Below are positions 1-64,000 of a DNA stretch of 64,000 nucleotides, in pieces (position 1 is the first letter of the stretch; every line of letters starts with the position of its first letter). The translations under genes were made by a program, and so were the position numbers. This stretch comes from Candidatus Eiseniibacteriota bacterium (GTDB taxonomy: Bacteria; Orphanbacterota; Orphanbacteria; Orphanbacterales; Orphanbacteraceae). Under the pieces are notes generated by a model that saw only the letters and a list, made by a program, of their open reading frames with translations, had not been told where the DNA came from and ran no database searches. Location: assembly GCA_029262235.1 (NCBI GenBank), contig JAJCZU010000004.1:771330-835329 (forward strand), written 5' to 3'.

Positions 1-1
1 C

Positions 2-487
2 GGTGCGCTGATCGCACAGCCGCGCGCGCCCTACAAGCCCGTGAAAGCCGGCGAGAAGCGCCTCGATCTTCGCCTCCGTCTCGCGACCGTGCTCTATATC
101 GAGGTGCCGCCGATCGAGCGGGGTGCCGATCTGATCGGCCTCGAGGTGCGCCCGAACCACGAGAACATCTGGTGCGTGTATCCGACATTCGTGAACGTCG
201 GAACGGGGCACCTGCGCATTTACGATTCGTTCACCGTGACGCCGAACACACTCGCGCCGAGCGATCCTGTCATCGCAATGCCGTTTGCCGAATCGGGGGT
301 CGTGCTTCCGGGACGCCATCGCACGATCGAGATTCCGATGCTCGGCGGCCTGGGGGCCGGCGAATATCGCCTTTTCTACCAGGCCGAAGCGGGGGAGGAT
401 CTGCCCGTGATGGAAGGGGAGACGATCTTTTACGTCCCCGATGGTCTGGAACCGCCCGTGACCGCGACAGCAGCGGGTGTGCGCTGA
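2..487 (+). CDS. Hypothetical protein, 5'-truncated. The reading frame is open to the window edge; the track shows a GTG-initiated ORF at 41.
   Basis: Protein-like composition in an ORF of 148+ aa; no stop codon upstream in frame. The opposing-strand ORFs are Arg-rich junk. Confidence 0.4.
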   Translation, partial: GALIAQPRAPYKPVKAGEKRLDLRLRLATVLYIEVPPIERGADLIGLEVRPNHENIWCVYPTFVNVGTGHLRIYDSFTVTPNTLAPSDPVIAMPFAESGVVLPGRHRTIEIPMLGGLGAGEYRLFYQAEAGEDLPVMEGETIFYVPDGLEPPVTATAAGVR

Positions 488-626
488 CAGAGCTCGAAAC
501 GCCTTCAATAATCCATCTCCTCGACACGCGTCCCGGGTTTGCCCCGCGGGCGCGTTTTCGTTTACGCTGACCTCAGTCAGGCTCGGCTGACCGCAGTCAG
601 GCTCGAATGATCAGAAAGGCGGTTCC

Positions 627-1013
627 ATGACGAACGACGAACATGCCGTGCCCCCCGTGATCGCGCTCGGAGAGAAACTCGCGCGCATGAGCGATCCGTG
701 GACGCCGAAAGTCGTCGCGCAGCTGAACGACTATCACTGCAAGCTCGCGAAGCTGGAGGGCGCGTTCGTCTGGCACAGCCATCCGGAAACCGATGAACTG
801 TTTCTCGTGGTCGAAGGCGAAATGGGAATCGCGTTTCGCGGCGACCGCACCGTGCGTCTTCGTCCGGGCGAAATGATCGTGGTGCCGGCCGGCATGGAGC
901 ACAAGCCGTTCGCCGAGACATCGTGCAGCGTGCTTCTGATCGAACCCGCGGGAACCGTGAACACGGGCGACACGGGCGGCGATCGCACGGCTCCGGCAGA
1001 CGACTGGATCTGA
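627..1013 (+). CDS. Cupin-domain protein
   Basis: 128 aa with cupin-like motifs ([17 protein letters not shown]...PAGMEHKP) and typical size. Confidence 0.6.
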
Positions 1014-1041
1014 AGACACTCGGAACGGAAGGGGACGGAGC

Positions 1042-1467
1042 ATGAAGAAGATCATTCACGCGGTTCATGTGCACGCCGCTCCGGCGCGCGTCTATGGCGC
1101 ACTTACGACGGTGGAAGGGCTGGCGGGGTGGTGGTCGAAGAAGGTCACGGTGGAGCCGGGGGTAGGCGGGCTGGTCCGTTTCACGTTTGCGGGGGACTTT
1201 CATCCGCACATGAAGCAGACGGCGCTCGACACGAATCGCCGCGTTGCCTGGACGTGCGTCGACGGGCACGACAACTGGAGCGATAACACGTTTTCGTTCG
1301 CGCTGAACGAGCGCGACGGCGAGACGATGCTTCAGTTCGAACAGCAGTATGCGCGGGAACTCACGGACGAGGCCTACGGAATCTACAATTTCAACTGGGG
1401 CTACTATCTGTCGAGTTTGAAGGCGCTCTGCGAGCAGGGCGAAGGAACGCCGTTTACTCCCGCGTAG
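1042..1467 (+). CDS. SRPBCC / AHSA1 (activator of Hsp90 ATPase-like) domain protein
   Basis: 141 aa; 'VYGALTTVEGLAGWW' is characteristic of the AHSA1/SRPBCC family. Confidence 0.6.
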   Translation: MKKIIHAVHVHAAPARVYGALTTVEGLAGWWSKKVTVEPGVGGLVRFTFAGDFHPHMKQTALDTNRRVAWTCVDGHDNWSDNTFSFALNERDGETMLQFEQQYARELTDEAYGIYNFNWGYYLSSLKALCEQGEGTPFTPA

Positions 1468-1479
1468 ATCTCGTGCGAC

Positions 1480-3942
1480 TCAGCGTGACGTGAAGATCGT
1501 ACGCGTCACGGCGCGCTCCGGCTTCGTGACGGGGATGAGAAGCGTCTCCGGCTCGCCATCCATCGGAATCATCACGCGCACGTTCGTTTCCGGCACTTCA
1601 TAGCCGGGAACCGAAGTGCGGTCGATCACGATCGAATGCCCGCCCGGTGCAATGTCGGAGATCCGAAAACGGCCGTCGGACCACGTGATCGTGTCCGAAC
1701 CGTTGCTGGCCACGAGATGCACTTCCGGCATCCCCTCTTCCGCTTCGTCCCGCACGCCGTTCCTGTTCGCATCAAGGAACACGAGTCCCGTTACGGAACG
1801 ATTGAACCCGGTACGAAACGCGACGTCCACCGACTCGAACGCAGGTGCCGTGACGCGGCGCTCACTCTCTTCGAGCAGCGTGAGATCCGCGCGCAGCGTC
1901 TTGAGAGCAAGCCGGATTTCATGATCGCCGGCGGGGATGGCCTTGAACAGGTAGCGACCGTAGTCATCCGTGATCGCCCGCTTCTTCCCGCCGTTCAGCA
2001 GGATCTCTACACCCGGGATCGGGCGGTCGTCACCATCCATTACGCCGTTCATGTTCTGATCGAGATAAACCTGCCCCCCGATGTCGGCGATATGGCGCAC
2101 CGGTCGGGAGGGCGTGGGAGAGTGGGCGAGCGGCCCGTCCTTTTCGCCGAACTCGAAACGGCCCTTCATGTTGATGCGCGAGTCGACCGTGTACTGCCGT
2201 TCATGAACGACAACATCCGTGCGGTGGCTCTCGCCGAATCGATACCCGAGGCGAAAATTCAGGAGATAGTCTTTGCGCTCGGGATCGGTCTGGTCGTTCC
2301 AGCTCATGCCGGCCGTGAACTGCACGCGGCTCGAAAGGGAGCGCCCGACCGTGAGCGCGGCGGATGTGATTCCTTTCTGCGACCACGAAGCGCCGAGCGT
2401 GGTCATGCCGAGCGGCGTCGTCTGTGCGAGCCCGCCCGAGTAGGCGCGCGCGTTGTCGAGATTGCCGCGCCCCCGGGCCGAAACGTACCAGCTCCCCCGC
2501 AGCACGCCGCCGCGCAGGTCGAACAGGAACGTCTTGTCGTAGACACCGTCCGTCATGACTTCGTTGTACGCCGCGCTTGCCGTTTCGATGATCCCGGCGC
2601 CGAGATAGAACGAAACCTGCCCGTTGTTCACGACGCTCGCACCGGACAACGTGTCTACATCGTCGCGCACGATCTCGGTCCGGGATCCGTGCAGTGAGAC
2701 AAACGAAACGGGAGAGAGGCGTCCGCCGACCGAGTAGATCCGCGCACCGCGTTCGGGGAAACTCGTGGTCGGGATCTGGAACTCGCGTTCGTGATACGCG
2801 TAGCGCCCGTTCAGCTGGAGCGCGCGCCACGGAGTCAGCTCGATGCGTGATTCGGTGGCGAGGCGATCCGAGACACGCTCGCCCTGCGTGGCGAAGTGGC
2901 CGAGGCTGTTCTGCAGGCGGACCCAGCGTCGCGCGTACCTGTGCTGGGCGGCGACGAGCATTCCCCGTTTCGCGTCGTGGGTCCGGCCGCGTGCGACGGC
3001 GCCGAACGAAACGGCCTGGCCGGCCGGCGCGCCCGGCCGCGCGCCCCACGACCAGCTCGACGCGATGACATCGGTGTCGAAGTGAGGGCGCGTCAGTCGG
3101 CCCTCGCCTCCGGTCGCCCCGTCAGCCAGCTTCAAATACGTGAACGACAGTCGCTGTTCGCCGCGGCCCTTCGCGTAGTCCCAGCGCGCGCCGCGTCCCC
3201 CCGCGTTCAGCCAGGAGATTTCGCTCCCGACGCCGAGATCGCCCAGCGAGTACGCGTTGCCGGAACGATGCGCGTACGAGACGAGGAACGAGCGCAGGAC
3301 CGGGGACTCGCTCTCGGCCGCCTGCACGAACGAACGTGACCGGAGGCTCCCGCGCCCGGCGCGGGCGAGCGTTTCGACGTTCAGACCGCCGTCCGTGATG
3401 TGATCGTTCTGATACGCGTACGCGTTGTAGCGGACTTCTTTCATCCCGAATCTGCCGAGCTCCGAGACACCGGGAGTAAGCGTTGCGCGGCGACTGACGA
3501 GCGTGATCTCGTATTCGTCGGCGCTTACGTGAAGCTGTGCGTTGCAGAGCAGTCCGATCACCGTAATCGGCAGCACGAGATCGTCGGCGCCGGCACCCGC
3601 GGCGAGTCCGGGAGGAAGCGCGAGCGTCGGTTGATTCTCCCGTTCGAGTTCCCCGCTCACGGAGTGATAGCGGTGGGTGGTCCCTTCACGCGGGTCCGTG
3701 ACGGAGACCACCTGGCCGTCACCGTCGAACGTGAGGTCCAGGCCGAGGATCCGTGCGATCGGGGCAGCGGGGAGAAACCACTCGTCATCCCGCTTGTGCG
3801 GAACGCGGACGTCGAAGTGCGCCTCCTGGCCGTCGACCGTGACGGTCGGCGTGTCGGGGCGCGCCCAGGCGGGGCCCGGCGGCCCCTGCATGAGCAGGAT
3901 CGCGAGCGTAAGCCCTGAAATGTGCCGCAGTCGATGCATCAA
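1480..3942 (-). CDS. Large outer-membrane-type protein: signal peptide, beta-barrel-like middle region, and C-terminal tandem carboxypeptidase-regulatory-like / SdrD-B-like domains
   Basis: N-terminal signal peptide (LAILLMQGPPGPAWA). Alternating hydrophobic/aromatic beta-strand pattern with a Y/F-rich core. The C-terminal repeats 'VYLDQNMNGVMDGDD...GDHEI' and 'VFLDANRNGVRDEAE...GGHSI' resemble CarbopepD_reg/SdrD-B folds. Confidence 0.5.
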   Translation of the reverse strand: MMHRLRHISGLTLAILLMQGPPGPAWARPDTPTVTVDGQEAHFDVRVPHKRDDEWFLPAAPIARILGLDLTFDGDGQVVSVTDPREGTTHRYHSVSGELERENQPTLALPPGLAAGAGADDLVLPITVIGLLCNAQLHVSADEYEITLVSRRATLTPGVSELGRFGMKEVRYNAYAYQNDHITDGGLNVETLARAGRGSLRSRSFVQAAESESPVLRSFLVSYAHRSGNAYSLGDLGVGSEISWLNAGGRGARWDYAKGRGEQRLSFTYLKLADGATGGEGRLTRPHFDTDVIASSWSWGARPGAPAGQAVSFGAVARGRTHDAKRGMLVAAQHRYARRWVRLQNSLGHFATQGERVSDRLATESRIELTPWRALQLNGRYAYHEREFQIPTTSFPERGARIYSVGGRLSPVSFVSLHGSRTEIVRDDVDTLSGASVVNNGQVSFYLGAGIIETASAAYNEVMTDGVYDKTFLFDLRGGVLRGSWYVSARGRGNLDNARAYSGGLAQTTPLGMTTLGASWSQKGITSAALTVGRSLSSRVQFTAGMSWNDQTDPERKDYLLNFRLGYRFGESHRTDVVVHERQYTVDSRINMKGRFEFGEKDGPLAHSPTPSRPVRHIADIGGQVYLDQNMNGVMDGDDRPIPGVEILLNGGKKRAITDDYGRYLFKAIPAGDHEIRLALKTLRADLTLLEESERRVTAPAFESVDVAFRTGFNRSVTGLVFLDANRNGVRDEAEEGMPEVHLVASNGSDTITWSDGRFRISDIAPGGHSIVIDRTSVPGYEVPETNVRVMIPMDGEPETLLIPVTKPERAVTRTIFTSR

Positions 3943-4221
3943 ACGTGAATTCCCGTTTTACGCGGTTTTCGTCGATCCCCCGTGAATGTGCGGTCTGCAG
4001 AGCCGCCTGGAGGTCCTCTTCTACTAAATCGTTCGGAATCCGTGGGTTCTTGAGGGATTTCGGGGTTTTCGGTGGGCCTGGGTGGGAATGTAGGGGTTTT
4101 CCCGCTCATTCTTCCGAAGTCCTCGTCCCTCTCTTGCGGGAGATCGTCCCGGAGAGCAAAATAAAGGGGGCAAAGTTGCCAGCCGATGAAGTCGGTGCAG
4201 AAAGTAAAAAGGAGACCCGTC

Positions 4222-5055
4222 GTGAAAATCAGACCGAACGCGAAACCCATCCCGCCCTTCGGCTCGGGAAAGTCCGATCCCGCGAAAAAGACCGGAGAGA
4301 AGACGACGAAAACGCCGGTCGATCAGGCCGCCGATCTCGCGAAGACCGCGGCCGACGTGACGAAGTCGAAAACGAGCAGGCTCGGCAAGTTGATAGGGGG
4401 CGCGGCCGCGGGCGCCGCGGATGCCGCCGGAAAAGCGGCCCCCGCCGCCGGCACGGTTGCGGGCGCGGTCGCGGGTGTCGGCGCGGCGGCCTCCGGAGCC
4501 GCGGCCGCGGGAGTCGGTGGAGCTGCTTCTGCCGTCGCCGCCGGTGCGAGGGCCGGCGCGGCTGCAGGAGGGCGTTCGATGGCGATGTTGCAGACGATCG
4601 GTTCGCGGGCGGGCGGCGCCATGAGAGAGGGTCTCGCCGGCGTCATGCCGCGGATCGATCGTTTCCAGAACATCATGCAGCGCCACACCGAACTCGGGTA
4701 CCTCGTGCGCCTCGGCGGAAAGAACGATGACGAGAACGACGAGGAGATCAGGAAGGCCGCGCTCGGGCTCATGGAGCTCAAGGCAGGCGCGGGCGGCGCA
4801 TCGCCGGGACTGGCGGAGCTGATGGATCGTGTCAAGGATCTCGATCAGAACAGCCCCGCCGGGGAGTTCGCGAAGCAGCTCGAAGGTGCGGAAGAGTTGA
4901 TCGAGCAGGCTGGTCAGGAACTCGAAGAACTGGACACGCAGCTCGCACACGAACTGCAGACGGCGGCGTCGAAACTCACCGAGGCACAGACGCTGCACGG
5001 CGAAGTCAACAGGAAGTTCTCGGACGCCGTGGATCGCGTGATCGGAAACATCTGA
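4222..5055 (+). CDS. Ala/Gly-rich hypothetical protein (low-complexity N-terminal half, structured acidic coiled-coil-like C-terminal half)
   Basis: GTG at 4222 preceded by AAAAGGAGA about 8 nt upstream; the alternative ATG at 4186 has no good RBS. The C-terminal half is not low-complexity. Confidence 0.4.
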   Translation: MKIRPNAKPIPPFGSGKSDPAKKTGEKTTKTPVDQAADLAKTAADVTKSKTSRLGKLIGGAAAGAADAAGKAAPAAGTVAGAVAGVGAAASGAAAAGVGGAASAVAAGARAGAAAGGRSMAMLQTIGSRAGGAMREGLAGVMPRIDRFQNIMQRHTELGYLVRLGGKNDDENDEEIRKAALGLMELKAGAGGASPGLAELMDRVKDLDQNSPAGEFAKQLEGAEELIEQAGQELEELDTQLAHELQTAASKLTEAQTLHGEVNRKFSDAVDRVIGNI

Positions 5056-5086
5056 CCGGGGATCGGGAACCGCCCGGACGCGGGAT

Positions 5087-6775
5087 CTAGATCGATTTGA
5101 GAGACGAGGCGGTTGCCAGACGGGTGACCGCCTCGACTTCGCTCTGGAAGCGCTCGTCGTCCCAGCAGAGTTCGACGGCCATCAGGTTCGCACAGAGCAT
5201 GATTTCGTCGATTCCGGGGTCTTCTCCGGTGCCGAGGTCGGTGCGGCGCAGCAGAACATCGCTCAGCGTCATGGCCATCTCGTTTCGCACCGCGTGAATC
5301 ACCTGGGCGCCGATCGTTTCCGAGCGTCCGATGGTCGCGCCGAGTTCATCGTCCTCATCCAGGTAGCCGAGCACTTCGTGATAGCGCGTTCCGTAGTTAT
5401 GGACGAGCGATTCGACGACACGCGGGTGCAGACTGTCGGGTGCGATGCGAATCGCGTCCGCCAGATATTCAGTGAAGTTTTCGATTTCGCCCCCGATCAG
5501 CGGGCGCTTGTCGGTTTCGCAGCCGGGGTCTTTCCTGCCGAGCTTCTTGATCGCCCGTGTCACGGCGCGACTCGCCTCCCATCGCCCCGTCGTGTAACGA
5601 ACGCCGATGATCGTGAGCAGGTTTTCGATGCCGTCTTCTTTCGCATGATCGATCAGAGTGGAGCGATGCCCGTACTTGAGATTCTTCGCGCCGGGCGCGT
5701 TCTCCCCGAACGGCACGAGACCGCAGTTCACTTTGCTGACATCGGTCATCGAAAGATCGAGCACGGGAAGGGCGCGATTGATCTCGTCGATAAATCCCTG
5801 CAACTCGGAATGCGACACCTGGAACGGATGCTGGGATCCGGGATGCAGCTTGTGCCAGACGCCGATGAGCGTGTACTGGCGCCACGGCACGATGAACAGG
5901 TGACGCTCGCCGCGGCTCAGGATCGCCTCGGGGTCATGCGTGTCTCCCTGCACGGCCAGGGCGTGATCGCTTTCGAACAGCCGGCGTCCGATGACGAAGC
6001 ACGCGTCGCGCGAGTACTGGCGTTTCTGCCCGCGATGCGGATCGACGGCTTTCTGGAGCAGCGTTTCCGCGTACGGGCCCGCCGCGTTCACGAACATCTT
6101 TCCGCGAATCGTAAACTCGTCGCCCGACAGGCCGTCCTTTACGTCCACGCCGCTGATGGTTTTTCCGTCGTGATGAAAGCGAACGGCTTCGATGTAGTTG
6201 GCCACGTTCGCGCCGAGGCGCGCGGCGCTGTGAACGACCGAGAGTACGAGGCGCGTGGGGTTGTACATCTGCCCGTCGCAGAACACGGCCGCGCCCGAAT
6301 ACCGGTCGGCTTCGATGCCGGGAAAGAGAGACGCGAGTTCGCTGCGCCTGATCAGCCGGCCGTTCGGAATCTGCCGTTCGGGGGTTCGTATCCCGTGGTT
6401 CCTGCCCGTGGTCAGTAGATCGTAGAGTCCCATGCCGGTGCGGAGCGCAAGCTTGCCCTTCATGCCGAATCCGGAAGTCGGGATCGCGATCGGCAGGGGG
6501 TGTACGAGATGCGGCGCCATCCTGAGAAACGCGGCGCGCTCGGCGCTCGATCGCCGCAGCCGGGAGATGTCGAAGTGCTGCAGGTAGCGGATACCGCCGT
6601 GGATCATCTTGTAGGAGTGGGCGGACGTGGCGCCGCCGAAGTCGTCCCGCTCGATCAGCGCGACCGAGAGTCCGCGGATCGCGGCGTCGTAAGCCGCGCA
6701 TGCGCCGAAGATACCGGAGCCGACTACGACGAGGTCGAATTCCTGGTTCGCGAGAGCCTTCGTGTTGCGTTTCAT
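5087..6775 (-). CDS. glpD: FAD-dependent glycerol-3-phosphate dehydrogenase
   Basis: DLVVVGSGIFGACAAYDAAIRG dinucleotide-binding motif and GlpD/GlpA-family similarity throughout. No C-terminal Fe-S (BFD) Cys cluster, so GlpD-like rather than GlpA-like. ATG at 6775 overlaps the stop of the upstream GT4 gene (ATGA); the track's longer N-terminal extension is rejected. Confidence 0.8.
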   Translation of the reverse strand: MKRNTKALANQEFDLVVVGSGIFGACAAYDAAIRGLSVALIERDDFGGATSAHSYKMIHGGIRYLQHFDISRLRRSSAERAAFLRMAPHLVHPLPIAIPTSGFGMKGKLALRTGMGLYDLLTTGRNHGIRTPERQIPNGRLIRRSELASLFPGIEADRYSGAAVFCDGQMYNPTRLVLSVVHSAARLGANVANYIEAVRFHHDGKTISGVDVKDGLSGDEFTIRGKMFVNAAGPYAETLLQKAVDPHRGQKRQYSRDACFVIGRRLFESDHALAVQGDTHDPEAILSRGERHLFIVPWRQYTLIGVWHKLHPGSQHPFQVSHSELQGFIDEINRALPVLDLSMTDVSKVNCGLVPFGENAPGAKNLKYGHRSTLIDHAKEDGIENLLTIIGVRYTTGRWEASRAVTRAIKKLGRKDPGCETDKRPLIGGEIENFTEYLADAIRIAPDSLHPRVVESLVHNYGTRYHEVLGYLDEDDELGATIGRSETIGAQVIHAVRNEMAMTLSDVLLRRTDLGTGEDPGIDEIMLCANLMAVELCWDDERFQSEVEAVTRLATASSLKSI

Positions 6776-7926
6776 GTTCGTTTTCGGCGCTCTTCCTGAA
6801 AGATTTTCTCGTAACGCTCCGCGCAACGATCGATGTAATAGTCGCGCACGTGACGGCGGTTGAATCCGCCGCATTCGTGGAGCAGCGCGGGGTCACCCTT
6901 GTACTTCCGAATGGCCTCCAGGAACATTTCCTTACGGCCGAGCGGAATCAGCGACCCCGTTTTCCCCTCTTCCAGAAAATCGGCCTGTCCGCCGAAATCA
7001 TAACTGATAACAGGCAGCCCGAAGTGCATTGCCTCCAGATAGACGAGGCCGAAGCCCTCGTGTCGCGTGGTGGAAACGTAGAGATCGGACGCGGCAAGAT
7101 AAGCGGCTTTCTCTTCGTCGGTTACGTATCCCGTCAGTCGTACGCGATCGCGCAGTCCGCGCTTCTTTACGGTCTCCGCGAGCGACTCGCGCAGGGGACC
7201 ATCCCCCACAATCACGAGCAGATCGTTCGGATCGTTCGTCGATTCGACAAGATCGATCAGATCTTCGAGTCCTTTGCGGGGAATGAGCCGGCCGATCGTG
7301 ACCATGACGAATCTATCTTCGCCGATGTCGAGAGCATCGCGGTCGCGCGGAGGAATCGGCGTTTCGGGAATGCCGAGGGGAATGATGTCGATCGCGCGGT
7401 TCACATTGAAATACGTGCGCGCGTTTTCGGCCGTATTGCGTGACTGGGCGACCACGCGGTCGGCCCCGGAGAGCAGTTTCGTGATCGTGCCGCGCACGAG
7501 AGGAAGCCTGTGCGGGGAGAGGCGTTTCGTGGGGTCGAACAGATCGCCGCCGTGCACGCTGATGATATGCGGTACGCCGAGCTGGCGCGCGATGATGTCC
7601 GCGCTCGGCGAAGATGGCACGACGAAGTGTGAATTCACGATGTCGTACTTGTGTTCTTTCGCGAGGGCGCGGCCGCGGCGCAAACTGGCTGGGAAGTAGC
7701 TGAAGAGCGAACGGAACGTGGCCGTGCGGTCGTCCCTGCGGCCGAGGACGGGAACCCGGTGAATGACGAGATTGCCGTCGCGTTCGCATTCCGGGAGCCC
7801 GCGAAAGTGTGTGGTGACCACCGTGACCGAGTGCGTCTCGGCGAGTTTACGGAAGATCGCCCGGAAGACGACGCCTCCGCCTCCGCCGATCGGAGGGTAC
7901 TCATAGTTGAACGCGAGAATGTTCAA
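6772..7926 (-). CDS. Glycosyltransferase family 4 (GT-B fold)
   Basis: GT4 hallmarks: YPPIGGGG N-terminus and the EGFGLVYLEAMHFGLPVI (E-x7-E) motif. Likely TTG start at 7926 overlapping the epimerase stop (TTGA). The 196 aa upstream in the track ORF are Arg-rich junk. Confidence 0.75.
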   Translation of the reverse strand: MNILAFNYEYPPIGGGGGVVFRAIFRKLAETHSVTVVTTHFRGLPECERDGNLVIHRVPVLGRRDDRTATFRSLFSYFPASLRRGRALAKEHKYDIVNSHFVVPSSPSADIIARQLGVPHIISVHGGDLFDPTKRLSPHRLPLVRGTITKLLSGADRVVAQSRNTAENARTYFNVNRAIDIIPLGIPETPIPPRDRDALDIGEDRFVMVTIGRLIPRKGLEDLIDLVESTNDPNDLLVIVGDGPLRESLAETVKKRGLRDRVRLTGYVTDEEKAAYLAASDLYVSTTRHEGFGLVYLEAMHFGLPVISYDFGGQADFLEEGKTGSLIPLGRKEMFLEAIRKYKGDPALLHECGGFNRRHVRDYYIDRCAERYEKIFQEERRKRT

Positions 7927-8981
7927 AGCCAGCCCTGTTTCCGATACCCCTCGATGGTCAGGCAAATCCCCGCGCGAAGCGAAACGCGCGGCTCGAACCC
8001 CAGTTCCTGCCTGGCGCGCTCGATCGAGAAATGTTCGTCGTGCCGATAGAAGTCGAGCCTTCTCCGATAAAGCGGTGGCTGAATGCCGAAGGGTCTGCAA
8101 CTGAATTCGATGACCGTCGCCAGCAGATGCATCGCGGGCATCGGGATTCGCTGGAGAGAGCAGGAGGTGCCGAGTTCCTCCGCGAGGATCTGGACGAGAT
8201 CGACGAGCGGAACGGATTCGGCGCCGGCCACGTTGTAAACGCGCCCCACCGCTTCCGGTCTCTCCGCAACCAGCATCATAGCATCGTTCAAGTCGTCGAT
8301 ATAGACCAAGTGATGCTTGCCGCGGCCGTTCCCCACGAGCGGAAACCGCCCCTTCTGAATCATGCGGAACAGTTTCAGAAGCCGCCCGTCGCCGGCTCCG
8401 TACGCGGCGGCAGGCCGCACGGCTGTCACTTCCATGCCGCTTTCGCGACCGAACGCAAAAACGGCCTGCTCGGCCGCCCATTTGGACTTCTGATAGATGT
8501 CCTTCGGGCGGCACTCCGTCTCTTCATCCGTGACGCGCCCGTGGGAGTGTCCGATCACGCCGCTCGTGCTGCAGTAGACGAATCGCCGGACGCCCGCGTC
8601 CCGCGACCACGCCAGCAGACGCTTCGTGGCTTCGCAGTTGATTTCGAAGAAGTGGCTGTCGGGGACGTTCGCCTCGCGCATGGCGGCGGCGATATGAAAT
8701 ACGGTGTCGGCTCCCTCGAGCGCCGGCCGCATGATCGGCTCTTCGGCGAAGCTCCCGATGCGAAGGTCTACGCCCGCGCTCTGCAGCGTCGCGCCGTTTT
8801 GCGCTTCGAGCGGGGTGGCCTCGAGCGAAACGGCCGTGACCGGCATTGCGCGTGCGCGACAGGCCAGGGAGAGCGAGGATCCCAGGAAGCCGGTGCCGCC
8901 CGTGACGACTACTTTTGACAGACCGCACCTATCTTCTTCGTAAAGATCGTCGCGTGCTTTCCGTACAGCTTGTAAAGGCAT
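7923..8981 (-). CDS. NAD-dependent epimerase/dehydratase (SDR family)
   Basis: VVVTGGTGFLGSSL Rossmann motif, YxxxK region, epimerase-like length. First in-frame ATG (MPLQ...) is at 8981, which implies a 73-nt overlap with the upstream methyltransferase. The start is uncertain. Confidence 0.7.
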   Translation of the reverse strand: MPLQAVRKARDDLYEEDRCGLSKVVVTGGTGFLGSSLSLACRARAMPVTAVSLEATPLEAQNGATLQSAGVDLRIGSFAEEPIMRPALEGADTVFHIAAAMREANVPDSHFFEINCEATKRLLAWSRDAGVRRFVYCSTSGVIGHSHGRVTDEETECRPKDIYQKSKWAAEQAVFAFGRESGMEVTAVRPAAAYGAGDGRLLKLFRMIQKGRFPLVGNGRGKHHLVYIDDLNDAMMLVAERPEAVGRVYNVAGAESVPLVDLVQILAEELGTSCSLQRIPMPAMHLLATVIEFSCRPFGIQPPLYRRRLDFYRHDEHFSIERARQELGFEPRVSLRAGICLTIEGYRKQGWL

Positions 8982-9649
8982 CGGAATCCGAAATGAAGAA
9001 CCCCCGTGATCGCGATGGCGACGTAGTTCAGGGGATTCGAGTAGAACACGTAGAGATCGAGCGCGAACGGACGCGTCTCGCGGAATCCGCCGAGTTCGCC
9101 GTACTGCTTCAGGCTGTATTCCGAGACGAGATGGAAGTGATCGATGTTCTGGCCGACGGCATCGATGCTCACGATGGGATTGGATGCGTTCAGTCCGTAG
9201 ATGATCAGGTAGCCGCCCTGCGTCAGCGCGCGGTGGCACAGTTCGAGCCATTCGATGAGTTCGGGTTGCGCGAGGTGATTGACTTCCTGTTCGCAGACGA
9301 TGCAGTCGTACGTGTTTGCATGATTCTGCAGATGCGAGAAAGCGCGTTCGACCTGGCAGGGCAGGTTTCGCTTTTCCGCGTACGCGATCTTGTCGGGCGC
9401 GCTGTCGATGCCGAGCACGTTCGAATAGCCTTCTTCGATCAGCAGGTTCACGAGGTACCCGGGGCCGCAGCTGACCGCGAGAATCGACGCGCTTTTGTCG
9501 CGCGGCATGCGCGAGAGGATGTTGTGCCTGTAGTAGAGGCCGAAGGACCGGTATCCGGCGTCGATATCCCCCGGCGCCTGCCAGTAGGAGTCGAACGGTT
9601 CGAGCCGGGCGGACAGATGATCATCGCGAGTGGCCAAAGCCTGCCTCAT
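8909..9649 (-). CDS. Class I SAM-dependent methyltransferase
   Basis: 246 aa with an 'ILAVSCGPGYL' motif-I-like segment and 'DCIVC' (motif II). Confidence 0.65.
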   Translation of the reverse strand: MRQALATRDDHLSARLEPFDSYWQAPGDIDAGYRSFGLYYRHNILSRMPRDKSASILAVSCGPGYLVNLLIEEGYSNVLGIDSAPDKIAYAEKRNLPCQVERAFSHLQNHANTYDCIVCEQEVNHLAQPELIEWLELCHRALTQGGYLIIYGLNASNPIVSIDAVGQNIDHFHLVSEYSLKQYGELGGFRETRPFALDLYVFYSNPLNYVAIAITGVLHFGFRCLYKLYGKHATIFTKKIGAVCQK

Positions 9650-9716
9650 GGACTGGTTCCTCTGAAAGAAAGAGTACGACTAATATAGTAAACATCGGTC
9701 GAAACGATGACAAATG

Positions 9717-10103
9717 TTAGCCGGGATCGACGGACCTGTCCTTCAGGACGCCCAGCAGCAGAACGACCCACCCCGCGAGGAATAAAAGGCCCCCGAGAGG
9801 CGTGATTCGGCCGATTGAGCGGATTCCGGTCAGGGCGATCGTGTAGAGAGAGCCCGAAAAGAGAACGATTCCGGCGACGAAGAGGATGGCGACCAGGCGC
9901 CGCGTGCCGCCGGGCACCCACTGGTGCAATGCGAAAACGAGAAGGATGGCGAGGGCGTGGTACATCTGGTACCGTGCCCCTGTCTCGAATACGACCAGGC
10001 GTTCCGGCGGAATCGATCCGCGGAGCGCGTGCGCCCCGAACGCGCCTCCCATGACCGAAAGAAGCGCGAGTAGAGCGGCGATGGCGATGAATGTCCGTTC
10101 CAT
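9717..10103 (-). CDS. DUF423 family small membrane protein
   Basis: The C-terminal 128 aa of the track ORF (MERTFIAIAALLALL...) has 4 TM segments and DUF423-like sequence. The upstream 220 aa of the ORF are low-complexity and overlap the next gene. Confidence 0.55.
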   Translation of the reverse strand: MERTFIAIAALLALLSVMGGAFGAHALRGSIPPERLVVFETGARYQMYHALAILLVFALHQWVPGGTRRLVAILFVAGIVLFSGSLYTIALTGIRSIGRITPLGGLLFLAGWVVLLLGVLKDRSVDPG

Positions 10104-10136
10104 GATGCGCGAATCGTAGCACGGCGTGAGGGCCCA

Positions 10137-11084
10137 TTGAATCGATTCCTGTCCTACGGCATCAAGCTTCTGGTCACCGGTGGCCTTCTCTGGTGGGTGT
10201 ACCGCCAGCTGCCGATCGGAGAAGTGTGGCAGGCGCTGCGAGCCGCGGATCCCGGACTGCTGATCCTCGGCCTCGTCGCCACCACACTGCTTCGACTCAC
10301 CGCCGCCTACCAGACACGGCTCCTGACCGCGCAGCAGGGCATGACGATTTCGACGTGGCGGATCTGGGCCGTGAATTACGAAGCGGCGTTCTACGGGCTT
10401 TTCGTGCCGGGATACGTCGCGAGTTCGGCCGTGCGCTGGTATCGCATTGCGCAACCGGACGGCATGCGGATGCAGACCGCGGTCGTGATCGTGACGTACC
10501 GGATTCTGGACACCTTCGTTCTCGTTCTGACGGGGTTTCTGCTCTACGGACTCGATTCGAACGCGGAAAAGCCCCGGATCGTCGGTCCCGCCATGCTGAT
10601 CGTGCTCGTCCTGCTGGGCGCGATGTATCTTCTGGTGTTTAATCGTCCGTTCGCGCGATTCATCTTCAGAATGCTCGACCGGATTGCGCTGCCGGATTTT
10701 GTCGCGAGCCGCCTGCACAAGCTGAAAAGCGCCGCGGGTCTCATGCACGACCTGCCGCCGAAAACACACGCGCTCGTATTATTCTATTCATTCGTGAAAC
10801 ATTTCTGCACGGTGATTTCAGGGGTGCTGCTCGTCGCCTCGCTCGACACGAATCTGTCGATCATGACGAGCGCCTGGGTGCGTCCAGCCGTGTTCGTACT
10901 TACGATGCTGCCGATTTCGTTTTCGGGGCTCGGCGTGCGGGAGGGGGCGCTCTTCTATCTGCTCGACTTCTACCGCACAGAGCCGGCCGCGATCGCCGCG
11001 ATTTCTATCCTGTTCTTTCTGCCGCTTCTGCTCTCCGGGTTTGTCGGCGCCATTCTGGAATCCCGACGCTTCTTTCGCAGGTAA
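10137..11084 (+). CDS. Flippase-like / lysylphosphatidylglycerol-synthase-TM-domain (UPF0104) membrane protein
   Basis: 315 aa polytopic membrane protein with 8 or more TM segments; the N-terminal 'LLVTGGLLWWVYRQL' start is typical of the family. Confidence 0.6.
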   Translation: MNRFLSYGIKLLVTGGLLWWVYRQLPIGEVWQALRAADPGLLILGLVATTLLRLTAAYQTRLLTAQQGMTISTWRIWAVNYEAAFYGLFVPGYVASSAVRWYRIAQPDGMRMQTAVVIVTYRILDTFVLVLTGFLLYGLDSNAEKPRIVGPAMLIVLVLLGAMYLLVFNRPFARFIFRMLDRIALPDFVASRLHKLKSAAGLMHDLPPKTHALVLFYSFVKHFCTVISGVLLVASLDTNLSIMTSAWVRPAVFVLTMLPISFSGLGVREGALFYLLDFYRTEPAAIAAISILFFLPLLLSGFVGAILESRRFFRR

Positions 11085-11103
11085 ACGAATCAGCCGGGCA
11101 AGC

Positions 11104-13929
11104 TCACGGATTGATCTTTGCGCGCGCCGGTCCGAATTGCGGGTCGAGGGAAAGCGCGTTCTCGTAGGCGCGCATGGCGTCGCCCCTTCGGCCCGCGGCC
11201 TCGTGAACGAGGCCGGCGCGGTAGTGGGTCAACGGATTGCGCCGGTCAATACTGAGGGACCGCTCGAGCGCCTGCAGTGCGGGGCCGTGCGCACCCGCCC
11301 GCAGCGATGCAAGACCGTTTTCGCTCCAGGCAGTGGCTGCCGCGTGATCGATCGAGCGCGCGTGCCAGGCTTCGGCCCAGTTGCGGTGTTTCATGGCAGC
11401 GCCGGAGCCCACCACGACGAGAAGCGCGAGAGCGACCGGCGCGAGGGACGCGGACTGGAAACGGGGCGCGTGAGGCACCGCCCCCTCGAGCGCGGCGTCC
11501 TTGTATGCTGCCGGCTCATGGCGCGGAGGGCGGGGGGGCCTTGCGGGGAGCACGAATCGCAGGATCAGCAGAATGAGGCCCGCGCCGCTCATCATCAGTC
11601 CCTTCCGCATCCACGCGGGACGGTATTGCGCCTCGTACGTGCCCGGCACGGGAGCGGGGAATGCGAGGAAGAGTCCGTCGGCCTGGAGCGTCGTCAGAAC
11701 TTCGCCCGCGGGATCCGTAACGCGCCATCCCGGGTCGTACGTTTCCGCGAGCACGACGAGTCCGCCTCGGTCGACATCGACAAGTCGCGAGTTCGGCCCC
11801 GTGATCGTAAGCGGAAGCGGCCGGTTTGCGGCGCCCGGGAACGGCGGGCCCTGGAACGATGGTGTGCCGGGGAGCACCGGGGCGCGGTCGACGAACGTAA
11901 TGGCGCGCGGGTCGTGATCCTTCGCGTGGACCGCTCGCAGGAGGTTTGCGCGGTGCTGTTCCGCCCGCCATCGCAGCGAGAGCCGGGCGCGCGGCATCGG
12001 GTTCCTGTTTCGTGTGAGGAACAGCCCTCCCGGAAGGGGGGCGCCGGTCCGCGACGAAAGCGCGGCATCGACGCTCAGAAGGTCGAGCATACGTTCGCTG
12101 TACGCGGGATTCGGAACGCCGGACGTGCCTTCGGGAATGCCGACCCATTCGCGCCATGCGGTGGGAACGAGTGGGGTGAAGCCTTCGGCTGATTCCGCGC
12201 CGTAGAGGAGCGGAACGTTCGGAGTGAGTGACCAGCCGGCCGTACGATACTCGCTCCCGCCCGGCAGTTCCGCTTGCGGCTCTCCGCGCGCAGGCTCGCG
12301 CACGCTCCATCCCGGGGTGAAAGGGTCGACCCGGTCTCGCGCCGGGCGAAGCGTCCGGATTTCGTCGATGTCCCGTCGCGCAAACCGGGGGGCGTGATCG
12401 AGAGTTTCGAGAGCGTGCACTGCCGGCGGCGGCTCTGTTAGAAGCGCGGGATCGATCACGGGATTCCAGCCCCGCCCCCAGAGAAGCAGGTCGAGTGACA
12501 GGATCGCGAGGGGCGCGTAACGGAGCGGAACCGCGTAGCGAATGTAGGTGAAGAGTGCGAGAATGCCGATGCCCGCGCAGCCGAACACGATCGCGTGAAG
12601 CCGGTCGGCGCTCTGTGCATTCTGCAGTCGCGCGAGGCGCGCCGCCCAGTCGTTCGCGAGCGCGGATCCTTCGCCCGCAGCCGCGATCAGCGCTTCGCCC
12701 GGCGTCCCCCAGTTCCCCTGCGCCGCGATTCCGAGGAGCACGAGTGCGACCGTGCCGGCGCCCGCAACGGCAAGCGCCCGGCGCGAACGCCGGCGTACCG
12801 TCGCGTCGATCCCGCACCCGGCGAGGAGCGCCATGCAGAGCAGGAACGGCATCGCGAACCGGCCCGGAATGCGCGTGGCGTCCAGCAGCGGGAACGCGCC
12901 GAGGGCGTTCCACGCGAATCCGTAGCGGCCGATCATGACTGCGAACGAGAGCGCGGCCCCCGTGGCGAGCGCGAGGGGGACACGCCCGCGCAGAAAGAAC
13001 AGCCCGACGCAGACGCACGGGATCGCGCTTGCGCCGAAGTAGAAACAGGTTTCTGCATAAAGCGTCCAGTCGAGGCCCCCGTACCACGTGTCGAGCCGGG
13101 GTGTCCCCTGCAGATTCGGCAGCGCCGCGTGGAGCAGGTTCCACGGCGGGAGGGAGCCGAGGGATCGGAATGCTTCGCTCATGCCGGCGCTCCGCTCCGT
13201 TTCGCGAAGGAGCGAGAAAGTGGCCACTGTCTGGAACGCGCCCGCGAGAAGGCCCGCGCCGGTCGAATAGAGCACCCGCAGGTATCCGCGCATGCCGTAT
13301 CCGCCGCCCACTCTCGCAACCACGAGTGTGAACAGCATCGCGATCGCGGCGAGAATGGTGCCGTTCGGGTGCGGCGCGAGCGAAAGAAGCGTCCAGCCGA
13401 TCGCGAGAACGATCGCATGTGCCTTGTGCCCCTGCAGGGCGCCGAGCGTGCCCCATATGATCCAGGGCATCCAGGCTGCGCCGGCGAGAAGATTGAAGTC
13501 CGAAATATGTGTGACGAGAAAACCGGAGAACGCGTACATCGTGCCCGCGAACAGCGCGGACGTGTGACGTGTGTCCAGAAGCCGAGCCATCTGATACGCG
13601 CCGAAACCGGCCCATGCGAAGTGAAGAATGATGTCCCATGCGAATGCGAGCGTCGGCGGTAGAAGCGTGAACAGTGCGAAGGTGGTCGGGTAGAGCGGCG
13701 CGGTCTGCGATTCAGCGAACAGGGGATACCCGGCGAACATCCCTGACGTCCAGAGCGCGAAGTGGCCGCTCTTCAGCTGTTCGAACCACCACGCCCTCGT
13801 GGCGAACGAATGCATCCACGCTTCGTGATGGAAGAACGCTCCCCCGAACGCCGCCTCGCGAAAGAATACGATCGGAGCGATCAGAAAAAAGAGCGTGGCT
13901 TCGAACTGACGGCGGTTGATGCCGAACAT
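11104..13929 (-). CDS. YfhO-like polytopic membrane protein with C-terminal TPR repeats (putative glycan or protein glycosyl-transfer / polymerase-type membrane protein)
   Basis: 941 aa. About 14 TM segments at the N-terminus, then a large soluble domain, then C-terminal TPR repeats (RAGLVHEAAGRRGDAMRAYENALSLDPQF). Lies 9 nt downstream of the thioredoxin gene on the same strand. Confidence 0.6.
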   Translation of the reverse strand: MFGINRRQFEATLFFLIAPIVFFREAAFGGAFFHHEAWMHSFATRAWWFEQLKSGHFALWTSGMFAGYPLFAESQTAPLYPTTFALFTLLPPTLAFAWDIILHFAWAGFGAYQMARLLDTRHTSALFAGTMYAFSGFLVTHISDFNLLAGAAWMPWIIWGTLGALQGHKAHAIVLAIGWTLLSLAPHPNGTILAAIAMLFTLVVARVGGGYGMRGYLRVLYSTGAGLLAGAFQTVATFSLLRETERSAGMSEAFRSLGSLPPWNLLHAALPNLQGTPRLDTWYGGLDWTLYAETCFYFGASAIPCVCVGLFFLRGRVPLALATGAALSFAVMIGRYGFAWNALGAFPLLDATRIPGRFAMPFLLCMALLAGCGIDATVRRRSRRALAVAGAGTVALVLLGIAAQGNWGTPGEALIAAAGEGSALANDWAARLARLQNAQSADRLHAIVFGCAGIGILALFTYIRYAVPLRYAPLAILSLDLLLWGRGWNPVIDPALLTEPPPAVHALETLDHAPRFARRDIDEIRTLRPARDRVDPFTPGWSVREPARGEPQAELPGGSEYRTAGWSLTPNVPLLYGAESAEGFTPLVPTAWREWVGIPEGTSGVPNPAYSERMLDLLSVDAALSSRTGAPLPGGLFLTRNRNPMPRARLSLRWRAEQHRANLLRAVHAKDHDPRAITFVDRAPVLPGTPSFQGPPFPGAANRPLPLTITGPNSRLVDVDRGGLVVLAETYDPGWRVTDPAGEVLTTLQADGLFLAFPAPVPGTYEAQYRPAWMRKGLMMSGAGLILLILRFVLPARPPRPPRHEPAAYKDAALEGAVPHAPRFQSASLAPVALALLVVVGSGAAMKHRNWAEAWHARSIDHAAATAWSENGLASLRAGAHGPALQALERSLSIDRRNPLTHYRAGLVHEAAGRRGDAMRAYENALSLDPQFGPARAKINP

Positions 13930-13938
13930 CCGAGCCGC

Positions 13939-14529
13939 TTACTGCGCGCCGTAGTAGTCGGGTTCGTTCCCCGGCTTCCATTTTATATTGCAGCCGATGC
14001 TCGGCTTCTGCGACTCGTCCGAAGGCAGCGTGCGCGCTTCGATCGTGGCGTCGATCGCCTCCATCAGCTCTTCGCCTGTAATCGGCACGTCGTTCCCGGG
14101 GCTCGCGCCGTCCATGCGGCCGCGGTAGATCAGGCGCTGTCCCATGTCGAACACGTAGAAGTCGGGCGTGCACGCGGCGTGATACGCTTTCGCCACTTCC
14201 TGCGTTTCATCGAAGAGATACGGGAACGCATACCCCAAGGCCGCCTTCTCTTCCTTCATCTTCTCGGGGCTGTCCTCAGGATGTTTCTCGATGTCGTTCG
14301 CGTTGATCGCGACGAACGCGACCTCCTCGTCGATGTATTTGTCCGCGATTTCTTTGATCTTGTGCTGCACGTGTTTTACGAACGGACAGTGATTGCAGAG
14401 GAACATGATCACGAGCGCGCGCGCGCCCGCGAAATCTTCGAGCTTGACGATGCTCCCGTCGGTGTCGGGGAGCGCGAAGTCGGGGGCTGCCGTGATGAGC
14501 GGCAGCATGGTCGATTCTGTGCGAGCCAT
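13939..14529 (-). CDS. Thioredoxin-like (AhpC/TSA / redoxin) family protein
   Basis: The 'FLCNHCPFV' motif is a C-x2-C thioredoxin-fold active site; length 196 aa. Confidence 0.7.
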   Translation of the reverse strand: MARTESTMLPLITAAPDFALPDTDGSIVKLEDFAGARALVIMFLCNHCPFVKHVQHKIKEIADKYIDEEVAFVAINANDIEKHPEDSPEKMKEEKAALGYAFPYLFDETQEVAKAYHAACTPDFYVFDMGQRLIYRGRMDGASPGNDVPITGEELMEAIDATIEARTLPSDESQKPSIGCNIKWKPGNEPDYYGAQ

Positions 14530-14851
14530 GGCGAGGTCCTTTCGCTTATTCCCATAGGCCGAGGACGCGCTTCCGCGGTACTCTGGCCTTCTTCGGACGA
14601 ATTGTGATTCTCTTCAGTGTAGAAGGAATCCCCGCTCGAAAGCGAGTCTCTTTCGAAATGATCGCGCCAGCCGCTCTTTTCCGGCAACTCGCCGCCCGTC
14701 CGGCGGGATAAGGGGGAGACGGCAGCGGGGAGGGGCGGATTCGCCTTGCCACCCGGGTCCCGGGCTTGCCCTGACCCGTGCGGATCGACCTTCTTCGCGC
14801 CGTCCCATGGTACAATTCAGCTCGTTTTTTCACGCGATCAAAGGAGCGAGA

Positions 14852-15418
14852 ATGGACCGCGATCAAGCCTGGCAGATCGTCACCGAACATACGGAAAGTG
14901 AATCGCTGCGCAATCATATGCGCTCCGTCGAAATTGCCATGCGTGCGTACGCGAAGAAGCATGGCGAGGACGAGGAAAAGTGGGGCGTCACAGGGCTGCT
15001 CCACGACTTCGATTATGAGAAGTATCCGAACGACGCGCTTTCGCCGACGGAAGAGCACCCGTCGTGGGGCGTGAACTACCTGCGCGAACGCGGCTGTTCC
15101 GACGAAATCTGCGAAGCGATCATGGGGCATGCGCACTATACGGGCGTGCCGCGCGAGTCGCTGCTCGCGAAAGTGCTTTTCGCGACCGACGAGCTGACGG
15201 GGCTCATTACCGCGGTCACGCTCGTCCGCCCGTCGAAGAAGATCGCGGATGTAAAGCTCAAGTCCATCAAGAAGAAGTGGAAGCAGAAGTCGTTTGCGGC
15301 CGGCGTGAATCGCGACGAGATCGTCGAAGGGTGCGAAGCGCTCGGCCTCGATCTCGACGAGCACATGCAGTTCGTTCTCGACGCGATGAAAGAGCGCGCG
15401 GACGAAATCGGCCTTTAG
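14852..15418 (+). CDS. HD-domain (HDIG) metal-dependent phosphohydrolase
   Basis: H...HD...H...D motif pattern (SLRNHMRSVEIAM... LLHDFDYEK... GHAHY). ATG at 14852 with AAGGAG 6 nt upstream. Confidence 0.7.
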   Translation: MDRDQAWQIVTEHTESESLRNHMRSVEIAMRAYAKKHGEDEEKWGVTGLLHDFDYEKYPNDALSPTEEHPSWGVNYLRERGCSDEICEAIMGHAHYTGVPRESLLAKVLFATDELTGLITAVTLVRPSKKIADVKLKSIKKKWKQKSFAAGVNRDEIVEGCEALGLDLDEHMQFVLDAMKERADEIGL

Positions 15419-15465
15419 GAGTGGTAACGTGTTGACAACCGGCCCTGATTCGCCAAGATGATTTC

Positions 15466-16530
15466 ATGACGGAATCGAACACGCCGAAGTATCTGCAGCC
15501 GATCATGCTGTTCGCCCTGATCCTGCTCACGCTGTTTCTCGTGCTGATCCGCGACCTGATCGTGGGCCTTCTGCTCGGATTCATCGTGGCGGCGATCACG
15601 ATCAAGCTCTACGACGGCTTTCTGCGGATCTCGCGCGGGCGCGAGAGTCTCGCGGCGGGGCTCTCCGTACTCTTCATCTTTCTAATCGTCGTGGTTCCGT
15701 TCGGCTTCACGGGCTATCTCGTCGCGAACGATCTCTCCGGCTACCTCGACCCGAACGGCAAGCTGCGCCAGGACGTGATCCCGGCCGTCGAAAACCTCTG
15801 GGTCCGGTTTCTGCAGCAGGAGGAATTCCAGATCCTCGGGATTCCGATCAGCGTGACCGATCTCAGCAACAAGGTGCAGGAGTTCGCCACCAACGTCGCG
15901 CAGGTCGTACTCTCGACGGTGCGAAGAGCGGCGAGCAACATCACCGGGTTTCTGCTCGTACTGATCACGTTTCTCTACACTCTTTATTTCGGGTACCGCG
16001 ACGGACGCAAGTTCCTGTACTGGCTGATCGGCATTCTGCCGTTTCAAGCCGAGCGCGGGCAGGAGCTGATCCAGCAGTTTCATACGACCGCGCTCGCCGT
16101 GTTCCGCGGCACGCTCGTGATCGGACTCGTGCAGGGGATTCTCGGCGGCATTCTGCTCTGGGCAACCGGAGTGCCGACGCCGTTTCTCTGGAGCGTCGTG
16201 ATGATCGTGCTGTCGATCATTCCCGGGCTCGGCGTGCAGCTCGTGCTCGTTCCGTCGGGGATCTTTCTGATCGCGGGAGAACATGTGACCGCGGGGGTGA
16301 TCGTGCTCGTCGTGAGCATCGCCGTGATCGGCACCGTCGATAATCTGCTGCGGCCGATCCTGGTCGGGCGCGAGACGAAAATGCACGAACTGCTGATCTT
16401 CGTCAGCACGATCGGGGGCCTGATCGTGCTCGGCGCTCCCGGGCTCATCATCGGCCCGATCATCGCGGCCCTTCTGCGCACTTCCCTTCGCTACTATCAG
16501 GAGCATCGGGCGGAAATGATCGCCCAGTAA
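15466..16530 (+). CDS. AI-2E family transporter (PerM/YhhT, UPF0118)
   Basis: 354 aa with 8 TM segments. The C-terminal 'LRPILVG...ELLIFVSTIGGL..G..GLIIGP' signature is typical of the AI-2E family. Confidence 0.75.
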   Translation: MTESNTPKYLQPIMLFALILLTLFLVLIRDLIVGLLLGFIVAAITIKLYDGFLRISRGRESLAAGLSVLFIFLIVVVPFGFTGYLVANDLSGYLDPNGKLRQDVIPAVENLWVRFLQQEEFQILGIPISVTDLSNKVQEFATNVAQVVLSTVRRAASNITGFLLVLITFLYTLYFGYRDGRKFLYWLIGILPFQAERGQELIQQFHTTALAVFRGTLVIGLVQGILGGILLWATGVPTPFLWSVVMIVLSIIPGLGVQLVLVPSGIFLIAGEHVTAGVIVLVVSIAVIGTVDNLLRPILVGRETKMHELLIFVSTIGGLIVLGAPGLIIGPIIAALLRTSLRYYQEHRAEMIAQ

Positions 16531-16583
16531 GATCCGGCGGCTTCGCCCCACTCACTGCCAGGAATCGCCAGGGAGCCGACACC

Positions 16584-16835
16584 ATGATGCAGAAACTGAT
16601 GAACGGGATGATGGGGTCGTGCCGGGAGACGGCGCGGCTTGGAGTCGAGCGCCTTGTGCGTCCGCTGACCATCGTGGAGCGGGTCAGAATGACGCTTCAT
16701 ATGTCGATGTGCGGCATTTGTAAGGGGTATGCCCGCCAGATGGCGGCGATTCGCCGCGCCCTTGCCCGGGAGGACGCCTCGCTCTCGCGCGAGGCGGAAG
16801 AACGGATTGTCGAATCGATTCGAAAGGGCGCATGA
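16584..16835 (+). CDS. Small zf-HC2-like (anti-sigma-factor-type zinc finger) protein
   Basis: 83 aa; 'LHMSMCGICKGY' gives H-x3-C-x2-C, the putative zinc-finger motif found at anti-sigma-factor N-termini. No ECF sigma factor is adjacent. Confidence 0.4.
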   Translation: MMQKLMNGMMGSCRETARLGVERLVRPLTIVERVRMTLHMSMCGICKGYARQMAAIRRALAREDASLSREAEERIVESIRKGA

Positions 16836-16928
16836 GGGCCCGGGAACGCCCGGGAAAGCCGCCCCGCCCCGCCTATTTTATTGTCAGCCACTCCTCAAAT
16901 GTCGTAGGTTCTTCTCAAGGAGGATCTT

Positions 16929-17603
16929 ATGAAGGCTGCTCTTGCCCTCTACTGTCGCGAGCCGAAACCGGGTCATGTGAAAACGAGACTGGGAATCGAC
17001 ATCGGCGATGAAAGCGCCAGCGACTTCTACGAACGGTGCCTGGGACTGCTCCGGGATGAAGTCGACGCGGTCCTCGACCTCTACGATCTGATCATCTGTC
17101 CGAGCCACGGATACGAGGGGGCCTGGGCCCGCAAGTTCTTCGGCCGCAAGGAGACGCTCGTTCTGCCACAGGTCGACGGCAATCTCGGCACGAAGCTCAG
17201 CCAGAGCCTTTCGGATATTCGCACGGCCGGCTACAGCCCGGTGGTGTTCATCGGATCGGACGCGCCCTCGCTGCCTGTGCAGTTCCTGCGGGACGTGCAC
17301 GAGCTCGCGCAGCGGCACGATGTCGTGCTCGGTCCGACGGACGACGGCGGGGTATGGACGATGGCCGTCTCCGGACAGGCGCCGAGCCTGCGTGAGATTC
17401 CATGGAGCACCGAATTCGTGTTCGAGCGCCTGATGGCGGAGTCGCGCCAGGCGGGGATCTCGGTCGGCATCGCGCGCACCTGGTACGACGTCGATGACAA
17501 GCGGGGCCTTCGCCGCGCCGCCGTCGACCTCGACGCGAGCGAATCCACACAGCGACAGGAACTCGCCCACTGGATCCAGGGCATCATCAAAGGCGTGGCC
17601 TGA
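16929..17603 (+). CDS. DUF2064 (TIGR04282-type) glycosyltransferase-like protein
   Basis: 'ALYCREPKPGHVKTRL' is the hallmark N-terminus of DUF2064. AAGGAGG RBS 7 nt upstream of the ATG. Confidence 0.7.
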   Translation: MKAALALYCREPKPGHVKTRLGIDIGDESASDFYERCLGLLRDEVDAVLDLYDLIICPSHGYEGAWARKFFGRKETLVLPQVDGNLGTKLSQSLSDIRTAGYSPVVFIGSDAPSLPVQFLRDVHELAQRHDVVLGPTDDGGVWTMAVSGQAPSLREIPWSTEFVFERLMAESRQAGISVGIARTWYDVDDKRGLRRAAVDLDASESTQRQELAHWIQGIIKGVA

Positions 17604-17625
17604 GCCGTTTGCTCCCCCTATCCCC

Positions 17626-18483
17626 ATGAAAAAACGTTACGTCCTCCCGATTCCGATCTTGATTCTGCTCGCCGTGATCGCGGGATTTACTCTCGGCACT
17701 CTCGATCAAACCCTGGCTGACTGGGCCGCGCGCCTTCTGACGTACGTGCGCGGGCTCGGCGCGTGGGGTCCGGTTGTCATCGTCGTCACGATGATGGTCG
17801 TCTGCGTGACTTCGCTCCCGGGCGCCCCGCTCACACTGGGTTGCGGCTTTCTGTTCGGCGTATGGAAGGGGACGCTGATCGCGACGGCCGGCGCGACCCT
17901 CGGCGCGAGCGCCGCGTATGTTCTCGGCCGCACGTTCGCGCGGAACTGGGTGAAGCGAAGCATCAGCAGAAGGGCGCGTTTCGCCCGCCTCGACCGGGCC
18001 ACGCAGCATCACGGGTTCATGATCGTGCTGCTCTCGCGCCTCTCGCCGCTCTTTCCGTTCAACCTGCTGAACTATGCGTTTTCGGTGACCGCGGTGAAGT
18101 TCCGCGATTACTTTTTCGCTACGATGATCGGTGTGATCCCGGCGTGCTTCGTGTGGGTTTACATGGGCACGTTCATGAAGACGATCGCGGAAGTGGCGAC
18201 AGGCAAGGTCGACCCTTCGACAGTGAAGCCGTGGGTTCTCGTGCTGAGTCTCGTGATCACGCTCATCGCGATGGTGGTTCTGGCGTACGTTGCGAAGAAG
18301 ATGCTCGCGCGCGCGCTGGCGGAGGAAGTCACGCCGGAGGAAGCGGCCGCCATGGCCGAAGCGCTCGAAGGTACGAGCGCGCGTCACGCGAGTTCGCTGA
18401 GCGCGGAAGAGCTCGGCGAGGACCTCATCGAGTCGTCGAAGCGGATCGATCCTGTCGATCCCGCGCATCCCGACGGGTCTTGA
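17626..18483 (+). CDS. DedA / TVP38 / SNARE-associated family membrane protein
   Basis: DedA core (LPGAPLTLGCGFLFG...G...G..GR..AR). First plausible ATG at 17626 (MKKRYVLPIPILILL signal/TM); the upstream part of the track ORF is junk. Confidence 0.7.
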   Translation: MKKRYVLPIPILILLAVIAGFTLGTLDQTLADWAARLLTYVRGLGAWGPVVIVVTMMVVCVTSLPGAPLTLGCGFLFGVWKGTLIATAGATLGASAAYVLGRTFARNWVKRSISRRARFARLDRATQHHGFMIVLLSRLSPLFPFNLLNYAFSVTAVKFRDYFFATMIGVIPACFVWVYMGTFMKTIAEVATGKVDPSTVKPWVLVLSLVITLIAMVVLAYVAKKMLARALAEEVTPEEAAAMAEALEGTSARHASSLSAEELGEDLIESSKRIDPVDPAHPDGS

Positions 18484-18498
18484 GCGACGGGAAGAGCC

Positions 18499-19218
18499 GT
18501 GAAGGAATCCGCATCAGCCGCCGCTGCCCGCTCCCCGCGGCCCGCACGCGACCCTTACGTTTCGATCGTGATCCCCGTATTCAATGATTCCATGGAACTG
18601 GCCCGTCAACTGACCGATCTCCGCGCACACTTCGGCAATGTCGAGATCATCGTGTCGGACGGCGCGAGCTGGGACGATCCCGGTGCTGTGGCGGCCGGGT
18701 TCGACACGCGGTTCGTCGAGTCCGAGCCCGGACGCGGACCGCAGATGAACGCCGGCGCCGCGGCCGCGAACGGCGACGTGCTCTGGTTTCTGCACGCCGA
18801 CAGCGTGGTCGACCCCGGCAGCATCGGCGCGATCGAGCGTGCGCTCTCGGACCCGGACGTGATCGGCGGGGCGTTTCGCTTCTCGCTGGCGAAAAACACA
18901 TGGTACAAACCGATGCTTGACGCCTGCGTCGCGTGGCGAACGAACACCCTGCGGCAGGCGTACGGCGATCAGGGCATCTTCGTGCGCGCCGAAGTGTTCC
19001 GTCTGCTCGGCGGCTATCCCCCGATCGTGAGCATGGAGGATCTCGTATTCTACCGCCGCCTGCGTGAAACGGGACCGCTCGCGGCGCTCGACATCCCGAT
19101 CGGCGTCAATCCGAGGCGCTGGGAGAGCGACGGTTTTCTGCGCACCACCGCGCGCAATCTGATCGCCTGGTTCTGGTGGGATCTGCGCGGGAAGGGACGT
19201 GCGCGCGGCGGGGCATGA
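18499..19218 (+). CDS. Family 2 glycosyltransferase (TIGR04283-like, the usual partner of DUF2064)
   Basis: 'VSIVIPVFND' GT2 N-terminus, DGxxD / DxD-like segment 'IIVSDGASWD', size about 239 aa. Confidence 0.7.
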   Translation: MKESASAAAARSPRPARDPYVSIVIPVFNDSMELARQLTDLRAHFGNVEIIVSDGASWDDPGAVAAGFDTRFVESEPGRGPQMNAGAAAANGDVLWFLHADSVVDPGSIGAIERALSDPDVIGGAFRFSLAKNTWYKPMLDACVAWRTNTLRQAYGDQGIFVRAEVFRLLGGYPPIVSMEDLVFYRRLRETGPLAALDIPIGVNPRRWESDGFLRTTARNLIAWFWWDLRGKGRARGGA

Positions 19219-19273
19219 AGTCGGCTCGTCTACCTGTGATAAAATCACAGGCGATGAGCCTGGAGGATTCGGG

Positions 19274-19543
19274 ATGGAATTCGACCCCGTAGAAGCATTG
19301 ATTCTCGACCTGCTCGAGTGGATCGGCCCGCACCCCCGCGCCTACACGGAGGTCATGGACGCCTGGCGGACGTCGTGCCCGCGTCTCCCTGTCTGGGAGG
19401 AGGCGAACGAGCGCGGTTTCATCGGCAGCGGTACGGGAGGGAGCACGGAGGGAAGCGCCGGGGGGGCTGAAACGGGCGAATTCGTCACCGTAACGAGCCG
19501 GGGGGCCGCGTTCCTGGCAGAGCACCGCAGAGCCTTCAGTTAA
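19274..19543 (+). CDS. Small hypothetical protein
   Basis: ATG at 19274 (MEFDPVEALILDLLEWIGP...), 89 aa with non-degenerate composition. Weakly supported. Confidence 0.25.
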   Translation: MEFDPVEALILDLLEWIGPHPRAYTEVMDAWRTSCPRLPVWEEANERGFIGSGTGGSTEGSAGGAETGEFVTVTSRGAAFLAEHRRAFS

Positions 19544-19559
19544 AATTGTCGGTATTATT

Positions 19560-19606
19560 AAATTAAAAATATTGACAAAATCAAATAAACGGCTTACTGT
19601 TCGTGC
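19560..19606 (+). promoter_or_regulatory. Sigma-70-like promoter in a 65-bp AT-rich island; possibly drives a leaderless ArsR transcript
   Basis: TTGACA (19572-19577), 17-nt spacer, TACTGT (19595-19600). The ATG of the ArsR gene lies only 7 nt downstream. Local GC content is far below the genomic background. Confidence 0.5.
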
Positions 19607-20209
19607 ATGGAAACGAACACGAAGGCCATGCAAGGCACCCACCGAGTCACCGACGACGCGCAGCGGAAAGCGCTGACGTCGCCCATCCGGCTCGAAATCA
19701 TCGGTCATTTTACGGGGCCCGAGCCTCTCTCGGTCGCCGAGATCGGGGCGCGCATGGGGCGCCCGCCGACCGCCATCTACTATCACATCCATCAACTCGA
19801 AGAAGTCGGCCTGCTGATACGTACCGGGAGCCGCGGGAGCGGCAAGAAGGCCGAAGTTCTCTACCGCCCGATCGCCGACTATCTGGACCTTACTCCGGAT
19901 CGCGGCAATCGAGAGCATGACGCCGACACGCTCGCGACGCTCAAGGCGGCGCATCGCATGGCGGCGCGCGACATGGAAGCGGCCCTGCAGAACCAGACCG
20001 GATGCTACGACGGTGCACGCCGCAATTTCATCGCGTCCAGAATGCACGCGCGCCTGTCGCCGGAATCACTCGCCGCGGCGAACGAGCACATCGACGCCCT
20101 TTTCGAAATCTTCATGCAGGAATCATCCGCGGACGATAGCGCCGACGGCGACTTCTGTTCGTTCACGATCACACTCTTGCCTCTTCGAGGCCGTCAGGGA
20201 AGCGAGTAG
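19607..20209 (+). CDS. ArsR-family winged-helix transcriptional regulator
   Basis: HTH region 'SPIRLEIIGHFTGPEPLSVAEIGARMGRPPTAIYYHIHQLEEVGLL' is typical of ArsR/SmtB. Confidence 0.7.
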   Translation: METNTKAMQGTHRVTDDAQRKALTSPIRLEIIGHFTGPEPLSVAEIGARMGRPPTAIYYHIHQLEEVGLLIRTGSRGSGKKAEVLYRPIADYLDLTPDRGNREHDADTLATLKAAHRMAARDMEAALQNQTGCYDGARRNFIASRMHARLSPESLAAANEHIDALFEIFMQESSADDSADGDFCSFTITLLPLRGRQGSE

Positions 20210-20211
20210 CC

Positions 20212-20967
20212 ATGCCTTCGTTGCTTGATCAGCTCTTCGTTCTGTTTCTCGTTCTGCTGTTCCCGCTCTACAACTGGAACGAGGCGCGCAAAGTGAGGCG
20301 CGATATCGCCGGCGGGCTGGATCCGGCTTCGTTCGACACTGCAGGCGATTACAAAAAGGGAATCGCGATTCTCTGGGCGCTTGGAATCGCGGGCGTGGCA
20401 TTCTGGCTCATGCAGTCGAGGAGCTGGGATGCGCTCGGAATGGGTGGCGGATCGGACAGCGCGCTCCGGTGGGCGGGCGGAATCGCCGTGGCGGTTGCCG
20501 GTCTCGCGCTCACGTATCTGCAGGCCGCCCAGGTCGGGAAGAGCGACGATGCGCGGAAGCAGCTCCACGATCAGATCGGCGATCTCATGTACTTCCTTCC
20601 GAAGACGCAGAAGGAATTCTACTGGTTCAAATGGCTCTCGCTGTCCGCGGGTATCTGCGAGGAAATTCTGTATCGCGGCTTTCTGATGTGGTTCATCGGC
20701 AGTTATTTCGGCGTTCTCCCCGCGATCTTGCTGAGCTCCGTCGCCTTCGGAATCGCCCATTCCTATCAGGGGTTCGGGAACGCGGCCCAGACCGCGATTA
20801 TCGGTCTCTGGATGGCGATTCTGTTCTGGCTGACCGGCTCGATCTGGGTTCCGATGATCGCCCACTTCCTGGTCGATGTGATCGGTGGGCGCATGATCTA
20901 CGGAGTTCTGGCGCGGGATGCGCGCGGGTCCGGCGGGACGCGGATGGCTTCGCCGGGCAGCGCATGA
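20212..20967 (+). CDS. CPBP-family (CAAX protease / Abi) intramembrane metalloprotease
   Basis: Motifs EEILYRG (EExxxR), FGIAH (FxxxH) and HFLVD (H); polytopic. Confidence 0.75.
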   Translation: MPSLLDQLFVLFLVLLFPLYNWNEARKVRRDIAGGLDPASFDTAGDYKKGIAILWALGIAGVAFWLMQSRSWDALGMGGGSDSALRWAGGIAVAVAGLALTYLQAAQVGKSDDARKQLHDQIGDLMYFLPKTQKEFYWFKWLSLSAGICEEILYRGFLMWFIGSYFGVLPAILLSSVAFGIAHSYQGFGNAAQTAIIGLWMAILFWLTGSIWVPMIAHFLVDVIGGRMIYGVLARDARGSGGTRMASPGSA

Positions 20968-21860
20968 TGCTCGGGGCACCGAACACCACGCTTCGCGTCT
21001 GGCCGTTCCGCAGAACGCGCGCGATTCTCTGGCGCACGATCTCGTTCTTCGTGCTCTTCGGCGTGCTGGGCGCGGTTGTCATCGTACCCGTGGCTTCGAA
21101 ACTGGAAGACTGGAAAGCTTCATCGAGCGCGGCCGCTCATCTCTATCCTGACTTTGCCGGTCTTCTCGCGATTCTCGCGGCGACCTGGATCATGACGCGG
21201 TTCGTCGACCATCGCCCCTTCCGCACGGTCGGCTTCGCTCCGGGCACGGTCGTGCGCGACATCGCGCTCGGTCTCGCGCTCGGCGCGCTCTGGCTCACGC
21301 TCTCCGTCGGCATTGCATGGGCGTGCGGCTGGGCAACGTGGCAGGGGCGCGTGAGCATGACGGGGGGGGAGCTGCTCGAAGCGGGCGGCGCGATCTTCTT
21401 CAACGTGCTCACCCAGCAGCTGCTGCTATGCGGCTACATCTTCCAGACGATTCGCAGTCGAACGAATTTCGCGCTGGCCCTGCTTCTGTCGGCCGCTCTC
21501 TTTTCGGTTTTTCACGCCGGCGCGTTCGAAGGCGCCCTGCTTCCTGCCGTGAACGTATTCGCAGTCGGCGTCCTGTTCTGCGCCGCGTTCCAGGTCACGG
21601 GAAACCTGTGGCTGCCCGCCTCACTGCACTTCGCCTGGAACTTTCTGCTCGGTCCCGTATTCGGACTGACGGTAAGCGGAAGCGACAGCCTGGGACTCGG
21701 CTGGACCGCATTCGCGATCGAGGGCCCGGCGCTCTTTACCGGGGGTGCGTTCGGGCTCGAGGGCGGCCTTGTCGTGACCTTGACGACCGGTGCCCTCGCG
21801 GTCGCACTGCTGCTCATGCTCCACCGCGCCCGCGGGCGCATCCTGCCGGCTCCGGCGTAG
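20964..21860 (+). CDS. CPBP-family intramembrane metalloprotease (second paralog)
   Basis: ATG at 20964 overlaps the stop of the previous gene (ATGA). Motifs 'QQLLLCGY', 'FSVFHAG' and 'HFAWNFLLG'. The upstream 165 aa of the track ORF are junk. Confidence 0.65.
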   Translation: MMLGAPNTTLRVWPFRRTRAILWRTISFFVLFGVLGAVVIVPVASKLEDWKASSSAAAHLYPDFAGLLAILAATWIMTRFVDHRPFRTVGFAPGTVVRDIALGLALGALWLTLSVGIAWACGWATWQGRVSMTGGELLEAGGAIFFNVLTQQLLLCGYIFQTIRSRTNFALALLLSAALFSVFHAGAFEGALLPAVNVFAVGVLFCAAFQVTGNLWLPASLHFAWNFLLGPVFGLTVSGSDSLGLGWTAFAIEGPALFTGGAFGLEGGLVVTLTTGALAVALLLMLHRARGRILPAPA

Positions 21861-22018
21861 AGCAGGAACGCGCGGGACCACTTTCTCACGACTCCAATGA
21901 AACAGTTCGACTAGACTGGGTGGAAGACTGCCGCCGCCGACTCACCGCGCCTCGCAATCGCGGTGCTTCGCGCGCGCAATCTCGAATCGAATGACCGACA
22001 TCAAAAGGAGAAACAGAA

Positions 22019-22966
22019 ATGTCCAAAAAAATCATTGCCGTTGTGGGCGCGACCGGAGCGCAGGGCGGCGGGCTCGTACGTGCGATCTTGAGCGACGCTG
22101 GCGGCGGGTTCGCTGTGCGCGCCCTGACGCGTGACGCCAATTCGGACAAGGCGAAGGCTCTCGCAAAATCGGGGGCGGAAGTCGTTGCGGCCGACCTCGA
22201 CGACCAGGCGAGCCTCGAGGGCGCGCTCGATGGCGCGTACGGCGCCTACTTCGTGACCGCGTTCTGGGAGCACTTCTCGCCCGAAAAGGAGAAGGCCCAG
22301 GTTCGCAACATGGCCGCCGCGGCGAAGGGAGCGGGGGTCAAACACGTCATCTGGTCGACGCTCGAAGATACGCGCCAGTGGGTTCCGCTTTCGGACGACA
22401 GAATGCCGACGCTCATGGAGCATTACAAAGTGCCTCACTTCGATGCCAAAGGGGAGTCGAACAAGGTATTCACGGAGCTCGGCGTGCCGACGACGTTTCT
22501 GTTCACGTCGTTCTACTGGGACAACCTGATTCATTTCGGCATGGGGCCGAAGAAGGGCCCGGACGGCAAGCTCGCGTTCACGCTGCCGATGGCCGACAAG
22601 AAGCTGCCCGGGATGGCGGCGGAAGACATCGGAAAGTGCGCGTACGGTATCTTCAAGAAGGGGAACGATTTTATCGGGAAGAGCGTGGGGATTGCGGGAG
22701 AGCATCTGACAGGGACCCAGATGGCCGACGCGCTCTCGCAGGCGCTCGGCGAAGGAGTGAAATACAACGCCGTAACCCCGGAAATGTATCGGGGCTTCGG
22801 GTTTCCCGGCGCCGACGACCTCGGCAACATGTTCCAGGTCAAGTGCGATTTCGAAAAGGAGTTCTGCGGCGCGCGCAGCGTCGAGGTCTCGCGAAACCTG
22901 AACCCCGAGCTGCAGACGTTCGCCACGTGGCTCGATCGGAACAAAGCCGCGATCCTCGTCGATTAA
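22019..22966 (+). CDS. NmrA-family NAD(P)-binding protein
   Basis: 'IIAVVGATGAQGGGLV' Rossmann motif with NmrA-like similarity throughout. AAAAGGAGA RBS upstream. Confidence 0.75.
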   Translation: MSKKIIAVVGATGAQGGGLVRAILSDAGGGFAVRALTRDANSDKAKALAKSGAEVVAADLDDQASLEGALDGAYGAYFVTAFWEHFSPEKEKAQVRNMAAAAKGAGVKHVIWSTLEDTRQWVPLSDDRMPTLMEHYKVPHFDAKGESNKVFTELGVPTTFLFTSFYWDNLIHFGMGPKKGPDGKLAFTLPMADKKLPGMAAEDIGKCAYGIFKKGNDFIGKSVGIAGEHLTGTQMADALSQALGEGVKYNAVTPEMYRGFGFPGADDLGNMFQVKCDFEKEFCGARSVEVSRNLNPELQTFATWLDRNKAAILVD

Positions 22967-23037
22967 ACATGGCCGGCCGCTTTTTCGTATCGAGCTTGAC
23001 GCGCTGCGCGGTACTGCTGCAGTACCTGCGCTCCAGA

Positions 23038-23067
23038 TGAGGGGGAGCGGCCCCCCCTCTTTTCCTT
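23038..23067 (+). terminator. Rho-independent terminator
   Basis: GAGGGGG-agcggcc-CCCCCTC hairpin followed by TTTTCCTTT. Confidence 0.6.
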
Positions 23068-23230
23068 TACAGTTCGAGTGAAAACTGCTATCCTGCCGAT
23101 CGTTCCAGCCATTTCTCATACTCGCTGTTTTGATCCCGTCTTTCACGTTTCCCCCGAAGCCCTGTGGCGTCGGTGAAAGGCATCTATGCTGCGATTTTCA
23201 AACCTCACTGCAATGAAAGGAGCTCCCCTC

Positions 23231-24337
23231 ATGAAGCGAATGCTTACTGTGTTCGTCGTGCTCTGTATTACGGCCGCGAATGCCGGGGCGACCATGCCGC
23301 TCGGCACGGAGTCGGCCATGGATATCGACGCGATTCAGGCGGCCAAGGACGCCAACATGCTTCACAACCCGTACACCCCCGGTGCGCCGGCAGGTGGTGA
23401 AGACGTCGGCACTGCAACCGTGATTCCGGGCCTCCCGTACGTCGACGTCGGCAACACATGCGCGGCAGTCAACGATTATGTCGAGGCGTGTCCGTTCATC
23501 AATGACGGCGCCGGCGACCTCGTGTACGCCTACACGCCGGGCGCGAACGGCGCGATTACGATCGGGACGTGCAATTCGTTCTACGACACGCGAGTCTACG
23601 TGTACGAGAACGCGGTCACACCCGGATTTCCTTATGCCTGCAACGACGATGGCTGCAGCGGCCCCAATTTCCCGTTCGCCTGGCTTTCGTTCATCGAGAA
23701 CATGCCGGTCACGGCCGGAAACACGTACTACATCGTGGTCGACGGCTACAGTACCGAATGCGGCGACTATGAGCTGACGGTTGACGAATACGTTCCGCCG
23801 GCGCCTTGCGAGCCCTGTCCCGCCAACGCGATTATCGAGGGCGAACCGGATTGCGCTGATGGCTACGCGGACGACTACAACGCAGGCTGCAACTTCCCGG
23901 CAGGCAGCTCCGAGAGCTGGACGGCGCTGCCCTGCGGCGACCGGATCGATGTCTGTGGGAAGACGGGGAACGGCTACATCACCGACGGGTTCTTCAACCG
24001 CGACACGGACTGGTACCGCATTACGCTGACAGTGGCGCAGGATCTGCACATCTGTTTCTGCGCGGACTTTGCCGGTGCGGTCGGCGTGCTGGACGCCATC
24101 TGCCCGCCGATCGGAACGTACTGCTTCGAGAACAACGTGGCCGGCACGGAAATCTGCTGCGATGTTTCTCTCGGACCGGGTGACTACTATATTTTCGCTT
24201 CGACCGCCGGCTTCGGCGATCTCGGCGACCTCGTTCCCTGCGGCAGTGAATACACGCTGTCGATCACGGGGCACGACTGCCCGACCACCGCGACCGAGGA
24301 CGCGTCATGGGGCGAAGTCAAATCGATGTTCCGCTAG
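23231..24337 (+). CDS. Secreted Cys-rich protein of unknown function
   Basis: Signal peptide MKRMLTVFVVLCITAANAGA; more than 25 Cys; ends ...DASWGEVKSMFR. Confidence 0.55.
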   Translation: MKRMLTVFVVLCITAANAGATMPLGTESAMDIDAIQAAKDANMLHNPYTPGAPAGGEDVGTATVIPGLPYVDVGNTCAAVNDYVEACPFINDGAGDLVYAYTPGANGAITIGTCNSFYDTRVYVYENAVTPGFPYACNDDGCSGPNFPFAWLSFIENMPVTAGNTYYIVVDGYSTECGDYELTVDEYVPPAPCEPCPANAIIEGEPDCADGYADDYNAGCNFPAGSSESWTALPCGDRIDVCGKTGNGYITDGFFNRDTDWYRITLTVAQDLHICFCADFAGAVGVLDAICPPIGTYCFENNVAGTEICCDVSLGPGDYYIFASTAGFGDLGDLVPCGSEYTLSITGHDCPTTATEDASWGEVKSMFR

Positions 24338-24381
24338 AGTAGATACGCTGGGGAAGCGAACTCAGGGTAGAACACAGAAAA

Positions 24382-24420
24382 GAAGGCGGGCCCTTTGCAG
24401 GGTTCGCCTTCTTTCGTTTG
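24382..24420 (+). terminator. Rho-independent terminator
   Basis: GAAGGCGGGCCC...GGGTTCGCCTTC hairpin followed by TTTCGTTTG. Confidence 0.55.
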
Positions 24421-24523
24421 CAGTCAGAATCCGGTGCTGCTACGACTCATAAGGAGCCTCATGTGCTTCGCCCGGGCGTATTGCGCCGTGCAGGGGTGAA
24501 AAGCAAACGGGAGGTACGAAACG

Positions 24524-24922
24524 ATGGTTATTGGGAAAGAGCTTCGCATCGGCGCTTCAATAAAGGCGCTGATGATTCTGACACTGATGACGACTCTCGG
24601 CTGCGGAACGACGTCTCTCCGGGGCTCGTGGGTCCGGATCGACGACGAGGCGCCGCAGGGACAGACGGTCAAGATTCTCACGGAGGAACGTTTCGCGTTC
24701 GGGCTTCATGCCAGGAACGAGATTATCGCGGGCGGGGGACGCTACGTTCTCGATGGCGACTCCTACACGGAGACGATCGAGTATCACTGGATGCCGAGCC
24801 TCGTGGGGAAAACCGTCGTGTTCGATTGCGATCTGGACGGCGACATCTGGCACCATACCGGCAAGATCAAAACCGGCGGCGGCGTGCTCGTGATCGACGA
24901 AGTGTGGGAGCGGATCGAGTAG
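24524..24922 (+). CDS. Putative lipoprotein / secreted hypothetical protein
   Basis: Signal peptide with a positively charged n-region and '...TTLGC' cleavage region; 132 aa. Confidence 0.45.
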   Translation: MVIGKELRIGASIKALMILTLMTTLGCGTTSLRGSWVRIDDEAPQGQTVKILTEERFAFGLHARNEIIAGGGRYVLDGDSYTETIEYHWMPSLVGKTVVFDCDLDGDIWHHTGKIKTGGGVLVIDEVWERIE

Positions 24923-24925
24923 CGC

Positions 24926-24961
24926 AAAAAAAAGAAGGCGGGCCCGACCGGGTCCGCCTTC
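24926..24961. terminator. Hairpin terminator between convergent genes
   Basis: A8 run then GAAGGCGGGCCCG-acc-GGGTCCGCCTTC. Read on the minus strand the hairpin is followed by U8, which fits a terminator for the 25033..25650 gene. It shares its GAAGGCGGGCCC arm with the terminator at 24382. Confidence 0.55.
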
Positions 24962-25032
24962 CTCGTATTCAGACTCGAGCCGTGTGCTACGGCTTGACGC
25001 ACTTGCGTGCTACGACTTGATGAGTTTGTGCG

Positions 25033-25650
25033 CTACGACTTGACACGCGTGTACATGATTACGCCGTTCTTGAATTCCGTGCCGTCTTCCATCACTTCAT
25101 ACATCGTAACGGACGCGTGATCATCGTCGATCACTTCGCTGACGACTTTCGACGTCTTCATGGCGCCGGTCATGCCGTCAACGTACGTTCCGATCAGCGT
25201 GATCTTGTTGCAATGATCCTCGCAACCGCCTTCGCTGTACATCATCGTCGTGCTCATGTTGTCGGTCCAGATGCCCATATGCTTGCCGCTGGCGTTGTCA
25301 TAGCCCCACATGCCGTGGCCTTCGAACGGCATGCCCATCATCGTGCCGCTGTACGTTTCCATGAGATACCGGCCGCCCAGCGCGAGTTCCTGCGACGCCG
25401 TGCCCTTGCTGACCATCGGTTCGGCATCCGGAGTCATCCAGAACGTCGACTCGGTCATCCATTTGCCGACGCTTTTCGCCATCATTTCATGATGCGGGCC
25501 CGGGGTGGCCAGTTCCATCCACTTCGCCATCATGGCGTCTTCGCCGCCTTCGGCCATGGCGTGGTCGTGATCATCTCCGGCGAGAACGGGGGTAGCCAGC
25601 CATGCGGCCGTACAGAAAATCGCGCTCGCAATCAGCAGAATCCGTTTCAT
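25033..25650 (-). CDS. Secreted Met/His-rich protein (possibly DUF1579-like); candidate metal (Cu) binding
   Basis: Signal peptide MKRILLIASAIFCTAAWLATPVLA; many MxxM / HxxM / MM motifs. Confidence 0.5.
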   Translation of the reverse strand: MKRILLIASAIFCTAAWLATPVLAGDDHDHAMAEGGEDAMMAKWMELATPGPHHEMMAKSVGKWMTESTFWMTPDAEPMVSKGTASQELALGGRYLMETYSGTMMGMPFEGHGMWGYDNASGKHMGIWTDNMSTTMMYSEGGCEDHCNKITLIGTYVDGMTGAMKTSKVVSEVIDDDHASVTMYEVMEDGTEFKNGVIMYTRVKS

Positions 25651-25841
25651 TGGCAGTTCCTCCAGAAATTTGAGTGAACGATCCGTGGTCAGTTTCCGTC
25701 CTGTATAATGTAGACGGCCCGTATTCGGAGCCCCCCGAAAGGCTACCTGCCCGGGCTCCTGTGTTGCAAGCCGAAATGCGTTGACCGGAGATCGACTTCC
25801 CTTGATAGTCGAATGATCCCACTGCTGATTTCCTGGAGGTT

Positions 25842-27734
25842 TTGATGAGGTTTTTTGCTAAAGTATTTGGAATTATGCTCTTATCCGTCTTTGTCTGGCA
25901 CGCGGTCCCGTTTGCCGACGAAGCGAAGATGGCCGCGACCGAGCGGCACGAGATCGACGACAAGTTCAAATGGAACACGGCGGCGATTTTCGCATCGGAC
26001 GAAGTCTGGGAAAAGGAGCTTGCGGCGCTCACGAAAGAGGCGGCCGTTCTCAAGGATTACCAGGGGACGCTCGCGAAGTCATCGGACGCGCTGGCCGACT
26101 ATTTTCTGCTTCGCGACAAGCTCCTCCAGCGCGTCGAGATCTTGAGCATCTACGCGTCGCTCCGGTCGGACGAAGATACCCGCGTCGCGAAGTACAAGGA
26201 CATGGATACCCGCGCCGGCAAACTCTACACGAAGTTCGCCGAATGGACGGCGTGGGAAGATCCCGAACTGGCCGCGATCCCGGCTGACAAGCTGCGCGGC
26301 TTCCTGAAGAAGAACAAGCGACTTGCCTCGTATGAGTTTTCGATCGAGAATTCGATCCGGCTTCGGCAGTACACGCTTTCGCCCCGCGAAGAGGAGCTGC
26401 TCGCGATGGCGGGAACGGCGCTGGGCGCGCCCGCGGACATTGCGGGCATGATCCGGAACGCCGACTTCAAATGGCCGTCGATCAAGGACGAAGACGGGAA
26501 CGAAGTGGAGCTCACGAGCGGGCGCTTCGAAAAGTTTCGCCGGTCGAAGGACGTGCGCGTTCGCCGCGACGCCTACAATGCCGCGCTCGGAGCGTACGGC
26601 GGCATTTCGAATACGCTGGCCTCAGCGCTCGCCGGAGCGGTCGAAGGCCACATCTTCAATGCGCGGGCGCGCGGCTACGAGTCGTCGCTGCATGCGTCCC
26701 TCGCCCGGAACAACATTCCGGAATCAGTCTATCGCAACCTGATTCAGACCGTCGGCGAGAACATCGATCCCGTGCACCGGTACGTGGCGCTTCGCAAGAA
26801 AGCGCTCGGGCTCGACGAGATGCACTACGTCGACCTGTACCCGTCGATCGCGTCGAATCCGCCCGGCGGAACGCCGTATGACGAAGGTCGCAAGATGGTT
26901 CTCGGCGCGGTGGAAGTGCTCGGCGAACCGTATGTGAACGACTTGAACGCCGGTCTCGACGCGGGCTGGGTGGACGTTTACGAAAACGTGGGCAAGCGAA
27001 GCGGCGCCTACTCGCACGGCACGAAGGGCACCATGCCGTACATCCTCATGAACTACGGCGACAACATCAGTGGTGTCTTCACACTCGCGCACGAAGCGGG
27101 CCACTCGATGCATTCGCTTCTTACGGGGCGGAATCAGGAGTACGTGAACTGCGACTACTCGACGTTCGTCGCCGAAGTGGCGTCGACAGGCGTCGAAGCG
27201 CTGCTGCAGTTCAAGCTCGGTCGCGAGAGCGAAGGCGCGGGACGCGACGAACAGATCTATCTGCTCGACCACTTCATCCAGGACATGATGGGGACGATGA
27301 TCCGCCAGACGATGTTCGCCGAGTTCGAGCTCGGCATTCACGAAATGGCCGAGCGCGGCGAAACGCTGACGCCCGAGGCGATGGGCGCGTTCTACTCGGG
27401 ACTCGTCGCGAAGTACTACGGCCCCGCCATGGTCGTCGATCCGGAAACGGCGTACACGTGGGCGCGCATTCCCCACTTCTTCTATAACTTCTACGTGTTC
27501 CAGTACGCGACGAGTTATGCGGCTTCGTTCGCGATCGCCGAGAAAATCGACAAAGGGGAACCGGGCGCGGTTGACGCGTTCCTGAATCTTTTGAAAGAAG
27601 GCGGCAGCGACTACCCGATCGAGCAGATGAAGCGTGCGGGCGTCGACATGACGACGCCCGCTCCGATCGAAGCCGCCATGCGGACGATGAGCGACGCCGT
27701 CACGCGTCTTGAAAAATTGATCGAGGCTTCGTAG
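25842..27734 (+). CDS. pepF: Oligoendopeptidase F (M3B family zinc metallopeptidase)
   Basis: HEAGH zinc-binding motif with downstream E; about 600 aa PepF-like similarity throughout; N-terminal signal/TM segment. Confidence 0.8.
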   Translation: MMRFFAKVFGIMLLSVFVWHAVPFADEAKMAATERHEIDDKFKWNTAAIFASDEVWEKELAALTKEAAVLKDYQGTLAKSSDALADYFLLRDKLLQRVEILSIYASLRSDEDTRVAKYKDMDTRAGKLYTKFAEWTAWEDPELAAIPADKLRGFLKKNKRLASYEFSIENSIRLRQYTLSPREEELLAMAGTALGAPADIAGMIRNADFKWPSIKDEDGNEVELTSGRFEKFRRSKDVRVRRDAYNAALGAYGGISNTLASALAGAVEGHIFNARARGYESSLHASLARNNIPESVYRNLIQTVGENIDPVHRYVALRKKALGLDEMHYVDLYPSIASNPPGGTPYDEGRKMVLGAVEVLGEPYVNDLNAGLDAGWVDVYENVGKRSGAYSHGTKGTMPYILMNYGDNISGVFTLAHEAGHSMHSLLTGRNQEYVNCDYSTFVAEVASTGVEALLQFKLGRESEGAGRDEQIYLLDHFIQDMMGTMIRQTMFAEFELGIHEMAERGETLTPEAMGAFYSGLVAKYYGPAMVVDPETAYTWARIPHFFYNFYVFQYATSYAASFAIAEKIDKGEPGAVDAFLNLLKEGGSDYPIEQMKRAGVDMTTPAPIEAAMRTMSDAVTRLEKLIEAS

Positions 27735-27805
27735 TCGGCGACAGATCCGATCGGCTATGGTAACTTGAAGGGAGTCGAACCACCGTTCGGCTCCTTTCTT
27801 TTTGG

Positions 27806-29302
27806 GTGGATGCGGGGATGAAGAAGACTTTCACTTTTTCCAAACAGGCGATCAAGCGCGCGAGCTTTTGCAAAAAGGCCGCGTATCTGCGCGTGACGGA
27901 AAGCCGGAACGGAGATCCGTATGTGCATTCCGCGACGGATCTCGTGCGCATGGAGTACGGGCGGATCGTGCGCGATGCGGTGCGCGCGGAGTTCCCCGGC
28001 GGGCATGCGATCCGCGCGAAGAGCCACGAAGAAGCAGTTGCGAAGACGCAGGACGCGCTCGACGCCGGTGAGGCGGTGCTGTTCAACGCCGCGTTTTCGC
28101 ACGGGCCGCTTCGGATCCGGATCGACATTCTCGAGCGTACGGCGCCCGATCACTTCCAGGTGTGGGAGGTCAAGGCGGGGACGTCCGTCGAGAAGTACGT
28201 GCCGGATCTCACCGTGCACATATTTGCGATGCGGGAGCTCGGCTTCTCGGTAGACCCGGGCATGATCGTGCTCGACAAGCAGGCGAAATGGGGCGCGGAC
28301 ACATACTTTCGTCGCGTCGACTGTTCGCAGTCTGTGCATGACCGGCTCCCGAAGATCCGAAAGCGCTACGAAGAACTGCTGCGCGCACTCGAAAGCGAAA
28401 CGCCGCCGGAAGTACCGCTGAAACGGATGTGCGGCCGCTGTTCGTTTCTTCGCACCTGCTGGCCCTCGCTTCCCGAGCGCAGCGTGTTCGAGCTATACCA
28501 GGGCGACGGCGGCTGGGAGGCTGTCGACAAGCTCATCAAGCGCGGCATCTTCGATGTCGAATCACTTCCCGTGAGCGGGTCGTACAACACGATCCAGAAA
28601 CGCCAGATCCGCTCCGTACGCGAAGGGCGCGCAGTCGTGGCGGGAAGTCCCGCGCAAAGCCTTCGCCGGTCGGTCACGTATCCGCTTTTCTTCCTCGACT
28701 TCGAATCGACCGCGCCTCCGATTCCGGCGTTCGTTCATCAGCGGCCTTATGATCTCGTACCCTTCCAATGGTCGTGCCACGTGCAGAGAAAACCCGGCGG
28801 GCCGATCGAACATCACGATTTTCTATGGGATCGCGAGGGCGACCCCCGCCGCGAACTTACCGAATCGCTTCTCTTTCTTCTCGGGAGCGAGGGGACCATC
28901 GTCGTCTATTCCGATTTCGAAGAACGGGTCGTCCGGCGCATGGGAGAAGTGTTTCCTGAACTCCGCTCTCCCTTGAAGCGCGTCAGCAAGCGCATTCTCG
29001 ATCTGCTTCGCGTCATCCACAGGCACTACTATCATCCCGACTTCCGCGGCTCGTTCTCGATCAAGAATGTGTTGCCGATCATGGTCCCCGGCATCGACTA
29101 TTCCGGGCTTGGCATCGCGGACGGCATGGAGGCGATTCTGGCTTATAATCGACTGCAGAACGAAGCCATGACAGAAGAGGAGCGTGCACAGCTGATGAGT
29201 GATCTGAGAGCGTATTGCGAGCTCGACACGCTGGCGATGGTCGAGATCTTTCGCGTGCTCATGCAGCCGCCCGCCACGCTTCGGGAGAACCCCGCGAAAT
29301 GA
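27806..29302 (+). CDS. DUF2779-family protein: Cas4/RecB-like PD-(D/E)XK nuclease with Fe-S cysteines, plus a C-terminal RNase-H-like (FLDFE) domain
   Basis: N-terminal Cys (ASFC) plus C-x2-C-x5-C (CGRCSFLRTC), the Cas4/AddB-type cluster pattern. 'LFFLDFEST' is the DUF2779 DnaQ-like motif. Confidence 0.55.
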   Translation: MDAGMKKTFTFSKQAIKRASFCKKAAYLRVTESRNGDPYVHSATDLVRMEYGRIVRDAVRAEFPGGHAIRAKSHEEAVAKTQDALDAGEAVLFNAAFSHGPLRIRIDILERTAPDHFQVWEVKAGTSVEKYVPDLTVHIFAMRELGFSVDPGMIVLDKQAKWGADTYFRRVDCSQSVHDRLPKIRKRYEELLRALESETPPEVPLKRMCGRCSFLRTCWPSLPERSVFELYQGDGGWEAVDKLIKRGIFDVESLPVSGSYNTIQKRQIRSVREGRAVVAGSPAQSLRRSVTYPLFFLDFESTAPPIPAFVHQRPYDLVPFQWSCHVQRKPGGPIEHHDFLWDREGDPRRELTESLLFLLGSEGTIVVYSDFEERVVRRMGEVFPELRSPLKRVSKRILDLLRVIHRHYYHPDFRGSFSIKNVLPIMVPGIDYSGLGIADGMEAILAYNRLQNEAMTEEERAQLMSDLRAYCELDTLAMVEIFRVLMQPPATLRENPAK

Positions 29303-30456
29303 CCGACGGTATCGATCGCGCGATTCGGGACCAGTTCCCGATACTCGCGAAGAAGAACTATCTCGTGAGCCATTCGCTCGGCGCGATGCCGGTCGGCGCG
29401 CGCGAAGGGCTCATGCAATATGCGGACGAGTGGGAGACGAAGGGCGTGGTCGCCTGGGAGGAAGGGTGGTGGGAACTGCCCGTTACGATCGGCGACAAAG
29501 TCGGCGCGATCATCGGCGCCCCGCGCGGCTCGGTCGGCATGCAGCCGAACGTTTCGCTCGCAACGGGCGTATTTCTCTCTTCGCTTCCGTTCGAGGGAAA
29601 ACGCAACAAGATCGTCACCACCGACATGAACTTCCCGACCAATCTGTATCTGTTCGAAGGGTGGGAGAGTGCGGGAGCGCGCGTCGTTCGCGTGCCGACG
29701 AAAGACGATGTGAGCGTCGAAACGGAGCGCCTGATCGCGGCCATCGACGCGGAAACCCAGGTTGTCGCGATTTCGCACGTTCTCTTTCGTTCCTCGTACA
29801 TACAGGACGTCGCGGCGGTCGTGGCGAAGGCGCATGCCGTCGACGCGCTCGTTCTGATCGACGTCTATCAGTCGGCGGGGACCGTGCCGCTGCACGTCTC
29901 GGATCTCGGCGTCGACGCCGCGGTCGGCGGATGTCTGAAGTGGCTGTGTGGGGGGCCGGGCAACGCGTTCCTGTACGTGCGCCCCGACCGCGCGCGCGAA
30001 CTGAAACCGCGTCTCACGGGGTGGCAGTCGCACGAGAAGCCGTTCGCGTTCGATCGTGATTCGTTCCGGCGGGCGGAGGGCGCCTGGCGTTTCCTGACCG
30101 GCACGCCCACGATCGCGACCATGCGCGCGGCCGAAGCGGGGCTCGGGATCGTGCATGCGGTGGGCATGGACAAGATTCGCGCGAAGTCCCTCCGTCTTAC
30201 GCGGCTGATTCTCGACCGCTGCGATCGCGAAGGGTGGCCCGTGAATTCGCCGCGCGATGACGCGGTGCGCGGCGGGACCGTGACGATCGCGCTTCCCGAT
30301 GCGGAGCAACTGAAGGACGAGCTGATTCGAAACGACATTCTCGTGGACTACCGGCCGAGCGCCGGCGTTCGGATCGCGCCCCACTTCTACAATACCGAGG
30401 AAGAAGTGCTGGCGGCACTCGACGCGCTGGCCGCCATCACAGGAGCGAAGCGATGA
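29299..30456 (+). CDS. kynU: Kynureninase (PLP-dependent)
   Basis: 'GCLKWLCGGPGNAFLYV' matches the KynU PLP-lysine region (YKYLNGGPG). About 385 aa. ATG at 29299 overlaps the stop of the upstream DUF2779 gene (ATGA). Confidence 0.7.
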   Translation: MTDGIDRAIRDQFPILAKKNYLVSHSLGAMPVGAREGLMQYADEWETKGVVAWEEGWWELPVTIGDKVGAIIGAPRGSVGMQPNVSLATGVFLSSLPFEGKRNKIVTTDMNFPTNLYLFEGWESAGARVVRVPTKDDVSVETERLIAAIDAETQVVAISHVLFRSSYIQDVAAVVAKAHAVDALVLIDVYQSAGTVPLHVSDLGVDAAVGGCLKWLCGGPGNAFLYVRPDRARELKPRLTGWQSHEKPFAFDRDSFRRAEGAWRFLTGTPTIATMRAAEAGLGIVHAVGMDKIRAKSLRLTRLILDRCDREGWPVNSPRDDAVRGGTVTIALPDAEQLKDELIRNDILVDYRPSAGVRIAPHFYNTEEEVLAALDALAAITGAKR

Positions 30457-31088
30457 GCCCCGAAATCATCGATATTTCACGCGCGCTGACGGCAGAGACC
30501 GCGCCATGGCCGGGTGACGTCCCGTTCTCGCGCGAATGGACGACCCGGATCGAAGACGGCGCGGCCGTGAACCTGAGTGCGTTCCGGATGTCGCCGCATG
30601 TGGGGACGCATGCGGACTCGCCGTTTCATGTCACGGCCGGCGCGCCCGGAATCGAATCGATGCCCCTCGGGTCTTACATCGGTTATGCGCGCGTCGTCAC
30701 GGTGCCGGGGAAACCGAAGCAGGTCGTACCCGAGCACCTGGCCGCGTTCGACCTCAAGATGCCGCCGCGCATTCTGCTGCGAACGAGCACTGATCCTGAC
30801 CCCACTGTGTTTCCCGAAGAGTGCACCACGCTTTCGCCCGACCTGGCCCGTCTTCTCGCGCACGGAGGTACGAAGCTCGTCGGCATCGACACGCCGAGCA
30901 TCGATCCGACCGACTCCAGAGAACTGGCCGCCCACAAGATTCTGGCGGAAGCCGGGATCGTGTGGCTCGAGAACCTCGACCTCACGCATGCCCCCGACGG
31001 CATCTATCTGCTCGCGGCGCTTCCGCTCAAGATCCCGGGATCCGACGCGGCCCCGGTCCGCGCCGTTTTAGTCCGCGACATCGAATAA
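30453..31088 (+). CDS. kynB: Kynurenine formamidase (cyclase-family arylformamidase)
   Basis: 'PHVGTHADSPFH' is the HxGTHxDxPxH cyclase-family motif. ATGA overlap with kynU. Confidence 0.7.
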   Translation: MSPEIIDISRALTAETAPWPGDVPFSREWTTRIEDGAAVNLSAFRMSPHVGTHADSPFHVTAGAPGIESMPLGSYIGYARVVTVPGKPKQVVPEHLAAFDLKMPPRILLRTSTDPDPTVFPEECTTLSPDLARLLAHGGTKLVGIDTPSIDPTDSRELAAHKILAEAGIVWLENLDLTHAPDGIYLLAALPLKIPGSDAAPVRAVLVRDIE

Positions 31089-31175
31089 ACTCCCCGTTCG
31101 ACGAGTAATCCCTGCAGCAACAGACTGAAGAAGAATCGGATCAGGAGGCGCGAGGTCGTTATTCTTCTCGACCCG

Positions 31176-31452
31176 CTCGTCCTGGCCAAATGGCCAACTA
31201 CGGAGGCCGAGCGGGATCCGAAGAACAACTCCTCGCGCCTCGGAATCCGCCTTCACACAGCGGTTTGTGCGCGGGGGGGAGACCGGCTGGCGAGACTCGA
31301 TTCATAGGATTTGGGCATCTCCGTCTCCGCCCTCCGGACCCGCTCCCTTCCGCTCCTGCCTCGCCGCCTCCATTGGAAGGGGAATGGGGGCGTGGAAGGT
31401 CTTTCCAGGAGGCCTCTCGGCCTCCGTAGTTGGCCAGTCTGGCCAGGACGAG
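31176..31452. repeat. About 36-bp near-perfect inverted repeat pair flanking about 205 bp (MITE-like or structured-RNA element) in a 470-bp intergenic region
   Basis: Arm 1 (31176-31211) is CTCGTCCTGGCCAAATGGCCAACTACGGAGGCCGAG. Arm 2 (31416-31452) is its reverse complement with 3 mismatches. Each arm contains a TGGCCA..TGGCCA internal palindrome. Confidence 0.55.
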
Positions 31453-31515
31453 AGGCCTCCGGGAAGATCCTTTCACGCCCCAAGCCTCCTCTTCCTATTT
31501 TTTTACAAATGTGAT

Positions 31516-31537
31516 ATCATATCGATATTGATATGAT
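31516..31537. promoter_or_regulatory. 22-bp palindromic operator-like site in an AT-rich promoter region upstream of the SPFH-Arc pair
   Basis: ATCATATCGAT|ATTGATATGAT is a palindrome with a single mismatch. It sits in TTTTTTTACAAATGTGATATCATATCGATATTGATATGATGG, 25 nt upstream of the SPFH ATG. Confidence 0.5.
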
Positions 31538-31561
31538 GGCTCAAAGAAAGGAACGCATACC

Positions 31562-32440
31562 ATGATCAAGGAACAAACAAGAGGTGCCTGGAGCGGCTAT
31601 TTCATGCTGTTCGTCGTGATTTTCTTTTTCCTCTTCTCGCTCGCGGTCGTAATCACGGGCGGGGCGAGCGGCGTCCGTATCTTCGTGCTGCAGGGCATCT
31701 TCGGACTCTTCATCACTGCGTTTCTGGGGGCGGGATTTTTCATCGTGAACCCGAATCAGGCGCGCGTGCTTGTGTTGTTCGGCAAGTACAAGGGCACCGT
31801 GAAGCAGAACGGCTTTTTCTGGGCGAACCCGTTTTTCGTCAAGACGAAGGTGTCGCTCCGCGCGCGCAATCTGAACGGCGAGCGGCTCAAGGTGAACGAT
31901 CAGTCGGGGAATCCGATCGAGATCGCGGCCGTGGTCGTGTGGCAGGTGTCCGACACCGCGCGCGCGTCGTTCGATGTCGACGACTACAAGGAATACGTGG
32001 TCGTGCAGAGCGAAGCGGCCGTGCGGCATCTGGCGGGGTCGTACCCGTACGATACGTGGGAGGACGATCACGAAGGCGTCATCACACTGCGCGAGGGCAC
32101 GGAGGTCGTGAGCCAGATGCTGGAAAAGGAGCTGCGCGAACGCTTCAGCCGAGCCGGAGTCGAAGTGATCGAAGCGAGAATCAGCCATCTCGCCTACGCG
32201 CCCGAAATCGCCGAAGCGATGCTGCGCCGGCAGCAGGCGAGTGCGGTCGTCGCGGCGCGCACGCAGATCGTCGACGGCGCGGTGGGCATGGTGAGCATGG
32301 CCCTCGAAAAGCTGTCGCAGCAGGGCATCATCGACTTCGACGAAGACAAAAAGGCGACGATGGTGAGTAACCTGCTCGTGGTTCTCTGCGGCGAGTCGTC
32401 GGTTCACCCCGTGATCAACACCGGCACGCTGCACCAGTAG
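31562..32440 (+). CDS. SPFH / band-7 (stomatin-prohibitin-flotillin) domain membrane protein
   Basis: N-terminal TM segments followed by an SPFH core ('[17 protein letters not shown]...AVVVWQV'). Confidence 0.7.
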
Positions 32441-32442
32441 CG

Positions 32443-32628
32443 ATGGCCAAGCGAAAGGCATTTCTCCTTCGGATGAACCCCGCGCTCTGGGACGAACTCG
32501 AAAAGTGGGCCGCGGACGACTTCCGCAGCGTGAACGGCCAGATCGAGTTCCTGCTGCGCCAGGCGGTGCGTGAGAAACGGAAGAAGGACGTACGCGAAAG
32601 GGGGAGGGACGACGTCCCTCCCTCGTGA
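32443..32628 (+). CDS. Arc-type ribbon-helix-helix DNA-binding protein
   Basis: 61 aa; 'KAFLLRMNPALWDELEKWAADDFRSVNGQIEFLLRQAV' matches the Arc/Mnt RHH pattern. 2-nt gap after the SPFH stop. Confidence 0.6.
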   Translation: MAKRKAFLLRMNPALWDELEKWAADDFRSVNGQIEFLLRQAVREKRKKDVRERGRDDVPPS

Positions 32629-32640
32629 TACTCTCGGGCG

Positions 32641-34599
32641 ATGCAGGCGAATGAGCAAACCAACGCGCGTGCGGGGTCCGCGGCGGGCACGCTGACGGCG
32701 ACTGCTTTGATCGGCTTCATCGGCGCGATCTGGCAGTGGAGGCGCGCGCTGACCGCCGACCCGTTTCACTACGCCGACAGCGGTACGATCGCTTCCGCCC
32801 TTCTCTTTTCGCTGGCACTCTTCGTCGGATTGGCGGCCGTCATCTGGCTGCTCACACGACTCCTTCGCGCCCACCTGCTGGCGCCGGCACTTCTTGCGGC
32901 TTCCTTCCTCTACCTCGAATTCCTGGCGTGGTTCGCGGGGCGTCAGATCTCGGTCAGGACGCCGACGTTCGTGATCGGCATTCTGCTCACGTCAGTAGCG
33001 GCCGTCATCCTGGCGGGAGTGGTGCGAAGAGGCACGGGCCGGCGCATTTTCACGCGTATTCTGATGGCCGCCGCGCTCGTTCTGGTGATGGCGACAGCAC
33101 TTCCTCTCGCTGCGCTGCTGCAGGGGGATCAGGAGAGCGACGGGCATCACGCGACCGCGCTTTCGGATCGCCGGCCCGCGCCGCCCGGCGCACCGAACCT
33201 CGTGCTCATCACGATCGATACGCTGCGCCCCGACTTTCTCGGCGCGTACGGAAATCCGGCCGTCTACACGCCCCATATCGACCGGTACGCGCGCGAGGGA
33301 ACGCAGGTGATGCGCGCGCTCTCGTCGATTCCGATCACGCTGCCCAGCCACGCGACGATCATGACCGGGACGCACCCTTCCACGCACGGCATCAACAACA
33401 ACGGCTTCCCGTTCACGCAGGCCGAAGAGACGGTGCTTGCCGGACATTTGCGAAACCACGGGTATCGAACGGGGGCGTTCGTCGCTGCCTATCCGCTCGA
33501 CGGCGCCTTCGGCCTCGGGGTCGGGTTCGATGTGTACGATGACGAAACCGAAGACGCGGCCATTCTTTCCGTATATCGATTCCGCAAGTTTTTGAACGAG
33601 ACTTCCACGGGCGCTGTCCTGAAACGCCTCGGACGTCGCGTCATGGACCACGGTGTGGCGGAACGCAAGGGTGAGGTCGTGTGGGGCGCGGCCCGCGTAT
33701 GGCTCGAAGAGCAGGATGAAAGCCCGTTCTTTCTATGGCTTCATTTCTATGATCCGCACGCTCCCTATGATCCGGGGCCGATCGGGACTCGCCTGTATGA
33801 AGACCGCACCGTTCTGCGTGGCGGAATGGAACTCGATGAGATCGAAGTGCCGCCGTACGCGCGGCTCAAAGACGCGAAGGACATGAAGGATTACCGCGGT
33901 CTTTACGCGGGGGAAGTGACGCGCCTCGACCGCGTGATCGGTGAGGTCGGCGCGTACTTCGATCAGCGCGGATGGAGCGCGCGCACTCTCTTTGCGTTGA
34001 CGGCGGACCACGGCGAAGGACTCGGCTCGCATGACATTCTGACTCATGCGCCGCGATTGCACGACGAGCAGCTCGCGGTGCCGCTCTTCCTGCGCGGGCC
34101 CGGAATCGCCCGCGGAGAACTTTCGCGGGCGCCGTTTCGGCTGGTCGATCTGGCGCCGACGCTGCTTGCCCGGGCCGCTCTGCCGCCGCTCCCGGACGCG
34201 GAGGGCCGTGTGATGACGCTGGATCGCGGGCTGAGAGGATCGGAAGAGACGGGAGCCGGGGAAGCCGGGGGCGACGCGGCGGGCGATGCGGCTCGCGATT
34301 TTCTGCACGTAGCCGAAACGCCGATTGACGGAGGGCGCCGCTCGCTTGAATCAGACGGCTGGAAACTGGTACATACACTTCGCACGGGAGATTACGAACT
34401 CTTCGATCAGGTGAACGATCCCGGCGAAACGACAAATCGCATCACCGACAGGCAGGCCGATGACATGTTCCGGTCGCTCGGTGATCTGCTGGAGTCGATT
34501 CCTTCCGCGCTTCACGGAGGCAGCGCGCCGGATTTCGCGAACCTTCCCGAATCCGCGCGCGAGAAGCTCCGCGGCCTCGGATACCTGAACGATAACTAA
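32641..34599 (+). CDS. Membrane-anchored sulfatase-family protein
   Basis: N-terminal multi-TM region followed by a sulfatase domain ('LVLITIDTLRPDFLGAYG', 'GTHPSTHG', 'YDPHAPY', 'LTADHGE'). Confidence 0.7.
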   Translation: MQANEQTNARAGSAAGTLTATALIGFIGAIWQWRRALTADPFHYADSGTIASALLFSLALFVGLAAVIWLLTRLLRAHLLAPALLAASFLYLEFLAWFAGRQISVRTPTFVIGILLTSVAAVILAGVVRRGTGRRIFTRILMAAALVLVMATALPLAALLQGDQESDGHHATALSDRRPAPPGAPNLVLITIDTLRPDFLGAYGNPAVYTPHIDRYAREGTQVMRALSSIPITLPSHATIMTGTHPSTHGINNNGFPFTQAEETVLAGHLRNHGYRTGAFVAAYPLDGAFGLGVGFDVYDDETEDAAILSVYRFRKFLNETSTGAVLKRLGRRVMDHGVAERKGEVVWGAARVWLEEQDESPFFLWLHFYDPHAPYDPGPIGTRLYEDRTVLRGGMELDEIEVPPYARLKDAKDMKDYRGLYAGEVTRLDRVIGEVGAYFDQRGWSARTLFALTADHGEGLGSHDILTHAPRLHDEQLAVPLFLRGPGIARGELSRAPFRLVDLAPTLLARAALPPLPDAEGRVMTLDRGLRGSEETGAGEAGGDAAGDAARDFLHVAETPIDGGRRSLESDGWKLVHTLRTGDYELFDQVNDPGETTNRITDRQADDMFRSLGDLLESIPSALHGGSAPDFANLPESAREKLRGLGYLNDN

Positions 34600-34703
34600 G
34601 CGACGACTAAGCGACGACTAAGCGACGGCTGACCGCCAACTGAAAGACATCGGAACGAAGACTGGCCGACAACCGAACGTGTGCGATTCGTCTTCATGGC
34701 CGC

Positions 34704-36593
34704 TCAGTGAAAGTCGACGAGGAACGATCGGCTCTCGAACGGGCGCAGTTCCTCCACGTTCAGTACGAGCGCGTCATTCTCACGCTCATACGTGTAGCTC
34801 GGCGCGTTGAACCCGATGACAGACGGCGTCACCGTGATCTTGCCGGGCGAGCGCGGGAGATACGTGCGCAGGTTGATCGCGGGAATCGGCTTGTCGTATT
34901 CGCTCGAAACATAGAGCCCGAGGCGATTCGGTCCGAGCACTTCGGTCCGGAAGCGCACGCCGTCACGCGCCTCCCACCAGTTCGCCACGTCTCCTCCGGT
35001 CGCGATCCACACTCTCTTCGAGCGCATGTAATTCACGAGCTTCGGGATCACGTCTTCCACGCCCTGCTTCGTCAGCAGATGTGTGTGAAACGACAGAAAA
35101 TAGATCGTACCCATGCGGTAGTGCGCGAGGAACGACGTCTTGTACGCTTCGATTACGGCGCGCGGGTCCTTGAGATCCTGCGTAACGAGGAGTTCGTAGT
35201 CGTCGACGCCGACGCGCGGAATTTCGACGATGCGATTCGACTTCGAGCGCTTCCATGCCGTGCCGCCGCGCGCGATGGTGTGAATCGCGGGCACGGCAGA
35301 GGACGCCTCGAATCCGCCCACCATATAACGGTAGCCGGCGTGGGCAAGCGCGCGAATCGTCTCTTCGTCATACTTTTCCTCGGGCGGCCGAAACCCCACG
35401 CACGCCTGCCCCGTGATCTCCTCGAGATCGGCTTTCGTACGCGTGATGCGCGCGAGCTGCTTTTCATACTGCACGCCGCCGAGCGGTGAGTGGTCGTCCG
35501 AATGCGACCCGATTTCGCCGACGGCCGCAAGCCGCGTGGTAAGGGCCTCGTGATCGCGGGCGAGATCGGACACGCAGAAAAACGTTACGGGAACGTCGAG
35601 TTCGGTGAAAATGCGCTGCGTTTCTTCGGACGCCTGATAGAACGATTCGGTGTCCTGCGCGAAGATGACGGCCGAGCGCCGGCCCTCGGGCCACGTGTCG
35701 ATCGCAGCCACCGGGCGCCGGGCGACCCAGTCGACCGCGTTCGTTGCGAGCCGCGCCGGAACGTTAGCGGTTTGTTCTTTCGTATGAAACGCCGTGAGGG
35801 GCATGCCGAACCAGACGAAACGGCCGTCGCCCGCGCTTGTGTGGAGCGCGAACGAGTAAGGCCCGCGGTCGGCTTCCGGCTCCAGGTCGACGAACTGACG
35901 CGCGCGGTCTGTGTAATAGCCGTCCGCCCAGTCGACGTTGTATGCGGCGAGTGCGAGTTTCCCGTCGAGCGCGCCGAGGATCGTTCCCTCCGGAATGCCG
36001 GCGGTTACGGGGGAGTGTCCGGAGGTCGAAACGAACCACGGCTTGACGCCGTCCGGAAGCGACGGAGAATCCGTGATCCTGCCGTTCGAGAAGCGTTCGA
36101 TCATTTCGTAGCCGACCCACTCGCCCTTCTCGTCGCGCGCGCCCGTGTACCAGCTCGCGACTACGCCGCCGCCTGCCGCGAGATACTCGTCGATCCGTTC
36201 GCGCTCGAGCGCCGTGAGAGATATCGCGGCGGGCAGAACGAGCGCGTCGAAGCCCGCGCTCCGCGAAGCCGTCCATGACTCCAGCTCGCTGTCGGAAATC
36301 TTGACGACCGACGCGCCGGCGTCGGCAAGCCACTGCGCCCAGACTTCGGCCAGCGATTCGCCCATCGGCAGATCCGTCTTCGCGAGATAGTCACGAGAAT
36401 GCTTCGAGTCGAGCACGGCAACGCGCGCCGGATCCTCGTCGAGAAATCCCTGCCCGTCCATTGTGAAATAGCCGAACACGTTGCGCAGCAGCAGCAGATA
36501 GATCAGCACGCCGGAAGCGATCACGATCACGGCGAACAGAAGCATGTAGGCTTTCAGAAGCCATGGGGAAGAAATGCGCCCGGGCAATCCCAT
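34704..36593 (-). CDS. Membrane-anchored polysaccharide deacetylase (CE4 / NodB domain; PgaB/IcaB-like) with an additional N-terminal domain
   Basis: N-terminal TM segment. NodB motifs 'AVIFAQDTESFY' and 'IGSHSDDH'. It is the last gene of the operon and directly abuts the small membrane gene. Confidence 0.65.
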   Translation of the reverse strand: MGLPGRISSPWLLKAYMLLFAVIVIASGVLIYLLLLRNVFGYFTMDGQGFLDEDPARVAVLDSKHSRDYLAKTDLPMGESLAEVWAQWLADAGASVVKISDSELESWTASRSAGFDALVLPAAISLTALERERIDEYLAAGGGVVASWYTGARDEKGEWVGYEMIERFSNGRITDSPSLPDGVKPWFVSTSGHSPVTAGIPEGTILGALDGKLALAAYNVDWADGYYTDRARQFVDLEPEADRGPYSFALHTSAGDGRFVWFGMPLTAFHTKEQTANVPARLATNAVDWVARRPVAAIDTWPEGRRSAVIFAQDTESFYQASEETQRIFTELDVPVTFFCVSDLARDHEALTTRLAAVGEIGSHSDDHSPLGGVQYEKQLARITRTKADLEEITGQACVGFRPPEEKYDEETIRALAHAGYRYMVGGFEASSAVPAIHTIARGGTAWKRSKSNRIVEIPRVGVDDYELLVTQDLKDPRAVIEAYKTSFLAHYRMGTIYFLSFHTHLLTKQGVEDVIPKLVNYMRSKRVWIATGGDVANWWEARDGVRFRTEVLGPNRLGLYVSSEYDKPIPAINLRTYLPRSPGKITVTPSVIGFNAPSYTYERENDALVLNVEELRPFESRSFLVDFH

Positions 36594-36860
36594 CTACGCG
36601 TCCCCTTCGCGATCATGTGACGCGCCGTGATCGTGCGACACGCCCTGCGCGCGCGGCCCGCTGGGAGCGCGCGAGCCGCCTTGATCCGAGGATCCGTCAT
36701 GCACGTACTTCACGAAGAAGCGGCGCTCCATCGTCTTCATTGCGGGCGCCGGCGCCTTCGCCTCGCGCATCTTGTACACGAGAAACGAGCCGGCCGCCAT
36801 GATGATGGTCACGATCGTGGCGATCAGAATGATCGTGGAAAGCAGCGGGATCAGATTCAT
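36594..36860 (-). CDS. Small membrane protein (IcaD/PgaD-like accessory subunit candidate)
   Basis: 88 aa with one TM segment (LIPLLSTIILIATIVTIIMAAGSFLVY), positioned between the synthase and the deacetylase exactly as icaD is. Confidence 0.45.
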   Translation of the reverse strand: MNLIPLLSTIILIATIVTIIMAAGSFLVYKMREAKAPAPAMKTMERRFFVKYVHDGSSDQGGSRAPSGPRAQGVSHDHGASHDREGDA

Positions 36861-36872
36861 GCGAGCCTCCGA

Positions 36873-38195
36873 TCAGATCCGTCCGAGACGGTCCAGTTTG
36901 CCCCAGCCCATTTCGAGCCCGAGCGTCTCTTCGACGAGTCCGTACACTTTGTAGAAGTCGATGACGAGAATGAAAAAGACGCGATACAAAACCGCGTAGC
37001 CGACAAGGCCGAGGTCCTCGTTCTCCATGACCATGCAGTGCATGGCGGCGGCGATGTCGAGCAGCGTGAGCTGCACCCACCAGAGAACGAGCAGATACGA
37101 AAGGCCGTGCACCGCGCCGATGTAGATCAGGAAGAAGTTCGCGGCGATGTTCATGACCGGCCAGAGAATGCCTTCGAATGCCATGTAGGCGGCCGTGAAC
37201 GGGACCGTGAAGTCGCCCTTTTCGACGCGCGTGAAGATCTTCCTGTGCTTCTTGATCGACTGCAGAATGCCGCGCGTCCATCGATACCGCTGCTTCACGA
37301 GATCGAGCAGCGCTTCGGGCGCTTCGGTCCACGCGATCGATCCCGGTTCGTACGTGATGTGCCAGCCCTGCTTGAGGATCTTGAGCGTCAGGTCGCAGTC
37401 TTCGGCGAACGTGTCCGAATCGTAGAGTCCGACATCGACCACCACGTCGCGGCGAAAGAGGCCGAGCGGGCCCGGTACGATGTTGACCGATCGAAAATAC
37501 GCCTGCGCCTTGCGGACGAGGTTCAGTCCCTGAATGTATTCGAGCGCCTGCAGTTTCGCGTAGAGGTTGTCGCGGTTCGACACTTTGACATTGCCGGCGA
37601 CTGCGGCAATGCGTGTGTCGCGAAAGTGGCGGGCGGCGAGCCGGATCGCGTCGGGTTCGAGTTTCGAATCGGAGTCGATGCACGCGATGATCTGCCCCTC
37701 GGCGCGCATGATCCCGTAGTTCAGGGCCTCGGCCTTCCCCTGGTTCGGCTTCGTGAACACGCGGACGCGGCGGTGCCCGTAGTCGCCTTCCCACACTTTC
37801 GCGCGCGCATACGTGTCGTCGGTCGAGCCGTCGTCGATCACGATCACTTCGTAGTTCGGGTAGTTCTGTTCGAGCAGCGAACCGAGCGAGGCGTCGATCA
37901 TGATCCCTTCATTGTAGGCGGGCACCATGATCGAAACGAACGGCGTGTGCGGTTCGTCAGAAATCTGACTGTCTTCGATCTGCTGCAGATAGGAAAACCA
38001 GAGAAGGCAGAAGTAGCGCAGCACGAGCGTCCCGAGAAATCCGAGAAAAAGTACGACCACGGATTGGACGAGCGCGTTCGGGATCGGAATTCTGGACTTT
38101 ACGACCGAAAGGTAGATCCCGAACGAACCGCCGACGAGCAGCACGGACGAGGCGATGAAGACCGACACGTACTTCTGAAACTTGCCGCGCGTCAT
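36873..38195 (-). CDS. Processive family-2 beta-glycosyltransferase (PgaC/IcaA/NodC-like; poly-beta-1,6-GlcNAc-synthase-like)
   Basis: 'SIMVPAYNEG', 'VIDDGSTDDT', 'DSDS', 'FAEDCDL' (TED) and 'QRYRWTRG' (QxxRW), with 2 N-terminal and 3 C-terminal TM segments. 440 aa. ATG at 38195 overlaps the porin stop (ATGA). Confidence 0.75.
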   Translation of the reverse strand: MTRGKFQKYVSVFIASSVLLVGGSFGIYLSVVKSRIPIPNALVQSVVVLFLGFLGTLVLRYFCLLWFSYLQQIEDSQISDEPHTPFVSIMVPAYNEGIMIDASLGSLLEQNYPNYEVIVIDDGSTDDTYARAKVWEGDYGHRRVRVFTKPNQGKAEALNYGIMRAEGQIIACIDSDSKLEPDAIRLAARHFRDTRIAAVAGNVKVSNRDNLYAKLQALEYIQGLNLVRKAQAYFRSVNIVPGPLGLFRRDVVVDVGLYDSDTFAEDCDLTLKILKQGWHITYEPGSIAWTEAPEALLDLVKQRYRWTRGILQSIKKHRKIFTRVEKGDFTVPFTAAYMAFEGILWPVMNIAANFFLIYIGAVHGLSYLLVLWWVQLTLLDIAAAMHCMVMENEDLGLVGYAVLYRVFFILVIDFYKVYGLVEETLGLEMGWGKLDRLGRI

Positions 38196-40084
38196 GAGCC
38201 GTGTCCCAGGGTGAGGCCCGCGCGCCAGGATGTGAGTTCGTAGGAGCCGCCCGCGCGAAACACGCGCGAGTGAAAGAAGCCCGTGCCGAGCGCGACGCGG
38301 TTCGACAGCATGTACGAGAAGCTTGCGGTCACGTCGGCGGCGGTGCCCGTCTCTACTTCGGTGGAGCGGCCGAGAAGCGCTTCGCACTCGAGCGACATGC
38401 TTTCGCGCCAGAGCGAAACGTGCACGCCGCCCTTATGGCTGCGATGCTCGGCGGGACTCCAGTAGAGGTCGGACTCGCCTGTGTACGAGAGATACGTTCC
38501 GCGATACTCGACCGCGACGCGCGGAGAATCGCGGAGCGCCCAGGAGAGCTTCCAGGCGGCGTCGAAACTTTCGTTCTCGTCAGACAGCGTTGTGCGGCGA
38601 AGCGAAGAGCCCGCGCGGAGCGGACCGTCCGGCATCCATTGCATGGCCGCGCGATACGCGGTGCCGTGCAGCGGGGCGTCGCCTACCGCGCGAACCGAGA
38701 GCGCCCGTTCGGGCATGTCGAAGCGTTCGGCTGCGGCATCGAATCGCCAGCGAATGCCGCGCAAGTACTCGACACGCGCTTCTTCTTCGTGCGTGGTGCC
38801 CGCTCCCTCGTATGCGTTCAAGCGCACGGTGCCATGCAGCGAAACCCCGTCGCGCCAGAGCCAGCTGCCGTTTGCCCCGATCCGGTCGACCGCGACCGAT
38901 TCGTCGTTCTGGTTCATGAGAAGGCGTTCGTAACGGCCGCTCGCGCTCCATGCTTCGTCGAACTTCTGCCCCAGATCCAGGGCGAGGGACGACGAACGAA
39001 ACGACTCTGAGTCCTGCGTGTGCCGGTACTCGGGCGTCGATGCGAGAGGACGGTCGCGTTCGCCTGCGTTCCAGTCGAATCCGTTCTGCAATGTCGAACG
39101 CCGGGCCCAGTCGCGGCGCCCTTCCCACTGATAGAGGTCCGCGATCCGTTTCGCCGGGCGCGCGTCTCCCGGCGAGCGGCGCTGCACCGCGCGGTACCGG
39201 TCGAACGCCGCGCGATTCCTGCCCTGCGAAACGAGAATGTCCGCATAGGCGAGTTCGGCCGAGTCGAGTGCGGCGGTATTCGCGCGGTCTTCTGCGTCAC
39301 GTGGCCGGCCCGTGACGCGCGCCTGATTCGCGACCCGCGCCTCTTCCGCGTCACGCGCCTCGTGCCATTGCGCGCGACGCTTTGACGTCTCGGTGGAAAC
39401 CCACGCGCGCGTGCCTCGCTCTGCCTCTTTCCGTGCCTCGTGCAGGCGGCCATCGGCGTCCGCCACGCCTGCGGCGAGCAGTGAGTCGGTGAACCGGCGC
39501 GCGTCATAGTAGCGTTCGGCGCTGACAAGGGCTTCGGCATAGTGCGCCTGCGCCAGTGCGGCCGCGCGATCTGTGTCCGCGAGCTCATCGTTTTGAGCCG
39601 CCGCGAGCGAGCGCTTCGCGAGCAGCACGCCGTACTGAGGATTCGCGCGAAGCTCGCGCATGCCTTCTATCGCCCGCGTTTCGTTTTCGTCCATGGCGAG
39701 CGCGGCGTGGTAACTGCGTTCGGCGGCTTCGACATCGCCTGTCCACCGTTGAAGGTCGCCCGCCGCGCCGAGGGCCGCGGCCGAATGCGCGTTGCGTTCT
39801 TCGAGAAGTGTGATCCCTGCTGCCGGCTCTCCGCTCCAGCCGAGAACCAGCGCCCATTCAATGACGGCGGTTTCATCGGATCGGCCCGCGCTCTTCAGTG
39901 TTTCGAGGTAGCTCTCGTAAAGCCGGGTCGACTCGTCGTAGCGCCCGTCCCACGAGCAGGCGCGGGCGTCCTGCAGAATCGCGGCGGCATCAGAGGGCGC
40001 CGGGTCAGCCGAGGGCGGCATCATCGGAAACAGGAAGAAAAGCGCAGCGTGATACGAGACCAGCAGCGTGATGGGGCCCATCAC
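38192..40084 (-). CDS. PgaA-like outer-membrane export protein: N-terminal TPR repeats plus C-terminal beta-barrel
   Basis: Signal peptide; N-terminal TPR-like helical repeats (about 300 aa); C-terminal alternating beta-strand region ending in an aromatic-rich segment. Confidence 0.55.
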   Translation of the reverse strand: MMGPITLLVSYHAALFFLFPMMPPSADPAPSDAAAILQDARACSWDGRYDESTRLYESYLETLKSAGRSDETAVIEWALVLGWSGEPAAGITLLEERNAHSAAALGAAGDLQRWTGDVEAAERSYHAALAMDENETRAIEGMRELRANPQYGVLLAKRSLAAAQNDELADTDRAAALAQAHYAEALVSAERYYDARRFTDSLLAAGVADADGRLHEARKEAERGTRAWVSTETSKRRAQWHEARDAEEARVANQARVTGRPRDAEDRANTAALDSAELAYADILVSQGRNRAAFDRYRAVQRRSPGDARPAKRIADLYQWEGRRDWARRSTLQNGFDWNAGERDRPLASTPEYRHTQDSESFRSSSLALDLGQKFDEAWSASGRYERLLMNQNDESVAVDRIGANGSWLWRDGVSLHGTVRLNAYEGAGTTHEEEARVEYLRGIRWRFDAAAERFDMPERALSVRAVGDAPLHGTAYRAAMQWMPDGPLRAGSSLRRTTLSDENESFDAAWKLSWALRDSPRVAVEYRGTYLSYTGESDLYWSPAEHRSHKGGVHVSLWRESMSLECEALLGRSTEVETGTAADVTASFSYMLSNRVALGTGFFHSRVFRAGGSYELTSWRAGLTLGHGS

Positions 40085-41715
40085 GACTCGACCATGGCCT
40101 TGGGGTCGACGGACGAAGGAGGCGAGGAGAAGGAATTGCGGAAGGCGTCGGTCAGCGAATAGAGAATCGCGTTCGTGTCGTCTCGGCCCTGAATGAGGGC
40201 CGTGGCCCAGTGGTGTGTTACGTCGGGGTTGCCCTTGAAGTGATCGATCAGATTCGTGTGAAGCCGCTCGCGAAACGCCTGAAATCCTGCTTCGTCCGAT
40301 CCGACGAGTACGATCGCGACATCGCAGCCGGAGATTCCGATCACGAGATCGTCGTTTCGGCAGCAGCGCAGCACGACTTCCGCCGCTTCCTTCGGCGCTC
40401 TGTTCGTGAGCGGATCCTCGCCATCGGGATTCTGAAAACGCGAGAGATAGGCGATCGAGGCGAGTCCCGTTTCGCGCACGAGCGCGATGAGTTCCGAGAA
40501 GCGGTCGGTCACGCGCGGCGTGAACAGGAACTCGTCGGTCTCTGTGTTGTACTCGAGCAGCTCTTCGCCGCGTTCCGCGTCCCCCATGCTTTCGGCGAAG
40601 CGCTCCGCGAAACTCTGTTCGGCCACTCCCGAGTGTACTTCGAGATTCGTGGACGGGCCGCGACGGATCAGGTTCATCACGCGATAGCGAAACTCGTCAC
40701 CGTGCAGCGGGCGTGCCACGATGTCGTCGCCACCCGAGCGAAAGCAGCGAATGCGGTCGAGCGCGCGCATGCGACGCCCGCCTACAAACAGCACCGGCGT
40801 GCGGATTCCGCTTTCGCGCATCCGCGCGCACACTTCGAACGGGGCGCTCGTTCCGTCGGCCAGTTCGATGATCGCGAGGTCGTGCGGGTCGGTGATTCCC
40901 TTCGCCACCGCCTGCATCGGTGACTCGACCGACGTAATTTCGTAGGCATCGCCGAGCGCGGTTTCGATCTCCTCGCCCTCGGGCGAGCGAAACACCATGA
41001 TGCGTCCCCCGTCCGGGATGATCGCATCGGCGTCTGCCTCGGCTCCGTTCTCATTGCCGATCCCGCCACCCTTAAGCAACGTGAACGGAATCGCCTTGCG
41101 GGGGAGCGACGCGCCGCGATACTTGCGAATGCGCAGCACGCTTCCCGGGCCCGTTGCATCTTCGATATGGAAGAGCCCGAAACAGAAGCGTTCCAGCACG
41201 CGCCATGCCGGCGTGCGCGGAATCTCCGTCGCCTCTTCTGAAAGCAGAACCGTGGCCGGCATGTCGTCGAATCCGTTCAGCAGTGCGCTGTAGAAGCCGG
41301 GGTTGTCCGTTACAGGGTAACGCGACTGCAGCAGCGACGAAAACGCCTCCACGACGACTCGCGTGCGCGACTCCGCCAGGGTTGCGATTTCGTCCACGAT
41401 GCTCTTCGCATCCCCCGTGTTCACGACGAGATCCGAGAACGACGCCGAAGGCGCAATCACGACGAGCTGATCGTCGCGCAGAAATTCCGACAGGTCGACA
41501 TCGAGCGCCTGCGCGGCGATAAACAGGTCGCGCGGACGTCCCCCCGAGATCCAGAGGCAACGCTCGCCGCGACGCAGTCCTTCCAATAGAAAGATCAGCG
41601 ACAGCTCGAGTTTCTCCGAACCGATATTGCCCGTCAGCAAATACGTACGTGTCGGCATCAGCCCGCCCGTGATCTGGTCGAGCTGGGGGAACCCCGTAGG
41701 GATTCTTTGCTGCAT
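40081..41715 (-). CDS. BcsE-like tripartite regulator: degenerate RecA/KaiC-like ATPase domain, degenerate receiver domain, and degenerate GGDEF domain with an intact RxxD I-site
   Basis: N-terminus 'GFPQLDQITGGLMPTRTYLLTGNIGSEKL' is KaiC/RadA-like but its Walker A reads GSEKL rather than GKT. The middle domain is receiver-like ('DLAIIELADG...PVLFVGG...GGDDIVARPL'), with E at the phospho-acceptor position. The C-terminal 'RNDDLVIGISGCDVAIVL' aligns to RxxD-LVARYGGDEFavll of GGDEF domains. Its stop abuts the porin start. Confidence 0.55.
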   Translation of the reverse strand: MQQRIPTGFPQLDQITGGLMPTRTYLLTGNIGSEKLELSLIFLLEGLRRGERCLWISGGRPRDLFIAAQALDVDLSEFLRDDQLVVIAPSASFSDLVVNTGDAKSIVDEIATLAESRTRVVVEAFSSLLQSRYPVTDNPGFYSALLNGFDDMPATVLLSEEATEIPRTPAWRVLERFCFGLFHIEDATGPGSVLRIRKYRGASLPRKAIPFTLLKGGGIGNENGAEADADAIIPDGGRIMVFRSPEGEEIETALGDAYEITSVESPMQAVAKGITDPHDLAIIELADGTSAPFEVCARMRESGIRTPVLFVGGRRMRALDRIRCFRSGGDDIVARPLHGDEFRYRVMNLIRRGPSTNLEVHSGVAEQSFAERFAESMGDAERGEELLEYNTETDEFLFTPRVTDRFSELIALVRETGLASIAYLSRFQNPDGEDPLTNRAPKEAAEVVLRCCRNDDLVIGISGCDVAIVLVGSDEAGFQAFRERLHTNLIDHFKGNPDVTHHWATALIQGRDDTNAILYSLTDAFRNSFSSPPSSVDPKAMVES

Positions 41716-42010
41716 TGAATATAATCCTCCGCCTTCTCTATCGAGGATCGGCAGACCTGCGCAGAATCATTCATGTTCCGCGCGGGAAAACGTTTTCGTT
41801 GGGAAATGATGCGAATTTTGTCGAAGGGGGCCAGCCCGGCGTAAGCGCGAAGAAAGCGCGCGTTTGGGTCAGGCGGGTGCAGGGAGGGTTCGTCTCGCCC
41901 GCCCGTTCCCGTGTGTTCCCAACCCCAGCGCCCGTTCACGCTGGACAGTAACGCGCCTCTGTAGGATGATCGGATCTACAACGAATCACACCCCCTTACA
42001 AGTAAACGAC

Positions 42011-43081
42011 ATGACACTTCAGCAGCGCATCCGAGCATCTTCGATCTTCCGTATTCCGTTAGCCGTGACATTCCCGTTCGCATTCCCGTTCGCACTCATG
42101 TTCGCGCTACTGGTTGCGCTTGTGATTGCTCCGCCGCGCGCGACTGCCGAACCCGTTGCCCGCGGCATGACTGTCTCCTGTCAGACGTGGGGGTGGGAGT
42201 GGGGGAGCGACGAAATGGTCGCGACGATGGCCGATCTCAAGGCGATGGGATGCAACTGGATCGCGATTCATCCGTACGCCGGGATTCGGGGCGACGGCGA
42301 AGTCGTTTCCCGCATGGTCGAACGCGGCGAAACGCCCGACTGGCTGACGCGCCCGATCGAAGAAGCCCATCGTCTCGGCCTCAAGATGATGATCAAACCG
42401 CATATCGCATACTGGGGCGGGCCGTTCTCGTGGCGCGGCGAGATCACGTTCGAAACCGACGAAGAGTGGGATCGGTTCTTCACGACTTACACCGCGTGGA
42501 TCGTCGAAGTTGCGCGCATCTGCCAGGACGCCGACGCTTTCGTTGTCGGCACAGAACTCGACCTCACGCTCGGTCACGAAGAGCAGTGGAAGCAGATCAT
42601 CGCTGACGTACGCGCCGTAACCGACGCGCCCCTGACATACGCTGCCAACTGGACCGACTACGAACGCGTGACTTTCTGGCCGCAGCTCGACGTGATCGGA
42701 ATCCAGTCGTACTTTCCGCTCGCCGACACTCTCGGCCTCCGCGAAGAGGCGAGCCTCGACTCCGCGTGGGCCTCGCTCGGCGACAGATTGCGCGCTTTCG
42801 CCGAACCCCTCGACAAACGCGTGCTGCTCACCGAGCTCGGCTACAACCGTTCGTCGAGCGCCGCATGGAAACCGTGGGAGTATCGGTCAGGTGGCGATGA
42901 TGCCGAAGAAATCCAGCGCCGCTGCATGAACGCCGCGCTCCGCGCGCTCGAAGGGAACGATCTCTTCGTCGGCGCGTTTCTATGGAAATGGTTTCCCGGT
43001 GAACAGCAGGGGAGGCGCGGCAACTTCCTTCTCTCGACGCCCACAATGCGGGGTGTGATTTCTTCGAACTGGGGGAAGTAG
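42011..43081 (+). CDS. Secreted glycoside hydrolase, clan GH-A (cellulase-like / GH5-GH113-like (beta/alpha)8 fold)
   Basis: Signal peptide; 'VLLTELGY' is a catalytic-nucleophile-type motif; 'WGWEWGSDEMVATMADLKAMGCNWIAIHPYA' is a cellulase-like N-terminus. The start (42011 vs 41966) is uncertain. Confidence 0.55.
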   Translation: MTLQQRIRASSIFRIPLAVTFPFAFPFALMFALLVALVIAPPRATAEPVARGMTVSCQTWGWEWGSDEMVATMADLKAMGCNWIAIHPYAGIRGDGEVVSRMVERGETPDWLTRPIEEAHRLGLKMMIKPHIAYWGGPFSWRGEITFETDEEWDRFFTTYTAWIVEVARICQDADAFVVGTELDLTLGHEEQWKQIIADVRAVTDAPLTYAANWTDYERVTFWPQLDVIGIQSYFPLADTLGLREEASLDSAWASLGDRLRAFAEPLDKRVLLTELGYNRSSSAAWKPWEYRSGGDDAEEIQRRCMNAALRALEGNDLFVGAFLWKWFPGEQQGRRGNFLLSTPTMRGVISSNWGK

Positions 43082-43099
43082 GCGAAGCGGGTTGGTCGG

Positions 43100-43220
43100 G
43101 TGGCGGGATAATCCTCCTCGCCCTCGCCCTGTCGTGCCGCGGTATCAAGTCAGGTAAACGAGATCATCGTTGCCCGGCCCTCCAATGGGGCTCGGGTCTG
43201 CGGGGGATCATCTCGCCACC
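43100..43220. repeat. About 120-bp MITE-like repeat, copy 1
   Basis: Terminal inverted repeats GGTGGCGGGATAATCC and GGATCATCTCGCCACC. Internal blocks CCTCCTCGCCCTCGCCCTGTCG and CCCGGCCCTCCAATGGGGCTCGGG are shared with copy 2. A partial third copy lies at about 43290-43350. Confidence 0.55.
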
Positions 43221-43373
43221 CGCCAGCACGACTTCGCTTGGTGAGGGCGGACGGAAAAGAGGGGGGAGGCGGGTGTGCGCTCGAAACAATCCTTCTCGCC
43301 TTCGCCCTGTTGTGCCGCGGTGCATTGCTCTTCGCCCGCTCGACATGGCCGACTGGCCGCGAAGCACGGGCTT

Positions 43374-45410
43374 CTATCGCAGCAGGATCAGTTTCAAGCC
43401 AGTGTTCGTGTTCGCCGAAATCAGTGAGATGAAGTAGGTCCCGGCGGCGACGGCCAGCCCTTCGTCGTTGTTGCCGTCCCACTCGATGATGCGAGCTCCT
43501 TCACTCCCCCGCAATGTTCTCACGAGTCGACCACTGATATCGAACACGCGGAGTTCCGCGGGAAGTAGGAGATCGTGCGAAGGGGTGAGCAGGATATGTG
43601 CTCCGGTTCGTGTGGGGTTGGGGCCGAGCAACTGGAGCGGGCGTACGGTGAAGTCGGCGTGATCGATAACGTTTGTCGGTGTTTCGCACCCTGCTCCCCG
43701 TGCGCCGATGAGGCCGCAACCAGGGGCTGATAGGAGTGGGGAGGTGTCTTCCAGCGTGTAGTCATTCGTTGTCGTATCGCAGAAAAGGGGATCTACATGG
43801 AGATTTCCACTGGAGTCACCGATACCGGCGACGCAGCCGACCCAGTCGCCACCTGTATTGTCGAACAAGTTCGTGCACGTGACGCTCACGTTAGCCGGGT
43901 CCTGACACGAAATCGCCGGACCTGGATTCGTATTGAACGCGAGGATCGAGCGGTCGATGTCGAAATCGACATTCTCAAGATGCAAGCTCGCTTCTGTCGT
44001 CGCTGTGTTCTGGACGCAGGATACGTTGCTCAGCGTGATCGCTTTGATCATGCTTTCTCGGTTGGACAACTCTCTCCCTGCGATACCGAGCGCCCTGCCG
44101 GCCGAATCGTCGAATCGTCCGGGGCTGCTCAATTGGCCACTGAAGATCACGCTTCCGTGCGCCGCCGTATTGCCGGCGATCACGGTAGTGTCGATGGTGA
44201 TGTCTGAGCCGGCCGTAGCAATCGCGCCGCCATCTCCGGGTGTATCGTTCCCGAGAATGGTCGTATGAGTGATGTGGAAGGGGGAGCCGAAAGCATAGAG
44301 ACCTCCGCCTCCGTTCACAGCATTGTTCCCCACGAGTTTGGATCTGGTCACTTGTACATCCAGTGCGAACCATCCACCGAGAGCCCCGCCCCTGAGAGCG
44401 GAGTTCCCCTGGAGGGTGGAGTTCCGAATCGTGACGTTCGAAGCATCAGCGAGTAGCCCGCCGCCGGTAGCGCCCGATTCATTCGACTCGAACAGGCACG
44501 AGTCGAAGGTCGCGTCGGCTTCCATTACCAACACCGCCCCACCACCACCCAGAGACCACAACTCACTACCTGTCACAATGTTGCATGACATCGTGCAGGA
44601 CACGACCGAAACCTCGGTGAGCCAGAGGTACAGGCCGCCGCCGTTTCCTGCCTGATTCGAATCGATTCGGGAAGCTGTGAACGACGGATTCCCGCCAAGG
44701 GTTCCTTCCGTTTGATACCACCCCCCACCAAGCCCCGTCGCCATGTTTCCCGTGACCTTGCAGAACGACACGGTCAGATCAGTTTGTGAGTATCCTCCCG
44801 CACCGTTCGCTGCCTGATTCGCGCACACCGTGGACTGCGTCACCGTCACCTCGCCATACCGGCAGTAGATTCCGCCTCCGCGGTCCTGGGCAGCATTGCT
44901 GTCCACCACGCACGAAGTGATTCGAGGTCCCGGATTGGCGCTGCCCCAGATGGCTACACCACCTCCGTCGATGGCGGCGTTTGATCGAATCACACTATCC
45001 ATGATTCGAAGGTCGGCATTAACTGCGAATATGCCTCCGCCTGAAGTGTCGGGGGCAACCAGTGCAGTTCCGCCCGTGATCGTCAGATTCTTGACGAGTG
45101 TAGTTGTATCCGTATTCGAACAATCCAGCACGCGGCCAAGTTGCTGAGCGTCGATCACGACGGAATCGGGTGCCGCGCCTTCGCCGAGCAACACAATCCC
45201 TGACTTCATGACAATCGAATGTTCGAAGTGGGTTCCTACTCCAACGAGAACCGTGTCTCCGGCCGCTGCCGAATCGATCCCCGCCTGGATCGTGGAAACG
45301 TCACCCGAACCGTTCGACTCAACGGTCCAGACAGCTGCGCTCGCCCGGTTTACTACCAGCAGTAACCCCGCAAGGAGAATGCAGAGATAGGGCATGCGGA
45401 ACGAGAACAC
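43374..45410 (-). CDS. Secreted right-handed parallel beta-helix repeat protein with a C-terminal T9SS / FlgD-Ig-like sorting domain
   Basis: Signal peptide; many 'N..ING/GGA' beta-helix repeats; the C-terminus '...GTYFISLISANTNTGLKLILLR' fits the T9SS CTD pattern. Confidence 0.65.
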   Translation of the reverse strand: MFSFRMPYLCILLAGLLLVVNRASAAVWTVESNGSGDVSTIQAGIDSAAAGDTVLVGVGTHFEHSIVMKSGIVLLGEGAAPDSVVIDAQQLGRVLDCSNTDTTTLVKNLTITGGTALVAPDTSGGGIFAVNADLRIMDSVIRSNAAIDGGGVAIWGSANPGPRITSCVVDSNAAQDRGGGIYCRYGEVTVTQSTVCANQAANGAGGYSQTDLTVSFCKVTGNMATGLGGGWYQTEGTLGGNPSFTASRIDSNQAGNGGGLYLWLTEVSVVSCTMSCNIVTGSELWSLGGGGAVLVMEADATFDSCLFESNESGATGGGLLADASNVTIRNSTLQGNSALRGGALGGWFALDVQVTRSKLVGNNAVNGGGGLYAFGSPFHITHTTILGNDTPGDGGAIATAGSDITIDTTVIAGNTAAHGSVIFSGQLSSPGRFDDSAGRALGIAGRELSNRESMIKAITLSNVSCVQNTATTEASLHLENVDFDIDRSILAFNTNPGPAISCQDPANVSVTCTNLFDNTGGDWVGCVAGIGDSSGNLHVDPLFCDTTTNDYTLEDTSPLLSAPGCGLIGARGAGCETPTNVIDHADFTVRPLQLLGPNPTRTGAHILLTPSHDLLLPAELRVFDISGRLVRTLRGSEGARIIEWDGNNDEGLAVAAGTYFISLISANTNTGLKLILLR

Positions 45411-45586
45411 AGAAACCGACTCCGTTCGATGATTGAGAGCTCATTGATTGTAGCATATCGCATCAGGCGCGCTTCTTATGGGACGGGAGCGAGACGATCC
45501 GTTTGTTTGGGCGACAGAACGAAGGGACTGTTCCCCGCCATCCCCCCTCCGGATTCCTCACGCCCCAAAGCGTGATCGGAGGGGCG

Positions 45587-45709
45587 GGCGGTGAGACATT
45601 CCCCCGCAGTCCCGAGCCCCATTGGAGGGCCGGGGGTTCGGCGATCAGGCTTCATGTCTCATGTGAGCAGGCCCGACAGGGCGAGGGCGAGGAGGAATGT
45701 CTCACCGCC
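45587..45709. repeat. About 120-bp MITE-like repeat, copy 2, inverted relative to copy 1
   Basis: Perfect 16-bp TIRs GGCGGTGAGACATTCC and GGAATGTCTCACCGCC. The internal sequence is the reverse complement of copy-1 blocks. The stop codon of the VWA gene (45702-45704) lies inside the right TIR. Confidence 0.55.
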
Positions 45710-46799
45710 CCCGCCTCTTGCGATTCCGCAAGAAATCTACCAGCACAAAATCACCCACCTGATCCGCCGAGCTGAAGAACGCCCGCCCGCGGTTCTTCTC
45801 CGTGAGTTCCGCGATGAACTGCTCGAGGTACGGATCCTGCGCGACCATGAACGTCGTGATCACGATCCCCTTGCGCCTGCAGACGACGGCTTCGTCGAGC
45901 GTGCGGTTCACGATCATCTCGTCGAGTCCGAAGGTGTTGCGATACGTTCCCTGGCCCGGTATCTGAATCACGGTCGGCTTGCCGTCGGTGATCATGAAGA
46001 TCTGCTTGTTGGGATTCTTGCGCCGCTCGAGAAGTTTGCGCGCGAGCTGCAGTCCGGCTTTCGTGTTCGTGTGGTACGGGCCGACGGCCGTGAACGGCAG
46101 GTCCTTGATGGGCACGGGGCGCGCGTCGTCGCCGAAGAGCACGATGTCGAGCGTGTCTTTGCGGTACCGCGTCATGATGAGTTCGGTGAGCGCGAGCGCA
46201 ACCTGCTTGGCGGGCGTGAAGCGATCTTCGCCGTAGAGAATCATGCTGTGGGAGATGTCGAGCAGCAGCACGGTGGCGCAGGAGGTCGCGAACTCGGAAT
46301 CGTGCACGACGAGATCACGCTCTTCGAGCGGAACGTCGGTGTTCCCTTCGCGCCGTACGGCGTTCCACATCGACGCGTTGAAGTCGATCGCTTCGATGTC
46401 GTCGCCGAACTGAAAGTCGCGCCGCTCGGGAAGCGCCTCGTTCGTGTTGCCGCCGCCGTACGGCGTCATGTGCGCGCCCTGCCCGCCCGACTGCAGATTC
46501 TGGAAGATGCGTTCGAGCGATGATTGGCGAAGCCCCTGCACGCCCTTGTCGGTGAGCTGCATTTTACCCAGTTCGGTGCTCACGATTTCGCGATCGTTCA
46601 GCTGCTTCTGGAACGCGTCGAGGTCGACGCTTTCGTCGAGGTAGCCGCGCTGCTGCAGCTGGCGCATCATTTCCATGGCGCGCTCGGGATCGCCGTTCGA
46701 CTTGAGCAGCAGAAAATTGAACAGGTCGAGCAGCTGCTTGAAATGGCTGAGCTTCTTTAAGAGCTCGGGATCCCAGGAGCCGTAACGAAAGCCGAACAT
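45702..46799 (-). CDS. VWA (von Willebrand factor A) domain protein
   Basis: 'VLLLDISHSM' is a MIDAS DxSxS motif and 'IFMITDGKP' is vWA-like; positioned downstream of the AAA+ gene. Confidence 0.65.
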   Translation of the reverse strand: MFGFRYGSWDPELLKKLSHFKQLLDLFNFLLLKSNGDPERAMEMMRQLQQRGYLDESVDLDAFQKQLNDREIVSTELGKMQLTDKGVQGLRQSSLERIFQNLQSGGQGAHMTPYGGGNTNEALPERRDFQFGDDIEAIDFNASMWNAVRREGNTDVPLEERDLVVHDSEFATSCATVLLLDISHSMILYGEDRFTPAKQVALALTELIMTRYRKDTLDIVLFGDDARPVPIKDLPFTAVGPYHTNTKAGLQLARKLLERRKNPNKQIFMITDGKPTVIQIPGQGTYRNTFGLDEMIVNRTLDEAVVCRRKGIVITTFMVAQDPYLEQFIAELTEKNRGRAFFSSADQVGDFVLVDFLRNRKRRGR

Positions 46800-46809
46800 A
46801 ACGCGCCCC

Positions 46810-48270
46810 CTAAAGGTCGCGCATCATGCGGCTCAGCATGTCGCCGTAGCGCACGGCGCCGCCGATTCCCTCGCGCGAGAGAATCGAATGCTGGTGCATC
46901 GCCTCGAGCACGAACTCCTGCGCGGCAAGGCGCACTTCGGGCGTTTCGGGCTCGAGATAGTTGTCGACGAGTTCGTTCAGGCCGTCGATGCTCGAGAACT
47001 GCGCGGCGAGTTCGCCAGAAAACGGCAGATCCGAGACGTCGATCGTGTTCCCGGCGTTGAACCACGCCGCCACGCGCCCGTAGAGCGGCTCGGATGCGTC
47101 CGGGTGGGCCTTGTCTTCGTGCACGGACGGAAAGTACTCCTGAAAGATCGATTTCACGGCCTTGCCAATCAGGCGTTCCGCCACGATGTTCGGCCCTTCC
47201 TGCTCCCCTTCGTACACGAGTTCGAGCTTGCCCGTGATCGCGGGCAGCACGGCATAGAGATCGCTGAGCCGCGCGGTCGGGCTCGGATCGCCGTTCGCGA
47301 CCATGCGCCGTTCCACGCTGCTCGTCAAAAGCTCCAGTGCCGCGATCGCGAGTCGCGCGCTGACGCCCGAAGTCTGGTCGACGTGTTCGCTGAGGCGCGC
47401 CTGCACCGCGATCTCTTCAATCGTTTCGCGCAGAAAATCGGGCACGGTGACGGCCACGCTGCGATCGGTCGACGCTTCCTGGTCCGTGATCATCATCGCG
47501 TCCTCGAGGCTCTCGGGATAATGCGTGATGATCTGGCTCGCGATGCGGTCCTTGAGCGGCGTTATGATGTTCCCGCGGTTCGTGTAGTCCTCGGGATTCG
47601 CCGTGAACAGAAAGATCATGTCGACCGCGAGGCGAATCGGAAAGCCGCGTATCTGCAGATCACGTTCTTCGAGAAGATTCAAAAGGCCGACCTGAATGCG
47701 CGGCTGAAGATCGGGGATCTCGTTCAGACAGAAGAGGCCGCGGTTCGTGCGCGGCACGATGCCGTAATGAATCACGCGTTCGTCAGAGAGATCGAGCCGT
47801 TCGCGCGACGCCCGGATCGGGTCGATGTCGCCGATAAGATCAGCCATGCTGACGTCGGGTGTCGCGAGCTTTTCCTGATAGCGCGCGGAGCGGTGCAGCC
47901 AGGCGACGGGCGTGTCGTCGCCCGCTTCTTTCACGAGCGTGCGCGCGAAGTGCGAGGCGGGGCGAAGCGGATCATCGTTCAGGGGGGCGCCGTCGACAAC
48001 GGGCGTCCATTCGTCGAGGAACGCCGAGATCGCGCGACAGACTCTCGTCTTCGCCTGGCCGCGCAGGCCGAGCAGAAGGAGGTCGTGGCGCGAAAGAAGC
48101 GCGTTCACGATCGCGGGAATCACCGAGTCGTCGTAACCGACGATGCCGGGAAAAAGCGTGCGCTTTTCGCGGATCGCGTCGAGCAGGTTCGCGCGCACTT
48201 CGTCGCGGATGCTCCGGGATTCGTAGCCGCTCGCCTTGAGCGCGCCGAGGGTGCCTGGCTTTTGCTGCAT
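46810..48270 (-). CDS. MoxR/ChlI-like AAA+ ATPase
   Basis: Walker A 'GLRGQAKT' is the MoxR-style GxxGxAKT. The sensor / arginine-finger region 'IFLFTANPEDY...TPLKDRI' is present. The Walker B position reads 'LFCLNEI', with N in place of the usual D. The start (48270 vs 48354) is uncertain. Confidence 0.6.
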   Translation of the reverse strand: MQQKPGTLGALKASGYESRSIRDEVRANLLDAIREKRTLFPGIVGYDDSVIPAIVNALLSRHDLLLLGLRGQAKTRVCRAISAFLDEWTPVVDGAPLNDDPLRPASHFARTLVKEAGDDTPVAWLHRSARYQEKLATPDVSMADLIGDIDPIRASRERLDLSDERVIHYGIVPRTNRGLFCLNEIPDLQPRIQVGLLNLLEERDLQIRGFPIRLAVDMIFLFTANPEDYTNRGNIITPLKDRIASQIITHYPESLEDAMMITDQEASTDRSVAVTVPDFLRETIEEIAVQARLSEHVDQTSGVSARLAIAALELLTSSVERRMVANGDPSPTARLSDLYAVLPAITGKLELVYEGEQEGPNIVAERLIGKAVKSIFQEYFPSVHEDKAHPDASEPLYGRVAAWFNAGNTIDVSDLPFSGELAAQFSSIDGLNELVDNYLEPETPEVRLAAQEFVLEAMHQHSILSREGIGGAVRYGDMLSRMMRDL

Positions 48271-48630
48271 GAGCTTCCTTTTGTCGGGAACAGGGGGGAG
48301 GGGCTCGATCCATTCGAGTTCGTATATAATAGTAAGGGCTGCCCGGGGGATCAAGGCGGCGCCGGTGATTGGACCGAAGCGGGGAACGATTTGACGTGGC
48401 TCCCGATTCTCCGTATCCTGAATCTATAACGATTCTGTGAGCAACGCTCCGACCGACGATCGCCTAACGTGATGAACCATGGCGGCTTCGGCGACAGGGT
48501 CCCTCTGGAAACGGGCGGGCCTCCCGTGTTTGGAAAGGAGCGATGCGGAACCGGCTGATCAACGCGATCGGTCCGGCTGTTTCGCGTTCGCCTTTTCCTG
48601 GCTCACACCCCTCGGGGAAAAGGCGATGCC

Positions 48631-49926
48631 ATGCTTTCCTTCGAAGATGCCATCAAAAGTACTTTGCAAGCCGTGCAGGCTGTCGAAACCGAAGCGATGC
48701 CGCTTCTGGGCGCCCAGGGACGCGTGCTGCGCGCGCCGGTGACCGCCGATCGCGATCTGCCGCCGTTCGACCGGAGCGAGCGTGACGGTTTTGCCGTGCG
48801 CGCCGAAGACTGCGCGAATGGAAAAGCGACCCTGCCCGTTCACGCGCGCACGATTTACGCGGGCGACGAGCCGGGCGCCGCGATCGAACCGGGGACGGCC
48901 ATCCGCATCATGACGGGGGCCCCGCTTCCCGAAGGCGCGAACGTGGCGGTTCCGGTCGAGAAGACGATCGAGACGGGCGCGGGTGAGGCGGGCGAGGTGG
49001 CCGGCGCGGATGCCGGCGTTCGCCCGCGGGTGGTCATCGACTATCCCGCGATCAAGCCCGGGCTTCATGTGCATCCGCGCGGCTCCGATGCGCGCGCCGG
49101 CGCACTGCTGCTCGATACGGGCACCGTGCTCGGCCCGTCCGAAATCGCCGCGGCGGCCTCGGTGGGCGCCGGTACCGTGACAGTTTCCCGCCGCATTCGC
49201 GTCTCCGCGCTTTCTACAGGCGACGAACTCGTAGCGATCGAGGACGCGCCCGGCCCCGCGGCCATTCGTGACTGCAACGGGCCCGTGATTCTCGCGATGG
49301 CGTCCGCGCATCCGTGGATTCACGCGATCGGGTCGTATCGCGCGCCCGACGATCGTGGCGTGTTGCGCGAAACCATCGCGCGCGCGCTCGAGAGCGCCGA
49401 CGTGCTCGTACTTTCCGGCGGCGTGAGCATGGGAACGAAGGACTTCGTGCCCGGCGTGCTGGCGGAGCTCGGCGTAGAACAGATCTTTCACAAGACCGCC
49501 ATTCGCCCCGGGAAGCCGCTCTGGCTCGGCGCCGCGCCGAACGGGGCGCACGTTTTCGGCCTCCCGGGAAATCCGGTCGCCGTGCAGGTCACGTTTCGCG
49601 AAATCGTAATGCCGGCGCTTCGCAAACTGGCGGGCATGGCGCGCACGAGCGGCCCCGAATATGTGCTCCCTCTGGCGATACCCGTTTCGAAATCGATTCC
49701 GTTCCGTCAGTTCGTCCCCGCCCGCGTCGTGCCGGGCAATCCGGCGGGCGAACCGCACAAATCGCCGCTTTGCTCGTGCTCGCACGCGCTGCCGCTCGAC
49801 CATCGCGGGTCGGGCGACTTCGTTTCCGCCGCGCGCGCCGAGGGCGTGATCGTGCTGCCCGAAGGGCCGCACGAGTTCAGGGCGGGCGACCCGGTCATGT
49901 TTCACCCCTGGGGACCATCATGCTAG
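48631..49926 (+). CDS. moeA: Molybdopterin molybdenumtransferase
   Basis: MoeA-family similarity throughout ('GPVILAMASA', 'LSGGVSMGTKDF', 'GLPGNPVA'). Confidence 0.8.
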   Translation: MLSFEDAIKSTLQAVQAVETEAMPLLGAQGRVLRAPVTADRDLPPFDRSERDGFAVRAEDCANGKATLPVHARTIYAGDEPGAAIEPGTAIRIMTGAPLPEGANVAVPVEKTIETGAGEAGEVAGADAGVRPRVVIDYPAIKPGLHVHPRGSDARAGALLLDTGTVLGPSEIAAAASVGAGTVTVSRRIRVSALSTGDELVAIEDAPGPAAIRDCNGPVILAMASAHPWIHAIGSYRAPDDRGVLRETIARALESADVLVLSGGVSMGTKDFVPGVLAELGVEQIFHKTAIRPGKPLWLGAAPNGAHVFGLPGNPVAVQVTFREIVMPALRKLAGMARTSGPEYVLPLAIPVSKSIPFRQFVPARVVPGNPAGEPHKSPLCSCSHALPLDHRGSGDFVSAARAEGVIVLPEGPHEFRAGDPVMFHPWGPSC

Positions 49927-50894
49927 TCGACAAACACGGCCGTCTCGCGGATCGCCTTCGCATCGGGCTCACGGATCGTTGCGACCTGCGCTGCACCTAC
50001 TGCATGCCGCTTCACGGCAATGTGTTCGCCCCGAAATCGGATCTCCTGACGAACGAAGAAATCGTGCGCGTGGCCCGCTTTCTCGTAAAGCGCACCGGTC
50101 TCACGCGGATTCGGCTGACGGGCGGCGAACCGCTGCTGCACCCGGGGCTCGAAGAACTCGTGCGCGATCTCGCGACGCTCGATATCGAAGATCTCGCCCT
50201 TACGACGAACGCGCAGCTGCTCGCGGATCACGCGGAGGGTCTTGCGCGGGCGGGGCTGCGCCGCGTGAACATCTCGCTCGACACGCTGCAGCCCGCGCGG
50301 TTTGATGCGATGGCGCGCGTCGGGAAACTGGAGCGCACGCTCGAGGGGATCGACGCCGCGATCGAAGCCGGTCTCGGCCCCGTGAAGCTGAACTGTGTCG
50401 TGATGCGCGGCGACAATGACGACGAAGTGGGCGATCTCGTACGCTATGCTCTCGATCGCGACCTCGAACTCCGCTTCCTGGAGCTCATGTCGATCGGTGA
50501 AGCGGCCGCGTTTCATTCTGAGAAGTACGTGACGAGCGAAGACACGAGGGCGCGGCTCGCGCGCGAATTCACGATTGAAGAGCGGCCGTTCGAAGCAGGC
50601 GAAACGGCGCACGTGTTCGGCATTCGAAACGGCACGCGCAGAGGGAGCGTCGGTTTCATTTCGCCCGTCAGCAAGCCGTTCTGCACCTCGTGCCGCAGGC
50701 TTCGGCTGTCGGGGACGGGCGTGCTGCGCGGTTGTCTCATGAACGCCGCGGGCCCGGACGTGCGGGCGATTATTCGATCGGGCGACGCCGACTGGGAAGA
50801 ACAGCTCGCGCGCACGGTGCTGACCGCGATCAATCAGAAGCCGTGGCTCAGTACGATGGAAACGCAGGTCGCGATGCACAGGCTGGGCGGCTGA
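49920..50894 (+). CDS. moaA: GTP 3',8-cyclase (radical SAM)
   Basis: 'CDLRCTYCMP' radical-SAM CxxxCxxC; the C-terminal second cluster 'CTSCRRLRLSGTGVLRGC'. ATG at 49920 overlaps the moeA end by 7 nt; the upstream 200 aa of the track ORF are junk. Confidence 0.8.
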   Translation: MLVDKHGRLADRLRIGLTDRCDLRCTYCMPLHGNVFAPKSDLLTNEEIVRVARFLVKRTGLTRIRLTGGEPLLHPGLEELVRDLATLDIEDLALTTNAQLLADHAEGLARAGLRRVNISLDTLQPARFDAMARVGKLERTLEGIDAAIEAGLGPVKLNCVVMRGDNDDEVGDLVRYALDRDLELRFLELMSIGEAAAFHSEKYVTSEDTRARLAREFTIEERPFEAGETAHVFGIRNGTRRGSVGFISPVSKPFCTSCRRLRLSGTGVLRGCLMNAAGPDVRAIIRSGDADWEEQLARTVLTAINQKPWLSTMETQVAMHRLGG

Positions 50895-50968
50895 CGAACG
50901 GCAGGGCCGGGCATCGCCGCGCCGGCAACCAGAAGACAGCATACGCAGAACGGGATGGAGGCTGCGCT

Positions 50969-51445
50969 TTGGAAGAGAAACGACTGTCGCACATCGGGGA
51001 TGATGAACGGGCGCGCATGGTCGACGTGTCGCCGAAGTCCGAAACCGTGCGTATGGCGCGGGCCGAAGCGATCGTGCGCGTCGGCGCGGAAGTCGCCGCG
51101 CTCCTTCGCTCGACGGGTTCCGTGGCGAAGGGGAACGTCATCGAGACGGCGCGTATCGCCGGGATCATGGCGGCGAAGAGAACGGCCGAACTCGTGCCGA
51201 TGTGCCATCCGCTGATGCTCGATCATATTGCGATCGACGGCAATCTCGACGGCGACCGCCTGACCATGCAGTGCGAAGTGCGATGCACCGGACGCACCGG
51301 CGTCGAGATGGAAGCGATGCTCGGCGCGTCCGTCGCCGCGCTCACGGTGTACGACATGTGCAAGTCGGCGTCGAAGGGAATCGAAATCGAAGGCGTTCGT
51401 CTTCTCAATAAAGAAGGCGGCAAGAGCGGGAAGTGGGAACGATGA
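50969..51445 (+). CDS. moaC: Cyclic pyranopterin monophosphate synthase
   Basis: 'LSHIGDDERARMVDVSPK', 'IAGIMAAKRT..LVPMCHPL' and 'TGRTGVEMEAMLGASVAALTVYDMCK' match MoaC throughout. Probable TTG start at 50969; no in-frame ATG is upstream of the conserved N-terminus. Confidence 0.75.
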   Translation: MEEKRLSHIGDDERARMVDVSPKSETVRMARAEAIVRVGAEVAALLRSTGSVAKGNVIETARIAGIMAAKRTAELVPMCHPLMLDHIAIDGNLDGDRLTMQCEVRCTGRTGVEMEAMLGASVAALTVYDMCKSASKGIEIEGVRLLNKEGGKSGKWER

Positions 51446-51891
51446 GTAACGCACGCGGAACGGTGCTCGCCGTCCAGATTTCGCCCGGCGGCATTCCGAA
51501 GATGCCGGTCGAAGAGGCGGTCGTCGGTCGCATGGGAATCGAGGGCGACGGACGCGATCACGCGAAGCACTGGAAAGAGGAGCGCGCGATCTCGATTCAG
51601 GATCTCGAGCTCATCGAACAGATCCGGGGCGACGGTTACGATGTGGCCCCCGGCGTTATGGGCGAGAATCTAACGGTGAAAGACCTGCACGTACAGACGC
51701 TGATCCCCGGCACCAAGCTTCACTTTTCGGGCGGGCTCGTGCTCGAACTGACCGGTCCGCGCAAACCGTGTTTCGTGCTCGACACGATCGACGAGAAGCT
51801 GAAAGATGACGTGATCAATCGAATCGGATACATGGCACGCGTGGTGCAGGAACATACGATCCGTCCTGGCGAAACGGTGTGGGCGGAGTGA
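51442..51891 (+). CDS. MOSC-domain protein
   Basis: 150 aa; the C-terminal 'PCFVLDTI..RIGYMARVVQEHTIRPGETV' is MOSC-like. ATGA overlap with moaC. Confidence 0.6.
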   Translation: MSNARGTVLAVQISPGGIPKMPVEEAVVGRMGIEGDGRDHAKHWKEERAISIQDLELIEQIRGDGYDVAPGVMGENLTVKDLHVQTLIPGTKLHFSGGLVLELTGPRKPCFVLDTIDEKLKDDVINRIGYMARVVQEHTIRPGETVWAE

Positions 51892-51953
51892 CACGAGATC
51901 GGGCCGGCCGTGCGGATCAAGAGGGCGAATCCGGTCGCAGAACAGAACGCTCG

Positions 51954-52532
51954 ATGCCCGTTCCCGCTTACCCGCATACGGCGGCGCTTCTCGTCGGCGG
52001 AAAGAGCACGCGCATGGGGCAGGCGAAAGTCGGCCTCCGGTTCGAAGACGGCAGCACGCTCGGCGAACGGATCGTCGCCACACTGCAGGCGATGACGCGT
52101 GAAGTCGTTCTCGTCGGCACATGCGAAGATCTTCCCGCGCCGCTTCGTGCACTTCCCGCGATTCCCGATCTGCGCACCGGCGAAGGTCCGCTCGCAGGAT
52201 GGGAGGCGCTACTCGCTTCGGGCCGCGACAGCGAATACCTGGTGCTCTCGTGCGACCAGCCCGTTCTCGATGCCGCACCGCTGGTTCCGCTTCTCGCCGT
52301 ACCCTCCGCGCCCGCATTTCTTCTCGTGAACGAACCGATGCCCGCGCGCCTCAGCGCCGCGCTTCTGCCGCAGGTGAGCGCCGCGCTCGACAAGGGCAAC
52401 CGCTCGCTGCGCGATCTCATGGTCACGATTCCCTCTGCGCACTTCGCCCAGTTCCCGTCCGGCGCACGGCCCATTCCGAATCTGAACACGCCCGCAGACT
52501 GGGCGGCGTTTCAGAAAACGTTGGCGCGATGA
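51954..52532 (+). CDS. mobA: Molybdenum cofactor guanylyltransferase
   Basis: 'AALLVGGKSTRMGQAK' is the MobA N-terminal nucleotide-binding motif. ATG at 51954. Confidence 0.7.
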   Translation: MPVPAYPHTAALLVGGKSTRMGQAKVGLRFEDGSTLGERIVATLQAMTREVVLVGTCEDLPAPLRALPAIPDLRTGEGPLAGWEALLASGRDSEYLVLSCDQPVLDAAPLVPLLAVPSAPAFLLVNEPMPARLSAALLPQVSAALDKGNRSLRDLMVTIPSAHFAQFPSGARPIPNLNTPADWAAFQKTLAR

Positions 52533-53962
52533 CGAACGCGAACGACCGCCAGAAGCTCAGTGATCTCTTTCGTGAGCACACCGGCGCCGCCCCGGAAGAC
52601 GTAACCTCGCTCCGGGGCGACGGGTCGGACCGCCGGCTCTATCGGCTGGCCGGCCCCGTTTCGATGATCGGCGTCGCGCACGAGAACAGGCGCGAAAACG
52701 ACTCGTTCGTTGCGCTCAGCCGCCATTTCCGCGACCGGTCGCTCCCCGTGCCCGCGATTTACGTTTATGACGCGGACGCGCACATCTATCTCGAAGAGGA
52801 CCTCGGCGACACCACACTTGCAGACTGGCTCGCCCGCGCGAAGGGCGCCGACGACGAGCGCCGGAAACTGATCGACAGCGTTGTCGCCTGGCTTCCGCGC
52901 TTTCAGATCGAAGGGTCGGAAGGGCTCACGGACGACGTCTTCTCGTCGCACGCTCGCTTTCTGCCCAAAACGGCCGAAGCGGACCTCGACTACTTTCGCG
53001 ACTCGTTTCTCGGGCTGCTCTATGACGGCGAATGGGACGCGGCGAAGCTCGATCGCGACTGCCGGGAACTCGTCCGGCTTCTTGCCGACTCGGACTCCGA
53101 TTTCTTCCTGTATCGCGACTTCCAGGCCCGCAACATGATGGTGCGGAACGGCGCGCTCTCGTTCATCGACTATCAGTCGGGGCGCCGCGGTCCGCTCGCG
53201 TACGATCTCGCCTCGTTCCTCTATTCTTCGACGACGCATTTTTCGACGCGCGAGCGAAACGAGCGTATCGATCTCTATGTGCGCGAAGCGAGCCACCTCA
53301 CGAAATTCGACGAAACCCGTTTTCGCGAAAGCTTTCCCCTGGTTGCCCTCATCCGCAATCTGCAGACGCTCGGCGCGTACGGGAACCTCGGAGTGCGCAA
53401 AGGGAAGGCGCTTTTCCTGCGGAACGTGCCCGCGAAGGTGAACACGATCGTCGGACTCTTCCGTGAGGCCGGTCTTCGTGATACGTTTCCGGCGATCTAC
53501 GACATTCTGGCGCGGATCGGGCGCTCGCCGCGCAAGGCGCTGAAGGGGATGCACATGACTGACGAGATGCTCGTCGAAATCCACAGTTTCTCGTATCACA
53601 AATCCGGCATCCCGCGCGACGAGCGGGGGCACGGAGGCGGGTTCGTGTTCGACTGCCGCTTTCTGCCGAACCCGGGGCGTGAGGAAGGCTACGACACGCT
53701 CGACGGACGCGATACGGAAGTGCGCGTCTATCTCGAGAAGCGAAGCGAGGTCGAGGCGTTCTGGGTGCATGTGCGCAGCATCGTCGAAGAAGCGGTGCGC
53801 GCGTACGAGAAGCGCGGCTTCCAGTCGCTCTCGATCGCGTTCGGCTGCACGGGCGGGCAGCATCGCAGCGTCTACTTCGCCGAGCGCCTGTTCGCCCATC
53901 TCTCGCGCGAGGGAAAGATGTGTCGCCTGCGCCATGACGATCTGCAGGAGGACGCGGATTGA
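52529..53962 (+). CDS. Fusion protein: N-terminal aminoglycoside-phosphotransferase-like sugar kinase (AmgK-like anomeric MurNAc/GlcNAc kinase) plus a C-terminal RapZ (YvcJ/YhbJ) C-terminal-domain homolog
   Basis: APH-like kinase motifs ('LYRDFQARNMMV', 'FIDYQSG'). The C-terminal 'FVFDCRFLPNPGRE...SIAFGCTGGQHRSVYFAERL' matches the RapZ C-terminal domain (GCTGGxHRSV). ATGA overlap with mobA; the upstream 136 aa of the track ORF are junk. Confidence 0.6.
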   Translation: MTNANDRQKLSDLFREHTGAAPEDVTSLRGDGSDRRLYRLAGPVSMIGVAHENRRENDSFVALSRHFRDRSLPVPAIYVYDADAHIYLEEDLGDTTLADWLARAKGADDERRKLIDSVVAWLPRFQIEGSEGLTDDVFSSHARFLPKTAEADLDYFRDSFLGLLYDGEWDAAKLDRDCRELVRLLADSDSDFFLYRDFQARNMMVRNGALSFIDYQSGRRGPLAYDLASFLYSSTTHFSTRERNERIDLYVREASHLTKFDETRFRESFPLVALIRNLQTLGAYGNLGVRKGKALFLRNVPAKVNTIVGLFREAGLRDTFPAIYDILARIGRSPRKALKGMHMTDEMLVEIHSFSYHKSGIPRDERGHGGGFVFDCRFLPNPGREEGYDTLDGRDTEVRVYLEKRSEVEAFWVHVRSIVEEAVRAYEKRGFQSLSIAFGCTGGQHRSVYFAERLFAHLSREGKMCRLRHDDLQEDAD

Positions 53963-54747
53963 CCGGCATGGTCCTCGCTGCCGGCCTCGGAAAGCGCCTG
54001 CGCCCCGTTACCATCCGTACGCCGAAAGCGCTGATTCCGGTGCGCGGGAAGCCGTTACTCCAGTGGGCGCTCGACAAGCTCGGGCGCGTCGGTGCCGACC
54101 CCATCTACGTCAACGTGCATCATCATGCGCCGTTCGTGCGGACGTTTCTTTCCCAGATTGAAACGGCGGAAGAGATTCGCGTGGTCGAAGAGGATCCGGT
54201 TCTCGAAACGGGGGGCGGCATTCGTAATGTCGCGCGAATGATGGAAACGGATGCGGCGGGCGGAAAGACTGCAGGTGGCTCCCGCGCCGGGAGCGACACC
54301 TCGGGCACGCGCGACTCCCTGCTGATTCACAACGCCGACGTCCTCTCGTCGCTCCCGCTCGATCGTTTTCAGGATGCGTTCGAATCCGGAAAGTACGACG
54401 CGTATCTTGCCGTGCAGACGCGCAAGACGAGCCGGCCGATCGCGATCGATTCCGAGGGATTGCTTTCCGGGCGTTTCGGTGAAGAGCCGGTCCGGCCGGC
54501 CGATTCTCTGACGCCCGTCGGCTACAGCGGGATTCTGGCGATCACGCACGCCACGGCGCTGGCGCTCCCGGGCGAAGGATCGTTTCCCTTGATCGACTCT
54601 CTGCTCGCACTCATTCAGGAGGGCGCGCGCGTAGGAACGTATCCGATGGACGGCGCGTACTGGACCGACGTCGGCACGATGAAACGCTGGACGCAGGTCG
54701 AGCACGATCTCGCGAACGGCGTCATCGCACCGGAAGCGCTTGCGTGA
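53959..54747 (+). CDS. Sugar-1-phosphate nucleotidyltransferase (MurU-like)
   Basis: 'MVLAAGLGKRLRP' is the G-x-G-x-R-L NTP-transferase motif. The track start is a TTG at 53959 overlapping the kinase stop; the ATG at 53968 is an alternative. Confidence 0.65.
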   Translation: MTGMVLAAGLGKRLRPVTIRTPKALIPVRGKPLLQWALDKLGRVGADPIYVNVHHHAPFVRTFLSQIETAEEIRVVEEDPVLETGGGIRNVARMMETDAAGGKTAGGSRAGSDTSGTRDSLLIHNADVLSSLPLDRFQDAFESGKYDAYLAVQTRKTSRPIAIDSEGLLSGRFGEEPVRPADSLTPVGYSGILAITHATALALPGEGSFPLIDSLLALIQEGARVGTYPMDGAYWTDVGTMKRWTQVEHDLANGVIAPEALA

Positions 54748-54807
54748 TCGTGTAGCGATCAGAATCCGCCTCACCGGCATCTCGCCGAATGCGCCTCGCC
54801 CGCCCCG

Positions 54808-55635
54808 CTACTTCTTCGCGATCAGATACGCAATCCACGCCACCGCGTCGTCGCCCTTCTTCACCGGGCGGAAGACGCCGTTCCCGTCGCCGTCCTTGTC
54901 GGTGCCTTCCCAGAAGACGGTCACTTCGCTGTAGCCCGTTTCGTAAAGCAGGTCTTTCACTTCGACGAGATTCCAGAGCCGCCAGTCGTACGTGAACGCT
55001 TTCTTCATCTTGCTTCCGTCGGGGAACTTGAAGTGGATGTAGCAGCGATAGTCGCCGGTGACCGGGTCGTAGTAGTCCTGATCCCAGACGTACGTGAAAT
55101 CGTCGTATTCCCACTCTTCGAGCTGCGGGATCATGGCTTCGGGGCCACCGTAAATGTCGAGGTAGAGAAACCCGTCGTCGTTCAACGTTTCGTGAACGGC
55201 GCGGAAGTATTCTGCGAGCGTCTCTCTCTTCTTGAACGCGAAGTACGAGAAATTGTTGGCGCAGATGATGTCGAACTTTTCGTTACCCGGATGCAGCACG
55301 TCCCCTTCCATCAGCTTGACGCGCAGGGCGGCTTCGCCGAGCGGGGGGAGATGCTGCTGACGTCCCCATGCGAGCGGAACGGGGTCGAGGTCGATGCCGA
55401 GCGCGCGATTCTCGGGCGACGTTCGTACGAAACTGCACGCGACCGCGCCGGTGCCGCAGAAGTCCTCACGCAGAGTGCGCGGTTCCTTGTTGAACATCTT
55501 GTTGTACGTTCTGCGGACGAACTTCACTTCCGAGTCGGGATCCTGCACGGACTTGATATAGAGGTCGTACCGATCCGCATTTTTCGAAGCTTTGATCTTT
55601 GAAGTCTTGTGCTTCGCAGCCTTGATCTTTCCCAT
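54808..55635 (-). CDS. Class I SAM-dependent methyltransferase
   Basis: 'EDFCGTGAVA' (motif I) and 'DIICANN' (motif II). ATG at 55635; the upstream part of the track ORF is unlikely to be coding. Confidence 0.6.
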   Translation of the reverse strand: MGKIKAAKHKTSKIKASKNADRYDLYIKSVQDPDSEVKFVRRTYNKMFNKEPRTLREDFCGTGAVACSFVRTSPENRALGIDLDPVPLAWGRQQHLPPLGEAALRVKLMEGDVLHPGNEKFDIICANNFSYFAFKKRETLAEYFRAVHETLNDDGFLYLDIYGGPEAMIPQLEEWEYDDFTYVWDQDYYDPVTGDYRCYIHFKFPDGSKMKKAFTYDWRLWNLVEVKDLLYETGYSEVTVFWEGTDKDGDGNGVFRPVKKGDDAVAWIAYLIAKK

Positions 55636-55940
55636 CACGAGTCCCCTCACGAATCGAAGGTTGCATGGCCCGGCGGGCGCCGGCTGGTGAATGAACGGAG
55701 AATAGGACAGGACCGTTTTCGGGGGCAACAGGGAAAAGTCTTGGTGGGAGCAGAAAAACGGATACAATGTCGAGAGAAACTACCCGGCAGGAACGCAGCG
55801 ATCCATCCGTAAAGTTCCGGGGGCGGGGTTCGGTTTTCGCGTATAGGACGAATGACCCCCTCGGGCGACTATAAATGTGAACCGGAAGGGCAACGGCCCT
55901 GCAGATGGGCAAGGGCCCTACATTCGCGAATGGAGGAGAC

Positions 55941-57056
55941 ATGTCTCGCAATAGACTCCAGGTCGGGTTAGGCCTCCTGGCACTCGGATTCGGAGCGGCT
56001 CTTCTCCCCTTGTCCGCCCTGGCGCAGGACACCGAGGAGATGGGCTTCGACGAAGTGGAAGAACCGGCGCCGGCTGCGCATGCAAGCTGGACCGAGAACA
56101 TTCATATCTCAGGTCGTTTCGATCTGAACCTCGAGAAGTTCAGCCCCGGCGGCGATCCGGGCGGGACCGAACAGTTCCGCAACTATCATCACTTCCTGTT
56201 CGTGAAGGCTTCTCCTTATAAGGACATCAGCTTCTCGGCCGAGGTGCTCGACCAGTCGTACTACGAAATTCAATACACGCTCAGCCCGCGCGCCTCGCTC
56301 AAGGCGGGCAAGATCTGGGTGCCGTTCGGTCTGACCCCGTTCCATCACTTCTACGGCGGCGTGCAGGGAGACCCGTTCACGGGCAAGCTCGTGCCGAACG
56401 TCTGGGCGGAACTGGGCTTTTCGATCGACTACCGCATTCTCCAGGGTGAGGGCGGCAGCTGGAACCTGCACGGCGATACATACGCCATCCGGGGCTTCGA
56501 CGGAGCGCCCGGCACGATTCTCGATCTCTCTTCGGGCGGAAGCGACGACGTGTTCGCCTACGGACAGCGGCTCACGCTGAGCATGCTTTCCTCAAAGGTC
56601 GTCGTGGCCGGCTCGGGGCTCTGGAACGAGTGGGGCCCCGAAGACAAAGAGGCGGTCGTGCTCTGGGGCGGCGATCTCACGGTCGGCTACGGGCTGATCG
56701 ACGTCGCGTTCCTGCGTGACCTTTCGTTTCGCGGAGCGTTTGCGCGCGCCGAGATCAGAGACCCGGCGATCAACGATCTCCGGTTCGACGAAGACAGCGA
56801 CTGGTACTGGAAATACGGCGATTTCGCCGAACTCTCGTACGGTCACTGGCGCCCGGGCGTCACGCTCAAGGCGCGCTTCGGCACGTACGTCGACTTCGGC
56901 GACATCATCACGCAGGAGGACATGCATTCGTTCAATCTCGCGGCGGTCCGCCAGGTCGGCCCGCTCAGCCTGGTTGCTCACTATTTCTGGGTGTTCGAAG
57001 AAGCGAACGAGATCGACAACGACTTCGTGCGTCTCTCGACCATCCTCGCGTTTTAG
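55941..57056 (+). CDS. Outer-membrane beta-barrel (porin-like) protein
   Basis: Signal peptide (MSRNRLQVGLGLLALGFGAALLPLSALAQD); amphipathic beta-strand pattern; C-terminal '...STILAF' with a terminal Phe, as in OMP signatures. Confidence 0.6.
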   Translation: MSRNRLQVGLGLLALGFGAALLPLSALAQDTEEMGFDEVEEPAPAAHASWTENIHISGRFDLNLEKFSPGGDPGGTEQFRNYHHFLFVKASPYKDISFSAEVLDQSYYEIQYTLSPRASLKAGKIWVPFGLTPFHHFYGGVQGDPFTGKLVPNVWAELGFSIDYRILQGEGGSWNLHGDTYAIRGFDGAPGTILDLSSGGSDDVFAYGQRLTLSMLSSKVVVAGSGLWNEWGPEDKEAVVLWGGDLTVGYGLIDVAFLRDLSFRGAFARAEIRDPAINDLRFDEDSDWYWKYGDFAELSYGHWRPGVTLKARFGTYVDFGDIITQEDMHSFNLAAVRQVGPLSLVAHYFWVFEEANEIDNDFVRLSTILAF

Positions 57057-57065
57057 GAGGCTCTG

Positions 57066-57689
57066 ATGCCGGTTCCAGTCAATCTGGTGGGAACAGGGTG
57101 GGGAACTCGTCTGAACGAGCTTTCCCTCACGATCAGGATCCTCTTTACGGCGACCCTGATGACGATGGGCACGGCCTATCTATTCGCGGTCACGAACGTG
57201 GCGCTCTCGGTCGGGCTGACCCCGGCCAAGGTCATCGAGCACTACTGGGGCACGCCCGCGACCCGCGCTTCCATGGAGGCCGACAAGGGCGAAGCGGTCG
57301 CTGCCGAGGAAGAGGAGATGAGCTTCGACGATCTCGAAATGGACGAAGCGGCGTCCGGACCGGTCGTAGCGATCCCGTCGTTCTCGAGCCTCGTGGCCGA
57401 AGGGCATTTTCACCTGTTCGGCTACTCGATGATCTTCTTCATCTGCGGTTTCATCGTCTCGTTTGCCGAGGCGAATCCCATATTCAAGCGCGTGCTCGTT
57501 CTTGCGCCGTTCGTCGGTTCCGTGTTCGACGTCTGGAGCATTTTCCTGACGCGCTTCATCGGTCCCTGGTTTTCCTGGATGGTCATGATGTCGGGCGCTC
57601 TGATGGCCTCATCGTTTCTGATCATCTTTGTCATCTCGATCAAGCAAATGTGGTTCACGAAGAGCCCGAAAGCAAAGGTAGCGGCATGA
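57066..57689 (+). CDS. Integral membrane protein of unknown function (about 4 TM segments, acidic loop)
   Basis: 207 aa with hydrophobic segments and a His pair (EGHFHLFGY). 9-nt gap after the OMP gene. Confidence 0.5.
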   Translation: MPVPVNLVGTGWGTRLNELSLTIRILFTATLMTMGTAYLFAVTNVALSVGLTPAKVIEHYWGTPATRASMEADKGEAVAAEEEEMSFDDLEMDEAASGPVVAIPSFSSLVAEGHFHLFGYSMIFFICGFIVSFAEANPIFKRVLVLAPFVGSVFDVWSIFLTRFIGPWFSWMVMMSGALMASSFLIIFVISIKQMWFTKSPKAKVAA

Positions 57690-58297
57690 ATTACGGAAGA
57701 TTTGGAAAGTTCCTGGTGCTTTGTGCGCTCCCCTTCGTACTCGTCGGCTTTTTTGCCCTGGTGGGTTTTCCGCAGCAGAGCTATGCGCAGTTTGCGGATG
57801 TCGTAACAGTCAAGGCGGCGCTGAAAGAGGCGCTTCAGGCCAACGGAGCGAAGTCACTCGTCAAGCGTGAGGTCGTGCCGACAGCCGAGCAGGCCGCGGA
57901 GATGGCGAAACTGTACGGAATCGAAGCCGGCAAGAAATACACGATGTACACAGGGCTCACGGCTGAGAAGAAGCCGGTGGGCACGGTCGTGATCGTCGAT
58001 GTGGCGGGCTATGAAGGGCCGCTTCAGATGATCATCTGCATCGAGCCCGATTCTGCCTCCGTTTACGACCTCGGCTTCACGATGTTCGCGGAAGAACGTG
58101 GCAAGCCCGCGAAGGAAGCCGGGTATCTCAAGCAGTATATCGGCGCCGACGTTTCCTGGAAGTACGCGCTCGGAAAGGACGTCGACGGCATTACGGGGGC
58201 GACCGGGACTTCGACGGCGGTTGCCGCCGCGGTCAAGATCGGCACCAGCGTTTATGACTATTTCGTGACGCGCGGAAATGGAGTCGTCGAGCCATGA
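57686..58297 (+). CDS. FMN-binding domain protein (NqrC/RnfG/NosR-type covalent flavinylation motif)
   Basis: Signal/TM N-terminus; 'DGITGATGTS' matches D-x-x-(S/T)-G-A-T flavinylation sites. ATGA overlap with the preceding gene. Confidence 0.65.
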   Translation: MNYGRFGKFLVLCALPFVLVGFFALVGFPQQSYAQFADVVTVKAALKEALQANGAKSLVKREVVPTAEQAAEMAKLYGIEAGKKYTMYTGLTAEKKPVGTVVIVDVAGYEGPLQMIICIEPDSASVYDLGFTMFAEERGKPAKEAGYLKQYIGADVSWKYALGKDVDGITGATGTSTAVAAAVKIGTSVYDYFVTRGNGVVEP

Positions 58298-58707
58298 TCA
58301 AGACGATGAGGAACCCGGTTAGAGGGCCTGCCACGCTGATCGCGTGTCTGCTGCTCTTCACGGGGTGCGGCACGTTTCATCCCCTCGAGAGGGGTGGGGA
58401 GGCCGACGGTCTGCCGACCGCGCCCGGGCTGAGCGAAGACGTGAGTTTTGCGAGCAACGTGAAGCCGATTCTTTCGCAGTGCGCGGTCTGTCATGGGAGC
58501 GGCGCGGGCGGATGGACCTACGGCGGCGGCGCGACCGCCTACGTCGAAGCGCGCACCGTTGTCGATCCCGGCGATCCTGCCGCGAGCCTGTTGCTCGCGA
58601 AGGCGTCGGGAGCAGTGAGCCACGGAGGCGGCGCGCCGCTTCCTTCAACCGGAACTAAATACGCGACCGTTCTTACGTGGATCGAAGACGGAGCACTCGA
58701 TAATTAG
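58294..58707 (+). CDS. Small monoheme c-type cytochrome lipoprotein
   Basis: Lipoprotein-like signal peptide (LLFTGC) and a single CxxCH (CAVCHG). ATGA overlap with the preceding gene. Confidence 0.55.
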   Translation: MIKTMRNPVRGPATLIACLLLFTGCGTFHPLERGGEADGLPTAPGLSEDVSFASNVKPILSQCAVCHGSGAGGWTYGGGATAYVEARTVVDPGDPAASLLLAKASGAVSHGGGAPLPSTGTKYATVLTWIEDGALDN

Positions 58708-58726
58708 TCGCAAAGGGAGGCGAGCG

Positions 58727-59800
58727 ATGTTTGTTTCAAAGAGAAGTCTGACCCTGGCGCTGACTCTGGGAATCTTCGCCATGGTGATGACGGCGTGTGA
58801 GAGAACCAAGATTACGCGGATCGTCGAGGAAGCTCCGGTGGGCGGCGAGTCGAACTGCTTCGAGTGTCACAGCGACGCGGCGACGTTCATCGTGGCTGCG
58901 GAACAGCAGTGGATGAACTCGGTGCACGCGAGCAGCCTGAATATCGATCGGGGAGCCAGCGCGTCGTGTGCGGGCTGTCACATCAGCGAAGGTTTCGTGC
59001 AGCGCGCAAGCGGCCTCGAAGTGACCGGCGAAGATAATGCGACGCCGATTCACTGCTTTACGTGTCACGCGCCGCATACGGAAGGCGATTTTTCGCTCCG
59101 GTGGACAGAGCCCGTGACGCTGCAGAACGGTGTAACGGCCGATATCGGGGCCGGCAACCTGTGCGCACAGTGTCACCAGGCACGCCGCGACGTGAACTCG
59201 TATGTCGGCACGATCGGCACCGAGACCGTCTCGATCACAAGCACGCACTGGGGGCCGCATCACGGCAACCAGGCCGACATGTTCATCGGTTCGAACGGCT
59301 ACGAATATGCTGGCTACACGTATCGTGGAGCGTCGCATCTATCCGCGGCGACCAACGGCTGCGTGAACTGCCACTTCGACGCCACGAGCAACAGCGTGGT
59401 CGGCGGGCACTCCTTTAACATGGCCTACACGCTGCGTGACGAAGGCGGAGCCGGCAGTGAAATCCTGAACACGGCTGCCTGTGAAGCGTGTCACTCGGAT
59501 GTGGACGACTTCGACATCAACGACATGCAGACGAACGTGAACGCGCTGATCGCGGAACTCGAAGAGCTGCTCGAAGACGCGGGTCTCTGGACGAACGGTC
59601 ATCCGAACGCGGGCGTCACGACTTCGGTCGATTCGGCGGGCGCGGTCTGGAATCTGCTGATGGCGGAAGAAGACAGAAGCCACGGCGTTCACAATGCGAA
59701 ATACACGGTCGATCTGCTGCAGTCTTCGATCGACTTCATGAAGGGCGAGCTGAAAGGCTCGGACAAGAACGCGGTCTACCAGCGTCACGCGATGCGGTAG
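58727..59800 (+). CDS. Hexaheme c-type cytochrome lipoprotein
   Basis: Lipoprotein-like signal peptide (LGIFAMVMTAC). Six CxxCH motifs: CFECH, CAGCH, CFTCH, CAQCH, CVNCH and CEACH. Confidence 0.7.
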   Translation: MFVSKRSLTLALTLGIFAMVMTACERTKITRIVEEAPVGGESNCFECHSDAATFIVAAEQQWMNSVHASSLNIDRGASASCAGCHISEGFVQRASGLEVTGEDNATPIHCFTCHAPHTEGDFSLRWTEPVTLQNGVTADIGAGNLCAQCHQARRDVNSYVGTIGTETVSITSTHWGPHHGNQADMFIGSNGYEYAGYTYRGASHLSAATNGCVNCHFDATSNSVVGGHSFNMAYTLRDEGGAGSEILNTAACEACHSDVDDFDINDMQTNVNALIAELEELLEDAGLWTNGHPNAGVTTSVDSAGAVWNLLMAEEDRSHGVHNAKYTVDLLQSSIDFMKGELKGSDKNAVYQRHAMR

Positions 59801-59819
59801 GGTTAGCGGCGGGACGCGC

Positions 59820-61160
59820 TCAGGCGTCTCGAGAATCGTACTCTGATTTCACGAGGGAGCGGGAAGGTCGAAACTTCCCGCTCTTCTCGTTTGGCAGCCG
59901 GTCCACCAGCTCGATCCGGAACGACACGCCCGGTCCGAACACTTCTTCCGCGCTCTTCTCGATCCGGCGCAGGTGCGCCCCGCTCGGCTTCTCCCACGCA
60001 ATCGCCCGCAGTACGATGCGGTCCGTCGCTTCCTGCGTCATCTGGTACTGGCGCATCCACGGATCTTCAGACAGCATCGGCACGGTCAGTTCGTACGGAT
60101 GCACCACGCGCCCGCCCGGCAGCGTGAAATAGTCGATCATGCGCCCCGTGACCCGGCGGATCGTGCGGTACGGCGCGCCGCAGGCACAGCGATCTTCCCC
60201 CTGCACCACGATGTCGTCGAGCCTGTATCGCAGGAACGGCATCGTGAACGAGTGAAGGGCCGTGCCGACCGCCTCGCCCTGCTCCCCCGGAGAAGCCGGC
60301 GCGCCGTCTTCGCGCAGCACTTCCAGAATCATGTTGTCGTCAATCACATGCATGTCGCCCGTGGCGGGACACTCGGCCGCGATCATGTTGAACTCGTGGC
60401 TGCCGTACGTCTGGCGAACGGGGGCCGCGAACCCTTCTGCAATCTGCTTTTTCATGAGCGTGGTCGCGACTTCGCCGCCGACCGAAACGAGGCGCACGGG
60501 AGGCGGAGGCGTTCCGGTCTCGATCAAGTGCTGCGCCACACGCGCGAGCGTCGAGGGAAAACCACCGATGACGTCGGCGCGCGCGGCATGAATCTGCTCT
60601 AGAAGATCTTCCGCTTCACGCAGCGTATTGATGCGGTGAGTTCGGTAGCGCCGGAGTGCGTGCCGGGCTGAACGCCACGTTCCCGCCGGCCCTTCCTGCT
60701 GCTCGGAAAAGAGGCCGATGACCACGAGGTTGTCGCCCGCCCGCATGCCGTGACGCCGCAGCTGGCGCGTGCGAAAAAGCGCGAGCAGGGTCTCTTCGCC
60801 CGGAGCGCGCCGAATCGTGAGCGGCTCGCCTGTCGAGCCGCTCGTTCTGTGTGAAATCAGGCCGTTCAACGAAGTGCCCGGCGGAACGAGGTCACCGGCG
60901 GCGCGCCCGGCGAGATCGGCACGCGTAACAAGCGGCAGCCGGTGCAGGTCGGCGGCACCGCGCACGTCGCGCACGTCGAGGCCGGCGCGGGCGAAATGTT
61001 CACGATAGAAGGGAATATGCCGAGCGGCGTGTTGCACGAGGGCGCGGAGTCTTCGGTCCCGAAACGCGTCGATCTTCTCACGGGTCTTGAGACCGCCCGC
61101 GAGAAGATCGACGGTGGATCGCAGCGTTTCGGTTCGGGGCAGCAGTGCGCGCAGGCTCAT
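59820..61160 (-). CDS. Phenylacetate-CoA ligase-like adenylate-forming enzyme (PaaK / CapK / F390-synthetase family)
   Basis: 'TSGSTGEPL' is the AMP-binding P-loop-like motif; PaaK-like length and C-terminal domain. Confidence 0.65.
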   Translation of the reverse strand: MSLRALLPRTETLRSTVDLLAGGLKTREKIDAFRDRRLRALVQHAARHIPFYREHFARAGLDVRDVRGAADLHRLPLVTRADLAGRAAGDLVPPGTSLNGLISHRTSGSTGEPLTIRRAPGEETLLALFRTRQLRRHGMRAGDNLVVIGLFSEQQEGPAGTWRSARHALRRYRTHRINTLREAEDLLEQIHAARADVIGGFPSTLARVAQHLIETGTPPPPVRLVSVGGEVATTLMKKQIAEGFAAPVRQTYGSHEFNMIAAECPATGDMHVIDDNMILEVLREDGAPASPGEQGEAVGTALHSFTMPFLRYRLDDIVVQGEDRCACGAPYRTIRRVTGRMIDYFTLPGGRVVHPYELTVPMLSEDPWMRQYQMTQEATDRIVLRAIAWEKPSGAHLRRIEKSAEEVFGPGVSFRIELVDRLPNEKSGKFRPSRSLVKSEYDSRDA

Positions 61161-61183
61161 GCCCCGATTGTAGCGAATCCGCG

Positions 61184-62596
61184 CTAGCGGATCAGATGCA
61201 GTTTCCGGGTTTCGGCGGTCGCCCCGTCATACTCGAGGCGATAGAGATAGACCCCGCTGGCGGCATCGCGCCCCGCATTGTCGCGCCCGTCCCAGATCGT
61301 CGTATGCGTTCCCGCGCCTTCCGTGCCGGACACGAGCTGGCGCACCACGCGGCCCGACTGGCTGTAGATCGCGAGATTGACCGCGCCGGTCGCGGGGAGC
61401 GAGTAGCGAATGCTGGTCGTGGGATTAAACGGGTTCGGCACGTTCGGCAGCAGCTGCGCCTGCGTGGTCGAAAGCGGCGCACCGTCGGCAACGGAAGTCG
61501 CCGTCTGCAGCCGGATCAGGTAGAGCCCCGTCTGCCGGTCGCTCACGATGATCGTGCCCGACGGGAGATACGGATAGACCCCCCAGGCGCCGTCGTACAC
61601 ACCAGCCCCCGGCTGCGGGTGCGTATCCCAGAAGCCGAGTTCCACTTCGTTGTCGCGATCGCTGAAGTCGACCACGCGAAGACCGTTGCCGTAGTACGCG
61701 ATATACGCCGTGTCGCCCACCGTATGCACGTTATGGGCCGACGTCTCGAATCCGCCCACTTTGTAGCGCGACGTCTGATAGATGTTCTGGTAGTCGGTGA
61801 CGTTCCAGCAGCGAACCGCTCCGTTCGGCTGCTCGTCGGCCGTCACGAACGAGTCATGGCCCTTGAGCGGCGCGATGTGATGGCTCGACCTCCCGTAGTT
61901 GAACGTCGCGAGGTTCACGATGCTCGCCGGATTCGACGTATCGAGAATGCGAAACTCCTGCGCGTTGATGCACGCGACGTACGCCGTATCGTTCTCGACC
62001 CAGAGATCGTGAATGTACTGCGTGTTCCACGTCCCCACCTGAACCGGAGCGATCGGATTGCTGAGGTCCACCATGCGAAACCCCTGGTTCGCGTTCGTGC
62101 CGCAGAGATACGCCATTGAAGAGGTGGTGTCGATGTAGATGTTGTGCGCGGTGGAGAAGTTGCTGCCGAGCCAGTTCGTGACCACGAACGGCGCTTCGGG
62201 ATCCGACATGTCGATGATCTGCATCCCGTGGCCGGTGCCTTCGCTCACGACGTAGGCGTAATGGCCCAGCGTCTTCACGTCGTGCCACCCCGACCCGACG
62301 AGTCCCGGGAGGAACGATACGAACGCCGGGTTCAGCGGATCCGTCACGTTATAGAAGATCGTTCCCGTGTTGTACGTCACGAGCGCGTATTCGTTTCCGT
62401 TCGGCGCCACGTATCCCCAGCAGTCCTGATACCCGTTCGGGTTCGACGGGTAGTCGTTCACGTTGGCGAGAAGGACCGTATTGCAGTGCACGGAATCCTC
62501 CGCGGCGAACGCGGTTCCGCAAAGCAGGGTGCAGAGCAGCGTGCAGAGCACGCCGACGATCATACCAGGACGCATGCGATTGTCTCCTTTGTTCAA
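61184..62596 (-). CDS. LVIVD-repeat beta-propeller protein with a T9SS C-terminal sorting domain
   Basis: Signal peptide; repeated 'YAYV...GL.I.D.S.P' LVIVD-like units; C-terminus '...SGVYLYRLEYDGATAETRKLHLIR'. Confidence 0.6.
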   Translation of the reverse strand: MNKGDNRMRPGMIVGVLCTLLCTLLCGTAFAAEDSVHCNTVLLANVNDYPSNPNGYQDCWGYVAPNGNEYALVTYNTGTIFYNVTDPLNPAFVSFLPGLVGSGWHDVKTLGHYAYVVSEGTGHGMQIIDMSDPEAPFVVTNWLGSNFSTAHNIYIDTTSSMAYLCGTNANQGFRMVDLSNPIAPVQVGTWNTQYIHDLWVENDTAYVACINAQEFRILDTSNPASIVNLATFNYGRSSHHIAPLKGHDSFVTADEQPNGAVRCWNVTDYQNIYQTSRYKVGGFETSAHNVHTVGDTAYIAYYGNGLRVVDFSDRDNEVELGFWDTHPQPGAGVYDGAWGVYPYLPSGTIIVSDRQTGLYLIRLQTATSVADGAPLSTTQAQLLPNVPNPFNPTTSIRYSLPATGAVNLAIYSQSGRVVRQLVSGTEGAGTHTTIWDGRDNAGRDAASGVYLYRLEYDGATAETRKLHLIR

Positions 62597-62616
62597 ACTC
62601 CGATCCGCCGGGCGGA

Positions 62617-63978
62617 TCAGCGGATCAGATTCAGTTTTCGTGTACGAATTTCATTGCCGGCGTGCAGCGAATAAAAGTACGTGCCGCTCGCGACTTCGCG
62701 CCCGTTCGCGTCCGTGCCGTCCCAGACGGCCGTGTGCTCGCCGGATGATTCATGCCCCTGCGCGAGCTGGCGCACGAGGCGGCCCGACAGATCGAAGACG
62801 GCCAGATCGACGAACGCCGGCTCTTCGAGCGCGAAGCGAATGCGCGTCGTGGGGTTGAACGGATTCGGTTCGTTCGGCATCAGCCTCGTCTGAAACGCGA
62901 CAGGAAGGTCGCCCGACTCGACGCCCGTCGCCGTCGCCGGATCCCAGCGCACGAGGAACAACCCCTTCTGCATGTCCGAAAGCACGATCGTACCCGACGA
63001 AAGGAACGGGTAAACGCCCCAGTTGCCGGTGTACGTACCCGGGACATCGCCGAGCGGCGACGTGTCGTACCACGCGGTCAGAAACGAGTTCGGCGGGTCG
63101 GTCATGTCGATGATCCGCAGACCCTCCGTGTAGTAGGACACGTAGCAGATGCTGTCTTTCATGATCGCGTTGTGCGCGGAGGTGAGGCCGGCCTTCTTGT
63201 ACTGGTCGACCTGCACGATGTTCTGGAAGTCGGAGATGTCCCAGACGCGCACCGGGCCCCGCACGGCTTCGTCGCTCGTGACCAGGTAGTCGTGGTTCGG
63301 GTGAACCCAGGCGTTGTGATTCGCCGCGCTCGCGTACGTATGCGTGGCGAGCACGGAAACGCTCGCCGGATTCGAGACATCGAGAATGTGAAAGCCGCCG
63401 AAACTGATCGTGGACGCGTACGCGGTGTCATTCTCGACGTAGAGATCGTGCACGTAGTGTGTGCCCCATGCGCCGAGGAACGACGGGCTCGTCGGCGTCG
63501 AGATATCGAGAATGACCATGCCCGACCCTGTGCCGACGGCGTAGAGCCGCGCGGCCGCCACGTCGACGAAGAGATTGTGCGAGTTCCCCACCGTGGCGTT
63601 GTACGTCGCGACGAGAACCGGATTGTCCGGGCTTGAAACGTCGATGATCTGAATCCCGCCGCCCCCCTCGGTGCCGACGTAGATGTAATCCTGATACGAC
63701 TTGATGTCGCGCCAGCCGTTATTGGGGCCGTTGATGAACTTGACCAGAACCGGATTGGCGGGGTCGGTCACGCGATAGAATGAAGTGCCCGTAAAATGGC
63801 CGATGACAGCGTATTCATCGCCGTTCTTCTCGTAGCCCCATACGTCGGAGTAGCTCTCGGCGTAATCCATCGTGACGGAAAGCAGTGTCACGTCGCAGAC
63901 CAGGCTGTCCGAGGCCTGCGTGGCGGCGGGCAGTGTAAGCATCACAGCGAACATCGTCGCGATAACCAGGGGTTTCAT
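62617..63978 (-). CDS. LVIVD-repeat beta-propeller protein with a T9SS C-terminal sorting domain (tandem paralog)
   Basis: Same architecture as the upstream gene; C-terminus '...GTYFYSLHAGNEIRTRKLNLIR'. About 45% identical to it by eye. Confidence 0.6.
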   Translation of the reverse strand: MKPLVIATMFAVMLTLPAATQASDSLVCDVTLLSVTMDYAESYSDVWGYEKNGDEYAVIGHFTGTSFYRVTDPANPVLVKFINGPNNGWRDIKSYQDYIYVGTEGGGGIQIIDVSSPDNPVLVATYNATVGNSHNLFVDVAAARLYAVGTGSGMVILDISTPTSPSFLGAWGTHYVHDLYVENDTAYASTISFGGFHILDVSNPASVSVLATHTYASAANHNAWVHPNHDYLVTSDEAVRGPVRVWDISDFQNIVQVDQYKKAGLTSAHNAIMKDSICYVSYYTEGLRIIDMTDPPNSFLTAWYDTSPLGDVPGTYTGNWGVYPFLSSGTIVLSDMQKGLFLVRWDPATATGVESGDLPVAFQTRLMPNEPNPFNPTTRIRFALEEPAFVDLAVFDLSGRLVRQLAQGHESSGEHTAVWDGTDANGREVASGTYFYSLHAGNEIRTRKLNLIR

Positions 63979-64000
63979 AGATCCTCCAGGTAGAAATTCA

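Follow-up and report, generated by a model that had tools for sequence, protein, structure and literature searches.

The five genes at positions 55941-59800 of the 64-kb window, the whole stretch of DNA that was analysed, raise the question of whether an outer-membrane barrel encoded beside a membrane protein, a flavoprotein and two cytochromes forms a conduit through the outer membrane, as a first-pass annotation of the sequence had proposed, or whether these parts make a chain of another kind. The ORFs confirm five genes, A to E, all on the plus strand, and together with motifs and models they agree with the parts as first described:

Positions 55768-55940, + strand: intergenic region upstream of A, with the GGAGGAG ribosome-binding site of A (read from the sequence).
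Positions 55941-57056, + strand: A, outer-membrane 16-strand porin (signal peptide, C-terminal Phe, model).
Positions 57066-57689, + strand: B, inner-membrane protein with four TM helices, PF27139 (Aq_1264_TM) (Pfam tag, alignment, model).
Positions 57686-58297, + strand: C, secreted FMN_bind protein (Pfam PF04205, flavinylation motif).
Positions 58294-58707, + strand: D, small monohaem c-type cytochrome lipoprotein (lipobox, CAVCH, alignment).
Positions 58727-59800, + strand: E, hexahaem c-type cytochrome lipoprotein of OcwA/NrfA type (lipobox, six CXXCH motifs, profile).

The layout of A to E is operon-like. Across the intergenic region, A is divergent from a methyltransferase gene, and Shine-Dalgarno sequences (AGGAGG/GGAGG) lie upstream of A, B and E. 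The genes had been described as co-directional and joined by 9-nt gaps or ATGA overlaps; this is correct for the strand, for A/B (9-nt gap) and for B/C and C/D (ATGA overlaps), but D and E are separated by 19 nt. The D/E gap contains no terminator-like site, and the GC3 of E (0.77) is close to that of the neighbouring genes (0.73-0.80). A scan of positions 55500-60100 for sigma-70-type promoters, which does not extend to FCB-group promoter types, found none.

The nature of the barrel bears directly on the conduit idea. A has a signal peptide and a C-terminal Phe, contains no Cys and no haem motif, and is modelled as a 16-strand OprP-like barrel, with OprP, DcaP and chitoporin as the top structural matches of the predicted structure. 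This means that A is not one of the large barrels of ~20-26 strands able to enclose a multihaem cytochrome, and an MtrB-like sheath is rejected. Since a barrel of 16 strands has no room for a multihaem cytochrome, an MtrCAB/PCC-style conduit is the wrong picture, and there is no established electron route across the outer membrane here. Thus the barrel of the first-pass annotation stands as a porin, whereas the conduit of known type does not. An MtrCAB-type conduit is also rejected for the module as a whole, as A is no such large barrel and no MtrA/DmsE-like decahaem cytochrome is encoded with it. Mature A is acidic (pI 4.6; 50 D+E vs 25 K+R), and its residues 127-155 form a highly conserved segment, VPFG..PFHH.YGG.QGDPF.G..PNVW.

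C belongs to the Pfam family FMN_bind (PF04205), scoring 32.7 bits where the cutoff is 22 (E=1.2e-7). Its motif DGITGATGTS, residues 167-176, fits the pattern D-x-x-[ST]-G-A-[TS] with the acceptor Thr, and 16 homologues share A172, T173 and S176 without exception; the covalent FMN site is thus predicted at Thr173 (codon 58202-58204). A hydrophobic N-terminal signal with the signal-peptidase site SYA/Q, of the A-x-A/Q type, is conserved in the homologues in an alignment inspected by eye, which places the domain, by prediction, outside the cytosol. The covalent-flavinylation motif noticed at first reading is borne out. An ApbE flavin transferase is encoded directly after D in 9 of 21 homologous loci. 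One of these ApbE proteins bears a Tat signal (RRSFLK), pointing to an extracytosolic location. For the present locus it had been foreseen that ApbE must be encoded elsewhere; indeed, tblastn with two ApbE sequences found no apbE anywhere in the 64-kb window. The window also contains no genes for c-type cytochrome maturation.

As the first reading had it, B is a protein of four TM helices (by the model, pLDDT 81) with a pair of histidines; these, H114 and H116 in an H-x-H motif, are invariant across 36 homologues. Each of the invariant residues Y38, H114, H116, D155, M180 and S183 sits roughly 10 residues down from a periplasmic helix end. The tag PF27139 (Aq_1264_TM), an uncharacterised family, is precomputed for P0121, a protein 100% identical to B, and for 38 of 38 homologues. 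The suggestion that B might be NosY-, NapH- or NrfD-like found no support, as profile searches returned no match at E<=1 in NCBIfam or in a Pfam set without the PF27139 model. No specific structural relative was found, and B has no detectable kinship to proteins of known cofactor or quinone chemistry. Assignment of B as MsrQ-like, PepSY-like or DUF4405 is rejected, as it has neither the Pfam membership nor the six TM helices and four central His.

The wider family of B offers a clue to its partner. The B superfamily comprises 889 clusters at E<=0.001; of its top 149 representatives 98 are full-length, and 64 of these have a CXXCH domain in the periplasmic loop between TM1 and TM2 and keep the H-x-H motif. 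An HMM of the D family gives weak matches to such CXXCH loops in distant relatives of B, so that D looks like this loop domain made as a separate protein. By this Rosetta-stone argument, it looks as if B and D work together and B works with a c-type haem. From its conserved residues and these fusions, we propose that B may be where electrons of the membrane pool enter the chain.

D itself has a lipobox Cys25 and a CAVCH motif at residue 63. Across 14 homologues, C25, C63, C66, H67 and H110 do not vary; these proteins share a second invariant His and no invariant Met. His110, which lies in HGGG, is likely the distal haem ligand, and the haem is apparently bis-His. D and E are the only CXXCH-containing ORFs of the window.

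The order A-B-C-D is kept in 21 further distinct loci, which come from MAGs of Rhodothermales/Bacteroidota, Latescibacterota, Eisenbacteria and Gemmatimonadota and span at least four phylum-level groups; it is thus not a chance arrangement. Wherever the contig reaches far enough into the flanks, the locus also encodes a third haem lipoprotein: a protein with an EB_dh domain in 12 loci and an OcwA-like protein with ~9 haems in 9, one of these loci having both. The ~9-haem protein has OcwA as its best PDB match (E=6e-8) and is 25-28% identical to E. In the closest relative, locus L023 (B 71% identical), an EB_dh protein occupies the exact slot after D that E fills here. A gene of the E family is found in none of the 21 other loci, and of all the loci examined a single one has E next to D. 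The flanking genes do not point consistently to any substrate, and no transporter or iron gene is regularly adjacent. On these comparisons, what is conserved is the set A-B-C-D, which is usually accompanied by ApbE and by a haem lipoprotein of varying type, and E appears specific to the present window. The cluster is a conserved and unnamed one of uncultured bacteria, in which the terminal haem lipoprotein is exchanged between lineages.

The lipobox Cys24 of E and its six CXXCH motifs are all invariant in 48 homologues. Outside the motifs, H67, H117, H204, H228 and H322 are invariant and H109 and H178 near-invariant, enough to supply six bis-His haems. In a profile search of the PDB, E matches OcwA (6i5b, E=4e-8), OmhA (6qvm, E=9e-4) and NrfA (3ubr, E=6e-3), the OcwA match spanning the C-terminal haem region and a helical bundle with an S-x-GVHN motif; by profile, E is an OcwA/NrfA-type multihaem cytochrome. 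Likeness to NrfB or DmsE, raised as a check at first reading, gives way to this closer match, as the NCBIfam models for NrfB, NrfH and DmsE reach only E-values of 1e-3 or weaker, with scores about 10-fold under the cutoffs.

The relatives of E point to where it came from. All seven examined homologues at 50-64% identity lie in trios of Mtr/PCC type, made up of a periplasmic cytochrome with 10 CXXCH motifs (306-327 aa), a secreted beta-rich protein of ~520 aa and the E homologue. The E homologues hold the third position of these trios, and E has the features of a lipoprotein multihaem outer component; in this three-gene set its own family takes the place of the outer lipoprotein cytochrome, a likeness to the porin-cytochrome conduits MtrCAB, MtoAB/PioAB and Geobacter PCC. 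A-D are absent from all 46 metagenome loci with E relatives, and the decahaem and ~520-aa barrel genes of the trios are absent from the window (for the decahaem, tblastn gave nothing significant). Most likely, judging by these relatives, E has been recruited from an Mtr-like decahaem-barrel-hexahaem trio and replaces the usual end protein of the cluster. E, the ~9-haem protein and the EB_dh protein all begin C-(D/E)-R/L at the lipid Cys. In enterobacteria, such a start would be an inner-membrane retention signal.

We propose, with about even confidence, that A-E form an extracytoplasmic electron-transfer chain built on the conserved four-gene core and running from the inner membrane towards the outer membrane. 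In this chain, B would take electrons from the membrane quinol pool and pass them to the FMN of C, flavinylated on Thr173 by ApbE, and the FMN would convert two-electron to one-electron transfer. From there, electrons would move to the haem of D, then to the six haems of E, and finally to an acceptor at the outer membrane or just inside it. Porin A would be the module's own channel, sheathing no cytochrome; it may admit a small soluble substrate or shuttle, or D may cap its periplasmic side in the manner of a split Cyc2. Bis-His haems are usually of low potential, and such haems in D and E would fit a reductive, outward chain.

The chain shares features with several known systems and coincides with none of those compared. 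The first reading had left room for nos, nrf or otr accessory genes; the module maps onto none of these, nor onto Rnf or Nqr, with scores far under the cutoffs. C has in common with RnfG and NqrC the FMN_bind fold family and the covalent-FMN Thr motif, but scores well under the NCBIfam cutoffs (34.9 bits vs 102 for RnfG, 16.6 vs 352 for NqrC); A, B, D and E have no match to Rnf/Nqr families, and the cluster has no other Rnf/Nqr subunit genes.

The ApbE-flavinylated systems, as described in the main text and three supplementary files of Meheust et al. 2021 (PMC8238504) and the transmembrane-partner sections of Huang et al. 2024 (PMC11334425), have in common with the module a secreted FMN_bind protein with a Thr site of [S/T]GA[T/S] type, ApbE in the cluster (for the module, in the nine homologous loci), a small membrane protein beside the flavoprotein, and flavin and cytochrome modules that are apparently interchangeable. 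The partner classes named in these parts of the surveys are NapH-, MsrQ-, PepSY-, DsbD- and NQR/RNF-like and DUF4405, whereas the membrane partner here is PF27139; the module also encodes a monohaem c lipoprotein and an outer-membrane porin of its own. The main text of the 2021 survey does not use the word porin, three supplementary files to it contain none of PF09459, EB_dh, Rhodothermus, Salinibacter and Gemmatimonas, and in the 2024 survey the transmembrane-partner sections are confined to other classes. Within these parts of the two surveys no description of the module was found. The first-pass annotation had held that flavin, multihaem cytochrome and own barrel together match no named system, and in this it still holds; the combination is not unique to the window, however, as nine related loci pair A-D with an OcwA-like cytochrome.

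Two further systems resemble single parts. Cyc2 (Keffer et al. 2021, PMC8406198), whose porin is modelled as a 16-strand OprP/OprO-like barrel that a monohaem domain plugs from the periplasmic side, shares with A and D, by fold class, such a barrel and a single c-type haem domain. The two are fused there and encoded separately here, and A, having no Cys, has no N-terminal CXXCH domain; the haem of D, a lipoprotein, is apparently bis-His and lies in a PSCyt1-like motif context, and the module also has an FMN protein and a multihaem protein. The terminal reductases OcwA (6I5B) and OmhA (6QVM), found on the cell surface of Gram-positive thermophiles, both match E in sequence, and OcwA also matches the ~9-haem partner. 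They carry nine or eleven haems vs six in E, which is a diderm lipoprotein, and the sequence similarity is low. OcwA is reported to bind FMN strongly (PMC6703420), which speaks for a flavin-linked role of such cytochromes in the proposed chain.

Other explanations of the same genes are considered in the following. First, the module may reduce a small soluble substrate within the periplasm, with A as the dedicated channel for its uptake and the terminal haem lipoprotein as the reductase. The substrate might be a ferric chelate, for the assimilation of iron, or an oxidant such as nitrite or hydroxylamine that is to be detoxified, and electrons would not cross the outer membrane. In size and fold, A indeed resembles substrate-specific diffusion porins such as OprP, DcaP and chitoporin, and its residues 127-155 are unusually conserved; E, the EB_dh protein and the ~9-haem protein may be kept on the periplasmic side by the acidic residue that follows their lipid Cys. 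E and the ~9-haem protein are of the OcwA/NrfA lineage, in which OcwA reduces nitrite and hydroxylamine (PMC6703420), and several flavinylated systems are linked to iron reduction and assimilation (PMC8238504). We nevertheless consider this explanation rather unlikely, since the His residues of E would suffice for six bis-His haems and leave no obvious open catalytic site, the E family holds the outer-cytochrome position in Mtr-like trios, and no transporter or iron gene is consistently adjacent.

Second, electrons may flow inward from a donor such as Fe(II), outside the cell or in the periplasm, with A and D acting as a split Cyc2 and C and B feeding the membrane. A shares its best structural match with the modelled Cyc2 porin (PMC8406198) and an operon with a monohaem cytochrome, and its acidity would favour cations. 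Inward flow is improbable, however, considering that A has no Cys or haem motif, that D looks bis-His, and that the multihaem proteins found with A-D are similar to OcwA and OmhA, which are terminal reductases. The low potentials typical of FMN and of bis-His haems are also a poor fit to Fe(II) oxidation; the potential reported for Cyc2 is +208 mV (PMC8406198).

Returning to the outward chain that we favour, the idea that E does not belong to it and landed beside an A-B-C-D operon by rearrangement, as an orphan or as partner of a decahaem-barrel pair elsewhere in the genome, gains from the trios of its seven homologues and from the separate distribution of E and A-D in the 21 and 46 loci, but is very doubtful because E follows D on the same strand after 19 terminator-free nucleotides with its own Shine-Dalgarno and a matching GC3, neither trio partner lies in the window, L023 has an alternative haem lipoprotein in the slot of E, and in nine other loci A-D are accompanied by an OcwA-like multihaem lipoprotein that is a distant relative of E.

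The A-B-C-D core, together with exchangeable terminal haem proteins, forms a conserved porin-flavin-cytochrome module that is apparently undescribed. In the window, as the first-pass annotation had claimed, it consists of five ORFs on the same strand, laid out like an operon:

55941-57056, plus strand: gene A, an outer-membrane porin, modelled as 16-strand and OprP-like, 371 aa
57066-57689, plus strand: gene B, a 4-TM protein of PF27139 (Aq_1264_TM), 207 aa
57686-58297, plus strand: gene C, an FMN_bind protein, 203 aa
58294-58707, plus strand: gene D, a monohaem lipoprotein, 137 aa
58727-59800, plus strand: gene E, a hexahaem lipoprotein, 357 aa

For A, the start at 55941 is favoured over 55905 because GGAGGAG lies just 5' of the former. 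The genes had been described as coupled throughout by 9-nt gaps or ATGA overlaps, and this holds for A/B (TAG, 9 nt with AGGAGG inside, ATG) and for B/C and C/D, both of which are ATGA overlaps; the D/E junction is instead a 19-nt spacer with GGGAGG. The stop of a convergent gene is located 19 nt beyond the end of E. D and E are the only CXXCH-bearing ORFs in the whole window. A 399-aa GTG-started ORF (57098-58297, plus strand), in the frame of C and covering nearly all of B, is spurious, because the alignment of homologues shows conservation of its last 203 codons only (ATG 57686). A promoter scan of 55500-60100 found none; its models are of the sigma-70 type, and FCB-group promoter types lie outside it. 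Terminator-like sites around the module are at background level only, no Rfam riboswitch is found beside it, and inspection by eye upstream of A in the window gave no convincing -24/-12 element.

We compared the module by tblastn, using the window proteins, with 21 distinct loci besides the window, which were collected from three B-homologue loci, a search of GTDB species genomes using the alignment of B, and three further look-ups. The order A-B-C-D is identical wherever the contig extends, at 34-65% identity for A and 41-71% for B. All carriers are MAGs, labelled Rhodothermales, Rhodothermaceae, Rubricoccaceae, 'Bacteroidetes', Latescibacterota, Eisenbacteria or Gemmatimonadota. A gene for ApbE follows immediately 3' of D in 9 loci, and tblastn found none in the available flank of 8 loci, the window included; one ApbE of the homologous loci carries a Tat signal. 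Conserved additional partners in the flanks were considered and rejected, as the neighbours vary between loci: two Rhodothermales loci have PhoD/sulfatase genes, and a Gemmatimonadota locus (L020, 4092-7438) and L005 (13085-16846) have a sensor histidine kinase with a sigma-54-dependent response regulator adjoining the module. Sigma-54 may control the module in some lineages. Mobile elements also occur: in L003 (Latescibacterota, 11479-12887) an ISL3-family transposase splits D just upstream of ApbE, and in L005 (7591-8745) A is parted from the gene for an EB_dh lipoprotein by an IS1595-type gene.

A third haem protein is present in every locus with sufficient flank, and outside the window it takes two forms. 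First, 12 loci encode an EB_dh lipoprotein of ~400 aa with an EB_dh/DOMON-type domain (PF09459) and a CX3CH motif; its gene separates A from B, precedes A in Gemmatimonadota or, in L023, follows D. Second, 9 loci encode a ~9-haem lipoprotein of 520-546 aa with 8 CXXCH and one CX4CH, from a gene that adjoins A, mostly in divergent orientation. The ~9-haem protein shares 25-28% identity with E, and its top PDB match is OcwA (E=6e-8). Both forms occur together in L007. L023 is the nearest relative of the window module (71% identity in B, 65% in A), and there the EB_dh gene occupies the exact slot of E; among the loci compared, the hexahaem version is a one-off of the window. A similar stretch directly follows the lipid Cys in all three types of lipoprotein:

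window 58727-58800, plus strand: post-Cys segment of the E family, C-[DEST]-R-x-[IV]-T-x-[IV]-E (alignment A3 of this family)
L004 8520-8623, minus strand: post-Cys segment of the ~9-haem protein, C-D-L-R-E-[IV]-V-E-[IV]-E
L023 3500-3620: post-Cys segment of the EB_dh protein, C-D-R-D-G...

This segment may act as a sorting signal or as a strand for docking on a barrel. The motif is also seen in the E homologues of Mtr-like gene trios.

These trios indicate where E comes from. The E family comprises 1511 matches, and in all seven loci surveyed for homologues at 50-64% identity (L001, L002, L024-L028) the E homologue is encoded with a cytochrome and a ~520-aa protein. The cytochrome has 10 CXXCH in 306-327 aa and is shorter, with 7 CXXCH, in L026 and L027; the middle protein is secreted, beta-rich and without a Pfam domain. 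Judged by sequence, the trio is the Mtr/PCC gene pattern, with the ~520-aa protein as the predicted barrel. Divergent Rieske and cytochrome b genes stand alongside two of the trios (L024, 871-5221; L025, 233-5747), which hints that the Mtr-like conduit there may be supplied by a bc-type complex. A-D is absent from all 46 metagenome loci with E relatives, and the window contains neither a decahaem gene nor a large-barrel gene. In this genome, a PCC-type outer cytochrome thus appears to fill the terminal slot of the flavin module.

E is a lipoprotein (lipid Cys24) whose six CXXCH are all invariant in 48 family members, as are H67, H117, H204, H228 and H322, with H109 and H178 near-invariant. The 48-member profile matches the PDB entries of OcwA (6i5b, E=4e-8), OmhA (6qvm, E=9e-4) and NrfA (3ubr, E=6e-3), and the match takes in the C-terminal helical region with S-x-GVHN. 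OcwA is a cell-surface terminal reductase of Thermincola with an NrfA-like haem core, strong FMN binding and the ability to reduce nitrite and hydroxylamine (PMC6703420). C scores 32.7 bits against FMN_bind (PF04205, cutoff 22) and 34.9 bits against RnfG, where 102 is needed; the likeness to RnfG/NqrC is thus at domain level only. Its signal peptide looks cleavable, and A172, T173 and S176 of its DGITGATGTS motif are invariant in 16 homologues. D is a lipoprotein (lipid Cys25) with an invariant C63-x-x-C66-H67 and an invariant H110 within HGGG in 14 homologues; none of its Met residues is invariant in this set, and its haem is therefore probably bis-His.

B sits in the inner membrane and has a buried, conserved site of His, Asp, Met and Tyr. 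A profile search of its superfamily covered 1.84 billion representatives and gave 889 clusters (50% identity) at E<=0.001, of which 294 reach E<=1e-10. Among the top 149 representatives, 64 of the 98 full-length members (at least 180 aa) carry CXXCH in the TM1-TM2 periplasmic loop, with weak Pfam tags (Haem_bd, PSCyt1 or Cytochrome_CBB3), and these 64 retain H-x-H at the start of TM2, e.g. ...CTYCH...SHIHLFG. In the subfamily of the window this loop is acidic and without a haem motif, and the haem domain D is found two genes downstream instead. The D-family HMM weakly matches the CXXCH loops of the B relatives (best E=2e-6 in the 149-sequence set). We read D as a putative detached counterpart of the superfamily's haem loop domain; B and D would therefore be functionally linked. 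Other architectures exist in the superfamily: the Planctomycete-like P0300 and P0365 (576-598 aa) each have a CXXCH domain in the TM1-TM2 loop and a second one in a C-terminal extension past additional TM helices, and P0259 is a fusion with an SPW-repeat membrane domain.

Extracytoplasmic electron transfer by flavins and by cytochromes has mostly been catalogued apart, and in flavinylation surveys many genomes still have no membrane partner assigned. No PDB sequence matches the profile of A, the profile of B or protein C. Assignment of the module to an nrf, nos, otr, Rnf or Nqr set is ruled out by scores far under the family cutoffs. The earlier reading as an electron conduit is supported in part: the genes form an apparently undescribed flavin-cytochrome module with its own porin, a variant on known kinds of system; it is not an Mtr/PCC conduit, with which it has component family E in common and from which barrel size and decahaem content separate it. 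A has no detectable similarity to the ~520-aa barrels of the trios (phmmer E>0.02), and as modelled it cannot fill an MtrB-like sheath role. The module would work like ApbE-flavinylated extracytosolic systems (PMC8238504, PMC11334425), and its membrane partner PF27139 is outside the partner classes named in these two papers. The word 'porin' is absent from the main text of the 2021 flavinylation survey (PMC8238504), as are PF09459, EB_dh, Rhodothermus, Salinibacter and Gemmatimonas from three of its supplementary files. Literature searches found nothing on Aq_1264 and nothing relevant on a combination of FMN-binding protein, multihaem cytochrome and porin in Rhodothermales.

We propose an electron chain from the membrane to the terminal haem lipoprotein as the best explanation, and consider it about evenly poised between right and wrong. 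At a site near the periplasmic face, B would draw on the quinol pool for electrons, possibly via haem b or a metal. FMN bound covalently to C would take two electrons and give them singly to D. D would hand them on, here to E and in other lineages to the EB_dh or ~9-haem protein, and an acceptor at or close to the outer membrane would be reduced. A may let in a small substrate or shuttle as an entry channel; alternatively, it may be a port with D as its cap. This second arrangement would resemble Cyc2, modelled as a 16-strand OprP/OprO-like porin with its own monohaem domain as plug (PMC8406198); barrel type is the module's only likeness to Cyc2. On another reading of the same genes, which is rather unlikely, the module is a periplasmic reductase that has a dedicated uptake porin and serves iron assimilation or detoxification. 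Inward, Cyc2-like uptake of electrons is unlikelier still, as D and E both appear to be bis-His-ligated and the terminal proteins are akin to OcwA and OmhA, features that favour outward (reductive) flow. That E is just adjacent, with its partners encoded elsewhere, is quite improbable, since the 19-nt D/E junction and a GC3 similar to that of neighbouring genes suggest that E is integrated and not freshly inserted.

The electron chain can be extended to a wider reading, to be taken tentatively and judged less likely than not: A-B-C-D, with ApbE, would be an unrecognised class of envelope-spanning redox module in the FCB group and Gemmatimonadota. Aq_1264_TM would be a new membrane family of quinol oxidisers, and its buried H114/H116/D155/M180 site may bind a metal or a haem b with His/Met ligands. 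Electrons would pass to the covalently flavinylated carrier and on to the monohaem lipoprotein, which would dock on the dedicated 16-strand porin as a split Cyc2 working in the reductive direction. The hexahaem, ~9-haem or DOMON/EB_dh terminal lipoproteins would swap in, maybe via the shared C-(D/E)-R...V-E N-terminal segment.

The module would add PF27139 as a new membrane-partner family of flavin-linked systems, and would be the first case found in which a flavinylated carrier shares a gene cluster with c-type cytochromes and an outer-membrane porin of its own. The exchange of EB_dh, ~9-haem OcwA-like and Mtr-trio hexahaem proteins is a clear case of natural mix-and-match in electron conduits. 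The carriers found, all of them uncultured, belong to Rhodothermales/Bacteroidota, Latescibacterota, Eisenbacteria and Gemmatimonadota, groups that are common in sediments and soils and whose extracellular or periplasmic redox capacity is poorly known.

Elsewhere in the window, a Moco riboswitch (Rfam RF01055, 66.6 bits; 48435-48556, plus strand) lies 5' of moeA-moaA-moaC-MOSC-mobA-like genes (48631-52532), and no molybdoenzyme gene was identified near them. A functional tie to the module, ~4-7 kb downstream, was rejected because three unrelated genes intervene, one on the opposite strand, and because Moco genes are not beside the module in the other annotated loci. The ORF at 52121-53962 (plus strand), whose true start is probably well inside these coordinates, joins an APH-type kinase domain to a RapZ C-terminal domain (PapZ_C), a fusion that appears unusual; a nucleotidyl transferase gene (53959-54747, plus strand) follows with a stop/start overlap. 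Finally, 61184-62596 and 62617-63978, both on the minus strand, encode paralogous secreted LVIVD-repeat proteins with FlgD_ig / type IX secretion-like C-terminal domains, a pair consistent with an FCB-group host.
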